DNA from: a virus
IMG/VR virus record: IMGVR_UViG_3300033388_004609
Location: 22,349 to 86,348 of that record
Reading direction: 5' to 3' (one strand)
Length of the DNA stretch: 64,000 nt
Part shown: positions 1-64,000 of the stretch, in pieces
Layout: each line of letters opens with the position of its first letter
Position numbering within the stretch: the first letter of the stretch is position 1
Notes under the pieces: model-generated
What the model saw: only the letters and a program-made list of their open reading frames with translations
The model's database searches: none
Told to the model about the DNA's origin: nothing
Translations under genes and position numbers: made by a program

Positions 1-1327
1 GCGCAGACGCAAGCTCTGTACGCCTCATATAAACATTATATAGATACTTGTAAGGTTTTACCCTATCCATAAGAGATATTCCCTCACTGGTATTTATACT
101 ATATATTGTACCTACATATGGTGGTAAGCACTTAGAAGGATTACTCATTGACGATCCTATCCTTGGTAGAGGCTCCATTCTAACATATATATCCGGGCCT
201 ATCTTATACCCTTGCCACCATTCATTAATCCAGAACCATTTAACTTTCCAACCAAGATCATCTCTTATAGGAAAATTCTCATCAACAAACGTTTCTCTTT
301 CATCTCCATTCTTATCTATATAAGCAAGTTTACCAACCTTCTTACGTGATTTCCATACTACACGGGAAACTCTTATATCCCCATCAGCATTATAATGACT
401 ACCGTAGCCATGAGTTGTCTTACCATCAACGGTTATGAGTTGGGAGTTTGAGTGATATGTACTATCCTGGGCACTATCAATAGGACCAACAAGTACAATA
501 TCTGCCGGATGTTTTCCAAACCGGCTTTTTTCTTCAAGTTGCGAAACCTGATCACTGCTCAAAACATCCCAAAACTCATCGATCACACTACCCACGGATC
601 GAAAACCGTCCTCCACTATTAGATCTGCGTCTTCTATCTTATGACTTTCCCCCATTCCCATCGTATAAATGTTTAGAGGGTTTTTTCTTGTTGTTATCGG
701 TTCACCATGTATTGCATCTACAGCAAATATTTCTTCTGCAGCTACAAGCACATCAAAGAATGATGAACTGAAAATATGTTTTAATTGTTGTGTATGCCAA
801 AAATATGAAAGGATCCTACTACCCATCTTCTCAGAAGCATCTTGGTATTCATATTCCTGGTAATGTTTTAATTGTTCCATTCTTCTTCCTGCTTGCTCTT
901 CCGAATAATCTGAATTACTTATTTCAGAAAACATAAGATCCCTTAATTGCATACCCATCGCATACTCTTTTGCACTTATGGCATCTTCATTAACTGTTCT
1001 TAACCGAAAATCAAATCTACGTTTCGCTTCTTCTCCTTTTAAAACATTAAACTTTGATAACTCGATAGGATAATTCTGAATCTTCGCGGGAAAATGAACA
1101 CCTTTAATATTCATAGGATTAAAAACCTTCTCGATCTCCGCTTCGTCAATTATTCCAGCTATCAAATTATAATTCACCACAAGGTCCGCTTTACGTTTTC
1201 TAATTATTCCAGTTTCGGAAGTAGTAATCGTTAATCCTGCTTCGATATTTTCTTTTCCCCATGTCTTGTTTTTCTCTGTCATGGTTTTCTTCTGAGCAGG
1301 TAAATGATAAAGTTTTGTTTGTAACAT
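1..1327 (-). CDS. Portal protein, crAss-like (3' part runs off the window)
   Basis: Not in the ORF track because it is open-ended. ATG at 1327, read manually: MLQTKLYHLPAQKKTMTEKNKTW...PAKIQNYPI...KGEEAKRRFDF...VWKSRKKVG...WINEWWQGYKIGPDIY...SLMDRVKPYKYLYNVYM. These motifs are typical of crAss portals, and the gene lies directly downstream of TerL. Confidence 0.85.
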   Translation of the reverse strand, partial: MLQTKLYHLPAQKKTMTEKNKTWGKENIEAGLTITTSETGIIRKRKADLVVNYNLIAGIIDEAEIEKVFNPMNIKGVHFPAKIQNYPIELSKFNVLKGEEAKRRFDFRLRTVNEDAISAKEYAMGMQLRDLMFSEISNSDYSEEQAGRRMEQLKHYQEYEYQDASEKMGSRILSYFWHTQQLKHIFSSSFFDVLVAAEEIFAVDAIHGEPITTRKNPLNIYTMGMGESHKIEDADLIVEDGFRSVGSVIDEFWDVLSSDQVSQLEEKSRFGKHPADIVLVGPIDSAQDSTYHSNSQLITVDGKTTHGYGSHYNADGDIRVSRVVWKSRKKVGKLAYIDKNGDERETFVDENFPIRDDLGWKVKWFWINEWWQGYKIGPDIYVRMEPLPRIGSSMSNPSKCLPPYVGTIYSINTSEGISLMDRVKPYKYLYNVYMRRTELASA

Positions 1328-1331
1328 AATT

Positions 1332-4300
1332 TTAAATTTTTAGTTGTTTTTTTAATTCTCTCATTTTTAACATTTTTGCAAATGGATCTGCTTTCTCCAT
1401 GGCTTTATATTTAAACATATCCATTCTTGCAAAAAAACCTGGTACCTCCAATGCTTTATGTGATTCCTCCGGATCGAAATGCATCATGTCTTCTTTAAGA
1501 AGCATCAACATTCCAAATGCGCTTACTCTGTCAAAATTACCGTCTTTATGCCAATATATAAATTCCTGTAATAATGGAATAGATCGTATTGTATGTAAAT
1601 TCATTAACTCACTACTACTGCTAACTTTAGTCACCAAATGTATTAATGATAATTCTCTCGCCCATTTATTTATTCCCTGTGTACCAGGAGATCCTTTTCC
1701 ACGATTAAGTACTACTTTATCAACTACCTTATCAGCTACTACCTTTGGAGTATCACAAAGCAAGTATGAAGAGAATGTATTATTCATATAAGTCCCCATA
1801 CCCTTGCAATCATTCTCGTAATTACACTTAGCATTATAATATATTAGTAACCTGCGAACATTTTCATAATACATATTCGCTGTCAGTGGCCGACCAGTAT
1901 ATTCTGCAACAATTCTACCTGTCACTTTATTCATGACAAATGTTGAACCAAGTGAATCTGTTGTTGAGTCATCATGGTCATATGTATCGTTACCAGCTAT
2001 ATAAAGTCCATACGGCACTTCTCCATCCTCTCCTGTTACTGGATGCTCATAGATCACTATACACCCTTCTATAAGCTTCTTATCGTTTAAAGGGAATGTT
2101 CTAATCGGTCTTGCCTCAGGATCTAGTTTCCATTCAATCTTTTCAGTCTCCGGGTTAATTACAAGTTTACCAACATACTCTGTGTCTTCGAATTTTTCAG
2201 GGTGAGTTCTTACATACGCAAGATGTTCTTTAAGATCATTAATAGGAAAGATAGTACCACCAATACGCATACATGCTTCCTGTGGTGTCTTGGGTTCTTC
2301 TGCAATGTGTCTTATTATTGCTTCGGGATTCTTTGTTTCATTTCTTACTTTATCCCTATCAGCCTCTATTAGTTTATCTGCAAGTTCTGTATCTGAATTA
2401 CCATCCTTATCCATGGTCCCTTCAAGATTCTTTAATACAGAAGAAAAGAAACCAGACTTCGATCCAGCAGTTGTAGTATCCCATATATTAGGAACCATAT
2501 GAACATTATATCCACCACCTTCATAATAAAGTTGCTCTAACCCCATAAAGTCTTGATTTTCAGTTCCTCCAGTTTGTTTGGTTATAAAATTGTTTGAGAT
2601 ATATGTATTTGTGTAAGCTGTATGAAGATTATAAATATTCTGCATCCCTATATATTCAACCTTTGTAACAGATTCGGTTCTAAAATTAGTCATTCCTTTT
2701 TTGCCAATAAAAAAATGACCTTTATCATTATCAGGATTCAATTCGAAAACACCTTTATTAATTCTGCTTCTATCTATAGAATTAGATTCATGTATCCGTC
2801 TCAAGACTTCCACTTTTTTCTTAGACAAAAGTTTAATATTCTTTTCGAAATTCTTTACATCATTTATATTTGTAATATACAATCTATAAACATATTCTTT
2901 ACCACCACTATATCCGCTAGTTCTCTTCTCTTTGATTATATTACCATGAATGCCAAACTTCGTCAACTGATAATAAACCTCCTTAAGTAAAGGTTTAATA
3001 TTACTCGTCAATACTACTCGAACTGTTTTCTTTTGCTTAGTCCATGTCACATGACCATCTGCATCAAAATAGCCTGCAAGTAAATCAGAAAGTGATTTTT
3101 TATTATATTCGTGAATATTCTTAGGGAGCCTTTTATCATCTTTTACTTGTCCGTATATACCAATATCTTTTAATACATGTGAAAAGTTCTTTATTCCTAC
3201 CGAATCATGCACTCCTCCATTACTCATAAATTTTGATTTGTATATAGAGGTATCATAATTTTTCTTAACATATTTTAATATTGAATCGTCTGCACATGAC
3301 AATTGAGGAGTTGCTCCTTTTGTATAATTTCCATCACCAATTAATAATCCTATTAATCGAGCATCTTTTATATTCTTTTTCCCAAATACAGGAACTTCAT
3401 CAATCTTTAATAATTGATCTCCTGGTTTTATATTTTTTGTTAATGTAAACGAAACTCTTCTTCCTGCCTGAAATTTTCCATCCATATATTTATACCATTG
3501 AGGTCTTGTCCACATTAATGGATGATCTCCTGAACATTCTATATAATTTTCTCCTGAAGTTGTTATTCTATAACATGGCTTTTTTTCAGGAGGTTTAAAC
3601 CATTTTATTTTTTCTTTATAGGACTTATAACCATCGTAACCTATAATTCCATCCTCTTGTTGTAAATCTTCAATATTTATTAGTTTTCCATCTTTCGTCC
3701 ATACTTTAGTTCCTGCACAAACACAGCCGAAGGATGCTTGCAAACCAAAAGTAAGTCTTCCTTGTTGCATACTTTTTAAGGAGATGTTCCATGCTTTTAA
3801 TAAGTTAGGATTTTTTCCGCTCTCTTCATACAGTATTAATTTTCCACGCTTGCCACGTGCTTTGTTCCAATTGTTTTTTAGACTTACTCCTATTATCTCT
3901 GACTTAAATCCTTTCTCTATTTTTAATCCATTCCTCTGAATATAGTAAGAAGCTCTTCTATGCATTACACTATTATGGACCTGTCGTCTTTTTCCCCATG
4001 GAGTATGATTTTCTATATGAGTCATCATATCCCATGCCTTGGTTATTATACCATCTTCAATAAGATAATCTTTATCATCCGCAAAACAATAACTTTTACT
4101 TCCTGGAATAAGATAATAATTACGATTACACATACCGCCACCTTTAAGACTAAATCCTCTCCCCCTGGTTTTGATTACCACTGCATGTTCACCACTCTCT
4201 TCTGCATCATTCAGATAATGAAAATATGTATAATCATTATCCCAAAAATGAGGAAATTGATCCTCCCTATCAGCTTGTGTCTGTTTGGTTAATTCATCAA

Positions 4301-4625
4301 ATCCCCTTTTGTTATCATCTATTTTTTCTCTCTCTACAGCAATAGGTATTGGACAATAATTTAGATAGAAATAAAAATAACCAGGAATCCAATCTCTTCC
4401 AATATCATATCCAAAGACTGATCTCCTGGCTTCTTCTTCCCAGAATTTATAGTACATACTATTGGGGTGAGAATTTACAGGGTAATTAGTGTATCTTCCA
4501 AACTCTTCAAAATGCAGAGCAGAAGCACGCCATTCATCGGTATTATAATGTTTAGTATTCTTATAATAACCTGATGTGATTATATCGCTTTTAGGTTGCA
4601 CCGGTGATAAAATGTCACTGGTCAT
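1332..4625 (-). CDS. terL: Terminase large subunit (crAss-like) with intein
   Basis: Walker A-like IKTRGRGFS, Walker B ILYEESG, FG|TGG motif split by the intein, RNase H-like nuclease AGNDTYDHDDSTTDSLGS...NFDRVSA. Confidence 0.92.
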   Translation of the reverse strand: MTSDILSPVQPKSDIITSGYYKNTKHYNTDEWRASALHFEEFGRYTNYPVNSHPNSMYYKFWEEEARRSVFGYDIGRDWIPGYFYFYLNYCPIPIAVEREKIDDNKRGFDELTKQTQADREDQFPHFWDNDYTYFHYLNDAEESGEHAVVIKTRGRGFSLKGGGMCNRNYYLIPGSKSYCFADDKDYLIEDGIITKAWDMMTHIENHTPWGKRRQVHNSVMHRRASYYIQRNGLKIEKGFKSEIIGVSLKNNWNKARGKRGKLILYEESGKNPNLLKAWNISLKSMQQGRLTFGLQASFGCVCAGTKVWTKDGKLINIEDLQQEDGIIGYDGYKSYKEKIKWFKPPEKKPCYRITTSGENYIECSGDHPLMWTRPQWYKYMDGKFQAGRRVSFTLTKNIKPGDQLLKIDEVPVFGKKNIKDARLIGLLIGDGNYTKGATPQLSCADDSILKYVKKNYDTSIYKSKFMSNGGVHDSVGIKNFSHVLKDIGIYGQVKDDKRLPKNIHEYNKKSLSDLLAGYFDADGHVTWTKQKKTVRVVLTSNIKPLLKEVYYQLTKFGIHGNIIKEKRTSGYSGGKEYVYRLYITNINDVKNFEKNIKLLSKKKVEVLRRIHESNSIDRSRINKGVFELNPDNDKGHFFIGKKGMTNFRTESVTKVEYIGMQNIYNLHTAYTNTYISNNFITKQTGGTENQDFMGLEQLYYEGGGYNVHMVPNIWDTTTAGSKSGFFSSVLKNLEGTMDKDGNSDTELADKLIEADRDKVRNETKNPEAIIRHIAEEPKTPQEACMRIGGTIFPINDLKEHLAYVRTHPEKFEDTEYVGKLVINPETEKIEWKLDPEARPIRTFPLNDKKLIEGCIVIYEHPVTGEDGEVPYGLYIAGNDTYDHDDSTTDSLGSTFVMNKVTGRIVAEYTGRPLTANMYYENVRRLLIYYNAKCNYENDCKGMGTYMNNTFSSYLLCDTPKVVADKVVDKVVLNRGKGSPGTQGINKWARELSLIHLVTKVSSSSELMNLHTIRSIPLLQEFIYWHKDGNFDRVSAFGMLMLLKEDMMHFDPEESHKALEVPGFFARMDMFKYKAMEKADPFAKMLKMRELKKQLKI
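2574..3725 (-). mobile_element. Intein with LAGLIDADG homing endonuclease, 384 aa, Cys1...Lys-Gln/Thr+1
   Basis: Block A CVCAGTKVWT, block B IECSGDHPL, LAGLIDADG motifs LIGLLIGDG and LLAGYFDADG, blocks F/G IYNLHTAYTNTYISNNFITKQ|T. Removing it restores ASFG-TGG. Confidence 0.9.
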
Positions 4626-4631
4626 AATATG

Positions 4632-5186
4632 TTATTTTATATCTTTAAGCCAGGTGGCTTTCTCTTTATCTTCAAACATTCCTGCTTTTCCTCCACCCCG
4701 GATTATCATCTCTTCTTCTTCATGAAACACTTTCCTCTCCCATTTCTCCAACTTCTCAAGTATTACTTCTATATCTTTTAAACTCTTCGTGATCTTTGCA
4801 GGTTCATAATCTTTTTTCTTTACTGGGTTATATTTTAAACTTTCAAGATAAGCTATAAGAGAATCTACTGTCATTCTAATAGACTTAAGGTATCTCATAG
4901 AGGAAGTAAGTTGTAATTTTTCATACTTTTCTATTGCTTCTATAACGGTATCATCAGGAATATACTTTTTATCTTTCATGATATCTTTAGCAATATTCTC
5001 CTCTTTCTCTAAGCCAAAGGTATTATATTCTGACTTATAATCAGCAATAAAATATATATATGCAAATTCTTGTTTAGCTTTTTTCTTGGTTTTTGAAGGA
5101 TCACGATCCCATATTTTTTTAAATTCCGGCACCAACATTAACATTGGATCAGGTACCATTTCGTTATTCTCGTTATAATTAAACAT
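4632..5186 (-). CDS. Conserved crAss-like protein upstream of TerL (possible small terminase subunit)
   Basis: Position next to TerL; IWDRD..K.K..A..EFAYIYF..DYKS.Y motif recalled from crAss-like packaging modules. Function is inferred. Confidence 0.5.
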   Translation of the reverse strand: MFNYNENNEMVPDPMLMLVPEFKKIWDRDPSKTKKKAKQEFAYIYFIADYKSEYNTFGLEKEENIAKDIMKDKKYIPDDTVIEAIEKYEKLQLTSSMRYLKSIRMTVDSLIAYLESLKYNPVKKKDYEPAKITKSLKDIEVILEKLEKWERKVFHEEEEMIIRGGGKAGMFEDKEKATWLKDIK

Positions 5187-5189
5187 ATC

Positions 5190-5456
5190 TTATCTATTTA
5201 GTGCTATACGTTTCTGTTCTTTCAAATAATATTTGCGACTTATATATTTTAATCGTTTTTTATTGACCTTGAATAATCCAAACAATGGTAATCTGACTGA
5301 TGGCAAAAATCCCTTTTCTTCATCTGCCATATTTATTACTTCCTTCACCCCTTCAAATTGCGACATCACTATCATATATATTGTTGTCTTTCTAAGACCA
5401 TGTTTCTCTGCTAATCTGGATAACTCTTTGTCTGTCCATTTACTCTTCATGACCAT
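5190..5456 (-). CDS. HU/IHF-like DNA-binding protein
   Basis: Small basic protein with SVRLPLFGLFKV (HU/IHF V.L..FG.F motif). Confidence 0.6.
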   Translation of the reverse strand: MVMKSKWTDKELSRLAEKHGLRKTTIYMIVMSQFEGVKEVINMADEEKGFLPSVRLPLFGLFKVNKKRLKYISRKYYLKEQKRIALNR

Positions 5457-5853
5457 TAATCTTAAATTTGAAACTTAATAGTTGAGTTTCGTTACTATAT
5501 ACAATGAATGGTTTATTTATAGTTTTCCCATTAAGAATTCTCATTTTTCTTAACATTGAAAAGTAATTATTTAATTGATGAATTTTTATTCCAAGGTCAA
5601 AACATATATTTTCTTTTATATGTTTTCCGAATACAACATCCCATTTTACATTATCAGGTAAGTCTTTATTAAGATCATTATGATATAGTAATTTGGCATA
5701 TATTTTCAACGGGATATCACTTAATCTGATTTTCTTTTTATTCACCTTAGATAGTATAGCATCTAGTACAGGACGCTTTAACGTGAGGTATTCAAGAAAG
5801 AATTTTTCTTTGGTTGTGGGAATAATAATCTCTTCTACCGATGCTCCTAACAT
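5440..5853 (-). CDS. Hypothetical protein, possible winged HTH
   Basis: ORF in the operon; ICFDLGIKIHQLNNYFSMLRKMRIL looks HTH-like. Confidence 0.5.
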   Translation of the reverse strand: MLGASVEEIIIPTTKEKFFLEYLTLKRPVLDAILSKVNKKKIRLSDIPLKIYAKLLYHNDLNKDLPDNVKWDVVFGKHIKENICFDLGIKIHQLNNYFSMLRKMRILNGKTINKPFIVYSNETQLLSFKFKINGHEE

Positions 5854-5921
5854 ATCCTAACGAAATTATACATTTAGTACAAATGAAAAAATACTGTTGT
5901 ACAAAATGAAATTATATGTTT

Positions 5922-5929
5922 CAAAGATA
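5922..5929 (-). promoter_or_regulatory. Bacteroidota sigma-A -7 element TATCTTTG
   Basis: Matches TAnnTTTG with TTG about 20 nt upstream; precedes the packaging genes. Confidence 0.55.
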
Positions 5930-5935
5930 TATTAT

Positions 5936-6040
5936 AAAAAAACAACAGCCAAATAAAAATATAATATTCTTATCTGGCTGCTATCCTAAAAGTTCGAAAT
6001 CTCCTTGCTGCGTCTCAAACTTTCCTAGGTACTGCTTTAC
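5936..6040 (-). ncRNA. Candidate ~105-nt small RNA (hairpin plus intrinsic terminator)
   Basis: Own promoter TATCTTTG at 6043-6050, hairpin 5985-6029, long terminator stem 5943-5983 followed by U7. Confidence 0.45.
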
Positions 6041-6071
6041 GTCAAAGATACAATTTAAAAACTATTCGCAA

Positions 6072-6482
6072 CTAATAAACAATACCAAAAACTTCATGTG
6101 CTTTAATCATGTAATAAAGTTTCTTATTAACTATTACCGGTTCACCTGTACTACCCCTATAATATATCTTCTGACCTACTTTAACCGGCATAGGCATAAT
6201 TACACCTTCCTCGATAGATCGTCCGGGACCGACAGCCTTAACACTTGCCTGGTTAGGATGTTTATCCCACTTACCAAGGAACTTTGACGAAGCATCTGCA
6301 TAGGTCGTATACTCTTCTCTTCGTTGCTTTTCAATCTCTAATATATTACTTGGTTTTGCTGCATCAACCGACACAAGACCAAGTTTCTGTATCTTGCTTT
6401 CTTCTTTAGACTTAATGTTTATTCTCTCAATCACTATCCAGTCCTCGACCGGGTGTAGTGGAAATTTAATTGGATCTTTCAT
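6072..6482 (-). CDS. groES: Co-chaperonin GroES (Cpn10) with enlarged mobile loop
   Basis: LHPVEDWIVIER...VKAVGPGR...PVKVGQKIYY....GEPV......YYMIKAHEVFGIV. Confidence 0.85.
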   Translation of the reverse strand: MKDPIKFPLHPVEDWIVIERINIKSKEESKIQKLGLVSVDAAKPSNILEIEKQRREEYTTYADASSKFLGKWDKHPNQASVKAVGPGRSIEEGVIMPMPVKVGQKIYYRGSTGEPVIVNKKLYYMIKAHEVFGIVY

Positions 6483-6500
6483 ACTGCGTTTTTATTAATA

Positions 6501-7040
6501 TTAAAATGGTAAATCTGTATTTTCATTATTGCAATCCTCCGGTTCTTCTTTATTTTCTTTTTCTACAATCTTTGCTTCGCTTACTTGTGGTTCTTTCTTA
6601 CCAAACAATTCATCATCTACTGCATCCTCGTTAGCTCCACCACCCAGTATATCATTACTCTCTCCATTCATAGATAATACCTCTCCCGGTCTTATAACAT
6701 CTCCTAACGTGCTATGATTGGTACCATCAAGTAAATCTATCGTTAATACATCAAGGTTGGTAAAGTACATCATTTTCCCATCCTTATTTTCCCACTTCCT
6801 GCCGGTAAGTCTATACTCAATCATCACCTTATCTCCTTCCTTTATTTCAGAAAGCCTTGTAGTCATATTCTGTACACACTGGAACTTCACAAATTCTTCA
6901 TTAGGTTCTCCTTTATAATTAAGATCCTCTATTACTAACAGAAATTCCTGTTTACGAAAAGTAGATGACACCTCTTTTATTGGTAATTTTTTCTCAATTA
7001 CTCCAACTATTCTGAATTTATTTTCTTCCATTGCTATCAA
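6501..7040 (-). CDS. DUF3127-like OB-fold/SSB protein
   Basis: FRKQEFLL...VKFQC...GDKV.IEY.LTGRKW....YFTNL; acidic tail ending DLPF. Confidence 0.75.
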   Translation of the reverse strand: MIAMEENKFRIVGVIEKKLPIKEVSSTFRKQEFLLVIEDLNYKGEPNEEFVKFQCVQNMTTRLSEIKEGDKVMIEYRLTGRKWENKDGKMMYFTNLDVLTIDLLDGTNHSTLGDVIRPGEVLSMNGESNDILGGGANEDAVDDELFGKKEPQVSEAKIVEKENKEEPEDCNNENTDLPF

Positions 7041-7073
7041 ATTAAATATTTATAAAAGTACAAAAAATATCAA

Positions 7074-8183
7074 TTAAGGGAAAGCTTTACACATAGAATC
7101 ATTGATTATTACTTTCTCAACTATTTCATTATAACTACCGAATGTGCATCTAGGACAATCTTTTACTTTAATATCGCGTATCATTTTTCTATGAAATTCT
7201 GTATTCCATACTTTAAGTATCTCTACTGGATCCGGATCATGCTTGCATAATATTAAATCCTTTCTTCCGCGCATGTCAAAACATGTATGAACATTACCAT
7301 CAGCACCAAATGTAGGTAACAAAGGAATCGCCCAACATCGTGAGAAATTTACTTTACGTGAGAAATCCGGATTGAACTTATGTCTTATTCCATACACTCT
7401 AAAATATTTTGTTTCAAGTTTCATCCCTTCATTTAATTGCTTATTTATCCTATCAATTAAACTTGTATAATCCGGTTTTCTTATTACATGAGGTAGATTA
7501 TCCCATCCTGCCGGTCTTAAATGAAAATCATGTACTCCTATTTCTTTAGCCAATTTTATTGCATCATATATCTCTAATGCATTACCAGGAGTTAAAAGAA
7601 ATTTGAATGCCACATCACATTTCGAATTAGTATCTCTAATCCTTTTTACAACTTTCTTAATATTTTCTATTACTAATTTAAACATTCCACCACCATTAAG
7701 TCCCTTAAGTTTATTATATGTTTCTGTTGTTGCTGCATCTACAGAGAATCCTATCCATCTTGCTGTACGTGCTATTGCTTCTATATGATACTCCTTCATA
7801 ATAGATCCATTAGTAATAATTCCTATCTCCATACCATGATAATACATTCTATTATACAAACTTACCAAATTAGGATTCATAAAACTCTCACCGCCACCAG
7901 CGATGCATGCTGAATTAGGAGTCTTATGTCTTGTTGAATTTCTCCAATCAGCTAAAAAATCCACTAATTTTATCATATGTTTCTCTGACATATCCATCCC
8001 ACTTTCATGTATCATCTTCCAAGCATTACAATGCGGACATTTAAAATTGCATCTATTTGAAGGATCAATATCTACGGTTATCGGTGGTAAGTAATCTTCT
8101 TTAGCACACCCTTCAAGATGTTTTCTCCACAATAACACTTTTGCACTATTAAACGGATTCCAAGGATTAGACCATTCTTTCAT
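7074..8183 (-). CDS. Radical SAM enzyme with C-terminal SPASM/twitch domain
   Basis: CNFKCPHC, GGGES, ITNG, SVDA; C-terminal CWA...ADGNVHTC...CPRC. Confidence 0.85.
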   Translation of the reverse strand: MKEWSNPWNPFNSAKVLLWRKHLEGCAKEDYLPPITVDIDPSNRCNFKCPHCNAWKMIHESGMDMSEKHMIKLVDFLADWRNSTRHKTPNSACIAGGGESFMNPNLVSLYNRMYYHGMEIGIITNGSIMKEYHIEAIARTARWIGFSVDAATTETYNKLKGLNGGGMFKLVIENIKKVVKRIRDTNSKCDVAFKFLLTPGNALEIYDAIKLAKEIGVHDFHLRPAGWDNLPHVIRKPDYTSLIDRINKQLNEGMKLETKYFRVYGIRHKFNPDFSRKVNFSRCWAIPLLPTFGADGNVHTCFDMRGRKDLILCKHDPDPVEILKVWNTEFHRKMIRDIKVKDCPRCTFGSYNEIVEKVIINDSMCKAFP

Positions 8184-8188
8184 AATCT

Positions 8189-8884
8189 TTACTTTAAAAT
8201 ATCATTTAAATAATGTAATGAAGTTTTTAGTTGGCTATCATCAGTATCGTAATCGTAAATAATTTTCTTTGCTTTTTCATTAACATGTAACTTTTTAGAT
8301 AACACATTAGTAATCTCTTGTACTGTTATATTGTCGCTACTATACAACCTTATTATTTCATTCCTTTTAGAATACAAATATTCTTTGATTTTCTTTGCTA
8401 CTTCTGTTACAGCAATTAATTGCAGTTTTGAATCAGGGGTTAAATATACTTCCTGATTTGTCACTATATCGTTAACTACACCTTTTCTTGCATCCTTACC
8501 TATAACAGCACAGCAACGTATCACTAACCAATTATCACAATATCTTTCAACTATTTGTTCTGCCAGATATCTATTAAGCCCATATATATCAATATTCTTT
8601 TCTGCATCAATAGTTGATATGTATATATATTTATCATATTTGAAATGACTAAACGAATCTATCACAGTTGTCACAGATGTCTTAAAATCCCTTTCTGGAT
8701 ATCTGTTTGCCAGGAACTTTGTACTATTACCATTTGCATTAATTAGTATATCAAACTCTTCGCCAACGTGGCTACGATAATTACTTTTCGTAATCTCTAT
8801 TATTTCAAAATCTTTTTTAAGCGATAAAGCAATATTTTTGCCTATAAATCCAAGTGCTCCTATTATTCCTATTTTCATAATCAA
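8189..8884 (-). CDS. NAD-dependent epimerase/dehydratase-like (extended SDR)
   Basis: GALGFIG, INANG, YIYIST, YGLNR (YxxxK appears as YxxxR). Confidence 0.75.
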   Translation of the reverse strand: MIMKIGIIGALGFIGKNIALSLKKDFEIIEITKSNYRSHVGEEFDILINANGNSTKFLANRYPERDFKTSVTTVIDSFSHFKYDKYIYISTIDAEKNIDIYGLNRYLAEQIVERYCDNWLVIRCCAVIGKDARKGVVNDIVTNQEVYLTPDSKLQLIAVTEVAKKIKEYLYSKRNEIIRLYSSDNITVQEITNVLSKKLHVNEKAKKIIYDYDTDDSQLKTSLHYLNDILK

Positions 8885-8908
8885 ATAATTTCATATTTCA
8901 AAAATTCA

Positions 8909-9727
8909 TCATTCATAATTACAATTTAATTTAATCCATTCAAAAGGAATTATATTAATATTTGAATTATTGCGATCTATTGTCCATTGATTCGGTACTA
9001 TAATAATTTTATTCGGATTATTGATTAACCATGAACCCCACCAACTAAATGAACTATTAGCAATTATTGAATGCTTACACTTACTCATAAGATATATGGT
9101 TTCATAATCCGTAAATTTCTCAAGTGTAACATCAATAACTTCTCCGAATTCGTTCTTCATCCATTGATAATCATCACTAACTCCCACAATTAATGAATCA
9201 GGAAACCATTTATTCATCATAGATAGTGCCCTTATATAATAATTTTTTTTTTTTTTTTCATGAGCTTTTCTAGCGGCAACATCCACAACTATCTCATTCC
9301 TGCGTATATGCATAAAAATAGGTTCTTTGTTTCCAGTAATACGTTCCTCCATTGCTAGTAATTGAGTAGTTATGTACTCTTCTTTTAATATAAACTCTTT
9401 TAATATTACATTTCTATATTGTTTAAAGTATTCTTCGGCTTGCCAATAACCATCAAGTATTACATTTTCATTACCGAATTTTTGTATTAGGTCTATATCC
9501 CATGCAAATATTCTCTCTTTTATCAATCTTGCATCCTTTGACTTTCCGCGATTATTAGCAATATTAAATTTATCAAGAACAAATGGATAAGGGTATTTTC
9601 TGCGGGGATTATTATACGATGAAATATCCAATATCATACTTGTATCATTAAATAAAGATAATGCTCTTGCTGTAGCGTATTGAAACATCTGATTTCCTAA
9701 TCCTCCTTTAATTTTTATTGTTATCAT
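8909..9727 (-). CDS. Alpha-1,2-fucosyltransferase (GT11)
   Basis: GGLGNQMFQYA, GYWQ.E.YF, HIRR, SDD, IIANSSFSWWG. Confidence 0.88.
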   Translation of the reverse strand: MITIKIKGGLGNQMFQYATARALSLFNDTSMILDISSYNNPRRKYPYPFVLDKFNIANNRGKSKDARLIKERIFAWDIDLIQKFGNENVILDGYWQAEEYFKQYRNVILKEFILKEEYITTQLLAMEERITGNKEPIFMHIRRNEIVVDVAARKAHEKKKKNYYIRALSMMNKWFPDSLIVGVSDDYQWMKNEFGEVIDVTLEKFTDYETIYLMSKCKHSIIANSSFSWWGSWLINNPNKIIIVPNQWTIDRNNSNINIIPFEWIKLNCNYE

Positions 9728-9733
9728 TATTGA

Positions 9734-10300
9734 TTATTTTGATTTTTGAAACACCATTATTGTATTGGCAAACCAGGACAATGTACTATGAGTTCTTAAA
9801 AATAATGTAGTAGTGTTATCGTAGTTGAATTTATTATCGACCATTTTACTTATAATATAATCGTTATTTCTATTATTCACATGACCAAATCCGCCTTGTC
9901 CTTCTTTTGCCCAACTTAAAATAACTCTATCTCTTGCTGAATTAATAATATTTTCTAAAAATACCGATTCATACTCTTCCGGTATATGCTCTCCAACCTC
10001 TAAACATAATACAAGATCATGTTTACCAAGATCAGTTGGAATTGTAAAATCCTGAACAAAACATGTATTACCGGATAATTCTTTCGTATAAGGATTACCA
10101 TCGTAACCATAACAAACAAACCCATTGTTATTGAGATAATTGGTATAATCTCCGTTGCCACAACCAATATCAATGATTGTAAGGGGTTGCCAATTATTTA
10201 ATAGTAGTATAATTGCTTTACATAATATTTCATCAAATGCATGCTCTGAATTATCATTCATAAGCCAATACCCTTTTTTATGTATTTTATTTACTTCCAT
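9734..10300 (-). CDS. Class I SAM-dependent methyltransferase
   Basis: IIDIGCGNG, DLVLCLEVGEHIP, SWA..GQGG.GHVN. Confidence 0.85.
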   Translation of the reverse strand: MEVNKIHKKGYWLMNDNSEHAFDEILCKAIILLLNNWQPLTIIDIGCGNGDYTNYLNNNGFVCYGYDGNPYTKELSGNTCFVQDFTIPTDLGKHDLVLCLEVGEHIPEEYESVFLENIINSARDRVILSWAKEGQGGFGHVNNRNNDYIISKMVDNKFNYDNTTTLFLRTHSTLSWFANTIMVFQKSK

Positions 10301-11544
10301 ACTTCCAATGCTTTTTTATTATAATTATCTATATCTTTTGAAACCTCGTTTCTCAGTATATTATAATTATTCTTAGCAATTCGTGGACAAAAATAATTAT
10401 ATGGACTTTGATGTGAGAACATAGCCAACTCATAGGTTTTCCCAATTAATCCATATTCTTGACAAGTATCGTATAGTGCAGTACCTTTATATGGAGTAAA
10501 GAAACTTAACGTAATCCTGAACGGTTCAAGACTCTTAATAAATTTTATAGTGTTTAATATTGTTAATTCCGTGTCATGAGGAAATCCGATAATACAATAT
10601 GCCTTCCATTGAATCTCATGCTTATTAAGTAATTCAGCAGCTATCCGGAATTGCTCAACTGTTTCTCCTTTACTTATTGTTTTTAATATATCACTATTTG
10701 AACTCTCAACACCTATACTCATTTGTCCACAATTAGCATCTTTCATCATTACTATCTTTTCTTCAGTAAGTATATCGGCCCGGGTATCACATCTCCACTT
10801 TACCGGTAAATCATAATTTGCACAAAATTCCTGTAATCTTTTTCCGTTTAGAGTAAATACTTCATCCCAAAAGGTAAAGTAATCTGTTTTGAATCTTTTA
10901 TAAATATAAGTCATTTCCGATAATAACCTAGGAACAGATTTGTATGTTACACGTCTTTTCCACATTACCTTTGATGCACAAAAGGCACAATTGAACGGAC
11001 AACCTCTTGAAGACAATAAATGTCCATAACCATTAGGAGAATATTTATCTAATAATATATCATAATCAGCAAATGGAAGATTATCCAAATGTGATATCCG
11101 CCCTCCATTCGATTCATATTCTCCTTTGAATACTTCTACATCTTTAGGATATGCATCTATCTCTGCCATTGGATGATTACCACCTACAATAACATCTATA
11201 CCATATTGTTTGGCAATTTTAATTATCATCAGTGCAGACCGATACTTAACATTCAAAACGTTAATACCTATCTGATCGGGTTGGATATCTTTTATTAAAG
11301 TATGGAGTTCCTGCCAAATAGGATGTTCTTCGTTATCAACATTGTCAATATACCGATCATAATCATCAGATCTTCCGGCATAACCTTTATAATTTGTACC
11401 AGGACCAATCTCCATATTTTTTAAATAAACTTCCTTGCCTTGCTTCTTCATGAAGGATCCTACAGCAAGTAATGATAATGGTACATAATCTTGTTCAAGA
11501 CCTATAAATCTATAGAATGGAGGATTGATTAATAATACTTTCAA
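10291..11544 (-). CDS. B12-binding domain radical SAM protein
   Basis: MKVLLINPP...PLSLL, VGGNHP, SRGCPFNCAFC, GVES, IIGFP. Confidence 0.88.
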   Translation of the reverse strand: MKVLLINPPFYRFIGLEQDYVPLSLLAVGSFMKKQGKEVYLKNMEIGPGTNYKGYAGRSDDYDRYIDNVDNEEHPIWQELHTLIKDIQPDQIGINVLNVKYRSALMIIKIAKQYGIDVIVGGNHPMAEIDAYPKDVEVFKGEYESNGGRISHLDNLPFADYDILLDKYSPNGYGHLLSSRGCPFNCAFCASKVMWKRRVTYKSVPRLLSEMTYIYKRFKTDYFTFWDEVFTLNGKRLQEFCANYDLPVKWRCDTRADILTEEKIVMMKDANCGQMSIGVESSNSDILKTISKGETVEQFRIAAELLNKHEIQWKAYCIIGFPHDTELTILNTIKFIKSLEPFRITLSFFTPYKGTALYDTCQEYGLIGKTYELAMFSHQSPYNYFCPRIAKNNYNILRNEVSKDIDNYNKKALEVWK

Positions 11545-12212
11545 ATTATCTTTTGTTTGAATTGTTTAACATAATCCCTGTGTCCGTGTTGTATATCACT
11601 ATAATCTGCTTTTTGCCATACTAGCGGTGGATTAAATGCAAATGCCTGGCATTCTTTCTGCATTGTACATAAAAATCCATCTGCCGAATTTGTTAAGTAT
11701 GGCCTATCGCTTGTCATTCTCTTTAGTACTCTCGAAAAGATTCTGTTATGCAAAGCATATGCATGCGTTGACATCATATCAAAAACTTTTATAATATGAT
11801 CATTGTTGTCATTTATACTTACTGGCCTTATGCCATTCATGTTATACAATCCTCCAAGATAAAGCATGTCCCAATAATAAGGAACTTCTTTTATTCTATC
11901 TTCAAATACCATATTAAAAAAATCAATGAATTCACAATCATCCTCAAGTATTAATATAGATTCATATTTTTTATGTATTGCTTCCTTAATGATTGTTATT
12001 TGTGTTGATGTACCCCCAGCCACTCCATCAAACCCTCTCATTGGATGAGGGTATTTGTCTCTCATCCAGCCCCACTCATTACCTTCTATACCTCTGAATA
12101 CCTTTGCTTTTATACCAAGATTCCTGAATGTCTTTTTCATAGCAAGAAATCTATCCCTTCTTCTTTTAAGGTTTATACAATATATCTTATCAAAGTACCT
12201 GTTCAGTGTCAT
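11541..12212 (-). CDS. Glycosyltransferase family 25
   Basis: IYCINL.RRRDR, ILILEDD, WDMLYLG, THAYAL. Confidence 0.82.
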   Translation of the reverse strand: MTLNRYFDKIYCINLKRRRDRFLAMKKTFRNLGIKAKVFRGIEGNEWGWMRDKYPHPMRGFDGVAGGTSTQITIIKEAIHKKYESILILEDDCEFIDFFNMVFEDRIKEVPYYWDMLYLGGLYNMNGIRPVSINDNNDHIIKVFDMMSTHAYALHNRIFSRVLKRMTSDRPYLTNSADGFLCTMQKECQAFAFNPPLVWQKADYSDIQHGHRDYVKQFKQKII

Positions 12213-12660
12213 TTTGTAATCCTATTTGTTTTAAGATTATTTTCAACTCAGAAAGGTTTTTAATTGTTCCAGAAAATTGAATATAGTTAACATAGTCATC
12301 TTTTATTTCAACAAATATATTATCTCCATTTCTGACATAACGCAATCTATAATTCCCTTTTTTAAAAACCAAGTCAGGCTTACCTGAGCCTTTACCAGTT
12401 ATAGCTTCGGCATAAAAGCCCCATCCCAAACTTTCAATATCTTTTTTATCCAGATATTTAACACGAATCATTCCGAGATTATTATCGAGATTATATTTAA
12501 TGAAATCAAGAGTATAAGGTTCTGACTTACCATATACTTGTTTAAACCATTCTTTAGGAGGACGTATTGCTAATGTTCCTGCAACAATATCGTTGTTTAC
12601 TTCAAATTCAAATCCTGCATAGAATTCTGAAATTATTGGTGTATAGTATTTGTTTTTCAT
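12190..12660 (-). CDS. Hypothetical protein
   Basis: Tightly packed ORF; YYTP.ISEF..GFEFE start recalled from Bacteroidota phages. Confidence 0.6.
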   Translation of the reverse strand: MKNKYYTPIISEFYAGFEFEVNNDIVAGTLAIRPPKEWFKQVYGKSEPYTLDFIKYNLDNNLGMIRVKYLDKKDIESLGWGFYAEAITGKGSGKPDLVFKKGNYRLRYVRNGDNIFVEIKDDYVNYIQFSGTIKNLSELKIILKQIGLQNDTEQVL

Positions 12661-12778
12661 AATAATTAATTATTTGAGAATTTTAATTTACAAATAAATT
12701 TTTTCCCTTTAGCCACAGCATTCGATATCAATTTCAATCTAAATGCTTTTAGCATTTTTCTTAATGACAACTCTATCT

Positions 12779-13000
12779 TCATTTCAACTTTGTTATATCA
12801 ATATTATTATCTGCCAACTTTTTGAACAGTCTAGCATTTTCAAGTATATTAAAAAACAATTCAATTATAGCCAGAACAAGAATCATACTGAGGTTTCTTC
12901 CGGTATCCAGATATACTATAAATGCTGATATAAACGTTACTAACATCATTAAACTCACTGATTGAGATAGTATGTAGCGATACAATTTATATTTTTTCAT
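12779..13000 (-). CDS. Small membrane protein
   Basis: Two hydrophobic segments. Confidence 0.5.
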   Translation of the reverse strand: MKKYKLYRYILSQSVSLMMLVTFISAFIVYLDTGRNLSMILVLAIIELFFNILENARLFKKLADNNIDITKLK

Positions 13001-13002
13001 TA

Positions 13003-13344
13003 TTAGTTTTTTATTATTGAGTAAATTTTATCAACAAGCCATTCAAGTAAATAACATTCAGTTTCATCATTTTCTATATCAAGTTCAACCCCTCTTTCTC
13101 TAAAAATAATATTTACCATATGTTTGCATTCATGTGCAATACATCCTATTTTGATTTTCATATCATTCCTAAAGAATAATGTGAATTTATTTGCTTCACT
13201 ATTCCATAGAGCTCTTCCAGATGTCATTTCGTAAAGTTTACCAAACCCATACTGAATATTTATTTCATTTAATTCATCATAATTACCGTAATAAACTATT
13301 ATCTGTACACAATATAAAGGTACTTTTACTACTCTCTTCTTCAT
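13003..13344 (-). CDS. Zincin-like HExxH phage protein
   Basis: IAHECKH...ENDETECYLL; start reassigned to ATG 13344 (MKKRVVKV). Confidence 0.5.
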   Translation of the reverse strand: MKKRVVKVPLYCVQIIVYYGNYDELNEINIQYGFGKLYEMTSGRALWNSEANKFTLFFRNDMKIKIGCIAHECKHMVNIIFRERGVELDIENDETECYLLEWLVDKIYSIIKN

Positions 13345-13496
13345 ACTACTTAGTTCTAATTGATTCATCAGGTGAAGTTGCAAAGTCCGGACGGTCAGTA
13401 TTATTCATACTGAATATCATTACTAACCATATCAAAGCAATTATTATTGCTATTATAAAACATCCTATATTCTTTGTTTTTTCTTTCATTATACTA

Positions 13497-13817
13497 TTAG
13501 TGATAACCATGTTTTAAAAAATAGTTACGACAAAGTTCTATTGTTATATTCTTTCTATCGATTTTTATAAAATCATTATTTATCATGTAACTCAAATTAT
13601 GTTCTATGTTAAGTCTGCTTAATATTCTATCAAGTAAACACATATTCGCTTCACGTGATTCCGGATGAGAATGATTGCTATGATCTCTTACTTTAACAAT
13701 ATATCCTGAAAACAACCAATCTATTGCAGCATTTATTTGTCTTGTCGAGTTTCCATGACTTCTTCCTGTTATTTCTAAAACTCCAATTCTTGTATCTTTC
13801 GTTATTTTTTGTTTCAT
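13497..13817 (-). CDS. Hypothetical protein
   Basis: Operon-packed ORF. Confidence 0.5.
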   Translation of the reverse strand: MKQKITKDTRIGVLEITGRSHGNSTRQINAAIDWLFSGYIVKVRDHSNHSHPESREANMCLLDRILSRLNIEHNLSYMINNDFIKIDRKNITIELCRNYFLKHGYH

Positions 13818-14026
13818 TAATTATTTGTCTTTTTTTCTAAACTAGTATAACTCATACAATTATTACACCATATATCTTGATGTGTTTCTCCGTCTGGATA
13901 ACCATCGCAATTAGAAGAAGTTATTTCACCTGTTTTGAGATTTTTCCAAACTAATATTCTAACATCATCACTATTGCATTTAACACATCTCCAACTAATA
14001 TTCTTAATCATTATTTTTTCTTTCAC
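13817..14026 (-). CDS. Zn-ribbon protein
   Basis: CVKC...WCNNC. Confidence 0.55.
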   Translation of the reverse strand: MKEKIMIKNISWRCVKCNSDDVRILVWKNLKTGEITSSNCDGYPDGETHQDIWCNNCMSYTSLEKKTNN

Positions 14027-14557
14027 AATTGTTTCATTTTTATATGATTTAGTAATTTAAATTTGAATCCAAAAAATTGTAATATTTTTCTCCACAAATT
14101 AAACTTATACACTTTAATTACTTTATACTTTATATAATCTGCATTAGTTATTACATCTCCCTTTTTAGTCCAATTTGGTGTTATGCGTATTTTTACAATA
14201 TTTCTTCTCATTATTTAATTCATTATTATATTAAATACTAAAGGTTTCTCATTCACCTTTTGTATACGAAGCAGGTATACTACTCCCTGGTCCCAGGTAT
14301 ACAGTCTACCTCGGATATGCTCTTGTATAAGAGTTCTCGGTTTTGTATGTAGTTTAAATTTCTGCATACAGTCATCACTTTTATTGATTCGGACATATAT
14401 TTAATTTACACTAAATGTTAAAACTCTCAGTTTCTTTTTTGTTTCCAAAGGATATCCACTATAACATATTATTCCGGCTTGCCATGTTGAATATAATTTC
14501 ATATTCTTAAATCCTTTTACCTCAATCCTTCCATCTTCAATAGTAAATGGTTCATCT

Positions 14558-14785
14558 CTACCCGGCATCTGGTATTTCTTTCTTTTCATTTCTAAATCCC
14601 TGTTTTCCTTTTATTATTGTTTTTGTTTTGAATAATAAATGTTTTGAATTATTATAAAATGTTTTTTTGTTACGCAACCAATTAGATAACGTGTGATAAC
14701 TAATTCCACTAAAATCTGCAACACTTTTCAAATTTGTTGCCACAATTCCCTTCTTCTTTATTTTATCAAAATATCCAAATGCCAT
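14558..14785 (-). CDS. Small HTH protein
   Basis: LKSVADFSGISYHTLSNWL; preceded by TATATTTG promoter at 14812-14819. Confidence 0.55.
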   Translation of the reverse strand: MAFGYFDKIKKKGIVATNLKSVADFSGISYHTLSNWLRNKKTFYNNSKHLLFKTKTIIKGKQGFRNEKKEIPDAG

Positions 14786-14850
14786 GTTGCTTTTTCTTTA
14801 ATCTGTCGGTACAAATATAAACTAATAATTTAAAATAACAAACTAGCACT

Positions 14851-15645
14851 CTAAGAGTTTGTTAATTTCCTTAATTCCTTGTCGATTATCATATGAATAA
14901 ATCGCCTTCCTTTTTCTGTCCATCGTGAATCAATAGAGGTATATATTACATTATCTTTCTCGAATGTTGTTGTCCTAGTTAATGTGTAATCTCTATTTTG
15001 GTAAAGTGCAAATAACACCCAATGTTTATCTCTTTTATAGATTATTCTCTTTTCATTAAGAATTCTATTCAACTTTATTGCACTCATCCCAAGTTCTTTA
15101 GCTATCGTAGTAGCAGTATAACCTGTCTTGCTTTGTAGTACCTTATCATGGTATACAACCTTTGGGTGGTATTCATAGATAGCATACTTTTGTTTGGCTA
15201 TAATGGACTTACTTTTATCTACAGTGCTCTCTAATGCTCTTATACGGTCTGAGAGGATACTCATGGCCCGGTTCAGTATATAGTCATCATTCTTTAGTAA
15301 TGCTTCACGCTTATTGAATTCTTTAATAAACATCTCTTTAAAACCACTTGCTTTCTTGCCGGTAAAACCCATTCCTAAAAAACTAAACCCGTCTCTAGTT
15401 ATTTCATATGCTGGCATCTTTTTATTTTGAGAACTAGTATAAGAGGATAAGCCAAAATTGCGTTCTCTAAATTCCTTACTACAAGTTAGTCCACCAATAT
15501 CTCGTAACACATCTCTATGGTTTTTTCCAAAGATTTTTGCAATAATAAGAGAAGTAGTAACATCTTTTCCTTTATCATTCCTAGATACTAATTGAATTAC
15601 ATTTTTCTGAATTACTTCTTTACTAAATAAGTCTGGTTCACTCAT
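14851..15645 (-). CDS. Rha-family / KilAC(ANT) antirepressor-like protein
   Basis: TTSL.IA..FGK.H.DVLRDI...TRDGF.FL.MGFTGKKA (Rha); T.IAKELGMSA.KLN...W...WTEKGR.FI (ANT/KilAC). Confidence 0.88.
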   Translation of the reverse strand: MSEPDLFSKEVIQKNVIQLVSRNDKGKDVTTSLIIAKIFGKNHRDVLRDIGGLTCSKEFRERNFGLSSYTSSQNKKMPAYEITRDGFSFLGMGFTGKKASGFKEMFIKEFNKREALLKNDDYILNRAMSILSDRIRALESTVDKSKSIIAKQKYAIYEYHPKVVYHDKVLQSKTGYTATTIAKELGMSAIKLNRILNEKRIIYKRDKHWVLFALYQNRDYTLTRTTTFEKDNVIYTSIDSRWTEKGRRFIHMIIDKELRKLTNS

Positions 15646-16100
15646 TTTGTTTTCTCCTTTATAATTTCCAATGGTGTTCTTTTATCATTTATTCCTAATT
15701 CTGCAGTCCCATCCAGTATTCCTTGTAAATCCAAATATCCTCTACCCAATGCTAAGACAGCTAATAATTGCCGGATAATAAAATCAATAAACTGGTCTTC
15801 TTCAATTTTGAGTTTTCTTTTTTCTTTTTTTTCATTTACAAAAGTACTTTCATTTGTCAAACGAAGATATAGTTTCTGAATTGTTGGGAAAGTACCATTC
15901 TCTGATTTGTAAAAAAAATGAGATATATATTCTAAATATATCGTTTTGTGATTCTCGTATTTTATCTTACGTTTAAAATACAATCCTTCGTATTTAAGAA
16001 TAAATAGTTTCTTCGTTTTATTGGACATCTCGGAACGAAAGATCAATCCATCAATCAAACTATTAATATAATTAATTGTTTTTACGTTATCAAATTTCAT
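15642..16100 (-). CDS. Hypothetical protein
   Basis: Overlapping stop/start with neighbouring ORF. Confidence 0.5.
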   Translation of the reverse strand: MKFDNVKTINYINSLIDGLIFRSEMSNKTKKLFILKYEGLYFKRKIKYENHKTIYLEYISHFFYKSENGTFPTIQKLYLRLTNESTFVNEKKEKRKLKIEEDQFIDFIIRQLLAVLALGRGYLDLQGILDGTAELGINDKRTPLEIIKEKTK

Positions 16101-16102
16101 AA

Positions 16103-16369
16103 TTAATCCTCCTGTTTATTAAATAATTTCTCCATGTATTCTTTTGTGCCAACAGAGATACCTCTTACTAATTCCTTGTCTTTCTCAATAGCTATCCCCC
16201 ATCCCATCTCTAATGAAGCCAAGCTGATTAATATTAGAGGGTGTATTTCTTTGCCTTTTTTAAATTTCAATTCTTTGTAATTAATTAAAGAACTCTCAAG
16301 CATTTTCTTTAATGTTTCTTCTGGTGTTAATTGTGATGTGATATAATCATATAATTCATCAAGTGTCAT
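16103..16369 (-). CDS. Hypothetical protein
   Basis: Operon-packed ORF. Confidence 0.55.
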   Translation of the reverse strand: MTLDELYDYITSQLTPEETLKKMLESSLINYKELKFKKGKEIHPLILISLASLEMGWGIAIEKDKELVRGISVGTKEYMEKLFNKQED

Positions 16370-16415
16370 GTTTCTTTATTAAATAACAAAATTACATTCG
16401 ATATGTTTATTAATT

Positions 16416-16730
16416 TTATTTACATCTCCCATACAACTCAATACCTTTAAAAGCATCGTTACCTGTATCCTCTTTAGTTAATACTTCCACTCTATAGCCA
16501 TTAACCATAACAACTGTAAAAAGAGCAGATACATTTATGATTTTATCCGGAACAGAGAAGTACTTTATTTCTGCTTTAAACATCATTTTATGAATTGGAT
16601 CACAAATAATAAATTCCGGAACAAGGCCCGAATCTATAATTTTATAAAACGATTCTTCAATACTATTACATATGATTGTTCTCCCACTATTAACTTGTTT
16701 ATCGTATTTTTTTATATCTGTGATTATCAT
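16416..16730 (-). CDS. Hypothetical protein
   Basis: Operon-packed ORF. Confidence 0.5.
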   Translation of the reverse strand: MIITDIKKYDKQVNSGRTIICNSIEESFYKIIDSGLVPEFIICDPIHKMMFKAEIKYFSVPDKIINVSALFTVVMVNGYRVEVLTKEDTGNDAFKGIELYGRCK

Positions 16731-16741
16731 AATATTAATTA

Positions 16742-17080
16742 TTAAATATATTCAAACTCAATTCTATTCACCAATGTATTAAACGCGCACTTCATATTCT
16801 TCATAAACATTTCAATAAAGTCCTGTCTGCTATAATCCGAGAATCCTTCTTTGACAACATCCTCTTGTGTAATCTTGTATAACCTTTCTTGTCGCACATC
16901 AATAATTCTTATCTGGCAAATCTTCTCAATTTTACCTCCTTTCCCTAATCCCTGGCATTTTACACAGGCATTAAGAACGTCACCCACTTTAAGAAATCTC
17001 CATCCTAATCTGCGGGTAACAGTCTTTGTACTATCTCTAACCTGTTGTGTAGTCAGAAAGAAACTTATATTGCGTGGCAT
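16742..17080 (-). CDS. ASCH domain protein
   Basis: KTVTRRLGW..LKVGD...I...DV.KEGF......F...F......VNRIEFEY. Confidence 0.8.
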   Translation of the reverse strand: MPRNISFFLTTQQVRDSTKTVTRRLGWRFLKVGDVLNACVKCQGLGKGGKIEKICQIRIIDVRQERLYKITQEDVVKEGFSDYSRQDFIEMFMKNMKCAFNTLVNRIEFEYI

Positions 17081-17084
17081 AATT

Positions 17085-17495
17085 TTACTCTTTTGTCATT
17101 ATTGCTCTTAATTGCAAGATCTTCTCATATTCTTTTGGAAAAGTCTTTTGTCGCCACTTTTCTCTTTTAGCTTCATATTCAGAATATCCATCCAGATCAA
17201 ATTCCGCATATTTTAATTGTGGGTTTGTACTGAATATCCCATCTAATGAGAAGTGTGTATAATTAGGCCAACCACCATTGATTAATTTATGTACACCTAT
17301 CCCAAAATGATTAGCAATCATAAATACTCGTTCTTTCTTATATGTAATCTGAATTGCCGGAATACAAGCTTTGTCACCATATTGCAAAAAGCATTCGTAA
17401 TTGTACCAATAAATAGGTTTTTCTTTATTTCTTTTTACAATACAATTTCCAAATTTGACCTTTATATTCTCTCCTTGCCATTGATACTTTCCCAT
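17085..17495 (-). CDS. Hypothetical protein
   Basis: Operon-packed ORF. Confidence 0.55.
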   Translation of the reverse strand: MGKYQWQGENIKVKFGNCIVKRNKEKPIYWYNYECFLQYGDKACIPAIQITYKKERVFMIANHFGIGVHKLINGGWPNYTHFSLDGIFSTNPQLKYAEFDLDGYSEYEAKREKWRQKTFPKEYEKILQLRAIMTKE

Positions 17496-17500
17496 ATCAC

Positions 17501-18118
17501 TTACACAATTGGTTGATTGCTTTCCTCTCCTTCATTACCATCTGGTTCTTTATCAGCATACTGCCTTTCATTTGTATTAGCATCATCGAGATCACTGTCT
17601 TTTACATCATCCGGAATATCAACTTTTTCAAGATCAGGTTTTTCTTCTTGTTTGATTACTTGTTCATCAATCTCATCAGGATCTTCAAAGTCAAGTGTAG
17701 CTTGCTTAATCATTTTCCCTTCGAAGAGATACTTGCCAGCTTCGTTTACAACGATATCTACAACAGTCTGCAGATCACTCTCGAATCCATAAGCATCCTT
17801 AGACAAGTCGATAGCATCTGAATTAATTGCCAGTTTCTTCTCTGATGGTGCAGTTAGTATACCTTTTAATACTACAATAGTATCTGACTTGATCGCGAAC
17901 CCTGTTGAGATTACATTAGAGGCTTTCTCTTGTGGTACCAGGTGTACCTTTGCAAGATACTCATTAAAGCTCTGTATAGCGTTAATAAGGTCCGGGTGGG
18001 GTGAATTTTTCTTATCCTCGATGTTAACATTACGATCTGTTTTCATATCGTAATAACTAATCTCGATACCTGCTTTGAGGATCTTTACTGATAAAATACT
18101 GTAATTTTTCTTGTTCAT
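17501..18118 (-). CDS. Hypothetical protein with acidic tail
   Basis: PHPDL motif; D/E-rich C-terminus. Confidence 0.6.
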   Translation of the reverse strand: MNKKNYSILSVKILKAGIEISYYDMKTDRNVNIEDKKNSPHPDLINAIQSFNEYLAKVHLVPQEKASNVISTGFAIKSDTIVVLKGILTAPSEKKLAINSDAIDLSKDAYGFESDLQTVVDIVVNEAGKYLFEGKMIKQATLDFEDPDEIDEQVIKQEEKPDLEKVDIPDDVKDSDLDDANTNERQYADKEPDGNEGEESNQPIV

Positions 18119-18140
18119 AATAAATTGTTTTAAATTATAA

Positions 18141-18734
18141 TTAGTACCATTTTTCTTTAAACTCTTTTCTTATTTGCTCCATTACATTACCACCGGCATA
18201 CTTAGCAGTTTTTTCATTATGAATGACATAAGCACTACAACCAAGTGTCGGGGACATCATCTTAAAACTACAACAGGCTATAACATTTGTTTCTTTAATT
18301 ATGAATTCTTCTTTGTTTAACATAAAATGTTTTTCTTGTAGCTTATCACACATCTTAAGATAATGACTATATTTAATTGCAATCTTCTCTAGATCTTCTT
18401 TAGTTATATGTTTGTTAATACTAGACCAATCCGGATGCTTATCAATAAATTGGGTTGTTCTCCTCCATTCTTCATATATTTTCTCTCTATCATATGCTAA
18501 TCTTACACGCTCATATTCCCGGTAATGTTTTTTATCTTCCACTTCCTGCTGGTGTCTTAATAGTGGGGTATCTTCTTCAAACGAAACGCGTTCTCCATTA
18601 ACAATATAATTTTCGTCATCAATCTTTATGAGATCGTTTTTACTTTTCCAGGGGTTTCCCTTTTGGGTTCCTTTCTTATTGTATAAAAACCATACAAATA
18701 AGAATGTAAAAATTATTACTATTCCATATTCCAT
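18141..18734 (-). CDS. Membrane-anchored hypothetical protein
   Basis: N-terminal TM helix. Confidence 0.55.
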   Translation of the reverse strand: MEYGIVIIFTFLFVWFLYNKKGTQKGNPWKSKNDLIKIDDENYIVNGERVSFEEDTPLLRHQQEVEDKKHYREYERVRLAYDREKIYEEWRRTTQFIDKHPDWSSINKHITKEDLEKIAIKYSHYLKMCDKLQEKHFMLNKEEFIIKETNVIACCSFKMMSPTLGCSAYVIHNEKTAKYAGGNVMEQIRKEFKEKWY

Positions 18735-19046
18735 ATTATTTTCCTTTCATAATATCCCATTGATATAATTCATTTATCTCATTCTCTTCTGAAGGAGTAA
18801 GTAGTTTTGAAATTTCGCTGATAAATTCCTTATCTAATTCTTGTTGCTTGAAATACATATAGGCTGCACTTGCAATATCTATCCCATAATCAGGGATTAA
18901 TTCAAGGAATTCTTTTACTTCTTTTTCTGCTTTATTCATTACATAGTTTGTTAAATAAGACATACTAGCATTCGATAACTTTGTCAAAGATAACAAACTT
19001 TAATTAGAAACCAAATAAAAAGACAAACATACCGAGCGGCAGTTTG

Positions 19047-19481
19047 TTATTCGTACATGAATCGTACTTCATATCCGTCCACAAAACCAATATTTCTTGG
19101 CTTAAGATCATACGGACTATCTAATCCATATTGGCAATGAAACCCAATTACCTTTTTACCTTTCATCTTCATCATAATATTATAATCCGCAGGTTTACAC
19201 CAGATCAATTGATTATCATCATCTATATATTCATATACCTTACGGAATTCTAACTCCTTACCGCCAACAGTAAACGTAGTAGTTTTACATGATCCGAGAT
19301 TCCCTATCTCTAAAAAATCTAACATAGAATATAAATGATTCGATACATGATGCTTTAAAGAATCTGCATCGACAAGGAACCATCTTATCCTCCCTTTTGT
19401 ATCTGCCGGGAATAATACCGGTACGGTCATTGCTATCGCTACAGTAGTTATACCGGCCTTAATAAATTTTCTTCTGTCCAT
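19047..19481 (-). CDS. Protein with twin-arginine (Tat)-like signal peptide
   Basis: MDRRKFIKAGITTVAIAMTVPVLFPA. Confidence 0.55.
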   Translation of the reverse strand: MDRRKFIKAGITTVAIAMTVPVLFPADTKGRIRWFLVDADSLKHHVSNHLYSMLDFLEIGNLGSCKTTTFTVGGKELEFRKVYEYIDDDNQLIWCKPADYNIMMKMKGKKVIGFHCQYGLDSPYDLKPRNIGFVDGYEVRFMYE

Positions 19482-19709
19482 AACAATCTTTATTTTAAAT
19501 TAATAATAGTATATCCATCCCGCATACTTTTATATAATCCAAAAAACATCCAGAAGCGATGCCACCTGGTTATTTTCCTATACGGATCAGAACCAATACT
19601 ATACCGACCTGGTTTAGGTGCAACAAAATTAAATCTCCTGCGATTATTCTCACCACGCAACAAATCCTCTTTGTAATTCTTCGGTGTCTCTAGTTTTTTA
19701 TTCATACCA

Positions 19710-19739
19710 CAAATATATAACAATATTCCAAATTAACAA
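19710..19739 (-). promoter_or_regulatory. Bacteroidota sigma-A promoter for the leftward operon
   Basis: TTG-19 nt-TATATTTG; ATG (MNKKLETP) at 19705, almost leaderless. Confidence 0.6.
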
Positions 19740-19774
19740 ATTTACAAGGTGCTAGTTTGTCTTTTATAAAATAA

Positions 19775-19804
19775 TTGCTTGTATCAAATATTTTATTATA
19801 TTTG
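19775..19804 (+). promoter_or_regulatory. Bacteroidota sigma-A promoter of the leader/tRNA operon
   Basis: TTG (19775-77), 19 nt, TATATTTG (19797-19804). Confidence 0.7.
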
Positions 19805-19811
19805 TACCGAT

Positions 19812-19892
19812 ATGAAAAAGAAACTACATACTCTCGTTTTATTACAGCCCCATTTGCCACGTGGCCATAATAAGGAGAGGTATATGTTTTAA
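19812..19892 (+). CDS. Attenuator leader peptide, 26 aa (MKKKLHTLVLLQPHLPRGHNKERYMF)
   Basis: Read directly from the sequence; 12 of codons 5-19 are Leu/His/Gln/Pro/Arg codons read by the downstream tRNAs. Confidence 0.8.
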   Translation: MKKKLHTLVLLQPHLPRGHNKERYMF

Positions 19893-19919
19893 ACAATATA
19901 AGATATTAATCAATTAATG

Positions 19920-19951
19920 TGCCTCTGAATATTCAGGGGCATTTTTATTTT
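19920..19951 (+). terminator. Attenuator terminator (3:4 hairpin) just before tRNA-Pro
   Basis: TGCCTCTGA-ATAT-TCAGGGGCA followed by TTTTTATTTT. Confidence 0.8.
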
Positions 19952-19952
19952 A

Positions 19953-20025
19953 CGGGAGTCTGGTGTAATCAGGTAGCATACCTGCCTTGGAAGCAGGAGG
20001 CGCAGTTCAAATCTGAGGTTCCCGA
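19953..20025 (+). tRNA. tRNA-Pro(UGG)
   Basis: Anticodon arm CCTGC-CTTGGAA-GCAGG, T-loop TTCAAAT, C1-G72 and A73. Confidence 0.85.
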
Positions 20026-20027
20026 CT

Positions 20028-20101
20028 GTGACTGATCCCGAAGTGGTCGAGGGGCCGGATTGTGATTCCGGTATCAGTGGGTTCGAGTCCCACCAGTCAC
20101 C
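20028..20101 (+). tRNA. tRNA-His(GUG)
   Basis: Acceptor GTGACTG/CAGTCAC, C73, CCGGA-TTGTGAT-TCCGG, GTGGG-TTCGAGT-CCCAC. Confidence 0.88.
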
Positions 20102-20105
20102 CATT

Positions 20106-20177
20106 GGCCTTGTGGTGTAATGAATAGCATGTAACGCTTCGAATGTTATGGTTCTGGTTTGAATCCCGCCAAGGCCT
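20106..20177 (+). tRNA. tRNA-Arg(UCG)
   Basis: Acceptor GGCCTTG/CAAGGCC, TAACG-CTTCGAA-TGTTA; weak T-stem. Confidence 0.78.
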
Positions 20178-20184
20178 CTCTATT

Positions 20185-20258
20185 GTCCCTTTAGCCCAAT
20201 TGGTAGAGGCATCAGGTTTAAGCCCTGTGTAGTCTGGGTTCGAATCCCAGAAGGGACA
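20185..20258 (+). tRNA. tRNA-Leu(UAA), short variable arm
   Basis: Acceptor GTCCCTT/AAGGGAC, A73, loop TTTAAGC, CTGGG-TTCGAAT-CCCAG. Confidence 0.88.
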
Positions 20259-20264
20259 CACAAT

Positions 20265-20338
20265 GCTAAAGTGTGCTAACTGGCAAAGCAGCGATACTTA
20301 GAATATCGTGGATGTGAGTTCGAATCTCACCTTTAGCA
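20265..20338 (+). tRNA. tRNA-Leu(UAG), short variable arm
   Basis: Acceptor GCTAAAG/CTTTAGC, A73, CGATA-CTTAGAA-TATCG. Confidence 0.9.
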
Positions 20339-20344
20339 CAAAAT

Positions 20345-20416
20345 TGTCCTTTAGTATAATGGTCAGTACACAAGGCTTTGATCCTTGAAATCCCGGTTCG
20401 AGTCCGGGAAGGACAT
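20345..20416 (+). tRNA. tRNA-Gln(UUG)
   Basis: Acceptor TGTCCTT/AAGGACA, CAAGG-CTTTGAT-CCTTG, CCCGG-TTCGAGT-CCGGG. Confidence 0.92.
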
Positions 20417-20484
20417 CTATACCTATCTTAAATATAATATATAAACACTATTTTAACAAACTCTCCGAGTGTAAAGTTGTTAAT

Positions 20485-20640
20485 CACCCACTATAAAAAC
20501 ACTCCCCACCCATAAAATTACATTAACGTCTCGGCCAAACAAACACCCACCCACACAAATACCCCCACCCTTTACTGTAACCCCCGTAAACACCCCCACC
20601 CCCTTTACATTATACCCCCCAATACCCCCATACCTCATCC
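20485..20640. repeat. C-tract (minus-strand G-tract) repeat region
   Basis: More than ten C3-C6 runs with recurring ACCCCC/CACCC units in an otherwise very AT-rich genome. Confidence 0.7.
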
Positions 20641-20855
20641 AACTAAAAATTCTGTGAGGGTACAGGATGTCGGGTACCACCTCATATGAACCCCTACACG
20701 GTTCGGCTCCGCCGGGATGGGCGGGTGGCAAATCGTTTTGGCTTGCAATTATATACTCATATTTAGAAAAAACTTTTATTGTGTACACTATATAATATAT
20801 GGTGTGCAATTTTTATAATTACTTACTATTATTTATTAATTAAATTTAATTTGTT

Positions 20856-21260
20856 ATGACAGATCAAGAAATTAAAACAGCTATCAAAGAAATGAAAGCT
20901 AAAATTAAACACGCGGAAGACAATCCAAATGTATTGACAGGTGCGCCAACTATTCCGGACGGTTCATATGTAGCAACCTTTGTATTGAATAAAGATGTGC
21001 CAACCTTTGAAGTAACACCATTACCAGGTACGAAATTTTCTAAATCATCTGTTGCAATGGACTTAACAGCGGTTGAGAGTGGAGATAAGTTACCCAAACA
21101 GGACGTTTCCTACAATACTACATTGAAAGAAATACTCTTAAATGCAAAGTATTGGAACCAGAAATTCATGGTACATACTGAAGGGCGTATATCCTCAAAG
21201 AATAATCCTTATCAGGTTATTATCTTTGATGGTGTGCTAGAAACTGCCGGAGTTGAATAG
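20856..21260 (+). CDS. Hypothetical protein (first gene of the rightward block)
   Basis: Clean ORF followed by a terminator. Confidence 0.7.
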   Translation: MTDQEIKTAIKEMKAKIKHAEDNPNVLTGAPTIPDGSYVATFVLNKDVPTFEVTPLPGTKFSKSSVAMDLTAVESGDKLPKQDVSYNTTLKEILLNAKYWNQKFMVHTEGRISSKNNPYQVIIFDGVLETAGVE

Positions 21261-21277
21261 TAATCACAAATGACAAA

Positions 21278-21312
21278 ATAGGTAGGTGGTAAAACATCTA
21301 CCTGTTTTTTTT
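21278..21312 (+). terminator. Intrinsic terminator
   Basis: ATAGGTAGGTG-GTAAAA-CATCTACCTGT followed by a T tract. Confidence 0.75.
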
Positions 21313-22042
21313 AAAAAAATAAGTTAATCTTTGACTAAAGCACAAGCTAAAATATGTTTGTCTCCACGTACTGTAGACTAACAAATTTACACGGCGCTAG
21401 TATGTCTTTTTTATTTTTCAATTTTTCATTAAAAAGGACTAAAGGAAAATAAGACAATTTTATTAAGTAATTAATAATCAACAATAAAACAAAATAAGCT
21501 ACAAAATAACTACTTTACACCTATATATATAAGGCATAATTAAGGACAATTTATCGTAGATAATCAACTATTTTTATTAGCTGATACCACTAAAAAGACT
21601 AATGGCAAAAGCTCGCAAACCCCTATGTTCACTGGTCTTTGCGCTAACTAATATATTGACTGCTGGCTTTTATTTTCTTATAGTATATATATTAGTATAA
21701 GTAGTAGTAGATAAGATTGATAACAATAATAATAGTGATTTTTCTATATTTTTATTGTTTGGTAAAGTAGAACATTTTATATTTTTTTACGAATATTTAA
21801 GAAAAAGTATAACTAATTCCGTTATTTGAGGGAGCAAAGATTTTAAGTCTATCTTATAGTTATCAAACTAAATTATACAATTATGAAAACATTAATAATG
21901 ATTACAAGGTACATTAACCGTCTTATAGACGATAATTGGAATACTGAACGTAAAAGAATATTAATTGAAAAACTATTAAAAAAACATCTGAACTCTTCCG
22001 AGAGTAGAACTTTTTATTATTAATCACTTAAACTAATCAATC

Positions 22043-22288
22043 ATGGAAACTTTATTATTAACTTTTGTATTAAGTAACACTTCACTCATCATCCTTGTAA
22101 GCATATTATGGTACGTTTTAGGACTACTTTATGTTTTCTTGGTAAAATACCATAGCGATGGTATAATAAGCCTGTGTGATCTTGTATTAAGCCTATTAAC
22201 AGCTTTTCTTGGTCCTCTTATCATTTTTATTTATTTAATGATTAAATACGAATGGTTTGATAACATTATAATTTATAGAAAGAAATGA
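22043..22288 (+). CDS. Small membrane protein
   Basis: Two hydrophobic helices. Confidence 0.55.
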   Translation: METLLLTFVLSNTSLIILVSILWYVLGLLYVFLVKYHSDGIISLCDLVLSLLTAFLGPLIIFIYLMIKYEWFDNIIIYRKK

Positions 22289-22560
22289 AACACACTAAAG
22301 GAGAATGGAAAATTGATAAAGGCATAAGTTATTATTTTGTGAAATCCGGAGAAAACCGTATTGCAATGATTGATAGTTTAGAAGGTTCTGCACTAATAGA
22401 ATATAAAGCAAATGCAAAACTTATTGCTGCTGCTCCTGAATTATTAGAAGCTCTTAAAACAATTAAAGGAGCTTTTTATAGTGATGGGGAATCTTATAAA
22501 GAACAAGTAGATGACTTAAAAGCAATAGCAAATGAAGCAATCAAAAAAGCTACACAATGA
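22285..22560 (+). CDS. Conserved phage hypothetical protein
   Basis: HT.G.W...ANAKLIAAAPELLEAL, a motif common in phages. Confidence 0.7.
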   Translation: MKHTKGEWKIDKGISYYFVKSGENRIAMIDSLEGSALIEYKANAKLIAAAPELLEALKTIKGAFYSDGESYKEQVDDLKAIANEAIKKATQ

Positions 22561-23284
22561 AAATAACAACTAAAAATGAAATAAGGAAGTTTGCTACTAA
22601 ACGTGGTGAAACATCACATTATAGCGGTAAGCTAAGAAAGTTTTTCTTCCGTAAATTCAGTAATCCATCAATGATTAATATTCCATTTAATCAAGTTCGC
22701 CACAAATCACATCTAAGTAAACAACAGCTCACACCAAGACAAGAGCTGGTTCGTAAAAGGAAAGGAAAATGAAATGTATCTTAAATTTATTAAATTTTTA
22801 AAAAGGCATGAAGCTTTTACGGAATTTAAAAAAAGTTGTAAAAAATATCATGGTCCTAGTAAAAAAACCGTGAAAGATATTTGTGATGAACGGTGGCCAA
22901 AATATTACCTTTTCCTTGCTTTCCCTTGGGCCAAGTCTAATAAAGGTTATAGTTTTTGGAGTAATTTAAATGAAAAATGGAAGAAATTATTATGAGAAAA
23001 GCAATGGAATCTTGCGTATTAGCAGTTAATAAGTACCTAGAAGATAAAGTAGTGAAAATGACTGAGAGTGAACTCCTATCTAATATGCATCCCGAAGAAA
23101 GAGAATCATTTAATAATAGAATATATATTAATTCATTCAAAAAAACAGAAAGGATAAACCAATGAAAACAAAAAGCATTTACAAATGGATCTTTTTATTA
23201 TATACAACATTTTTCTTAATAGCAACAGCTATAAGTATAGTTTTGCAAATAATAAAATAATACTTTATCTTTAGCAAGGTAAAT

Positions 23285-23586
23285 GGGGCTGACAGGTTTT
23301 GATTTATTGTAGTAAGTAATTAATGCAAGCAGTGGTAAAACCCGGGAATCACTTTAAACAACTCGGGGAATAAACAAAAGGCAATACCATAAGTACGCCT
23401 GTTGCAAATGAGCTTAAGTTAGCTGCATAGCAACCGGGAATGTTAAGATGCCTGGGAACAAAAAGAATTAACAGCTTTTTTGTTTTATTTTTTTCATAAT
23501 TTTAGTTTAGGTGAATACTCATAAAGCTTGTAAACATTAGTTAAATACACAATGAAAACAAAAGGGTTCGATTCCCTTCGGCTCCA
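23285..23586 (+). ncRNA. ssrA: tmRNA; tag peptide (A)GNTISTPVANELKLAA* at 23380-23430
   Basis: 5' GGGGCTGA...GGTTTTGA and 3' GGGTTCGATTCCC-TTCGGCTCCA with G3-U70; pk1 (AGTGGT/ATCACT, CCCGGG/CTCGGG); tag ends LAA-stop. Confidence 0.92.
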
Positions 23587-23629
23587 CTACATAAATTACC
23601 ATTTAAATAATCACTTTATTAATTTTATA

Positions 23630-23660
23630 AGAGAGTAGCAGTTCTGTTACTCTCTTTTTT
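23630..23660 (+). terminator. Intrinsic terminator after tmRNA
   Basis: AGAGAGTAGCAG-TT-CTGTTACTCTCT followed by a T tract. Confidence 0.75.
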
Positions 23661-23681
23661 ATCCACTAAACTATAAGTATT

Positions 23682-23945
23682 ATGAAAAAAACAATTAGAT
23701 TATTTTGCTCGACCAAAGAGAAAGCAGAACAGAATTTGAAAAAACTCTCTCTTGGTCAACTACAAGCTATGATCGAGGATCAGAGTTTTGTAGATGTAAT
23801 TACTTTTAATAGCGAAAAAGAATATCAAAATGCTAAATCTTCTTTAACTAAAAGGTATAATCTCACAAATGCTAAACAAGTCCTATTAGTTATAAACCAT
23901 GCTCAGAGGACATTTAAGAAAGAACTGGAGGTATGTGATGTTTAA
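23682..23945 (+). CDS. Hypothetical protein
   Basis: AT-rich start context. Confidence 0.55.
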   Translation: MKKTIRLFCSTKEKAEQNLKKLSLGQLQAMIEDQSFVDVITFNSEKEYQNAKSSLTKRYNLTNAKQVLLVINHAQRTFKKELEVCDV

Positions 23946-24162
23946 GGCAGGATCAAAGACATTAACTGGATTTGAGGTCTTAGGACCTATCTATGGCTTT
24001 CAAGTAGTTAATGATGTAGACTATGAAGAATTCGTTAAAAAACCTTGGGAAAAGAACAAATTAAAGATTCTTAAGAACCGATACCAGAAACAATGTCGTG
24101 AAGAAGGTAAACAATACAAAGGGTTGTCAAATAAACACTTAGTAGCTAAAATTAACTAAATT

Positions 24163-24579
24163 ATGAATAATAAAGAAAGAAGTATAGTTGCTTGCAAAAA
24201 ACAAGCTAATAAATATCGCAATCCTAAAGTAGGTGATGAATTTTTCAACTGTGAAACTTGCTATATGTGTTTTGTACATCATTCTAAAAATAGACGTAGT
24301 TGTGCAGGTTGTCCTTTAGCCACCATAAATTATGGTAGTTTTGAATGTAAGAAATTTGCTACTTATGAAAAAGCATCAACAGCTCTTTTTAGAGCCAATG
24401 GCTTTTACATGGAACATGAACAAAAAATCACACACGAAACACCTATCAGTGAATTATCCGAAGCTTTTGAGAAAAGAGCAAAATTTTATGATTGGCTTGG
24501 TATAGAACTTAAAAAATATCCATCTAAACAATTTACTAAAAAAGGATGGAAAGACTTTAATCTTGATATTAATTTGTAA
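24163..24579 (+). CDS. Cys-rich hypothetical protein
   Basis: CETCYMC...CAGCPL...C. Confidence 0.6.
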   Translation: MNNKERSIVACKKQANKYRNPKVGDEFFNCETCYMCFVHHSKNRRSCAGCPLATINYGSFECKKFATYEKASTALFRANGFYMEHEQKITHETPISELSEAFEKRAKFYDWLGIELKKYPSKQFTKKGWKDFNLDINL

Positions 24580-24597
24580 AAGAAAAATTTAATTTAT

Positions 24598-24628
24598 ACC
24601 CTTGGGAGATAATCCCAAGGGTTTTTTT
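24598..24628 (+). terminator. Intrinsic terminator
   Basis: ACCCTTGGGA-GATAA-TCCCAAGGGT followed by a T tract; the next ORF really starts at ATG 24650. Confidence 0.75.
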
Positions 24629-25191
24629 AACTTTATATTATCGAAAAAAATGAAAATAAATTATCAAACAATAATAGATTTAGGTTTTGAAAGAGAAGAT
24701 ATTAACGATTCTAATTTTTATGATCAATATGGATTTCAATACTTTGTTGTAACTAAAAAACTAGACAAAAGACTTCATCTCGATTGGGATTGTAATACCG
24801 GAACTGTTACTATGATAAGATTGAATAAGGAACATTTTATAATAGGTAAAATGCAAATGGAAACATTAGAGGATGTAAAACATATTATTGAATTTTTTAA
24901 AAATAATTAATTATGAACAATAAAAAGAAAATACGAATTATTAAGCACGAATTAATGGAACCTTACTTTATACAAGTAACTGAAAATTCCTACGATACAT
25001 GTAAATTGGTTAATAGTAAAGAAGGCAAGGTATCTAAAGCATTATCTTTTCATTCAAGCGTTACAACAGCTCTTAAAGACATAATAGACCGCAAAAGCAA
25101 AGAATTTGAAGGAGAAATTTACTTATCAGAGTATGTTAAGAAACTTGAGAAATTAAATAATCAAATTTTAAATATTAATAACTAAAAAATC

Positions 25192-25578
25192 ATGAAAATA
25201 TATTATGCAAAATCGAAACAAGTATCAAAACAACAAGCAGAAAAAGAACTTGAGTTTTTAACAAACACATTTAAAGAATCAACCATCTCTTATTATAAAG
25301 ATGGACCTTATGATCCTAAAGTATTAGATAGCTCAGATATGCTTATAGTCACTTCTACCGACTACAAATTTTTAGTGGGTAGAGGTATAGCAAATCAGGT
25401 AATAAGTGCTGAAAACGCCGGAAAACCTATTTATATACTCGATAAAGATAATGAAGAAGGATTTTGTTTCAGACTTTATGATGGATATGATATTGTAGAC
25501 CATAAAATATGGACAGATGGATACGTAAAAATTCATCCTGGAGAAATAATTAACATCCATAAATTATCAGTAAAATGA
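25192..25578 (+). CDS. Nucleoside deoxyribosyltransferase/TIR-like fold protein
   Basis: MKIYYA...SDMLIV...VGRG...A...GKPIY pattern. Confidence 0.45.
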   Translation: MKIYYAKSKQVSKQQAEKELEFLTNTFKESTISYYKDGPYDPKVLDSSDMLIVTSTDYKFLVGRGIANQVISAENAGKPIYILDKDNEEGFCFRLYDGYDIVDHKIWTDGYVKIHPGEIINIHKLSVK

Positions 25579-26027
25579 CAATAGAAAAAGATAAGTTAAA
25601 AGCATTTATTCATAACCTATGGATAAAGAGTCGATACTCATTTAATGAACAAACTGCACAAAAAGAATTGGATACTTTAATTGAAGAATTACCTGTTATT
25701 CACAAAATAACTACTCTAGAAGATTTATTAAATTATATAACAAATTACTTCCAACAAGATATATCTAATATATGCTCTTATTCAATGAAAGGAGAATATG
25801 TTAGAGTAAAACAAATTTATTGTTATATGGCAAGGCAACTATTTACAAGGACTTCTTTAGGTACAATAGGTAAAACAATACGTATTGACTATGACCATTC
25901 AACAGTATTACATGGTATAAGAACTATAGAAAATGAACTGAATAATGATAAATTTTTACGAAAAGATATAAAATTATTATTTAATGGACTTAAAATAGTG
26001 AGAAATACCGAAAGTGAAAAAAAATAA
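25575..26027 (+). CDS. DnaA C-terminal HTH domain protein
   Basis: KQIYCYMARQL...SLGTIG.....DHSTVLHGIRTIE. Confidence 0.8.
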   Translation: MTIEKDKLKAFIHNLWIKSRYSFNEQTAQKELDTLIEELPVIHKITTLEDLLNYITNYFQQDISNICSYSMKGEYVRVKQIYCYMARQLFTRTSLGTIGKTIRIDYDHSTVLHGIRTIENELNNDKFLRKDIKLLFNGLKIVRNTESEKK

Positions 26028-26493
26028 ACAATGCTCTATTAAAGGTTGTACTAATATCACATTTTCGAAAGATAAATGTTTATATCATTATAGAATGGGT
26101 TTAAAGCCTCTTAGACGAACTCCATTAAAGCATGGAGATACTCGTATTGCTAAACGATCGAAGAAACGTCAATATGAAGAAGATATACTTTACAAGGAAG
26201 CCAAGAGAATACGCAAGAGAGAGCTTATCTTACTAAACAGATGGTTTTGCTTGTTTTGTGGTAAAAAGCTCCCTCAGTGTCCTACTTGGCACCATACCAG
26301 AGGTCGGGATGGAGAACTTTTAATTAAAAAAGAATTTCTTTATCCTGCTCATTTTAAATGTCATGTTACTCAATACCATCAATTGCCAATTAGTAAAATA
26401 CCATGGTGGAATAATTACGTTAAACGTATAAAAGTATGGGATCCGGAATTGTATAAAAAGGAACTAATTAAAATAGACAAAGCAAATGACTAA
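26014..26493 (+). CDS. HNH-like Zn-binding protein
   Basis: CSIKGC...C..H; CLFCG...HHTRGR...CH....H. Confidence 0.55.
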   Translation: MKKNKQCSIKGCTNITFSKDKCLYHYRMGLKPLRRTPLKHGDTRIAKRSKKRQYEEDILYKEAKRIRKRELILLNRWFCLFCGKKLPQCPTWHHTRGRDGELLIKKEFLYPAHFKCHVTQYHQLPISKIPWWNNYVKRIKVWDPELYKKELIKIDKAND

Positions 26494-28258
26494 AAAACAA
26501 AATATAACATCTGACTTCGATATTGATAAAGTACCACCTCAAAATATAGAAATGGAAATGAACGTTCTTGGATTAATGATAATGTATAAAGATGTAGCAC
26601 TAAAATTATGTATGAGAATGAAGCCAGTATATTTCTACATAGATACACATCAGAAAATATTCCAAGCAATATTGGATCTCATTAATAAAGGTAGAGGAGG
26701 AGTTGATCTCTTAACAGTACAAGAACAACTTAAAAAAAATAATAATCTTGATATAATAGGTGGCCCGCATTATTTAACAAGTTTAACCAGCAATGTTACA
26801 GGATCAGGAAATGCAGATATTTATTCGATGGTTGTAACAGAAGAATATTGGAAAAGAGAATTAATAAGAATAGGGAGTGAAATGAATAATAAAGGATTTA
26901 ATAATTCTTTAGATCCTCTCGATATTGCTGAAGATGCAGAAAAAGAATTGAGGGAAATATTTAATGTTACCGATACTCACAAAAATTCATTTCACGAAGC
27001 TCTCGAATCAACAATTACTGATATTCGAAGAAAAGCACAAGGAGAAACATCAGCATATCTTAAAACCGGTGATAAAGCTCTTGATAAAGAAGTATCGTTA
27101 AGAAGAGGTTTTGTAGTTGTTTTAGCTGGCGCAGAAGGCTCGGGGAAAACAAAATATGTTATCCATCTTACAAGGGGAATGTTAGATATTAAAGAAAATA
27201 ATTTGTGCGTGTTATGGTTTACTATGGAAGATGACAGAAAACAAATAATAAGAAGTTTTATTTCAATGGATACTAAACTAACCACTAAAGAACTACAAAG
27301 CATCAATTATACACTTACACAAGGTGACATAACAAAAATAGATGATGTCAGTCATGGCTTTTTTGAATATGATATAGAATTCATTGATCGGCAAACAAAT
27401 ATTCATCAAATAATATCACAATCAAAAAGATTTGTTGATGAGCGAATAAACAAAGCACCATTAATCATAATAGACAATTTGGGATTAATAGAGGTTGAAT
27501 CAGGTTTTACACCTGTCGAAAGAGATGATTATCTTACCGGTAAAATAAAGGACTTATCAGCCGAGTTAGATGCTTGTATTATACTTGTACATCATTTTAA
27601 TAAAGAAGCTTCAAAAAAAGCTAACATACGTGAAGGATATCGACCAAGAAAAGATCATATAAAAGGATCAACAAGAATACTCGATTATGTTCAACAAGCA
27701 TTACTTGTAAATTTACCAAGAAAATATAAAGATCTTGTTTACGAAGAGAAAGACAAACAAATAATAATGCCTGTACTTACTAAAATGGATGAAGAAGCAT
27801 TTTTCGAGCATTTCTGGCCACTTAATCCTAAAGGTGATAGCTTTACTAAATCATTAGCTGATGTACCTAAAGCTACTTGGAATGAACTTTTAACAACAGT
27901 CAGACATAAGAAAACAATTAAAGGAAAGCCTATCACTGCAGGATTTATACTTAAAAAATATATTGAATATATAAATTTTATTAATGATACAAATGCTGAT
28001 CGGGAAAAGAAATTCCACAGTCAAAAGATAAGTATTTATCAATTTCTAAAGAAAGGTAAATACAATGAAAGTTTCGCACCCGAAAAATCATCTAAAAGCT
28101 TTTATTTATATGGTGGTAACCCAAAGTTAAAAGATAAAATAGAAGAATTATTTATTGTTGAAGCTGTTAAAAATAGAGATGGTGGTACTACTGATGACCA
28201 AGTGATATTTAGATATTTTGGAGATCTTAATTATAACATATTCACAGAGATCCCATGA
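26486..28258 (+). CDS. dnaB: Replicative DnaB-like helicase
   Basis: N-terminal PPQNIEME..VLG...FY...HQKIF...GG..YL; Walker A AGAEGSGKT, FTMED, IIIDNL, KNRDG. Confidence 0.85.
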   Translation: MTKKQNITSDFDIDKVPPQNIEMEMNVLGLMIMYKDVALKLCMRMKPVYFYIDTHQKIFQAILDLINKGRGGVDLLTVQEQLKKNNNLDIIGGPHYLTSLTSNVTGSGNADIYSMVVTEEYWKRELIRIGSEMNNKGFNNSLDPLDIAEDAEKELREIFNVTDTHKNSFHEALESTITDIRRKAQGETSAYLKTGDKALDKEVSLRRGFVVVLAGAEGSGKTKYVIHLTRGMLDIKENNLCVLWFTMEDDRKQIIRSFISMDTKLTTKELQSINYTLTQGDITKIDDVSHGFFEYDIEFIDRQTNIHQIISQSKRFVDERINKAPLIIIDNLGLIEVESGFTPVERDDYLTGKIKDLSAELDACIILVHHFNKEASKKANIREGYRPRKDHIKGSTRILDYVQQALLVNLPRKYKDLVYEEKDKQIIMPVLTKMDEEAFFEHFWPLNPKGDSFTKSLADVPKATWNELLTTVRHKKTIKGKPITAGFILKKYIEYINFINDTNADREKKFHSQKISIYQFLKKGKYNESFAPEKSSKSFYLYGGNPKLKDKIEELFIVEAVKNRDGGTTDDQVIFRYFGDLNYNIFTEIP

Positions 28259-29006
28259 AAAAACAAACATTTACCAAACATCATTACGGAAATCAGCAAA
28301 ATTTATCCGATGATGAATATTACTACCAAAAATGGATAGCAGAAAATGACATTACTGATAGTGATTATAAAAAAACCACAAATTTTGGATGTGGTAATAT
28401 ATTCTTGCTTGTATTTATTTTAGTAGTTTTGGCTATAATTTCACATTATTGTTAACTAAAATCAATGTTATGGATTATAATAAACTTGATGAACTATATA
28501 AAAAGACAGAAGTACTTCTTAGTGATTGTACAAACTATCTTAATAATGAATCTGACCACTATAAATCAATTTCTAATCATTTAAAAAACATAATGAAAGA
28601 AATTAATATTGCAAGAATAAAATCAATAACTAATAAAATTAATAATGATGATTGATAATAAATTAAAACAATGAAAAAATTAGATCGTTTTGCTATCTAC
28701 GTGATAGCTTGTTTTTTGGGTAGGAATTGCTGGTATATCTTTAGGTATTGGGATTAGTTATGTGCTTCTTGTAAAAGACTAATCATGAAAAATTTAATTA
28801 AAATTATTATTCTCTTATTTTTTGTTTCGTTAGCTTTTCTATTTCTGATTATCCCTATAATAGGATATGGAGATTGGGTTATTACTTGGTTTTGGACAGA
28901 ACACATAATAATAACTGCTATTTTATTTGGACTTCCATTAGGTTTTATAATTAATTGGATTGATAAAAAACTTAAAAAACAAATCTAAAACAACGGGAGG
29001 ATTAAT

Positions 29007-29360
29007 ATGGCACTATCAGCAACAGAATTAAGAATCGGAAATTATCTGGAATATAAGAAACGAATTATACAGTTTGAAATTCAAGATTTTAGGGAAGCTT
29101 CAAATAATAGCCAATTTTTAGATTTATTTATAACTCCTATTTTAATAACTAAGCAGTGGTTAAAAGATTTTGGATTTATAACAGAAAATGGTCAAGATTG
29201 GTTTATCCCTGGAAATGCAGTCTACAAATTTTTATTAGAAGGCGCATATATTTATTATTCAACAAATACGCCCGGCATTAATATAAAAATCAAATATATC
29301 CACCGATTACAGAACTTATATTTTACATTAACAGGGAAAGAATTAAAACTAAAACAATGA
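29007..29360 (+). CDS. Conserved Bacteroidota-phage protein
   Basis: ELRIGN...PI.IT..WL..FGF...IKYIH.LQNLYF.LTGKEL. Confidence 0.65.
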   Translation: MALSATELRIGNYLEYKKRIIQFEIQDFREASNNSQFLDLFITPILITKQWLKDFGFITENGQDWFIPGNAVYKFLLEGAYIYYSTNTPGINIKIKYIHRLQNLYFTLTGKELKLKQ

Positions 29361-29917
29361 AAAAACTATTATTTCTAACAACAGCATTAATCTTATTCTC
29401 ATGTGAGAAAATGGATTGGGATCATGGAACTAAATACGTTATTAAAAAAGGGCAACATAAGTCCATTGTAAATATAGTTCCATTGTATGGTGGCGGGATA
29501 AAGTCATCTTGTAGATTTGATTCATCTGCGATTTATGATCTCGGCAATGAAAACCAGGGTGATTGGAATAAATTAATTGGATTTTCAGAAGATATTAGAA
29601 TACATGATAATTCAGCACGAATATCTTGGCGTTGGAATATTGAACGAGAACAAATAGATTTAGGATACTACTGTTATGTGAACAGCGAAGTGATAAAAGG
29701 TCATTTATACTGGTTGGATATTAATGAGCCGATTCAGTTTATGATTCGGGATGACCAGGAAAAGCAGAACTATGTAATTGATATTTTCGGAAATTATAAA
29801 ACCGTACATCATGGACAAAAATTTGACGATAAGAAGTTTTGGAGTTATCCCTGGTTTGGTGGGGATGAGGTTGCTCCACATGACATAACGGTTACTTTTG
29901 GCAGATATGAACTTTAG
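29357..29917 (+). CDS. Lipoprotein
   Basis: MKKLLFLTTALILFSC lipobox; D.NKL.G...HDNSAR..WRW...YPWFGG...APH. Confidence 0.65.
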   Translation: MKKLLFLTTALILFSCEKMDWDHGTKYVIKKGQHKSIVNIVPLYGGGIKSSCRFDSSAIYDLGNENQGDWNKLIGFSEDIRIHDNSARISWRWNIEREQIDLGYYCYVNSEVIKGHLYWLDINEPIQFMIRDDQEKQNYVIDIFGNYKTVHHGQKFDDKKFWSYPWFGGDEVAPHDITVTFGRYEL

Positions 29918-29931
29918 ATAAATTTTAAACT

Positions 29932-30303
29932 ATGAAAACGATAAAATTTAGAGGCAAAAGAAATGATAATAGGGAATGGGTTTATGGATTATTAACTTTT
30001 ATTGGAGAGGGATATTCTAAAATATGTGTAATTCTCTCTAATAAATTTGAAGCAGATTATCGGGTTATACCAAAAACAGTTGGACAACTTATCGGGCCTA
30101 AGGATAAGCAAGGCAAAGATATTTATGAAGGAGATATCTATATATGGTATCAGCCATTAGTAAAAAACGGGAAGCAAATATTCAAAAAACATACTGGTAT
30201 TGTAGGATACACAATCCCTGAATTACATAAAGTATTATGTATCTCTGAATCCATGAGAGGTATTGAAGTAATCGGGAATATTCATGAAAACTCTAAGCCA
30301 TGA
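29932..30303 (+). CDS. YopX family protein
   Basis: IKFRGK....EWVYG...TVGQ..G.KDK.G.DIYEGDI...EVIGNIHEN. Confidence 0.85.
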   Translation: MKTIKFRGKRNDNREWVYGLLTFIGEGYSKICVILSNKFEADYRVIPKTVGQLIGPKDKQGKDIYEGDIYIWYQPLVKNGKQIFKKHTGIVGYTIPELHKVLCISESMRGIEVIGNIHENSKP

Positions 30304-31576
30304 TGAAACATAAAGATAAACTATTGTTTATTGATTGGTTAAATAAATATTTCACATTTGCTGGTAATGATGATTTATACAAACGAAAGGATAATGGGAA
30401 AGTAGAGCCGCAGCGGAAATTATACAAGGATTATTTAAGAGCCTATAAATTATGATGGGGCATAAAGAAAAATTAAAGGGAGGTATGTAATACGATGTAA
30501 TATTTGCACGTAAAATTTACTGTTATTTGTTTAATAATAGCAAATTGAAAAGATTTGCGAAAAATGCAATTAATCGGCGAAATAGGAAGAAATCAAAATT
30601 AAAATTAAATCATGAAAAAGAAAATGATTACAGGGTATAGTTTTTATCAAGAACCCGATGAGTACGTAATAAAGATTTTTGAATCAGCATCCATAGGTTA
30701 TTATCATGTAATTATAGATTCCGCATTTCAGAATAATGAGTATTTTCACTTAACTAAAGAGGAAATAGAAAACAGATTCGGAGGGATTAAATTATGAAAA
30801 ATGTAATTAAAAAGTGGGAACTCATTTTAGATAAGGATAAAGGGAAAGATATAACTTATGGAAGGAAAGTACTAAAAGAAATACTTAATGACTTCAAAAA
30901 TGAAAACAGAACTAGGGAAAATAGTAATCGGAATCGATCAAAAGATTTACTTTGAGTATTATAAATTGAAAAAACCAATCTTTGAAGCTCATCAAAAAGA
31001 TGTTGCTTATTTTCAAAAAAATGTAGAAAGATATAAAGCTCCAAATATGATGCTTGAAATGGATAGATACAAAGCCTCAAAACAACAAATTGAGGTTAGT
31101 AATTTCTGGCGGGAATTTCCAAGTGGTATTCGTATGATAATCAAAAAAGGGATGGTTCATATTAAAGATAATCAGAGATGCAAAGCAGAAGTAAACGGAA
31201 CAGCAAAAATTATTGAATTAATAAAGTAAAGCTATGAAAGAATGGATTATGGATAGTCAGCAAGAAGAGGAGATAAGGGAGGAAATAGAGTATTTAGAAG
31301 AAAAAAGATATTCTTATGGATGGACGAGGGGAGATGCGGAGCGTTATCATTCTCTAAAAAAGAAATTAGGTGAAGACGAATAATTGAATTAACTAAAGAA
31401 TAAATATATGAGCAAGAAACGAAAATGGATAGATGTGGCAAAAGAACAACCGCCAAAAGGTGCTGTAATTCTTGGTAAAATATTATCAGGTTCTAAGATA
31501 ATTAAAGTTGAGGTTACAGGTAATATTTGGGATTATGGAATTAGCAAATGGAAATATTTTGATAACTAACTAAACA

Positions 31577-31966
31577 ATGAAAGTAGAAGATAGAGAAATT
31601 ATAAGAATGAAGTTTAATAATAAATGTGCTTATTGTGGATGTGAGCTTCAAAAGGGATGGCACGTTGATGAATTATATCCTGTTATAAGAAACTACAAAT
31701 GGAACAAGGATAAAACAAGATACATTCATGATGGAACGTATATGAACCCTAAAAATCTTAATATAGACAATCAAATGCCGTCTTGTCCGAGTTGTAATAT
31801 TAACAAACACTCTATGACATTAGAAGATTTTAGGCATTTAATTGAGAATTTTATTATATCATTAAACAGAGATTCAACACAATATAAAATAGCAAAGAGA
31901 TATGGATTGATAAAAGAAGAAATTAAACCAGTTGTATTTTATTTTGAAAAATTAACTAAAGAATAA
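31577..31966 (+). CDS. HNH endonuclease-like protein
   Basis: CAYCG...WHVD...N.MPSCPSCN.NK. Confidence 0.75.
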   Translation: MKVEDREIIRMKFNNKCAYCGCELQKGWHVDELYPVIRNYKWNKDKTRYIHDGTYMNPKNLNIDNQMPSCPSCNINKHSMTLEDFRHLIENFIISLNRDSTQYKIAKRYGLIKEEIKPVVFYFEKLTKE

Positions 31967-33206
31967 AATCATGAAAGCAACAGATTTGCTCGAAAAGCTA
32001 AACAAACTTAATCGTATATACGGTACAATGAATGCTGAAATTGAGGCATATGATGTAGAAATTCGTGTGTCGATTTGGGAAAATTGGCAAAAAAAGAAAG
32101 TAAAAATACAACTCAATTTAATTAACCAATTCAAAACAGATGCTTGTTTAGATATTGCTTCAAAAGCATGGTTACAGGCATTATCGAAGATGAATGACCC
32201 ATTAAAGAAACCAGGATTTAAAAAATGGTATGAAAAATACATAAAAAATAATTGAATTGTTATGAAAATAAAATTATCTAAAAGGAAAATGATGAGAGTA
32301 TTTAGAAAAGGATTGCTAAGAAGTGCTGTTCGGAAAGGGAAAATATTTATTTGTAAATTACAATTTTCTAATAATTAAAAAAACAAAAAATGGAACCAGA
32401 AGAATTATTATTTGAAATTGACCAGCTACGGATAAAGTATAAAGGTCAAAAGTTTGATATTGAAAAAGGTAGTCCGTATATTGAAGAGTCTTGTGAATTA
32501 ATTGACCAATTCAAAAAAGAAATAGAAAAAATAAATGTGAAAAATGCAGATATAATTTCGAAGACAAAGACAAACTAAGTCCTTATCATGATGTTGAAAA
32601 ATACTATTCTACTGAATAAAACAACTAACTAAACAATAAAGCTATGGAACAAATTAAGGAAATAAATGAATGGTATAATTTGGTACATGTCAAATGGAAT
32701 AATAAAATTCAACCAGGAACATATTGCCATACAATTCAAGAGGCATTAGAATTTATTAAAATATTATCTGAATACAATAGTACTGGCACGTATCACATTA
32801 TTACTCCGTATTACAAATACAGAGTAGTGAATTTATCCACTATGGAAATTAAATTAACTAAACAATGAAAATATGATAAAAATATTCGAAAAAGAAACTC
32901 AAAAGTATTTAAAAACTTGCGGTGTTTCACAAAAAGAAATTGACAAAATTAAATTCACAGAATTAAAGAAAGCTGTATTAGCTAAAATTGATACAGTAAG
33001 ATCATTAATTACTGAAAATGAATTTGGTAAAATCAGCAAATATACTGGTCATTCACCTGCAGGTGATGATATGGGTTGTGACAATGATTATATATCTTTT
33101 GACGAATTTTTACCAGAAGACAATTACGGAACAGATATTTCCAACGTGTGTTGCTTATTAGCTGATCTTATAAAACTTAAATAATAACCAAAAATCATTA
33201 AATATT

Positions 33207-34856
33207 ATGAAAAAAACAGATCCAAAAACAATTGAAATTCCTCTCTATTTTCACAATTACAAGCTCTTAGAAGATAAAAGATTCTTACTTAAAGGTTCAG
33301 CTATCTATTTTGTACAAGGACCTAATAGAGTAGGCAAAACAAGCTTTCTTAAAGCATTAGCAGCTATACAGGGAGCAAAAGAAACAACTAAAGAACCGGT
33401 AACACGTGGTAAAGAAGATGGTTATAATGAATTCGTAATACCAGGAGCAGATGGTAAAATGTACGTTATTAAACACTCGTTTGACAATAAGAAAAATAAA
33501 TTCATTGCTATAGATGAAGAAGGAAACAAAATAAGTAGTGTTACTGATATCAGAAAGATATTTAATTATACTCACTTTACTGTTGATGATTTTTTTAAGT
33601 TATCTACTACTGCAGAAGGACGTAGAAAACAAAAAGAAATTATATTACAACTTTTGACTGATAAGGAAAAAACAGAATATAGCGAACTTGACGATTTAGA
33701 AACTGTAAAATACAATGAAAGAACATCTATTAATAGAGATAAAGAAGTACAAGAAGCTACATTAAAAAACTCTTTAGTAACAGATGATGAATCAAAATCA
33801 CTTGAAAAACTTGAAGTAACAGAAAAAGAAATTGCCAAATGTGGATTATACAAAGCAAAACTTCATGAACTGGATAAAGATATATCTTCCTCTGATGCAA
33901 GAATTAATAAATTACATGATATCATTCTTCAAATTAAGGAAAATCTAAAACAACACGAGGATGAACTTGCTAACGAAGAAAAAACTTTATCTTATAATAT
34001 GGCTTCTTTAAAAGAAATAGAATCCAAACTTAATATACAACTTATAATTGATAATAAGGTTCAGGTTTTTGAGTTCGATGAAATGTATGATCAATTAAAT
34101 AGTAGTAAAACTTCATTGCAAAATATCGCATATAAAAAAGAAAATTATGATAAAACTACTGAAAAACTAAAAGAGATTAATTCTAATTGGAGTGAACTCA
34201 ATGAAAAAATTGACAGGATAAGAAACAGGAAATCTGAAATAATATCTAAATCTAACCTACCATTAGATAATATATCGTTTGAAGAAGGTTACCTCACAGT
34301 AGATGGATTCACGTTTACCGAAGACCAGGTATGTGAAAGTGATGGGATAATACTCATAGCTAAAATAATGTCAGAAATTAACCCAGGTCCTATACAACTA
34401 ATAGGAGATGCTTCAGTACTTGATTTTAACCGCTTAGAAGAACTTAATAAGATAGCAGAAGATAAAGGGAAGGTCTTATTTGTTGATGAAGTTGTACGCG
34501 ATCTTAAAGACATTAGAGTAGTTGGTTATGAAGATATTAAAAACGGGGTAAAACAACTAAATACACACGTGGTACCACCAACTACCGAAAAGAAAGAAAA
34601 TTCTGTTCCTAATAAGCAATCGAAACCAATAGAACCAACCCCTGCCCCTAAACCAGAAAAAAACATTTCTGAAGAAAAGTCTGGGAATAGAAATTCTAGT
34701 GAAATATTCGAAAAAGCTAAAGAAAAGCACAGACAATCGTTAGGCGAAACTATTAAAGAAACTACCGAATATATTAATGATAAAGAAGAAGAACGAAGTA
34801 AAGAAAAATCAGAAGAACAATCGGAAGAACAATCAGAGGAAACAGATTTATTTTAA
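33207..34856 (+). CDS. SMC/Rad50-like coiled-coil ATPase
   Basis: Walker A GPNRVGKTS, long coiled coil, degenerate C-terminal half (IGDASVLD), acidic tail. Confidence 0.75.
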   Translation: MKKTDPKTIEIPLYFHNYKLLEDKRFLLKGSAIYFVQGPNRVGKTSFLKALAAIQGAKETTKEPVTRGKEDGYNEFVIPGADGKMYVIKHSFDNKKNKFIAIDEEGNKISSVTDIRKIFNYTHFTVDDFFKLSTTAEGRRKQKEIILQLLTDKEKTEYSELDDLETVKYNERTSINRDKEVQEATLKNSLVTDDESKSLEKLEVTEKEIAKCGLYKAKLHELDKDISSSDARINKLHDIILQIKENLKQHEDELANEEKTLSYNMASLKEIESKLNIQLIIDNKVQVFEFDEMYDQLNSSKTSLQNIAYKKENYDKTTEKLKEINSNWSELNEKIDRIRNRKSEIISKSNLPLDNISFEEGYLTVDGFTFTEDQVCESDGIILIAKIMSEINPGPIQLIGDASVLDFNRLEELNKIAEDKGKVLFVDEVVRDLKDIRVVGYEDIKNGVKQLNTHVVPPTTEKKENSVPNKQSKPIEPTPAPKPEKNISEEKSGNRNSSEIFEKAKEKHRQSLGETIKETTEYINDKEEERSKEKSEEQSEEQSEETDLF

Positions 34857-34877
34857 TAATTTAATAAACATACAATT

Positions 34878-35510
34878 ATGAAAGGAACAATTGATAAAAT
34901 TGAATTTAATAGAAAATTTGAAACAAACACCGGTAGAATAATCTTCTATTTTAATATTTGGATTACTGATGAAACAGGAAAAGAATTAAACGGACAATTC
35001 TCAACAGTTAAAGAGGATCAGGATAAGTTTATTATCGGCAAAGAATATGAACTCACAATAGAAGTTAAATCTACTAAAAACGGAGAATATAATTTCTTTA
35101 ATAAAGCAAAAACGGACAAGAATCCTAAGTCTCCGGTAAAAGGTAAAGCATGGAAAAGAGATGTGTCAGTAAGAAGGTCAATCATTGCTCAATCATCACT
35201 TGATTATGCCGTAGCTGCTCTTAATGCTATCGTTAATACTTGGCCAGAACTTGGAATACAAGATAAAATAACCAGCTTATCTCAAATTACTGGTATAGCT
35301 AATAATATGATGAAATGGGTAGCTATTAATTCAGGAGCCAATGAACAAATGGAAATTATTTGTCAATCATCATTAAAGAAAGCTGTTGCTGTTATTCCCA
35401 TCAAAAGCTTAAATATTAAATCTACCGATGATATCCTTAAAGCAGCTGGAGAATTTAAGAAAATTGCACTAGCTGGTGTTGAAAAATTAACTCCACTAAT
35501 TCCGGAATAA
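34878..35510 (+). CDS. Putative OB-fold ssDNA-binding/annealing protein
   Basis: Beta-rich N-terminus, I..QSSL..A repeats, lies between the ATPase and the nuclease. Confidence 0.45.
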   Translation: MKGTIDKIEFNRKFETNTGRIIFYFNIWITDETGKELNGQFSTVKEDQDKFIIGKEYELTIEVKSTKNGEYNFFNKAKTDKNPKSPVKGKAWKRDVSVRRSIIAQSSLDYAVAALNAIVNTWPELGIQDKITSLSQITGIANNMMKWVAINSGANEQMEIICQSSLKKAVAVIPIKSLNIKSTDDILKAAGEFKKIALAGVEKLTPLIPE

Positions 35511-36424
35511 TGGATTTTATAAAACATCCAATCAGTCAATCATTAATAAAGAAAGTACTTTATAATGGTGAAGAAAGAGAGGTTTGTCCTTATCAATTAT
35601 ATAATGTTGACATTCTTCATAAATTTAAAAGAGAAACTTCATTACCTATGCATTGTGGCAATTACTTTGAAACACAATGCATAGGTTCCAGTGCTGGTGG
35701 TAAAGCAACAAATGATTTACCTAGAAAACTTCTTAATAAAAATCAACAAACAGAAAATAGAGTACGCGAAAGAGAAGGGAAACCCTTACTTAAAGGGGAG
35801 AAAAGAAGTGATCAATTACGTATTGACGAACAAATATTAAGATTTAAGTCGTTATGTACAAAATATCAAATAATAGTAGCTAATAATAATGTTCAAATTC
35901 CTATTATTATACCATGGGAAAAAGATAAAAATATACTTCTTACCATGCAACTTGATATATTTCCTACTCCAATATTCTATAAAAAAGAATTACATATTGC
36001 AGTAATAGATCTTAAGCTTACTGGTGATCTTAATTCGTCCTATGGAGAATACTGTTACGCTACTCCTGAACACTTAGACCTTATACAAGGGAAAATGTAT
36101 CATTATGGAGTAAGACATATAGATCATGCTCTAAATCCCCATTTAAACAATGTACTATCTCCTGATGTTGAAGAAGTGATTAAACAAAGCTGTTTATTCT
36201 TTTTATGGATATTCAATTATAAGAAACCAACATTAGAAGATAAATTTATTGAAGTTGTTTGGGATAAAACAAAAGAAGCAGAACTACACGAGAGTATCCG
36301 AAAAACAATATCTATGCTTGAAATGTTTGAAGCACAAGCATGGCCATTAGTACCATCATATAACCGATGTAAAAAATGTCCTATAAAAGAATGTGAAGGT
36401 AGAGAATATTATGAGGCAATATAA
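35510..36424 (+). CDS. PD-(D/E)XK (Cas4/RecB-like) exonuclease
   Basis: SQS....CP, G.YFE, LDI...VIDLKLT...Q...Y, C..CP...C. Confidence 0.75.
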   Translation: MDFIKHPISQSLIKKVLYNGEEREVCPYQLYNVDILHKFKRETSLPMHCGNYFETQCIGSSAGGKATNDLPRKLLNKNQQTENRVREREGKPLLKGEKRSDQLRIDEQILRFKSLCTKYQIIVANNNVQIPIIIPWEKDKNILLTMQLDIFPTPIFYKKELHIAVIDLKLTGDLNSSYGEYCYATPEHLDLIQGKMYHYGVRHIDHALNPHLNNVLSPDVEEVIKQSCLFFLWIFNYKKPTLEDKFIEVVWDKTKEAELHESIRKTISMLEMFEAQAWPLVPSYNRCKKCPIKECEGREYYEAI

Positions 36425-36927
36425 TCAATAATAACAAAATATTATGAAAAAAACGATTGTAAATTATGACAAAGAAGAAAGTATAATCATAGATTGTACA
36501 ATGATTAATGAAAAAGAACATAAGCAAGCAAGAGAAGAAATTGAAAAACTTGGTTTTTCTTTTGAAACTATTGATTCAGATTCTTTCCGTGCTATTTATA
36601 CAGGTAACGGATTACCAATGATATTAAAAAGATTAGAGAATATTGGATACACTTTTTAAATAATCATTTTTTGTAGCTAGAAATCTAAAAATATTTTTAT
36701 GATAAAAGATGTAGTTTATACAGAAGAAACAACTTATACCGGTCGTAATGGACAGGGTAAACAAATAGGATTAGCATTTACTCATAATGGTAGTTGCTTA
36801 TTATTAGAACCTATTAACTCAAAAAATAAGATTGCTAAATGTCAAATGAATATTCCTTATGAGGATATGACTGAAGTAATTGAAATGTTACAAGAAGCTT
36901 ATTTAATTCAAAAATAAATAAATTATT

Positions 36928-37830
36928 ATGGAAAACAGAAAATTAAATTTCAAAGACAACAAAGTAGAACATCTAACACTTGAAGAACTAAAAAGTACAG
37001 TAAGCGAAAAGAGAACAACTGGTTATCCTATACATGGAATACAACATTATGAACTCCTTGATGCAATACAGAACAGATTGGATGTATCAGGACTTGAGTA
37101 TAACCTAGCACCAATATCTGTAGTTAGTGGTGGAGAAAGAAAAAGTCCCGGTGTAACAGTGTTTGATGAACTGGTAGAGAAACATGGAGAAGGATCATTA
37201 CAATCTCACTTACTCCGAAGGCTCATAACAATGTTTTTAATCACTTCTAACAACACGGAAGAGTATAACTATGGATTAGCTGTAGCTTTCCATCAAAGTG
37301 GCATACAGGTCGCCTATGGACCTAATATACGTACTTGTGATAACATGTGTATCCTTAATGCAGAATCAATGATGGCTACATATGGCCCAGGTAAAATGAA
37401 ACATGAAAAAATGCTTGAAGTAGTTGGTGAATGGTTAACAAATTTTGAAATACATAGAGAAAGGGATATTAAAATTCTTGAGAGAATGAAAGAAATCCAA
37501 TGTACATATCGCGATGTTGCAGAATTAACTGGTCATTTAATGTTCATGAGAGTAGGATCAGCATCAAAAGAAATTGAATCAACAATCCATCAACCTCTTA
37601 ACCAAGGTCAAATAACAGTATTCACAGAGAAATATTTGAAATATTATCAAGAAAAGAAAGCAATTTCCGATGAAGAAACAGAAATTACTTTATATGAATT
37701 GTTCAATCTTGCAACAGAAATGCACAAAGCCGGTAGAACAGATTTACCTTTAATTATACAATCTAATTATGCTCTCGGTAAGTTTCTTATTGAAAAATAC
37801 AGACTTGCCGAAAAACAAGTTACTGATTAG
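36928..37830 (+). CDS. DUF932-like protein
   Basis: HGIQHYEL...AVAFHQSGIQVAYGPN...C.N.CI...LYELFN.ATE..K. Confidence 0.6.
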   Translation: MENRKLNFKDNKVEHLTLEELKSTVSEKRTTGYPIHGIQHYELLDAIQNRLDVSGLEYNLAPISVVSGGERKSPGVTVFDELVEKHGEGSLQSHLLRRLITMFLITSNNTEEYNYGLAVAFHQSGIQVAYGPNIRTCDNMCILNAESMMATYGPGKMKHEKMLEVVGEWLTNFEIHRERDIKILERMKEIQCTYRDVAELTGHLMFMRVGSASKEIESTIHQPLNQGQITVFTEKYLKYYQEKKAISDEETEITLYELFNLATEMHKAGRTDLPLIIQSNYALGKFLIEKYRLAEKQVTD

Positions 37831-37852
37831 TTAGTTGTTTTTTTCAGTTTAT

Positions 37853-37887
37853 GAGGGGTTTCTTGAAAAGGAAACTCCTCTTTTTTT
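37853..37887 (+). terminator. Intrinsic terminator
   Basis: GAGGGGTTTCTT-GAAA-AGGAAACTCCTC followed by T7; the next ORF really starts at ATG 37907. Confidence 0.75.
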
Positions 37888-38184
37888 AACTAATAAACAA
37901 AATAAAATGAATATATATAGAACATTAGACAAGAAAGAAACGAAAGAGTTTCAACAGTGGGCTAAGGAAAATTATGTACCAGGCACAACAATAAGTCCTG
38001 TATGGCACCCTGTTATTAAAGAAGAATGTAAAAAAATGAACACTAAAGAATATCTTATAGATAAATATAAAGGAGAATTTGATGTAGAAATAATATTAGA
38101 TTCAAATCCTGCATCACGTAACCAAGTAGAAAGCTTTGCTCAACAAGAAGTAGAGGAACAACCCGAAAAACAATTATTTTAATT

Positions 38185-39048
38185 ATGGACAAATTTAACA
38201 GAACTTGGATTAAAGAAAATGCCTTAGAAGAAATACAACACTATGAAGCAGGTGTATTGACTTTAAGAGGACTGCATTACCGTCTTGTTGCCCGGGGAAT
38301 GACTAATACATTACTTCATTACAAAAGGGTTGTTGCTGCTTTAATTGAAGCAAGGTGGGACAGAGAAGTATCGTTTGATACATTTTCGGATCACGATAGA
38401 CAGATGTTGGGGGAAACAAGGCATGAAGAAGTTTTTTTAACTGCCGAGATCAGAAAAGCAAAAAGAGAAATAAAACTTTGGATGAATGTGTATAATAGAA
38501 ATAGATGGGAACACCAAGAATATTATCCAGAAGTATTTATTGAGAAAAAAGCATTGCAGGGAGTGTTTCAACCTATCTGTAGAAGGTATGGAGTATCACT
38601 TGGAGCATGCAAGGGATATCCTTCATTAACTTTTATTTATGATGCTTACATAAGGTTTCAAGAAGCTGAAAATACTCACAAACCACTAATCTTATATTTC
38701 GGTGATTATGATCCGTCCGGAGAAGATATTCCACGAAGTATTGAAGAAAACCTCTCAAGGATGGGAGTCGCTGTTGAAGTAAGAAGAATTGCACTGATGA
38801 AAAATCAAGTAGTTGAAATGAATTTACCTCCGGCACCTGTTAAAAGGGGAGACTCACGTTCTGCAAAATGGAATGGATTAGGGCAGGTTGAGTTAGATGC
38901 AATAGAACCGAATACTTTACAAACCATGTGTAAAAATGCTATTGAATCTGTATTTGATTATAATGTTTATAATAAATTGATTAAAAAACAAGAAGAAGAA
39001 ACAGAAGTTTACAAATATGAATTAAAAGAATATATAAAGAGCTTGTAA
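38185..39048 (+). CDS. TopoVI-A/JetD-like TOPRIM domain protein
   Basis: TLR.LHYRLV (wHTH), EVFIEK.AL, KGYPS, YFGDYDPSG.DI, VELDA. Confidence 0.8.
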   Translation: MDKFNRTWIKENALEEIQHYEAGVLTLRGLHYRLVARGMTNTLLHYKRVVAALIEARWDREVSFDTFSDHDRQMLGETRHEEVFLTAEIRKAKREIKLWMNVYNRNRWEHQEYYPEVFIEKKALQGVFQPICRRYGVSLGACKGYPSLTFIYDAYIRFQEAENTHKPLILYFGDYDPSGEDIPRSIEENLSRMGVAVEVRRIALMKNQVVEMNLPPAPVKRGDSRSAKWNGLGQVELDAIEPNTLQTMCKNAIESVFDYNVYNKLIKKQEEETEVYKYELKEYIKSL

Positions 39049-40623
39049 TCATATAAATAACAACTAAAATGAAACTAAATTTTAATGAATGTAAAACAAT
39101 GATGACTTTACATAACTTCGAAGGAAACATTGCTATGTGTGGTGGTAAGGTGATTACTAAGGAACTTAACACTATTGAGAACACAGGATCTGTTACATTT
39201 GAAGTAGACAATGTAAAAGAATTCAAAGAAAAATTCAAATTAACAAATGCTTATAAATTTTTAAGCCAAGAATTATGAAAATCTATAAGTTTTAAATGAT
39301 ATGGATATAGAAGAAAAAGCACTTGAATGTATTGCGGCAAAAATGTCAGCCGATCATATACTATCACTTGATGGGGTCTATGATATTATAGAAATGTCAT
39401 TGCATAATGAAATAATGGAATTACTAGAAGAATACAAAAATGCTCCAGATAAAGTAGACTATACTAAAGAAGTAAAGCACTCATTAGTACCCACTAAAAT
39501 AAATAATGCAAAAATCGGAAATATAAAATATTCATGGAAATCCCCAACAAAAAAAGACAAATGGTGTGGATGGATTAAAACTGGATTCATAACATGAAAT
39601 GTTTAAGTTTGTTCCCTTTCAGTAATATAATTATTGCTGAAAACATGGATGTATATGAAGTATATGTAGAAAACAATCAAGTGTTTTTGCACTTTCCAGA
39701 TGTTAATGAATCTTATGAAGAATATCTTGTAAGAAAATTACCGATGAAAGCAAATATTAATTGGGATAAAACCTATGGTGACGATGGAAATAATAATTGG
39801 TTTTGTGACTATTTACCATGGATTGATGGAGAGAATGGAAAATTAATTTGGAATTATTAATTAATCTATATATATCATGAAAACATTTACAGTTTATGCA
39901 AACATTAAGATTAAACTAAAAGCCGAACACAGAAGCGAGGTTAGTAATATTCTTGAAAACATGGATTATTCATTTACAGACCCACGAATAGATATACCCA
40001 CAGATGAAATAGAAATGGATACTGAAATTTGGTTATGGATTGATGAAAACGGAGAACCTTATTAAAAGTATTTAAACCACTTAATACTTACATATTATGG
40101 AACATCTTTGTATTTGTAATAATTGCGGAAACATACTGTTTGATGAAAACCCACAAGTAGGTGCAAAATTACACCCAATAAAAGGAAACGAACTTCATAT
40201 GAAGCAAATAAAGGACGAAGTGACTGGAGAATATTTCTGGGCTTGTCCTATATGTGAAACAGATAATTTTTTAATGGATATTTAATAAAAAAATGCAAAT
40301 AAAATATATGAAAAAGTAATTTTATTTATAAACTTTAATATTTAATATATTATGAAAGAAAAAATATTTAAACAATTAGATGAAATAGATCAAACTATTT
40401 CTGAATTAAAACATTTAATAAATCAATCAAATTTTCGTATTCCAACAATTTATTTAACAATTTATAAAGGAGTTATTGTCGAAGTACATGCAACCGAAAA
40501 AATTCTATTATCTATCCAGAATAGAGACAACTTGGAAAAAGTTGATAAAGATGATGTTACTGTTTGGGAACATATGATTGAGCAAGGTCTTAATTCAGGT
40601 GAACTTGTAAAAATTGATACACC

Positions 40624-41112
40624 ATGAATAAAAAGGAAATGCTTAAACAAGCTAGAGATTGTTCCGTCATGTCTGTAGCTGATGTAGAATTACAGTATAC
40701 GAAACGAGAAGTTACAACGAAGTTGTTAAAAATTAGCAATTCACAAAACGTTCATAAATTCTTTATGGATAATTATTATAATTCATCTTCTATGTTAGTA
40801 AAAGAGTTCTTTTTTATAATACTTTTGAATAGAAGTAATAAAGTAGTTTCGGTGAATAAAATATCAGAAGGTGGTATCAATGGTACCGTAGTGGATATAA
40901 GACTTATTGTTTCAGCAGCGTTAATAAATTTATCTTCCAGTGTGATTGCAGTACATAACCATCCGTCAGGTAATAAGCATCCAAGTAAAAGTGACAAAGT
41001 AATAACGGATAAAATAAATAAAGCTCTTACATTAATAGATGTTAAATTATTAGATCATTTAATTGTAACAGAAGATTCTTACTATTCTATGGCAGACGAA
41101 GGAGACATTTAA
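40624..41112 (+). CDS. radC: JAB/MPN domain (RadC-like) protein
   Basis: E.F..ILLN.SN...ISEGG...TVVD.R...HNHPSG...PS..D...T......LLDHLI. Confidence 0.88.
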   Translation: MNKKEMLKQARDCSVMSVADVELQYTKREVTTKLLKISNSQNVHKFFMDNYYNSSSMLVKEFFFIILLNRSNKVVSVNKISEGGINGTVVDIRLIVSAALINLSSSVIAVHNHPSGNKHPSKSDKVITDKINKALTLIDVKLLDHLIVTEDSYYSMADEGDI

Positions 41113-41323
41113 AATAAATTATTATGATAAACAATTATATACCAGAAGATCTTCTATGTGTAAAATGTAATGAACAACTAGAAGAAACAGATGAAGGAGA
41201 ATTTCACAATATGACATGGAGTACATATGTATGCCCAAAATGCGGAGAAATATATTCTGATGAACCAGATTATGATGTAATAACAGGTGGAATAGATGAT
41301 TATTAATTAAAAACTTAAATAAA

Positions 41324-41641
41324 ATGAAAATCAAGTTTAAACAGTGGGAATGTAATGTATTTCCTACTTATTATAGTACTGGTTCTAAAATAAAAAGAAA
41401 AGCAATCGTATTAAAAGACGACGAAGGTGTTGTAACTACTGCAACAGTTAATATGCCTGGATATCCATGTGATGATGATCAAATATATGTAAAAAACTAT
41501 TCAGAAAATGAAGGTATGTTGCAAGCTCTTATTGATCATGAGTTAGTATTAGTAGAACCGGTTAATGAATTAAAAGCTGGTTTTGTAACAATACCATTGA
41601 TGACACTTACAACTAAAGCAATGAAATTATGGCAAGATTAA
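41324..41641 (+). CDS. DUF4313-like protein
   Basis: ATVN.P.......IYVKNYSENEGML.AL. Confidence 0.55.
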   Translation: MKIKFKQWECNVFPTYYSTGSKIKRKAIVLKDDEGVVTTATVNMPGYPCDDDQIYVKNYSENEGMLQALIDHELVLVEPVNELKAGFVTIPLMTLTTKAMKLWQD

Positions 41642-42434
41642 CTAAATTTGAAAAGAAATTATTTGCTAAAATACGTAAGTTTGCACAGTATCCTGATATG
41701 AACAGCCAAGGAGATAATATGTATGGATTTACTCCTTATGATAATGATCCCAATCATTGGGATGGCATGTGGAGATATAATGCTCAATCATACTTAGAAG
41801 AAAATTATCAATATATATTTTTTCTTGATACACAAAAAATTATTAATGCAACTATTTAATTATGGAATCTAAAAAAGCAGGAAAATTAAAAAGAAACCTT
41901 AACCTTAATTACCATTTTAATGCCCGTAAAGTACATGGAATATTAAAATTAAAAGATTGGAATTTGGTAGTTTTCGAACTTAATAACAAAACAGAAAAAA
42001 GAAGTCCGCTTATGAAATATAACTTCATGATCATGTTTGCAAAGAAAAACGAATGTGGACTGTTAATCGAAGCAACCGGAAGTATTCCTTATTATTTATT
42101 ATATTAATCAAAAAAACTATTATGAAAAAAGAAGATTTAGAAACAGGAAAAAAACTTCAATCAAGAATTGAGGAAATTAAAGCTAACATCAGTATAATTA
42201 GAGGAAATTATTACGATGAAATGGACGAAAAAATAAAAGAGAAAGTTAAGTACATTGACATTCTCGTTAACGGAAGCACCAATGAATTAAGAATTAGAAA
42301 AAGCGATTCATATTCTGAAAAAGCAAATACAAACATTGAATACCTTAACCAGTTGTACAGAGACAATGTATTAAGAACTCTCGAAGATTGTAAAGCAGAA
42401 TTGGAAAAAGAATTTGAATTATTATGAAAATAAA

Positions 42435-43097
42435 ATGAAATTAATTAACCCTTATTTCGAAATTGAAGATTTTTGCGGGAAAAGAATAGTCCAGAGAATT
42501 GAAAAAGCAGGTAGGACTTGTTATAAATCCGAAAATAAAATAACAAATGATTCAGCAGAAAAATTTGCAGAGATGCTTATCGAGCGAAAACATGAATCCG
42601 TTCTTGAACATGAGAAAATTACGGTAAAAATAATTTGTGACAGAGGAGTTAGTCATGAATTAGTTAGACATCGAATTGCAAGCTTTTCTCAAGAAAGTAC
42701 GAGATATTGTAATTATTCTAAAGATAAGTTTGATAATCAATTAACTTTTATTATTCCATGTTGGTTTAACGATATTGAAGAAGGAGAGTTTACCAGTGTA
42801 ATAACAGCTCCTTCTATAGATCCTGAAATAATTTGGTTAAGAGCTATGTCATGGGCTGAAATAAGTTATAATAAACTTATTGGTAGAGGATGGGTTCCTC
42901 AACAAGCCCGTTCTGTACTCCCTAACTCTCTCAAAACAGAAATAGTTATAACAGCTAATCTTAGAGAATGGAGATTAATATTTAAACAAAGGACCGCAAA
43001 AGCAGCACATCCACAAATGAGAGAAATAATGCAACCTTTATTAAATAAATTTAAAATAAAGATTCCAGTAATATTTAATGACATAAATTATGACTAA
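42435..43097 (+). CDS. thyX: FAD-dependent thymidylate synthase
   Basis: GRTCYKS, HESVLEH, RGVSHELVRHRIASFSQESTRY, ARSVLPN, AHPQMRE; start reassigned to ATG 42435. Confidence 0.95.
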   Translation: MKLINPYFEIEDFCGKRIVQRIEKAGRTCYKSENKITNDSAEKFAEMLIERKHESVLEHEKITVKIICDRGVSHELVRHRIASFSQESTRYCNYSKDKFDNQLTFIIPCWFNDIEEGEFTSVITAPSIDPEIIWLRAMSWAEISYNKLIGRGWVPQQARSVLPNSLKTEIVITANLREWRLIFKQRTAKAAHPQMREIMQPLLNKFKIKIPVIFNDINYD

Positions 43098-43335
43098 AGA
43101 ACAAGTAAATCATCCAGATCATTACAATCAATATCCCGTTGAAGTTATTGACATGATGTTAAAAATATTCGGTAGAGAAGCAGTATATCACTTTTCTCTA
43201 CTCTCAGCCTTCAAATACCGCATGAGAATGGGATTAAAGGATAATGTAGACTTACAAACAGATATTTCTAAAGAAGCCTGGTATCTTAAAATGGCTAAAG
43301 TTTATGAACAACCGGAACTTATAATTGAAGTTTAA
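43090..43335 (+). CDS. DUF3310 family protein
   Basis: VNHPDHYN....EVID...AFKYRMR.G.K....DISK..WY. Confidence 0.8.
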   Translation: MTKEQVNHPDHYNQYPVEVIDMMLKIFGREAVYHFSLLSAFKYRMRMGLKDNVDLQTDISKEAWYLKMAKVYEQPELIIEV

Positions 43336-43345
43336 ATACAAAAAA

Positions 43346-43714
43346 ATGAAAAATAAAATATTATTAGAAGGATATATACATCTTCGATCAAATGAAGGAA
43401 AGTTCCCTTTCCCAACAATTACACAAGATATGACTATTGCATATATGCTAAAAGAAAGGAACAGCGTATCGAAATTATTTATCGGTATATCAGTATGTAG
43501 TAAAAAAGATCAATTCTGTAAAAAAATTGGAAGAGATATTGCACATGGAAGAATGCTAAAAAATCCCTATGGGACCGAAGAATTCAGTACAATAGATACA
43601 AATATTTTTAAGTCAGAAAAAGGAAGACAAAAACTTCATAAATTTATCTTCAATATGTATACGCCAGATACATCTGTGAATAAAATTAAAAAGTATATTT
43701 TTACGATAAGTTGA
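43346..43714 (+). CDS. Phage protein with G.S.CS..D.F.K..GR.IA..R motif
   Basis: Motif seen in the translation; start reassigned to ATG 43346. Confidence 0.55.
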   Translation: MKNKILLEGYIHLRSNEGKFPFPTITQDMTIAYMLKERNSVSKLFIGISVCSKKDQFCKKIGRDIAHGRMLKNPYGTEEFSTIDTNIFKSEKGRQKLHKFIFNMYTPDTSVNKIKKYIFTIS

Positions 43715-43731
43715 TAATTTTATAACATACT

Positions 43732-43811
43732 AAAGAAAAGGGGGAAGTATCATAATAATTTTCATAATTAATTGATAAGTAGTAAGTAACTTTATCCCTC
43801 TTTTCTTTTTT
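43732..43811 (+). ncRNA. Long-loop hairpin, candidate trans-antisense RNA
   Basis: 14-bp stem; loop complementary to 20819-20859. Confidence 0.4.
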
Positions 43812-44073
43812 AAAAAACGAAATATTATGAACAAAAAATCAAAAGAATACACAACCCCTTACAAATATAAATATACACTAGATCCAAAGTTAGCAAAAGG
43901 GAAAAATCGAGCCTATATAATATATCACCGGGGATTTATAAAATTAGCACCTAATAATAAAATAACATGGTCAGAAGAAACACGTATAACTAGAAAACAA
44001 TTTAATGAGATAACTAAAGGTACTAAAGGGATTATTGAAGATAGTATTAAAGGTAATTTTTTAATGAAATAAT

Positions 44074-44608
44074 ATGGAAATAGCTTTAAATGTACATCCA
44101 GATAAATTTTTAGAAGATTATAAAATTGAAGTATATGATTCACTTGAAGAAGTATACTTTATTTGGTATTTAGAAGAGCTGTACTACAATCAATTTATTG
44201 ATAAGGTAACATACCATAACAATGATTTTAATCTATTTAACGGCCTGTGGGTACACACTAACGAGTTATTAAAAACGAAGATAAAGAAAAGAGAAAGACA
44301 AATACTGAAACCTATTTAACACAGCTCTACATGCCCCACTAATCCCTTTCTGGAATAAAATCTCTTATATAGAGGTTAAAGCAGATTACGACAGAGATAA
44401 TATGACAAGACTATTTAGAATTAATCAGAAGTGGGTATGGAAAGAATATAATATATTTGTACAACTCATTAAAATACCTTTATTCTTTAAAAATACTTTT
44501 ACTCCTAAGCGATACTTAAAACAAAACTACAGAAATGGTCAACGGAAAATTCATTACGAACCAGAAACCGCAAATAACTTTCTTAAGAGATTGCCTTACG
44601 GTAAATAA
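44074..44608 (+). pseudogene. Frameshifted/deleted PD-(D/E)XK-type nuclease
   Basis: YDSLEE..F.WY.EEL N-terminal part and IEVK...NMTRLF.INQKWVW...FF..TFTP.RYL C-terminal part are in different frames; the join is near 44310-44320. Confidence 0.55.
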
Positions 44609-45135
44609 TGAAACAATAAAAACCGAAAACAAAAAACAGGATGAGATCCCGTTACTAACAGATGAAAACGGTTTTCAATATTATGAATCTTTACCTTATA
44701 ATTGGTACAAGTGTGAAGATTTTAAGAAATTCTATAATCAAAAGGATATAAATAAGCCATGGGGAAAAGGTAACGTAATACCCAAAATGGAAAAACCATA
44801 TCTTGTTTATAGTCCTTCCTCTGATGTATATTGGTACAGGGAAACGCATTCCAATACCAATTATTTAAAATTGTTGAAATATAAAAAGGATAAAAATGTT
44901 TTTACTAAGAAAGGAGAATAAAATTTGAATAAAGCATTTATTATTAAATTTAATGATGAGCTGGGTAAGTATCAGATTAAGTCTGTCGATGTTGATACGG
45001 TAGCTAAAAATACTATCTTATTTGAAACCGAAGAAGATGCTGAAGGAGGTTATATAGTACAATTCCTTAAAGCAAAAGGTTCTAACAGAAATAAGTATTT
45101 TAGTAAACCATCTTTAGCTTATCAGGATTGATTTT

Positions 45136-45171
45136 AAAGGGTAGGAGCAAATCGCTCTTGCCCTTTTTTTT
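45136..45171 (+). terminator. Intrinsic terminator ending the early/middle block
   Basis: AAAGGGTAGGAGC-AAATC-GCTCTTGCCCTTT followed by a T tract. Confidence 0.78.
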
Positions 45172-45180
45172 CCACTAAAT

Positions 45181-45325
45181 TTGCAATTAAACTTTTATAA
45201 ATTATCTTTGTACTAATATTGTTCTTTCGAATATATGTTTCCGTACAAACATTAAGATACTTTTTTCGAGATGAAAGCTCTAAAGGCCTGACTTATGATG
45301 TACGGATCATTCGTTAGGCCTTTTT
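45181..45325 (+). promoter_or_regulatory. Host promoter plus short structured leader/terminator
   Basis: TTG-19-TATCTTTG (45203-10); hairpin 45282-45323 followed by Ts. Confidence 0.5.
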
Positions 45326-45792
45326 AATTTTACTACCATGCCATTCTATTAATTCTTCATCTTCTACAATCTATCATAGGCATAGGGATATGAAAAAGCT
45401 ACACTTCTGTTGAGAGAGCCTGGGTGGGTCAGATGTAATATTACTAATTTCTTTTTCTAATAGATCTTTTTCTTTTTTAGTTCTTATGTTTCTTCTGAAG
45501 ACTTGTTTCTTTCTTTCTTTTTTCTTTTAAAATAAATAATTCCAATTAATAAATACGTAAACTACAAAATAGAAAAGATAACAATTAAAATAATCATTTT
45601 TGTTTAATTTTTCTATATTTGTAATTATGAAATCAATTTATTGTGAAATAACCTGTATAGGAATACCAATTAGAAAATATCCAAGTGGAATTATAAGAAG
45701 TTGTGAATTTATCAAACAAGTTTCCAAAAGGAAAAGAACATGGAAAATTGAATTCGATTTACTATGTGCAAACTAAACTTCTGTAAAGATAC

Positions 45793-48700
45793 TTATCTCC
45801 ACTTATGTTGAAATTCAAGTAACCAATCAGGATTTACACTTTTAGCATTTGTAACTTTATTATGAAAATCATAGTAAGAAGCTAACCCGGGAATACTTTT
45901 CTTAAATTCATTCCATCCTCTTAAATCTCCCTTTTGTGTAAAAGCTCCTTCTTTGTTTCCTACGGCTATATCAGCTAAAGCAATATTTAGTTTAGTAAAT
46001 GCTGTTACCGCCTTATAACCTCTAGCTAATGAGACTGGTCGTGATGCAGATTCCAAAGTACGTAAAAGGTCTACCGGATTATATTGTTGAGTTAAATTAT
46101 CAACAAGGTACATCTTCCACCATTTTTTTAGTGTATCATCATCATCTTCGTCTCCAAACAATTTAAGATATGCTCCATAGAATATTGCTATTTGTCCTAT
46201 AACAATAAAAGCATCTATAATATTTTGTTTTTGTTCAGCATCTAATACACTCCATCGATAATTTCTCTTTGCTTTATTAAACGAAATAATAGTTAAAGCA
46301 GCATTAATAAACGTTTTCCATCTACCTTCATTTAATCTAGCAGTTCTTTCATAAACAGTTTCTCCTTCGTGTTTTTCATCAAGTTCTTTCCAATAACCAA
46401 GATCATATTCTAGTCTTTTCGAATGATAGGTATTTATAAGCAACCTGGGTAAATATTTCTTAAATTGAATAAAAGCTCTACCTATTGCATATATCTCGAT
46501 ATTAGCTGCCTCCTCTTTCCTGTAACCACCTTGCATTCTCTCATGAACTTTCTTCATCTTAGCTATCTCTTCTGATGTAAGTTCATTAATAGGTCTGTAA
46601 ATAGCTGATTTACCGGTACCGATCTTTTTTACCGGTACCGATCTTTTGGTATCCTCTTGGTGGTGCAACCCATTTGAGTTCATGCACCCCTGTCTCTTTA
46701 TTAAATACTATATCATAACAATCCCATAAACTTTTACCTGTTTTTGGATGCTTTAAATAATGCATCTGAGCTACCATCGTAGTAAGAGACACATACTCTT
46801 CCGGTTTTGCGTGGAAAACATACATTGAAGATTTTGACATAGATTTATTCCTTGTTGAAAGCATGAATTTTCTGTTTGTCCATACATTAGGTAAAAACTC
46901 ACTAAAATATACCTTATCTGCAAACACATTATCAGCTATTTTAAAATCTATTGCATCTCCGTCAATATTAAGAAAGCTCGAAGCTATAGAACCTTTTAGG
47001 GCCTCTCTATAGGTAAGACTCCTAGCATGTAATCCATTACCACCACCTTGCATAGGCCTTAACCACATTATAGTAGAACTTGACCAATCAGTCATAAGGT
47101 CTATCACATTATCTACTTGTACAGCCTTTCCCATTATTCTTATTGGGTTACGAGAAGTTTTCATTCTCATTTTTCTATTAAGAATATCACTTATAAGTTT
47201 TTTCTCAAGAAAGTCTGCGGTATTTTCATACATAGGTTGCCCTTCTCCATCTTTCTGCATTCGCAACCAATGTTCTAAAGCTTTTCCTTGATGCATACAC
47301 GGAATCCATGTATTTCTTATAAGTCATTTCTCTGACAAACGAATCATAACTATATTCTAAATTGTCTGTATACTCCTCTGCTGAATCAATTTTCAAGCTA
47401 CCTAAATGATTAACCGGTAATGCTTCTACTTCTTCATTGCTATTTGCAGACCATCCCTGATAAGTATCTTCAATATATCTTGTTAGTTTTCTTTTAGATA
47501 CTTCTTTCATGTATTCAGGAGTTAAAGCACCGACAATATTTGATCCTTTACCTAAATCATAACGAATCTCTTCCATTGTTTTAATAGCCTTTGGAAACCA
47601 TCCTTCATAATATTCGAAAGCTTCATTTTTTGCTCTATTCTGATTAATCAATTCCATAAATGTAACACCTCTTTCTTCTCCGGATATAGGATCCGTTTTA
47701 TATCTGGCAATCTGATTCATAAAAGCATCAGAACCCACAAACCATGACTTAAATTCTGCGTTAATAAAATCAAGGTATTTCTTTTGTGCTTCACTCAACT
47801 GTTTATACTCATCATCAGTAGAGATAACAAGTCTTTTTATATTACGGCCTTCTTGGGTAAAATATGTATAAAAAGGAGCATATAACTCTTTGTAGTTTAT
47901 ATCCGAAACGCCCAATGCTCTTACAGTAAATTTTTTCTTTTTATACTCTTCAACTATTGGTTCAAGCAAAGCCTTCATTTTTAAATCTTTACTTAATGCT
48001 TCATTTCTTACCTGATGTCTTCTCCTATCACGATACTTTTTCCATATTTGCACAAAGGGATTAGGTACATCTGAATAATTGCCAATCCATACCATTACCT
48101 TAGATATATCATAACCTTTCTCCGGAATAAGTTCCATTGAAGGATCAGCACTCATTACTTGTATTTCTTTGGTAAGTTTCATTAAGCGTTTTTTATCAAT
48201 CCTTGAGAGATCCTCAAACCTTTGTTCTTTCCCTTTAATTAATGTCATCTCTGCATACTTACTAGAAAGTAATTGCTCATTGGTAAGTTCACTACTCATA
48301 CATTCTTCTTCTATTGAATCCGTTGTCATATTAGTATATTCAGATACCCAAAAAGCTTTTGGTGATTTTTTAATTATCTGTTCATATATATCTTCAGATA
48401 ATCCTGCTTGCTTTAATGCCTTTTTATCCTTTAAGAACGATTCAACCATTGGGAGATAACTATTAACAGCAACTGCCCTATCCATGTCATTATAATCAAT
48501 CTTATATTTGTTAGGAATCCATGTAAGAGATAATTCTCTAAATTGAATATTTGGATTTTCAATCTTTAGCATAAGAGCATAAAGCATAACCTGTAACTTG
48601 GCTCTGTTTCTTTGATTATCTGTTATTTCTATTTCCTGATTACCATATTTAAGAAGATTAACAAATGGTGTCATATCAAATCTTGAACCGGTTTTAAAGT

Positions 48701-51700
48701 CTGTGATAGAAAACTTACCATCTGAATGTTGTGTTAAAAGGTCTATTGAACCACCAAATCCTAATATCTCTGATATTACCTTAACCTCTGATAATAACTT
48801 ATCTTTTAACTCATCAGGTACACCTTCCGAAAAAGTGTTAATTCTTGCTTTCTTCATTATTTTTAAAAAATTCTCATCTACCCAATTCCAATCATTTACA
48901 TTTATCCCTACCCTAGAAGCAATATCACGTATGTCAAGATCTATCTGTTCAATATTCCTACCTGAGTTAAATACCTTATCTATGTAACGCTGTATTTTCT
49001 TATGTATAATTTTTCCTTTGGTCTTACCTATCTCCATATTAAGGTCCATACGATCTCTATATTCATCGTAATTCTCTAAATCTCCTTCGTCTGTTGTTTG
49101 CTTGATATCATGATCTATATTTTCCCATATCATATCCGCTTTTCTCTCACCAAAGGTCTTCTCTGTATCAATCTTTCTCTCCACAAATTGATTAATAAAT
49201 CCTTTTACCCTATCAGTTATCCTCTCAAATTTCTTCCCAAGAAATGTATAAAAATCTACTTCCTCTCCATTTTCATCAACCTCCAAAATAATCTCATTAG
49301 ATTTATTTTTTATATCATCAAATAACTTATCTCTTTTTTCTTCGTCTGTCAGTTCTTTCTCCTCTACCTCTGTCTCAACCTCTGCTTTTAATGTACGGAA
49401 CTCTTCTTTTAGATATGATTCTCTCATTTGTTTAAAGAATGGATTTTCTTTAGCAAGATCCTCTATCTCATTCTCTCCTGCATATATCTTAAGATCATAA
49501 CCGGTAATAAACTTCTCTACCACATCAAGCAATGATTTTTGTTTAACGAATATTGATTTTAGAGCATCCCATATTTTCCTTAAAATATTTTTCTCTTCAT
49601 AAGGTATAGTACTTAAGAATTCTCTAAATTCAGGATGTTTAAGTACATCTGCTAAAAATTCATATTGTGATTTTAGTCCATAAAAATCTTTACCTTCTTT
49701 CTCTGCTCTCTCTTTAGCTATCCTAAACATATCATCAATCTTCTCTTTAAAAGCCGGATTACTCATATATGTTGTCGTTGTTACAGCATGAAACAATTCA
49801 TGAGCAATAGCCATATCAAATCTAAATAGATTGTCTACCTCACTTGCACCATTAACCTTAGTAAGATCAATCCTAACAGTACCGGTCATAGGATCAAATT
49901 CTGCAAATGCTTCCCCTTCTATCTTACTAAACACTACTTCTAATTTACTTTCATATTTTCTTAATACAGGCAATATAGCATCAATAAACTTCCTAATATG
50001 CGGTAAACCTACCCTATCTCTTATCTCAAGTGCTTTATCAACAACAGATGTCGAGGTGGAATAATTCTCTTTTAAATATTCAATTTTACCCTGTTGTTCC
50101 AGTTCATATTCCTTTCTCATCTCATCACTAGAAATATTTTCTATCTTCTCTAAGTGATTGGTAGATGAAAATAAGGTCTGTTGCTTGCCATAGAGCCAAT
50201 CTAAGAGCACTTCTTTGTTTATGACTACTTCCCATCCATAACTTGTAGTAATCTGTTTAAGGACCTTTAAGTTGCCGAATTCTTTCCTATTAATATTATT
50301 CTTAAATGCCATCCCTTCACCTTCTCTACCATTTATCATTACCACCTTACCCTTTTTAGGTGCATAGAAAGGAGAACCTCTTTTTAATAATCTCGTTTTT
50401 AATGTATTAGTGTATTTCTCAACTGTACTTTCAGCTTTTAATGTACGAGAAATATCCTTTACTGTCATGTAGTTCTTATCTATCTTATCTACAACAACAA
50501 TTCTTTTATCGATTCTTGCAGGATCATGGTAATTAGTTAAGGAAATAACGTTACCCTTACTCACTTTAAACCCACGATAAAATATTCTATTATTTTTATT
50601 GTTTGCTGTTTGAACATTTCTCATACCGGGATCAAAAGCTTCACTTATATCATATCCATTCTCTATAATATCCCTGTTAAGATTATAAAAGGTTACTCTA
50701 TTTTTATTACCGGCTTTTTGATAATATATTATTTCACTATTAGCCGGGGATACTCTCACATATAATTCTTCTTGTCCATAATATCCTCTATTACGAATAA
50801 CCAAAGGATATTCTTTACCTTCTGAATTATCATACTTTCTATCAAACACAATACCATCCTCGGTACCATAATAGATATTTACTTCTACACCATCAATTTT
50901 TGTTTTACCAGTAGGCATAAGATTTTCATCAAAGGAATTTTTAATAGATAACTGATCAGTATAATTGATTGCTGTCTCAATAGTAAAATGATCCAATAAT
51001 CCATCTAATTGTTTTCTATTACCTGGAGCAACAAGCTCTGACAGCTTCTCCGTAAATTGCTTATCAATCTTTTTATAAAGATCAACAGGCAGGACAAGTG
51101 AATAATTAGTTGTTCCAAATTTCAATCCAAACTGTAATATTCCATACGATACGAACTCTCTTTGAAAATCGCTATACTCATTATCAGCTAACTTCTCATC
51201 AATCAGTATACCAATATAACTAGAAGTACTTTTACTCCAAACAAATCTTAATCTATTGAGTTCCATAAAAGATTTTTGAAAGCTCAACAAATCCGTTGCA
51301 TCAAGGTTAGTACCACCAGAAAATCTTAGGAACCAAGTTTTATTTATAGGATCAAATCTTGCTTCAATATTACGTAAGAACAAGTTTTTTGGCAATAACC
51401 TTCTCGCCTTATCAATCTTCTGTATCAGATGTTGACTGAATGCCTTTGGTCCGGTAAGCTGCCTATCCTGCCCCTCGCTATCCTTATACTTCCATGGTGG
51501 TACATCATCAAATGATTCAAATCCACTCATAAGATAACGTACAAACTCTTCTCTTTTTAACTCATTGTTTTTTCCTTCATTTCTATTATCCAGTTTTATA
51601 TTTACACCATTCTTTAACTTCATATTATCTATAAACTCATATAAAGCCGGAGAATGTTTCAAGAGATTATCACGAAGAGTGTTCCTTAAGAATTTTAACG

Positions 51701-54700
51701 TCCTGTAAGCTGCAAATATATGCGGATTGGATTTGAAGTAATTACTTATATCATGCGAGAATTTCGTATCCACTTTTGCCTCTTCGGTTGTGGTACCATC
51801 ATCATTTAATTCCTTACCGAATACCCTATCTGCAAACTCCATCTGTTCATCCATTGCAGCTACACCATCTGGCATATTATTTATAAGGTTGGTGAAAAAT
51901 GAAAGTTTTGTCATGTCAGTACTTAATGCCATTGCCTTACTCCATACATTCTCAAGTACTGATAATTGATTAACGAAGAACTCTCTATCTGCCTTGGTAA
52001 TCTTATCCGGATGGTTATTAATTAGATCACGCATATCTTTTCGCCACTTCATCCCCTTCTCTAACATCTCATCATTCACCTCAATTAATTCCAATTGGTT
52101 AACCTCTTCTACACCTAATCCTTTTAATAATAATTTCTTTGTTGCTGAATAACCATTGAATTTTTCTTTACTAAGGAATTTTATTGCAGGTTGTACCATT
52201 ATATTATTTAAGGTTTTTATATTAACCCCATGTCCTTTAAGTACAATAAATTCATTAATAGTATTTTTATTAATATTAAGCCTTGGAAGGATCATCAACT
52301 TAACATTATCCACTGCGGAGTTAAGAAACCCATCAAGGATCTCCCATGTTGTTAATTCCTTATTCTCCTTACCATCCTTATCCAATTCGTAATCCCGTAT
52401 CTGGTCATGCTCCACTCCATTAATTACTATTCTTATTGTCTTATCTTTTTTTGAACTCTCATCATAATCCTTTACAATCTTAGGACTTGTCTGTCCTTCA
52501 CCTGCACGCATCATGTAAGCTAACATCTTTATACCATTAGCAAATATTCCTATTGATTCACTACCTCTAAATACTGCATCATGTGCAGCCATGTTATCTA
52601 AAGGATTAGAAAGGTCAAGATATAATCCCTCTTTCTCAAGTTCTTTTTTAGTTAGTTTTCTAATCTTATTTAGCCTATTAATATCTTCTTCAATAAATTT
52701 TGTATTGATAGAGGTTAACATTCTTTCTCTATTCCTCTCGGCAGAGAATGCTTCAAGAAATGCCTCCACAACAACGTTCTTATGATAACCGATTAAGGTT
52801 TTGTTATCCCAATCCTTTGCTGGCTGATCAGCTAATACTAACTTACCGTCTTTATTCTTTGAATACCCAATAGGATCACCTTTATCATTAAGAACCCGGG
52901 AAATAACAAACAACTCATCTACATCAAAGTCTGAACCATGTAAAGGAACAAGTTCTTTAGGAGCAACAACCACGTTAGTATCTAGTGTATCATAAAACCC
53001 AACTACCCTTAATGGTACTGCACTGTGCATCTCAGAGGAAGGCAAACGAAAGCCGAAAGCATCATTATAAAGAAATATCCCTGTTTCTTCTTTACCTTGT
53101 TTCCATAAACTATCTATTCTATCTTCATAACTTTTAGATAACATTCCCCTGGTGACTAATACTTCTGCATAAAGATTACCATTCTCATCTTCTTTATATT
53201 GTAATTCTTCTCCATTTGGTTTTTTAATACCCAATGAAGTCTGCAATACATGCACACGACCCGGGAACCTCATACGAACAGTATCCTTTGTTAAGGCAGA
53301 GGATAGGTGTACAGCCACGCTACTGGCAATTGCAGGGAAGTCAACACTTAACCCTTCGGATAACATCTCATGCTTTCTCTCCTGACCAGGAGTATTAAAC
53401 AAGGACATCATCTTACTTTTTAATCCTTTTACAGATAATTCTTTTTCAAATTTATCCAGTCCATCTTCTATAATCCATGTTAATGACTTGTATGCTTTTG
53501 CTGCTGACTCAACATTTGTCCCTAAGATATTAAGGAAATATATCAACTGTGAAGGATTAGCTATCTCATCTGTGATAGAAGATTTAGGGTTCTGGCTTAT
53601 CCGAAAATTCTCATTTGATAATTCCATGACAGAGTTCTCATCATACTTAAACTCCTCACCAGTCTTACTTGTAATATCACCCCACCCAACAGTAACAGAA
53701 GGATTACCAACCTTAACAGCACTATCAAGCACTGCCTCACCAATCCCTTCATCTCTCATGTTCTGTCTTAAATTCCTTAATTCCGGATGATCAGCCACCA
53801 GATCATCACTAAGCACAATAACAGAATACTTCACACCTCTTGTAATCCCTTTACTACAAGTACCAAAATAAACTGGTTTTAAAACATTTATAAGATCATA
53901 AGCATTATCAAACCCTCTATTTATCTCATCAAATCTCTCTGGCGTAATAAACCCCTGTCCATCACCAGGCATATAGTCACCAAATTTTTGTAATACTTTT
54001 GATACATCCTTTCTCTTAAGCAATCTTTGTAAGAATCCCTCAAGATTTTCTTTTTTCTCAACAGGATCTTTTATTACAATTGACTTGTAGGTTTTTCGCA
54101 TCCCGAAATCTTCATTGATAAACCCTTTCATTCCGGGAGCAAATACTAATGCCATCCTCTTAAGTAAATCATTACCATTCTTATACTGTGCAAAATCACC
54201 TGCTACCAGTTGGTTAAGGTTATATGAATTAACATAGTTGTTTGACACGTAGGCATGAATCATCGGTAATAGATCCTCACGAGATAAAACATACTTACCG
54301 TCTTCACGTACCCGTAATCCACCTTCATGCTTCTTGTTCATCTCTTTCATGTCCCAGGTAGAGAAAGTATCGCTATCAATAAATTTATTTAGATTAGTTA
54401 TTTTAAACAGATCTTGATCAAGATTAACACTCTCTGCTATAATAGCATCTGTAACCTCTGTTGAAAGGTTAAGTAATTCAGTATACATTCTCCTCGTTAA
54501 CCCGGAAATTTCTTTCTCTGTCAATGGTTTCTTTCGTAAATCCCTACCATCCAGCACATCTTCTAAAATAGAAAGGTTAATAAGCTTATCAGTTTTAAAA
54601 TTTGCAAGTGTTGTTTCAAAACTTTCATCCCTGTTCATTATCTGTCTTAGCATATCACCAAGTGCAGCTTTCACTTGTTCAGGTTTCAATACCCCTACCT

Positions 54701-57700
54701 CTGCACCTATAATATTGGGTCGTTCAGCAATAGTATAGAAGTACTGGGTGTATTTCTCATTACCTTTTCTCGATGTTTTAAGATGTGCTAAGAATCCATA
54801 TACGAAATTCCTTGCAAGGAAATCTTTATTCAATTCTTTTTTATAAGGAGTAATATACTCTACACCTCTCCAGTCTGTATCCCTCATCCCATCGTGATCC
54901 ACTAAACTATAAATATGATTTAATCCACGAACAAATATATTATTCTTAAAGAATTTTGTTTTTAAATGTTCCGGTAAACTAAGAGTAGAAAATTTTCCTA
55001 CACCGCGATAATCACTTGTTGATTTCCTATTAATAAGATTGAAAAGGATATCATGTGCCTGTGATGCCTGGCTCCATACATACTTGTTTTTCCCTTCTGC
55101 ATCTCTTATTGATGTTGCTCTTATAAATTCATTGTTATGATTAATTAACTCTGCGAGATTACGCACAAGCGATACTCCATCATTCTCCAATGCTTTCTCA
55201 AACGAATCTGAATCTGTTACTAACTGTGTATGTGTCTGAACAAATTCAATAATATCATCTCTTACGGTATTAATATTATTCTCCGGTAAATAAACTGCAA
55301 GGTACCCAAGGTCTATTGATGCGAGGAATGCTCTTACAAATTCTACCGGTTCATCTTTATACTTCTCTATAAGTGTCGGTATCTCTACATCACGTACATT
55401 ATTCCATGTATTGAGGTTTTTAAATTTCTCTCTCAGGGCATTCCTTACTGTTGCAGCTATTGATGAGTTGGGCCCAAGTGCTTTCCCTACGATGTATGCT
55501 ATCTTGTATAATCCATTATCCATCTTACTCCTACCTACCTTAACATGCTTCTCTTTTTGTGATGCGAAATTGTTCATCAACCCACGGATAGTATTGCCGG
55601 ACATTTCTTTTTGTAATAATATTCCAAGCACATCATCACTTATATCAACCTTACGGGATATATTACCAATATAATCAACTGTGCTTTGATTAGTTCCTCT
55701 CTTAATAATTGCTATTCCCTTTTGTTTAGCTTCGTTTATTCCTATTACATCCTCTACTCCATCTTCACTATAGATAAATGTATCTTCATTAATAAACTTA
55801 CCGGTAGTTGGTAATAATTGTCCCTTAAGCTTTCCTTCCTTAACTTGTTTTGTTGCAGCAAGTTCCCACTCATCTATAAAGTAATCCAGTACTGCTCTTG
55901 TACGCTCATGACTACCGTTCTTTTTCCATGCCTGTCCTAACTGTTCAAAGAATCTTTCATTACCTGGCTGTAATCCTTCTACAAGTTGAAGCATACGAAT
56001 ATAGCTCTCTCTCCAATTCAGAAACTTCTTACCTAGTTTAATACCCGATAAGAAATCTTTTATGCTCTCGGTAACTTTCGCTTCACGATCAACTTGGTCA
56101 TTTTCTACTGTATGCTTACCAATTACTCCATCTCCAAGCTGTTTCCAGTTTTCAAATATCTCTCCATCAGACAGTTTTTCCGTAGGATTAATTATCCCAC
56201 GTGTCTTAAAGCTCCTGTTAGGATAAATATCTTTTACAAGTCGATCAAAGTTCACATACTTACCGTCTTTATTTGTTAATAGCATAGTATTAAATAATCC
56301 CTTATACTCAATCCACCTTGCTACATCCTTAAACAACTCATCATCTTCTTCTGATGCTTCTTTATTATCCTGAATACGATTATATAACTCAGTCATATCT
56401 TTATTAAGATCATCAAGCACCATATGATAAAGCTCCTTACGAGTCAAAGGTAAGCCCATATAGCCACTTTTAATACGCTTGTGGTACTTACTCTCGACTA
56501 TTGCTCTTGCGTTGATGTATGACTCTAATGTACCCCATACCTTGACTATATTTTTAAGTGCTCTGGTAATATCCACATAAGGAATTAACAAATCATTATA
56601 AAATCCTCTCTCGATCCTATTAAAATATGTATCAAGTGACGAACTATTATCACTTAAGAAATTAAAGTATCTTAATATCTTATTAAATATTTTTCTTATA
56701 AAAGAAGACTTAACAACTTTCTCATTACTTCTCCACTCCTGAAATTTAAGAGCTATCTCTTCCTCAATCTCCACCTGTGTCATTAATTTTGTCTGCGGAT
56801 ACTCTTTATTGAAACTCTCCATAAACAATCTCTGTTCACCGGTAGTAAGATACTGGTTGAATATCTTATGGAATACTTCGTGGCGTACAATATTTTCATG
56901 TACTGTACCATCTTCATTTTTAAGTATATAAAGCACACCGTTCTTAAATAATCCCCAAACATTATCTCCATGCAAAACATCCAATGTCATCTGATCAACA
57001 AATTGTATCATATCTTTATCCATTCCCGGGACAAGTCTTTTAGCCAATGCCTGTGCCTGTGCAATAGATATCCTCTTTCCTAGTCCTGCCGTTGCATCTT
57101 TCTTTAAGGTCCTTGCATTTATATCATCGTCAAGTTCATCTGATATGTTTTTCTTTTTCTTAGTTATTTTTTCAACTACTTTTTTAGCAGCTTTCTTAAT
57201 CTCGGCAACTTTACCCTCATCAAGCTTTACTTGTATTCTTGTAGGATTAACCTTCTCGAATGATGTAGCAAGTTTACTCTCAAGTTCCGAATTGTCTTTA
57301 GAAAGGTCTATATTTTCTCCAAGCTTATTAATATCTTCATAATCAAGAGGCAACCATAGTTCTTCATGCTCATCTGTTTCTTTATTAAATGTTAATAACT
57401 GATCAAGTGTTTCAGATGTAATAGTAGGGATAGTATATTGTTTTCTCTTCTCATTCAATTCTTCCTGTGTAGCAAATCCCATCTCTATAAGTGCACTCTC
57501 TGCTTCAACAATATTATTAGCATTAACAATGGTAAATTTCGTTCTTATATTCGCTGGTAAGTTGTTGCGTAATATTCTTATAAGCTCTTTATAATACTGT
57601 CCATATGTATCTTCACCAGCAAGTAATGATTTACCATAAGTTATCTTAACACCCTTACTGGAGAATGAAACTCTAAAACGTGTATCTCCTGTCTTTGGAT

Positions 57701-60700
57701 TAGCAGTTGCCAATAGATTAATTGTACTCTGAGCCAACCCCTCACCTGCCTTAAGAGCATCTTGGTAAATATATCTTCCTTTATCTTTTAAGTCAGTTGG
57801 ATCTGCCTCTTTCACAAATCCGGTATTCTCATTAGTTTTACTTTGTTCAAAGATGAATTTATTATCACTGGTATCTATATAAGAATTATTTCCTTTCTTA
57901 TCCTTGTACTTACGCATCTCTTCTTCACTTGCAAAAGATACTCTCTCTTTCCCATATCCATAAAACAATCTTATTACAGGATCAATGTTCTTATTCAGTT
58001 GATTAAACTGGTCTTCTGTTATATCGGGTAAGAATTGTTTATTCTTTTCATCTTTTTGGTATGCTTCATAGGTCCATTGTGGAATTTCTTTTGCAACTAT
58101 CTCCTTACCATCCAGCTCATAATTATTACTAAATCTTTTTATAAGAGAATTAAATGATGCTTGTCCAAGTTTCCCTATACCTATCTCTTCAAGTACCTTT
58201 ATAGCATCTCTGAATTGCATCAGCTCCTGTATTCCTCTATCACCTTTCATTAACCTTCTTGGGTTAAGTCTTATATATTGTGTGGCTACAGGTTTCCCTT
58301 CTCCTTGTCTTTTCCATGCAGTAGTTCTTATGATAAGATAAGGTACACCTGCATAGAAATGTGTTTCAGCTATTTTCTCTCCTTCGAATAATTCAGTATT
58401 CTTAAATATCTTAACTGATATCTCTGTAGTTGTTTTGCCTCTGCGATGAAAACCCAGGTTAAATTTATCCATTAACCGGTTTAGGATACCTACTCCTTTA
58501 TCAGTAGTTTTTTCAGAATACTTATATGTTAAAGGATGACTAGCTTGTAAATATCCTTCAAGTAGTATTGATGGATGATTTTCTTTAAAAAGTAATTGTC
58601 CACGCCTGTTAAGCCCATTATATACTGTCTTATCACTCTTGCTTTTACTTATAATTTTATCATGAAGGTCTCTTAGTGTCTTGGATTTTTCAAGGTCTTC
58701 CATCCCAACTACACCTATCAGGTGCCAGTTCTCTCCTGCTACCGGTTGTCCGTTGTTATTTAATTCTTCTGCTACAATATGTATCTCTGGGCGTTTAGCT
58801 TTTTCGTTATAAACCATTATGTATTTTACTATCTGTACTTGTGGTCCACCATGTACTCCTTTTTTATGATAATTTATATTACCGTAAGAAGGAAATTCAA
58901 CTTCATGTACTCCTTTCACATCTACCGAAGGAGCTTCTATAATCTCTCCTGATTCAATTTTAATAGTGGTTGCTGAATGTGCCTCACCCTGTCCTGATTC
59001 ATCTTCTACCTGTGGTGTTTCATTGCCTTCAATATCACTATCGGTTATATCCCTCATCTGGCTTGTAGTAGGCTTAGACTTGTTTATAATTTCTTTGCCT
59101 AATATTTGTGCTTCAAATGCCAATCTTTCTGAATACTCGTTATTAGCCTGTTTAATATCTTCTTTTGCTTTATCCTTATCATATTCCTCACTTTCCAGTA
59201 TCTCATTTTTAAATGTATTTGTATGATCAAATATAAAAATATATTGTTTTGCTCTCGACAAAGCAGTATACATTGCTGTATTATACTTATAAGCTCCCTC
59301 TCCCCCCTCTCTAATATCCACATACACTTCATCCCACTCAATCCCTACTGCATCAATAACGGTTTCTACATCTGCAAATTCTTGCATATCATCATACTTT
59401 GCTTTACCTTTTTCGTCTGCTACGATAATTACTTTTGTACGATTATTTTTTGAATGTACCTTTACTTGATTCTTTAACTCTTCTGTAGTAGTTCCTACAT
59501 GCACCCCAGTTGCTGATTTACCCAATGGTGCATTTGCCCTGGCAACAATCCCTCTTACGCTACGTGTGTTGTCCTGAAACTTATTCTGCACATCAAGCAC
59601 TGACGATACATTACTACGATACACAATAGTTAATGGTTGAAGTTCATGTATGTTAATCTGTCCCCTCTCGGAAGCATTTATATCTGGTTCTGTAGTAAAA
59701 GATTTATTTATTTGCGTGGGATCACCAAGCACAATTACCTTAACCGGATCTCCTTTACGTAATTTATTTATTTCATTTATTGTTTCTCCAAGAGTATTTA
59801 ATTGTTTTGAATCTAATGCTCCTATCTCATCAATAACAATCACCTTTATCTCATCACCGATCTTCTCTGGACTTAACTCATTTGTAAGTATCCCTTCTTT
59901 CTCCGGATTAAGTGAATCGTGTATTGTTTTTATCTGTTTATTACCGTGCGAAACAACTACAAACTCATTTGCTTTAAGTCCGAAACTATTAATCATCCAC
60001 TTAGCAACAATAGTAGTCTTTCCTGTACCAGCCAGTCCTTTCATGTAAGCCCATTCCTGAAACTTCTTAAGCCCTTTGCCAAGTTTTAGGTTAAACCATT
60101 TTACTCCTTGCCGTATAGCATTTACTTGCTGGTTTGAAGGAGCTTTATCTTCTGACTTTTGTAATTCAATTTCTGTCATTACCTGATCACCTATTCTTGC
60201 ATCTGATTCAAGTGTGGTAACAGCATTTATTAAGTTCTCAATTTTCAATTGCAGGTCCAGAATACTCAAGAGCTCATCTTTTGTAATCCCATTATGTCCT
60301 GTATCGGGTTCGTTCTCAAGACTTGTTTTTAACTGTAATACATCCTTATTGTTTTTATATACATCAAGAGCAACTTTGTTTGTTGCCGTCTTTAATCCCT
60401 TTGCACGATTTACCAATGCTTCAAATTGCTTAACAGGATTCTGACCGTAAAATTCTAATTGATTTTGAATAGTCCCTGTTTTAAGTAACATCTTGAGAGT
60501 AGGAAATCCAAGAAACAATTTCTTAAACTCATCAACCATTCCTGATATTTTATTCTCTATAACATCAATAACCTTATCACTCCTACCGGTATCTTTTACC
60601 TTATCGAGTATCTTATCTGCAAATATCTTATAGAATTTTGCATCTCTCTCACCCATCTTAGCCTTGCTTGCTTCTTCTATAATAGCATCGAACTCTTTAT

Positions 60701-63700
60701 GACCAATAGTATTACGTAATTCATTATATAATTCTTCGTCAATGATTTTCCATTTACCTGTTTTCTGATCAACAGACATACCGATAGAGTTGAATGATAC
60801 CTCGTTAAGATTCTTCTGGAAGTTAACATTTGCTGCTACCTTATTATTCAGGTTCTCTACTGCAACCTTAAGCACTTCGTTCATTCTTATTAATTGCTTA
60901 TCAACAGATTCTATGAACCCCTTAAACTCTTTACTTTCAAGTAACTTAGCCCTCTCTTCTCCTTTATAAATTCTTTTTATCTCTTTGAGTTTATTTATTG
61001 TATTCTGGACCTCACTAACATTAGTAAATGTTTCCGGGTTAGCTTTAAAGTTTGAGTCTGTATTCCGAGATGATTGTACGGGCATATCACCGAACATTCT
61101 TTTGAAATGCCGGTCCTCTGCTATTCTACTTCTGAACCTTGCTGGTTTACTCTTATTCTTAGTATCTTCTTTAAATTCTTCAAAGAAAGTTTTTAATTCA
61201 TTTAATGCCTTCTCATTCTCTTCTGCCATCCTCACAATTTCTTGGTCATCTTTAACCTTTTGCTGATCTTCTGCAAGTTTCTGTTCTTTTACCTGCTTTT
61301 GTTTAGTAAGATCATTAATAATCCCCTCGTTCTCTTTTATGCTTTTCTGTGCTTCTAAGGCCCTTTTACTTTTTCCGGCACCTCTGGCCATTAATTTAGT
61401 TAACGTCCCTGAGGCCTTCTCTAAAGCATCTTGTGCTTTCTTTATTTCAATATCCTCATCATATGCTGCTTCGCCACCACTTAATATACTCTCTACCTCT
61501 TGCTCGGTTTTTTTATCAAGGAATTTTTCTATATTATTCTCTGCTACCCTGGCACTCTCTTTCTGTGCTTCAAGTTTATCCTCTTCAATGTTTATTACTC
61601 CTTGTAACTTTTCAACATCTTCTTTAGTAATCTTCTGTTTATTACCTTGCATGTAGCTGATTACTTCTTTTGCCTCAATCTCCCCTTTCTTAACCTGCTC
61701 AATCATATTCTCTATAGTACCGGACACCATAGCATCTGCACCCACCTTATAGAAGTATTCATTCCTTAATCCAAATTCTCCATGTCTGAATGCTTCATCT
61801 TTTGTAAGAGCGAATATAGAATTGGGATCTTCCAATCCACGTATAGCTTGTTGCTCCTTTAGATCATATTCTAATTGACCAATAAGAATCTTATTAGGTT
61901 CTTCTTTCTTTTTCTCTTCTGTAATTTTTGTTTCAAGATCAGTAAAAGCATTTCTCTCCTTGTTGTATTCATTAAATAACTTCTTCTGTTGTTTTTTATC
62001 CAAGAATGCATTAGTAATCTTTTGTGAATCTTCAATTAGTTTATCCAGTTCTATTTTAGCCTGTTCTTTGTTAGTTAATAATTTACTTGCTTCATACGAA
62101 TTTCTTTTAATAGCTTCATAAAACAATGCTTTCTTTATTTTATTTTTAAAATCTACAAACGTTTCATCTCCTGTAAGATCTTCTATACCTATTAATTTAT
62201 TTTCTATCTCATCATATATGTTTTTGAACTTTTGAATATCAGCTTTTGCCATTCTCTTTTGAATACCGATCAATTCATCTTCTTCCGTAACAGAATCAAT
62301 CTCTCTTTCCTCCAACGCTTCTATTGCTTCATCAACATTCTCGAACAAAGGATTAGATATGTAACCATAAAATCTTCTTGATAATATTTCATCTTTTAGT
62401 GTTTTCTCATATATTGGATCATTTTTAATGGTTGCAACTAATAATTCATCCCAAATCCTTTTATCTCCTATCTGCTGATAAAACATCTTCATTGCTTTCT
62501 CAACATCAATCTCTGTCTTGCCATCTTTATTCAATAATGTCTCTACAGTTTTTTCAATCTGGTTACCATCTTCATCTTTTTCTGTAACAGTTTTAGAAAA
62601 TGTTTTATAAACTGATTTAATATTATCAGGATACTGCACATCAGCTACTTTTAATACAGCATCTAACATCTTTTCTCTATCTTCAATTTCAGCAATAGTT
62701 TTTCTTTCCTGAAATGCTTCTTTTATTCCCGCTCTACCACCATAAAGACCACCAACAATTGCTCCTAGCACCATTGCTTTCTGTCCTTCTGGTATCGAGA
62801 AATTATTTACCCATTCATTCGCATATCCTTCAAGCCAACTCACATCAGTTTCACCAGACATCTTTTTCGTTTCATATCTTTGAAAAGCTGCCTGCGGACC
62901 CTCTTCTAACAATGATTCAGAAGCCATACTCCCACCCACTTTCTTCATAGCATTGAACCAGACATTAACATCTTTTGAAGATAATTTACCAGCTTTTACA
63001 AGCTCTTTCATCTTCTTTGCATTTTTCCCTACACCACCAAAAAACATTCTTGACTGAATTAAATTAGGTACAGCAAGAAGTGCAGCATTAGCAACAAACG
63101 TATTCATTGCAGGAGTGGCAGCTTCATACTTAACATCCAGCATATCTTTCTCGGGTAATTCTTTATAAGACATTCCGTATCTATCCCATGCTATTTGCTC
63201 ACGTAAATTAGTATTTAATTCATCAGCTTCCATCCCAGCCTCTCCAAATGTATTCAGAACTGTTGCTCCTGCAAGTTGAAAAGTTTTTAAGCCTTTCCCT
63301 GCAAGACCAATCCCTTTACCAACTGCTCCTACACCAGCACCGATTCCATATGCCGCAAGTGAAAAAGCCACGGCATCAAAAGCATCATCATACCAAAACT
63401 TGGGTGTACCCATCTGTTGAAGAATATTCCCTTTATAATATTCTTTTTTACCATGAATAGGAAATTGTTCTCTTAATTGTTCATCAGCAACTCTAGCTCC
63501 ATCTGCTAACAAATTATCCCATATTATAGACGGATCTTTTATCATTCCCGGAGTACCTAATTCGTGTGCAAACCATAATGCTCCAGCTGCATGACCAATC
63601 ATTCCAGCCATCTTGGGCACGATAGATGCACCCCTACTAACAAGACCTCGTGAAAATTTACTCCATCCTGATTGGACTTCCCCCTTCATATATTCTTCAC

Positions 63701-63938
63701 TCTCATAAGGCATTGCCTGTCCGGTAAGGAATTTTCCTGATTCTTCGGTCGCCATCCTTGTATGTTCTCCAAAAAGGGAAGGATCTGACAAATCAAACAA
63801 AGCATTACCTCTTGCTGATTTAACAAACCCTTGTTCGCTTGGTCTTATAGGAAGATTGTTCTCGTCTAGTTGCTGAACATTAAGGAGACCTGCGTCATAA
63901 AGATGATAACGCGATCCTTTTCTTTTACCATTTGCCAT
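45793..63938 (-). CDS. Giant virion RNA polymerase polyprotein (~6,040 aa once two frame breaks at ~47290 and 46611-46648 are repaired)
   Basis: RNAP motifs PGDGQGF and HGSDFDVD (52917-52931); SF1 helicase motifs GLAGTGKTT, VIDEIG, LGDPTQ, YRS, YTALSRA; HEVFH and HELFH zincins; GSIDLL...ITDFKTG...Q..LYA nuclease. The track ORFs 47226..63938, 46610..47296 and 45793..46683 form one reading unit. Confidence 0.85.
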
Positions 63939-63946
63939 ATTAGAAA

Positions 63947-64000
63947 TTATTGATTATTACCAAGATATCTTTCTGCTAATTCTTTATAGCGTTTCTCAAA
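63947..64000 (-). CDS. 3' end of an upstream gene (partial)
   Basis: ...FEKRYKELAERYLGNNQ* ends 8 nt before the polyprotein ATG. Confidence 0.5.
   Translation of the reverse strand, partial: FEKRYKELAERYLGNNQ

Follow-up and report, generated by a model that had tools for sequence, protein, structure and literature searches.

A putative leader-peptide attenuator with codons matched to the tRNA genes downstream of it in a crAss-like phage

Leader-peptide attenuators can respond to a single amino acid, as in the his, trp, leu and phe systems, or be multivalent, as in ilvGMEDA (Ile, Val and Leu) and thr (Thr and Ile). At pheST and other genes of the translation apparatus, this type of attenuation fits the supply of decoding components to codon demand. 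T-boxes bind one uncharged tRNA directly, with no ribosome required. Among tRNA arrays, the trn L-array of Anabaena is induced under translational stress (PMC8421152), and the array is controlled by TrcR, a ribbon-helix-helix transcriptional repressor (PMC10272220). The regulation of phage tRNA genes, and the reason why a phage carries a particular set of tRNAs, are open questions.

The locus described here lies in a 64,000-nt window of viral DNA, where a short ORF and a terminator precede six tRNA genes. With a probability of about 0.8, we read it as a ribosome-mediated (leader-peptide) transcription attenuator gating the only tRNA operon of the phage. This reading is based on the anatomy of the locus, on leader codons that co-vary with the tRNAs encoded downstream and on the thermodynamic behaviour of the predicted switch. 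As in amino-acid operon attenuators, a promoter-proximal mini-ORF with a regulatory run is combined with hairpins 1:2, 2:3 and 3:4 and an intrinsic terminator, and folding of the window leader predicts that a stall in the run would favour the antiterminator, and zero or full translation would favour termination. In contrast to those operons, the regulated genes are tRNAs rather than biosynthetic enzymes, and the product would directly relieve the stall; the design samples five to nine amino acids together, usually with one to three codons each and no long single-amino-acid runs; and the mRNA in the window is near-leaderless and has a Bacteroidota-type promoter. With pheST the locus would share the tuning of decoding-component supply to demand at particular codons, but pheST encodes a synthetase for one amino acid, whereas the output here is tRNAs, from an operon whose content is matched by the multiplexed leader. 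A terminator gated by tRNA status 5' of tRNA-related genes would also recall T-box riboswitches; the Rfam T-box model gave no match at E-values up to 10 in 19600-20100. Scores for the Rfam leader families (His, Trp, Leu, Thr and Phe) were below the gathering threshold, the best being Phe_leader (20.1 bits against 55, covering the terminator only), and PyrG_leader scored 21.4 bits against a threshold of 65. The element would function like the Rfam amino-acid leaders, but is not a member of them by sequence. The Anabaena array is comparable in being an accessory, horizontally mobile tRNA array that stays off until translation is impaired, but control there is by a repressor, and PMC8421152 and PMC10272220 make no mention of leaders, attenuators or terminators.

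All elements of the locus are on the + strand. A putative -33 element (TTG, 19775-19777), found by sequence reading, stands 19 nt 5' of a -7 box of the form TAnnTTTG (TATATTTG, 19797-19804). Promoters of Bacteroidota are of the type TTTG-N19-21-TAnnTTTG, and the spacing at the locus agrees. Judged from the position of the -7 box, the transcript is predicted to start about 1-3 nt 5' of the leader ATG, making the leader ORF near-leaderless. This ORF (19812-19892; ATG at 19812, stop codon at 19890-19892) has 26 codons plus the stop, begins 7 nt past the -7 box, and 60 nt separate its end from tRNA-Pro. Matches to the -7 motif alone number 86 in the window, with 99.7 expected; the motif is thus not enriched and by itself was not counted as evidence. 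The same start context, namely a -7 box, 4-7 nt, an ATG and A-rich codons, is present at the divergent neighbouring gene of the window and begins many real genes in such DNA, for example SmpB (IMG/VR). Further upstream, at 19738-19760, lies a 23-nt motif that is repeated at 21383-21405.

Downstream of the ORF, the intrinsic terminator (19919-19951) consists of a stem-loop at 19919-19942, with 10 pairs (5 of them G-C), a 4-nt loop and a stem energy of -11.8 kcal/mol, and of an interrupted T-run (TTTTTATTTT, 19943-19951) ending 1 nt 5' of tRNA-Pro. Since no further promoter-like site was found from the leader ORF to the tRNAs, transcription has to pass the terminator to reach the array. ARAGORN identified tRNA-Pro (UGG, 19953-20026; 47.1 bits with the Rfam tRNA model), tRNA-His (GUG, 20028-20102; also found by the Rfam model), tRNA-Arg (UCG, 20106-20178), two 75-nt tRNA-Leu, UAA (20185-20259) and UAG (20265-20339), and tRNA-Gln (UUG, 20345-20417). 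Jointly, the six read all CNN codons plus TTR, i.e., 18 box codons. Promoter, near-leaderless ORF, terminator and tRNAs are all located where a first-pass annotation of this DNA had placed them. Elsewhere in the window, the C-terminal 413 aa of the ORF at 1332-4625 on the - strand share 34-39% identity with terminases from 127 records, mostly Crassvirales, and the same ORF matches PHROG 6681; by this crAss-type large terminase, the window phage is classified as crAss-like.

Codons 5-19 of the leader (19824-19868) form its regulatory stretch. Our recount agrees with the first-pass annotation in that 12 of these 15 codons, eight of them in a row (codons 10-17), fall in boxes read by the six tRNAs downstream, and every tRNA is represented; Thr, Val and Gly codons break up the stretch. 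Under strict wobble rules just nine of the 12 fit, CTC, CCC and CGT requiring four-way reading by U34 tRNAs. We compared the leader with a random set of 467 ORFs that begin with ATG and have 20-35 codons; four of these have a run of at least eight matching codons and only one such a run together with representation of all six tRNAs. Of 328 random short ORFs, 28 reached a box-codon fraction as high as that of the leader. With real genes as the reference, codon enrichment has P = 3e-4; since random short ORFs on this C-rich strand average 27% box codons, this value exaggerates the effect and was set aside. Taken in the window alone, the codon match is a modest signal and only moderately unusual. 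It goes far beyond chance only once comparative data are added, which makes the comparison the decisive evidence.

The same design was found in other DNA. L003, an unrelated 7.5-kb viral contig, carries three modules composed of a promoter, a mini-ORF, a terminator and tRNAs, and in each module the leader uses the codons of the tRNA block that follows it. In the first module, tRNA-Glu is added to the block and GAA and GAG are added to the leader. The second encodes tRNAs for Lys, Ile, Gly, Met, Asp, Thr and Val and Arg-UCU, and the third those for Asn, Cys, Phe, Ser, Trp and others, the leader using the corresponding amino acids in both cases. In a 3x3 table of leaders by blocks, matching codons number 13/6/7, 4/16/4 and 1/8/15, with the high counts on the diagonal. 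L018, a distant crAss-like phage, lacks Leu(UAA), and its seven-codon regulatory run has no codon of that tRNA. Over the five modules of these three viral records, the tRNAs represented in their own leader are 6/6, 5/5, 7/7, 9/9 and 7/7, and the matching runs, in the same order, are 8, 7, 12, 8 and 11 codons long, all beginning at codon 5 or 6. Random ORFs equalling both the run and the full representation number 1, 0, 0, 1 and 0 of 467. The match of L003c rests on relaxed-threshold ARAGORN tRNA calls, two of them read by eye; with its three default calls alone, 19 of 467 random ORFs do as well, which is not significant. A -7 box 4-7 nt 5' of the leader ATG is also present in L018, L003a and L003c.

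Overall, six other DNA sources provide eight further leaders with the four-part design and matched codons. Several Bacteroidota genome contigs share the design, among them L099 (6/6 tRNAs represented) and L103 (9/9, with a run of 13). Leu(UAA), 91% identical between the window and L003, is the only similar tRNA of the two, and the L018 terminase is only 31-46% identical, which indicates that the design is not one inherited sequence. The tie between leader codons and regulated function is kept in the three modules of L003, in L018, in L099 and in L103. Relatives keeping the tRNAs with no correspondence in the leader had been named beforehand as the observation that would speak against the proposal; the opposite is seen, the leader codons of L003 and L018 shifting with the tRNA set.

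Folding of the leader is consistent with a switch. In the minimum-free-energy fold, segment 1 (19828-19849, the 5' arm of the leader hairpin) pairs with segment 2 (19863-19885, the 3' arm), the 1:2 helix joining about 19828-19849 with 19863-19883 (z = -3.84 against shuffles). With a ribosome mask, spanning -15 to +11 relative to the A site, over segment 1, the 3' part of segment 2 (19876-19885) instead forms a 10-bp 2:3 helix with segment 3 (19917-19926), which is common to the antiterminator and to the terminator 5' arm. Both alternative structures had been proposed in the first-pass annotation and are recovered here. In the window leader, the predicted probability of the terminator is 0.98 when ribosome-free, 0.07 with a ribosome at codons 5-9 and again 0.98 with a ribosome at the stop codon, the last in line with the earlier proposal that a ribosome reaching the stop would lead to termination. 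Across the five leaders, this probability is at least 0.95 ribosome-free and at least 0.90 at the stop codon, and falls to 0.00-0.26 in the regulatory run, with lows of 0.07 in the window, 0.21 in L018, 0.01 in L003a, 0.00 in L003b and 0.01 in L003c; in L099, a ribosome at codons 7-13 lowers it from 0.98 to 0.0. The antiterminator partner in each of the five leaders lies at codons 17-24, immediately 3' of the run, and is rich in purines. This dependence on ribosome position was obtained for 5/5 leaders and for 1/300 dinucleotide shuffles of leaders, and it holds whichever of three mask sizes is used and at both 15 C and 37 C. Together with the co-variation, it supports the earlier suggestion of his/trp/pheST-type attenuator logic, and the thermodynamic prediction is of a mutually exclusive antiterminator whose formation would be set by the position of the ribosome.

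It had also been proposed that a stall at codons 10-17 would free segment 2. At equilibrium, the window switch flips fully at codons 5-9, partly or weakly at codons 10-13 and not at codons 14-17. Read-through from the eight-codon run would therefore rest on kinetics, in that the 2:3 helix would have to form ahead of the synthesis of segment 4. A kinetic proxy, in which segment 3 is scored as paired before segment 4 is made, resolved late ribosome positions well; it did not resolve the ribosome-free state in L003a and L003c and was used qualitatively only.

We infer translation of the leader, read-through upon stalling and the natural causes of tRNA depletion. Host RNA polymerase would begin at the TAnnTTTG promoter, and a ribosome would immediately load at the near-leaderless ATG 19812. 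If codons 5-19 (Leu, His, Gln, Pro and Arg) were read quickly, the ribosome at the end of the ORF would cover segment 2, the terminator at 19919-19951 would form and transcription would halt 1 nt 5' of tRNA-Pro. An untranslated leader would adopt hairpin 1:2, and the terminator would form again. If the cognate charged tRNA were scarce, a ribosome stalled in the regulatory run would cover segment 1 and leave segment 2 free; 19876-19885 could then pair with 19917-19926, blocking the terminator and letting the polymerase enter the tRNA genes. The tRNAs would thus probably be made only when ribosomes read the matching codons slowly, and since the encoded tRNAs would relieve the stall, the circuit would behave as a negative-feedback gauge of decoding capacity. 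Anticodon nucleases or loss of TrmD may, speculatively, be triggers. Stalls caused by amino-acid starvation would not be lifted by extra tRNA.

Other explanations of the locus have to be weighed against attenuation. The leader could be translated and codon-matched with the hairpin mainly governing how RNase P processes the precursor or how stable the precursor is, and not termination. The T-run ends 1 nt from the mature 5' end of tRNA-Pro, which places the hairpin within the RNase P substrate, and its interruption would suit such a role as well. However, a T-run follows a canonical G+C-rich stem in the five main modules and in L099, the hairpin lies 5-17 nt from the first tRNA in modules other than that of the window, and the alternative pairing is aimed specifically at the terminator 5' arm, so that we find this post-transcriptional gate unlikely. 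A shade less likely again is control by a factor, either a phage or host antitermination protein or a repressor at the repeated 23-nt motif, within a temporal programme in which the ORF senses nothing. The repetition of this motif and the repressor control of the Anabaena trn operon (PMC10272220) speak for it; the motif is nevertheless 5' of the -33 element and suits the divergent promoter at least equally, and such control would leave unexplained both the leader codons that track tRNA content in unrelated arrays and the switch that depends on ribosome position. A factor might also act alongside attenuation.

Coincidence, with a promoter of the ordinary kind, an ORF that arose by chance in a structured 5' leader and a terminator that leaks, would agree with the box-codon richness of random short ORFs in the window, with a C-rich strand that favours CNN codons and with the lack of enrichment of the -7 motif. 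The recurrence of the matched four-part design in the eight further leaders and the rarity of the switch pattern among shuffles make it very improbable. Direct sensing of tRNA by the leader RNA, with no need for translation, has a precedent in T-box leaders, which also gate a terminator by tRNA state. It would require a single RNA of only ~140 nt to sense five to nine different tRNAs, no T-box or other riboswitch match was found, and every matching triplet is in the frame of the promoter-proximal ATG; we regard it as the least probable explanation of all.

The attenuation reading would apply his/trp/ilv-type logic to tRNA genes and close a feedback loop. If true, this would be the first known case of tRNA genes under attenuation, and a direct sensor of decoding capacity rather than of amino-acid supply. 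We lean, by a little, towards codon-matched leader attenuators being general, modular closed feedback loops for accessory tRNAs in diverse phages and Bacteroidota arrays, each block being switched on only when its own codons are slow. If so, phages would hold a built-in gauge of host decoding, with codon-usage mismatch, host shut-off and tRNA-cleaving defence as inputs, and leaders could document which tRNAs a phage expects to lose. On-demand synthesis of phage tRNAs becomes open to testing, as do the shortages that would trigger it (codon mismatch, host tRNA decay or anticodon nucleases) and the same logic in chromosomal tRNA arrays. The order of promoter, mini-ORF, terminator and tRNAs could serve as an annotation rule for the boundaries of functional tRNA operons, and the element could provide synthetic biology with a compact, programmable multi-codon sensor.

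Most screened arrays are without the design. It was not found in the gut crAss-like phages cr111_1, cr85_1, DAC15 and tikkala (15-26 tRNAs), and no comparable leader was found in the phage arrays L002, L004, L005, L007-L017 and L019-L024; Cellulophaga phage phi14:2 has no tRNAs. A search of IMG/VR with the pattern TATTTGTACC N(0-4) ATGAAAAA returned 51 loci, of which only L003 has tRNAs downstream, the others being mostly ordinary gene starts. Blastn against INPHARED, used to look for close relatives of the locus, gave just scattered tRNA-Leu matches. Relatives were not found by scans of IMG/VR and JGI metagenomes anchored on proteins (flanking genes and helicase), nor close relatives by exact tRNA patterns; a back-translated pattern search gave one 1.35-kb contig that ends 70 nt upstream of the start of the neighbouring gene, short of the leader. 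No RNA sequencing run holding the stretch was found, and full-text literature gave no published account of codon-matched leader attenuation of tRNA genes. Two cold-seep DNA runs hold fragments 94-97% identical to the window, some of them across 19857-20110. In a brief look with default tRNA calls, one block of phiCbK (Phe, Val, Ile and Gln) has a matching ORF. The tRNA blocks also tend to split by first codon base: those of the window, L018 and L003a are CNN blocks, and those of L003c and L099 are of the TNN type.

Upstream of position 19724 the genes run on the opposite (minus) strand; the promoter of the tRNA array must therefore lie in the 230-nt gap between 19724 and 19952. On the plus strand of this gap, a TTG (19775-19777) is found 19 nt before the -7 box TATATTTG (19797-19804). 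This box is of the Bacteroidota TAnnTTTG promoter type; the motif shows no enrichment across the window (86 matches, 99.7 expected). The 26-codon leader ORF (19812-19892) begins with an ATG 7 nt after the box. It is followed by a terminator hairpin of 10 pairs (19919-19942) with a T-run up to 19951, and by tRNA-Pro, the first gene of the array, at 19953. No further promoter-like site was detected between the ORF and the tRNAs, so the array must be transcribed through the terminator. Folded without constraint, the leader region forms a hairpin inside the ORF (segments 1 and 2) and the terminator (segments 3 and 4), at -36.4 kcal/mol (z = -3.84).

The whole viral record contains exactly six tRNA genes, in a single array (19953-20417) ordered Pro(UGG), His(GUG), Arg(UCG), Leu(UAA), Leu(UAG), Gln(UUG). 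Their codon boxes together comprise all 16 CNN codons, TTA and TTG. The coordinates and codons reported by the first-pass annotation were all correct on re-check: codons 5-19 of the leader include 12 codons from these boxes, eight of them consecutive (codons 10-17), with at least one for each of the six tRNAs. Under strict wobble 9 of the 12 match, while CTC, CCC and CGT require four-way reading by U34. Because of the C-rich plus strand, box codons on average make up 27% of a random short ORF, and the fraction seen in the leader is reached by 28 of 328 such ORFs. A run of at least eight with all six tRNAs represented was found in 1 of 467 random ORFs. Taken alone, the window statistics are modest.

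The decisive evidence for the putative design is other DNA, not the window alone. A scan for the tRNA-Leu(UAA) anticodon arm retrieved L003, a 7.5-kb viral contig whose other tRNAs are unrelated in sequence to those of the window. In each of its three successive modules, a -7-type box and a 25- to 27-codon mini-ORF precede a G+C-rich hairpin with T-run, and a tRNA block follows. The first leader has the run LQQEHLLPQERQ before Pro, Glu, Gln, His, Leu, Leu and Arg(ACG). The second has KIVGTRKA, then GIDM, before (Ala), Lys, Ile, Gly, Met, Asp, Thr, Val, Arg(UCU) and Met. The third has YFYSCNNSWSN before a block with Asn, Cys and Phe (default ARAGORN), Ser(UGA) and Trp (relaxed threshold), and two additional tRNA-like genes that we read by eye as Tyr(GUA) and Ser(GCU). 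A table of leader codons by tRNA block is diagonal (13/6/7, 4/16/4, 1/8/15). The co-variation of leader codons with array content proposed as a check was thus found: the block with an added tRNA-Glu has a leader with added GAA and GAG. We also noted that the modules of this contig (4590-7542) split the genetic code approximately according to the first base of the codon, into CNN, TTR and GAR (module 1), most ANN and GNN (module 2), and TNN, AAY and AGY (module 3); the window array and that of L018 each correspond to the CNN module alone.

L018, retrieved by a scan for the tRNA-Pro anticodon arm, is a complete, distant crAss-like phage (85,239 bp, terminal repeats) whose terminase is 31-46% identical to that of the window. 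Its only five tRNAs, Pro, Gln, His, Arg(ACG) and Leu(UAG), follow TATATTTG, 4 nt, an ATG opening a 24-codon ORF with the run LHLQPQR, and a hairpin with T-run. In all five modules (window, L018 and three in L003), the leader represents every tRNA of its block, with a run that begins at codon 5 or 6. A run as long or longer with all tRNAs represented occurred, per module, in 1, 0, 0, 1 and 0 of 467 random ORFs; the significance of the third L003 module rests on the relaxed tRNA calls and is lost with the three default calls alone.

To model the switch, transcripts ending at the terminator 3' arm were folded with positions -15 to +11 around the A-site codon forced single-stranded, and this ribosome mask was stepped along the ORF in the five main leaders. 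The probability of the terminator stem was at least 0.95 without a ribosome and at least 0.90 with a ribosome at the stop codon, the latter as the first-pass annotation had predicted for termination. Inside the regulatory run of each leader it fell, to 0.07 in the window (codons 5-9), 0.21 in L018 (codons 9-10), and 0.01 (codons 12-14), 0.00 (codons 2-12) and 0.01 (codons 6-12) in the successive L003 modules. The pattern persisted with each of three mask sizes and at temperatures of 15 and 37 °C, and was reproduced by 1 of 300 dinucleotide-shuffled leaders in which the terminator was kept. In every case the predicted antiterminator is formed by a purine-rich stretch at codons 17-24, just 3' of the run, pairing with the pyrimidine-rich terminator 5' arm. 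The proposed 10-bp helix between segments 2 and 3 of the window (19876-19885 with 19917-19926) does appear in the predicted fold once segment 1 is masked. The claim that a stall at codons 10-17 disrupts the terminator held only in part: codons 10-13 lowered its probability only to 0.63-0.84, and codons 14-17 gave no equilibrium drop. In the interval before segment 4 is transcribed, upstream pre-pairing of segment 3 has a probability of 0.69-0.75 for A-sites up to codon 18, and of 0.15-0.30 once the A-site has reached codon 20. Stalls in the long run would thus give read-through by virtue of folding order, as in the trp leader.

Translation of the leader is suggested by three features. In four of the five modules, 4-7 nt separate the ATG from the preceding -7 box; the leaders open with A-rich codons (Lys, Asn or Thr); and numerous real genes in comparable IMG/VR DNA, for example SmpB, begin in the same box-plus-ATG context. 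The divergent neighbor of the window leader, a 71-aa minus-strand gene (start region 19703-19717), is one such case: it also starts 4 nt after TATATTTG (19717-19710), so near-leaderless promoter-proximal starts seem normal in this phage.

Coincidence is ruled out by the comparative data from other DNA. The data do not support tRNA sensing by an RNA element of T-box-like or other known type: an Rfam search of the leader region gave no match near threshold, the leader is only ~140 nt long, and the triplets that match share the reading frame of the ATG. The T-run of the window abuts tRNA-Pro, so its hairpin may act in RNase P processing rather than termination; the terminators of the other modules, however, lie 5-17 nt from the first tRNA and look canonical. 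Regulation by a protein factor could be superimposed, for instance via a palindromic-ended 23-nt motif (AAATTTACAAGG...TTTGT) located between the divergent promoters, upstream of the leader (19738-19760). It recurs with three mismatches at 21383-21405 (0 recurrences expected by chance) and may be an operator for a phage regulator, but such a factor leaves the codon co-variation unexplained. We consider that the window element is probably a stall-sensing attenuator of a tRNA operon, with a probability of about 0.8 based on sequence comparison and modeling. The first-pass observation is confirmed, and the in silico results support its reading as an attenuator.

Scanning GTDB genomes revealed further cases in Bacteroidota assemblies, in which tRNA arrays likewise follow a mini-ORF and a terminator. 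On a Saprospiraceae MAG contig (L099), a leader with the run LSLCSF.WSL precedes Leu, Phe, Leu, Trp, Cys and Ser, and masking as above lowers its terminator probability from 0.98 to 0.0 at codons 7-13. A homologous leader with a nearly identical terminator was found on another Saprospiraceae MAG contig (L098). In L103, nine of nine tRNAs are represented, with a run of 13, and a 1.2-Mb Dokdonia contig (L095) carries a 41-codon leader (ORF at 1723, minus strand as screened) with all 20 amino acids, upstream of an 18-tRNA array. These four arrays could be chromosomal, integrated elements or binned phage contigs. In the Caulobacter phage phiCbK (region 47200-52800), a 32-codon ORF at 4142 with QFVRQIQVVRNI precedes a tRNA block (Phe, Val, Ile, Ile, Val, Gln, Gln, Ile) and represents all eight of its tRNAs; with default tRNA calls, the other blocks gave no clear correspondence. 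The design is not universal. It was absent from most other tRNA arrays screened, and no cassette of TAnnTTTG, codon-matched mini-ORF and terminator was found upstream of the blocks of four gut Steigviridae crAss-like phages with 15-26 tRNAs each (cr111_1, cr85_1, DAC15 and Kehishuvirus tikkala).

The window element follows the logic of leader-peptide attenuators, the multivalent ilvGMEDA and thr leaders being the closest, and by sequence belongs to no Rfam leader family. Unlike in these operons, the genes controlled would encode the tRNAs that read the regulatory codons, which would close the loop on decoding capacity itself, and tRNA-array leaders are multiplexed over 5-9 amino acids. Natural triggers might be codon mismatch, host tRNA loss or tRNA-cleaving defenses. 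The first-pass annotation knew of no precedent for phage tRNA arrays, and our full-text literature searches likewise turned up no account of tRNA genes or arrays controlled by leader-peptide attenuation. Among published systems the nearest is the trn array of Anabaena, which translational stress induces and the repressor TrcR controls; neither report mentions a leader, attenuator or terminator (PMC8421152, PMC10272220).

The window is the final 64 kb of an 86,348-bp IMG/VR virus record estimated to be 88% complete. It encodes a large terminase with 34-39% identity to its counterparts in Crassvirales phages of Bacteroides, Flavobacterium and Cellulophaga; the terminase domain (residues 685-1056) is the C-terminal part of a 1097-aa protein (1332-4625, minus strand) whose middle region weakly matches a primase family (PHROG 510, E = 5e-6). 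A search of sequence databases for close relatives of the tRNA-leader locus yielded none; two cold-seep metagenomes contain fragments 94-97% identical to the region. Directly 3' of the array, a C-rich low-complexity tract with many CCCCAC/CCCCC repeats (20470-20640) contains no ORF or RNA-family match; the genome outside it has 32% G+C. Bacterial tRNA-Leu are class II, with a long variable arm; both tRNA-Leu genes of the window (20185-20339), like those of L003 (5196-5349), are 75 nt long and lack this arm. A 20-nt segment of the Leu(UAA) anticodon arm has exact matches in numerous genomes of Bacteroidota, among them Dokdonia, Aquimarina and Saprospiraceae. The Rfam tmRNA model detected a tmRNA at 23285-23589 on the plus strand (62.4 bits, threshold 47), although ARAGORN called none, either in the window or in the complete record. 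This phage-encoded tmRNA and the putatively gated tRNA array would be two phage elements dealing with stalled ribosomes.

Follow-up and report, generated by a model that had tools for sequence, protein, structure and literature searches.

A phage array of A37 tRNAs with anticodons for all CNN codons, preceded by a predicted leader attenuator

Why would a phage encode one tRNA for each class of codon that starts with C, and why would all of these tRNAs have A at position 37 when its probable hosts have G? These questions are raised by a 64,000-nucleotide stretch of the virus record IMGVR_UViG_3300033388_004609 (positions 22,349 to 86,348 of the record; hereafter the window). ARAGORN and the Rfam model RF00005 agree on six tRNA genes at 19953-20417 of the plus strand of the window, and ARAGORN detected no tRNAs besides these six in the whole 86,348-base record. 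All six fold in ARAGORN and score 35.9-66 bits against RF00005, which has a gathering score of 29, and thus rank as canonical tRNAs. The genes, each called by both programs, are the following.

19953..20026 (+): tRNA-Pro(UGG); loop CU-UGG-AA, A37 at 19991; C1:G72 and A73; 47.1 bits
20028..20102 (+): tRNA-His(GUG); loop UU-GUG-AU, A37 at 20065; C73; 35.9 bits, the lowest of the six
20106..20178 (+): tRNA-Arg(UCG); loop CU-UCG-AA, A37 at 20142; 45.9 bits
20185..20259 (+): tRNA-Leu(UAA); loop UU-UAA-GC, G37 at 20222 after A36; short variable loop, A73; 58.1 bits
20265..20339 (+): tRNA-Leu(UAG); loop CU-UAG-AA, A37 at 20302; short variable loop, A73; 60.2 bits
20345..20417 (+): tRNA-Gln(UUG); loop CU-UUG-AU, A37 at 20381; 66 bits

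The set consists of one tRNA for each of the five C-starting decoding classes plus one for UUR-Leu. With U34 or G34 in their anticodons, the six tRNAs can, as judged from their sequences, read every CNN codon (Leu, Pro, His, Gln and Arg) in addition to UUR-Leu. The chance that six tRNAs drawn uniformly from the 23 sense decoding classes would include all five C classes is 18/100,947 (~2e-4). All five tRNAs with G36 have A37, and the sole tRNA with A36, Leu(UAA), has G37. A preliminary description of this DNA had written the same six anticodon loops and had pointed to one A37 tRNA per C-starting codon box beside a Leu(UAA) with G37, and the gene calls by ARAGORN and Rfam at 19953-20417 reproduce both.

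Several of the tRNAs have unusual features outside of the anticodon loop. Both Leu tRNAs are short (74-75 nt), with a class I shape and a variable loop of 4-5 nt, and neither has the long variable arm and total length of ~85 nt of a class II tRNA-Leu. Bacterial tRNA-Leu carries the discriminator A73, and LeuRS does not read the anticodon; in both Leu tRNAs A73 is present and G3:U70 is absent. In the tRNA-His gene, a T precedes G1, so the G-1 that would stand opposite C73 in a bacterial tRNA-His is not encoded. An encoded G-1 was found in tRNA-His of the Bacteroidia hosts, of the Cellulophaga phage phi19:1 and in one of the two His genes of the viral contig L079. The lack of G-1 and the weak score suggest that tRNA-His may be a poor substrate for HisRS. 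The tRNA-Arg has a D loop without GG, a T loop of UUUGAAU and a U at position 56. Finally, G37 contributes to charging by ProRS in E. coli, so A37 may cost tRNA-Pro some charging efficiency.

Both position 37 and its neighbors determine which modification enzymes can act on these tRNAs. MiaA, which makes i6A37, needs A36-A37-A38 in tRNAs that read UNN codons, and Leu(UAA), as the sole tRNA with A36, has G37 and C38 and is not a MiaA substrate. TrmD binds and methylates only a G37 that is preceded by G36, and both bases are needed (PMC5372744), in agreement with how the preliminary description had characterized the enzyme. Because of this requirement, none of the six tRNAs is a TrmD substrate: five have G36-A37, and Leu(UAA) has A36-G37. 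The absence of G36-G37 from all six upholds, at the level of sequence, the earlier prediction that the array is TrmD-independent. With recognition sequences for neither TrmD nor MiaA, the tRNAs should work without m1G37. All six would thereby evade the main position-37 enzymes of the host and be functional straight after transcription, and they differ from the G36-G37 class of host tRNAs at the base by which that class is defined. In E. coli, loss of m1G37 results in ribosomes that stall in the A site at codons of m1G37 tRNAs (PMC8384417), and when E. coli is deficient in trmD, A37 tRNA-Arg genes evolve that are recoded to CCG and are "unaffected by m1G37 deficiency" (PMC8643618).

The virus record that holds the window has a GC content of 32.5%, and the closest classified records to its phage belong to the Crassvirales, family Suoliviridae. 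The large terminase is 36-38% identical to its counterparts in Dulem virus 42 and the crAss-like phage cr53_1, and an ORF of 5,570 residues at 47226-63938 is of a type known from crAss-like phages, which suggests that the phage is crAss-like (Suoliviridae-like). The class infected by crAss-like phages is Bacteroidia, and Crassvirales kinship on its own therefore points to Bacteroidota as the probable hosts. A helicase search of viral contigs found no close relative of the phage. Among sequencing runs, no RNA run is listed for this sequence, and the one DNA run listed shares 0.05 of the words. The five nearest Suoliviridae-like records carry 1-3 tRNAs apiece and none has the array, and a BLAST search of the array against reference phages returned nothing beyond short tRNA-Leu similarities to actinophages.

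Position 37 was tabulated in genomes of the class Bacteroidia, sampled with Maribacter as the starting point; the search patterns ran from the anticodon loop into the T arm and reported the matched bases. For all five types of CNN decoder, G37 was found in ~90% or more of the genes. It was present in tRNA-His of 29 of 30 genomes and in Gln-UUG of ~27 genomes (A37 in 3-4), predominated in Arg-ACG (10 with G37, 1 with A37), occurred in most Arg-UCG and Arg-CCG genes, and was without exception in Pro-UGG of the sample. Leu-UAG had G37 in 12 cases and A37 in 1, all with a long variable arm, and this count refers to long arms, the only form that the pattern matched. The Bacteroidia decoders for His, Gln, Arg, Pro and Leu thus carry G37, and the phage therefore appears to differ from its probable hosts at position 37 in all five CNN classes.

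In cells more generally, one pattern in which base 37 of tRNA-Pro(UGG) was free to be A or G was run on viral contigs and cellular genomes. Among the matches listed, the cellular ones comprised 110 with G and 12 with A. Examined with ARAGORN, the cellular tRNA-Pro genes among the matches listed numbered 87 with G37 and 3 with A37, and all 3 of these A37 genes sit in multi-tRNA arrays of phage type; the remaining nine A-type matches were rejected by ARAGORN as not being tRNAs. G37 was also found in all 35 additional small cellular genomes, which were reached through a MAG labeled Muribaculaceae, are ~1 Mb in size and of uncertain identity, and count only as extra evidence for G37 in cells, the host sample being the Bacteroidia obtained through Maribacter. 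The preliminary description had proposed tabulating position 37 in candidate hosts and had named A37 in those hosts as the outcome against its reading; Bacteroidia instead have mainly G37. Its background statements also stand, in that G37 is near-universal in tRNA-Pro and Leu(NAG) of the cellular samples (87 to 3 for Pro among the matches listed, 12 to 1 for Bacteroidia Leu-UAG) and is used in His, Gln and Arg tRNAs by roughly nine of ten Bacteroidia genomes.

Upstream of the array, the window contains a short ORF and an intrinsic terminator, with the following features.

19797..19804 (+): candidate promoter -7 element, TATATTTG, read from the sequence; fits the Bacteroidota consensus TAnnTTTG, 8 nt upstream of the leader ATG
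19812..19892 (+): leader ORF of 26 codons, MKKKLHTLVLLQPHLPRGHNKERYMF, directly upstream of the array
19828..19883 (+): hairpin between region 1 (19828-19844, within the regulatory codons) and region 2 (19868-19883), in the MFE fold and the ribosome-free fold
19876..19926 (+): predicted antiterminator between region 2 (19876-19885) and the terminator 5' arm (19917-19926), from constrained folds
19919..19952 (+): intrinsic terminator with a 10-bp stem, a 4-nt loop and a U-run, ending one base before tRNA-Pro

Codons 5-19 of the leader include 12 of 15 that are read by tRNAs of the array, with all six specificities present. This 12-in-15 density of cognate codons is the genome-wide maximum; 16 of 73,695 stop-free windows attain it, and about ten other places in the genome equal it. 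The leader region folds far better than shuffled sequences (MFE z-score of -3.84 with 200 shuffles). We modeled attenuation by folding the transcript as far as the terminator 5' arm while masking the bases covered by a ribosome. In the modeled folds, region 1 pairs with region 2 when there is no ribosome, and the antiterminator forms only when the A site of the masked ribosome is on codons 3-17. A ribosome placed farther along masks region 2 and leaves the terminator arm unpaired. The leader thus has, in silico, both a codon-enriched short ORF and a terminator with mutually exclusive, stall-selected pairings, which suggests that leader and terminator behave as a classical attenuator with tRNA genes as the regulated genes. 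The remark in the preliminary description that the CNN codons of the leader peptide fit the array is strengthened by the 12 of 15 cognate codons and by this attenuator geometry. Motifs of the same -7 class lie upstream of the leaders of L079 and phi19:1; the window shows no enrichment of the full bipartite motif of Bacteroidota promoters (7 found vs 3.9 expected), and we regard the candidate promoter as a point of consistency only.

If the model is correct, ribosome stalling at a Leu, His, Gln, Pro or Arg codon of the leader would leave region 2 free, and region 2 would then pair with the 5' arm of the terminator and permit read-through into the tRNA genes. Unimpeded translation of the leader would result in terminator formation. 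Expression of the array would consequently rise when decoding of these codons falters and fall once the phage tRNAs restore decoding. Surplus tRNA cannot cure amino-acid starvation, so the logic of this switch requires that the supply of tRNA itself fails. Candidate causes of failing CNN decoding would include a nuclease that targets the G36-G37 loop, along the lines of PMC10264068, host tRNAs that are lost or hypomodified, and simple supply and demand.

A similar arrangement was found in phi19:1 (NC_021799), a cultured siphovirus of the Assiduviridae that infects the flavobacterium Cellulophaga baltica. Its tRNA genes at 31057-31495 comprise only Pro-UGG, Gln-UUG, His-GUG, Leu-UAG and Arg-ACG, all five with A37. 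Like the window, phi19:1 thus has CNN decoders that all carry A37, a short Leu tRNA and a leader rich in cognate residues (...HIQRLPQP...) that is followed by an intrinsic terminator, with a stall-dependent antiterminator in the modeled folds. In contrast to the window, phi19:1 is an unrelated phage with another gene order, has Arg-ACG rather than Arg-UCG, lacks Leu-UAA and encodes the G-1 of tRNA-His. Between the two arrays, tRNAs with the same anticodon have similarities of 0.51-0.64 and are no closer than mismatched pairs. This lack of excess similarity and the different gene order make the two arrays look like independent solutions. In the published record of phi19:1, the tRNA genes are annotated, and we found there no account of the CNN, A37 or leader logic.

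Other viral contigs share parts of this design. L047, L044, L026 and L079 have small arrays that consist mostly of CNN decoders with A37. In L079, the leader (...PQPQQHPQ...) precedes a Pro-His-Pro-His cluster, with the Gln gene ~450 nt farther downstream, and the same switch was obtained in the modeled folds; one of its two Pro tRNAs keeps G37. L484 has a similar leader and terminator, yet its tRNAs keep G37. L091 was rejected as a parallel case because its cognate-rich ORF is followed by no terminator. Across small viral arrays, cognate residues in the upstream ORFs showed no enrichment over the control, with distributions that were alike, so such arrays do not in general have cognate-rich leaders.

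Could the array simply supply tRNAs for the codons that the phage uses most? We consider it unlikely that an AT-rich phage is merely topping up tRNAs for codons that end in A or U, with the attenuator matching supply to demand and A37 being incidental. U is the first base of five of the six anticodons, and relative to a codon sample that is a mix of 30 Bacteroidia genomes and amounts to only 13.7k codons, the phage uses more UUA (32.7 vs 18.7 per 1000 codons), CCA (10.0 vs 6.3) and CAU (15.4 vs 10.6), as such an explanation would predict. However, the CNN class as a whole falls below the same sample (124 vs 183 per 1000), the phage makes little use of CGA and CUA (2.9 and 5.2 per 1000), and its most over-used codons, AGA, AUA and ACA, have no phage tRNA. 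Codon usage thus explains the composition of the set poorly, and codon supply also leaves unexplained why two unrelated phages share exactly the five CNN classes.

We also investigated how common A37 is among viral tRNAs. Among the matches listed, viral tRNA-Pro(UGG) had A37 in 79 cases and G37 in 40, and viral tRNA(UAG) had A37 in 34 and G37 in 23, with the short form in 41 of the 57 tRNA(UAG) genes. In the viral sample selected by tRNA(UAG), where Pro was not the selected gene, Pro-UGG had A37 in 9 cases and G37 in 26 among the matches listed; from these two samples, the A37 share of viral tRNA-Pro thus lies between a quarter and two thirds. The 101 viral A37 genes form 73 clusters at 85% identity, and their loci span many lineages and GC contents of 0.26-0.65. 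Because A37 and G37 loci have the same median GC, we rejected AT bias as the cause of A37. The reverse exchange occurs in viral tRNA-Phe, which often has G37 where bacteria have A37. Phage T5 has A37 in Leu-UAG and G37 in Phe and Pro, and T4 has G37 in Pro. The G37 kept in Pro of T4 and T5, in L484 and in one Pro tRNA of L079 indicates that phage tRNAs and attenuated arrays can do without A37. Among the matches listed, 10 of 24 viral arrays with all five CNN classes are entirely A37, which shows that an all-A37 five-class set is very unusual by the base rates of hosts but not by those of phages. We conclude that having A37 in tRNAs for Pro and Leu(CUN) is a signature that phages widely share and that cells almost entirely lack, and its presence here is typical of a phage. 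The preliminary description had read the array as a replacement for the m1G37-dependent class, and its contrast with the G37 class of the hosts holds for Bacteroidia; A37 itself, being general across viral tRNAs, is not peculiar to this phage.

How much of the pattern was selected in this phage is a separate question. Phages also commonly have A37 when their hosts themselves have it in tRNAs for His, Gln and Arg, so the pattern may stem in part from inheritance out of a phage tRNA pool rather than from selection in this phage. A more extreme version of this idea is that the array encodes short-lived helper tRNAs under relaxed constraint, in which A37 drifted in or was inherited and has no function. 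The coexistence of A37 and G37 in viral Pro and Leu-UAG tRNAs is compatible with such relaxation, as are the other broken rules in this array, namely short Leu tRNAs, a tRNA-His without G-1 and a tRNA-Arg with no GG in its D loop. Position 37 is, however, not randomized: among the viral Pro, Leu-UAG, His, Gln and Arg tRNAs that were counted, almost every one has a purine there, and one His has C. A37 is also independent of the GC content of the locus, and five classes were switched together in two unrelated Bacteroidota phages with G37 hosts. For these reasons, we regard functionless drift or ancestry as very improbable.

It is plausible that the array would serve to escape a defense or stress aimed at G36-G37 tRNAs. 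In one specific form of this idea, an anticodon nuclease of the host or of a competing element cuts the CNN decoders that have G36-G37 or m1G37, A37 removes the site, and the attenuator senses the resulting stall. It has been proposed that changes in the anticodon loop, at sites where cleavage is known, let phage tRNAs resist VapC, PrrC and colicins (PMC10264068), and viral tRNAs are reported to neutralize PARIS and Retron-Eco7 (PMC11464382 and PMC11555353). The class-wide composition of the array, the convergent array of phi19:1 and the poor fit to codon usage further suggest that host tRNAs are lost in a class-specific way. Against a nuclease, we found none in the literature that acts on the whole G36-G37 class, the array also holds Leu-UAA, the host counterpart of which has A37, and the tRNAs of L484 retain G37. 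We therefore assign nuclease evasion a low probability.

Taken together, these results lead us to favor, with confidence that is evenly divided between acceptance and doubt, a reading in which the array is a self-regulated, TrmD-free back-up set for the G36-G37 class of the host, driven by a shortage or defect of host tRNAs of the m1G37 type. For this reading, we infer charging and use of the tRNAs, a working attenuator, and selection through such a shortage or defect during infection. A broader proposal, which we put forward as doubtful, is that Bacteroidota lose the whole m1G37 tRNA class during infection, through defense or failure, and that unrelated phages convergently answer with attenuator-switched A37 sets; the purine swap at position 37 would then be a general phage strategy for independence from, or invisibility to, host systems that act at this position.

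Bacteria cannot do without the m1G37 that TrmD makes, which is also pursued as a target for antibiotics, and tRNA-Pro and tRNA-Leu(CUN) are regarded as having G37 almost universally. Phages hold a large natural stock of A37 Pro and Leu(CUN) tRNAs, which makes it testable what m1G37 is truly needed for, whether A37 bypasses loss of TrmD, and whether the G36-G37 class is attacked or disabled. The coupling to an attenuator suggests, on the basis of the modeled folds, a new regulatory circuit in which stalling at their own codons would switch on tRNA genes. Cellulophaga baltica and phi19:1 provide a cultured system, workable at the bench, that carries the same module.

Phage tRNA arrays are already known, as are phage anticodon loops that differ from those of the host to escape nucleases. 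Like the array of the window, nuclease-escape phage tRNAs (PMC10264068) and the T5 tRNAs that counter PARIS and Retron-Eco7 have anticodon loops unlike those of the host and substitute for host tRNAs. The nuclease-escape work (van den Berg et al. 2023, PMC10264068) deals with individual tRNAs and particular nucleases, in contrast to the class-wide set of the window; position 37, TrmD and a class-wide switch from G37 to A37 go unmentioned there, and its supplements do not cover Pro, Leu or Gln. In cells, too, G36-A37 tRNAs decode CNN codons without m1G37, as in E. coli that bypasses loss of TrmD through A37 (Clifton et al. 2021, PMC8643618), whereas cells keep G37 in Pro and Leu(CUN) tRNAs and the window has A37 in both. 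The clusters of T4 and T5 are also tandem phage tRNA genes, and T5, with A37 in Leu(UAG) and G37 in Phe, makes the same purine swap relative to E. coli; unlike the window, T4 and T5 have G37 in tRNA-Pro and sets that are not confined to CNN decoders. The trp, his, leu and pheST attenuators share with the window a short ORF rich in regulatory codons, alternative 1:2, 2:3 and 3:4 hairpins and an intrinsic terminator, and they differ in regulating biosynthetic or synthetase genes rather than tRNAs, whereas the predicted attenuator of the window lies in a phage and samples five amino acids at once. In a literature search with incomplete coverage, we found no report of a G37-to-A37 change in phage Pro or Leu(CUN) tRNAs, of CNN-only arrays or of leader-attenuated phage tRNA operons. 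Relative to these known systems, the main interest of the locus lies in its class-wide logic and in the convergent, attenuator-coupled design, rather than in A37 alone.

Among A36 tRNAs, viruses show a purine swap at position 37, the base 3' of the anticodon, that is opposite to the A37 of the CNN decoders, with G37 found where bacteria use A37. Among the matches listed, G37 occurs in 26 of 36 viral tRNA-Phe(GAA) genes at loci selected by the tRNA-Pro(UGG) pattern and in 13 of 25 at loci selected by the tRNA(UAG) pattern, and it is also present in the tRNA-Phe of T5 (L506). Several viral Leu-UAA tRNAs, including that of the window, likewise carry G37, where the bacterial base is A37.

Cellular genes for A37 tRNA-Pro were found, among the matches listed, at only three loci, each within a phage-type multi-tRNA array:

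L195, A37 tRNA-Pro locus in a Chryseobacterium MAG
L260, A37 tRNA-Pro locus in a Thiodiazotropha MAG
L282, A37 tRNA-Pro locus in Cohnella soli

These arrays, one of which comprises 13 tRNAs including a short Leu-UAG, probably belong to prophages, or to phage contigs that were placed in the bin of a cellular genome. The window tRNAs at 20185-20259 and 20265-20339 also have Leu anticodons within 74-75 nt and lack a long variable arm, a short form that accounts for the majority of viral tRNA(UAG) genes (41/57 among the matches listed). The Bacteroidia Leu-UAG genes found are long-arm, as recovered by a search pattern able to match long-arm forms only. The presence of A73 and the absence of other identity marks suggest that the window's short Leu tRNAs would be charged by LeuRS.

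Leader-peptide attenuators were predicted 5' of phage tRNA arrays, together with a fourth candidate:

window 19812-19952, predicted attenuator
L079:1066-1220, (-) strand, predicted attenuator in a viral contig
NC_021799 about 30900-31056 (L512:1348-1500), predicted attenuator in Cellulophaga phage phi19:1
L484:5746-5890, (-) strand, candidate attenuator, leader MKTLSLHSLCLRSLRLSLDVSRP

The first three, from unrelated sequences, have one predicted design in common, in which a cognate-codon leader is combined with a 1:2 hairpin, a stall-selected antiterminator and a terminator adjoining the first tRNA. The L484 candidate leader precedes tRNAs Cys, His, Leu, Leu and Arg, and the L484 tRNAs retain G37.

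Directly downstream of the window array lies a C-rich tract (20470-20640, + strand) with numerous CCCAC and CCCCC words, set in an AT-rich intergenic region. ARAGORN, run with its tmRNA search, found no tmRNA in the whole 86,348-base record, window 23242-23660 included.

The large terminase (window 1332-4625, - strand; 1,097 residues) gave a split terminase match that is strongest over residues 685-1056, while residues 344-528 show a primase-like match. Because Dulem virus 42 has a LAGLIDADG-like gene within the homologous region, the window terminase may contain an intein or inserted homing element.

The window tRNA-His (20027-20102) has C73 and, at position 8, A in place of U; none of the other five array tRNAs scores as low against Rfam. 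Whereas G-1 is encoded in tRNA-His of Bacteroidia hosts, phi19:1 and L079 (one of two His genes), the window gene has T in that place.
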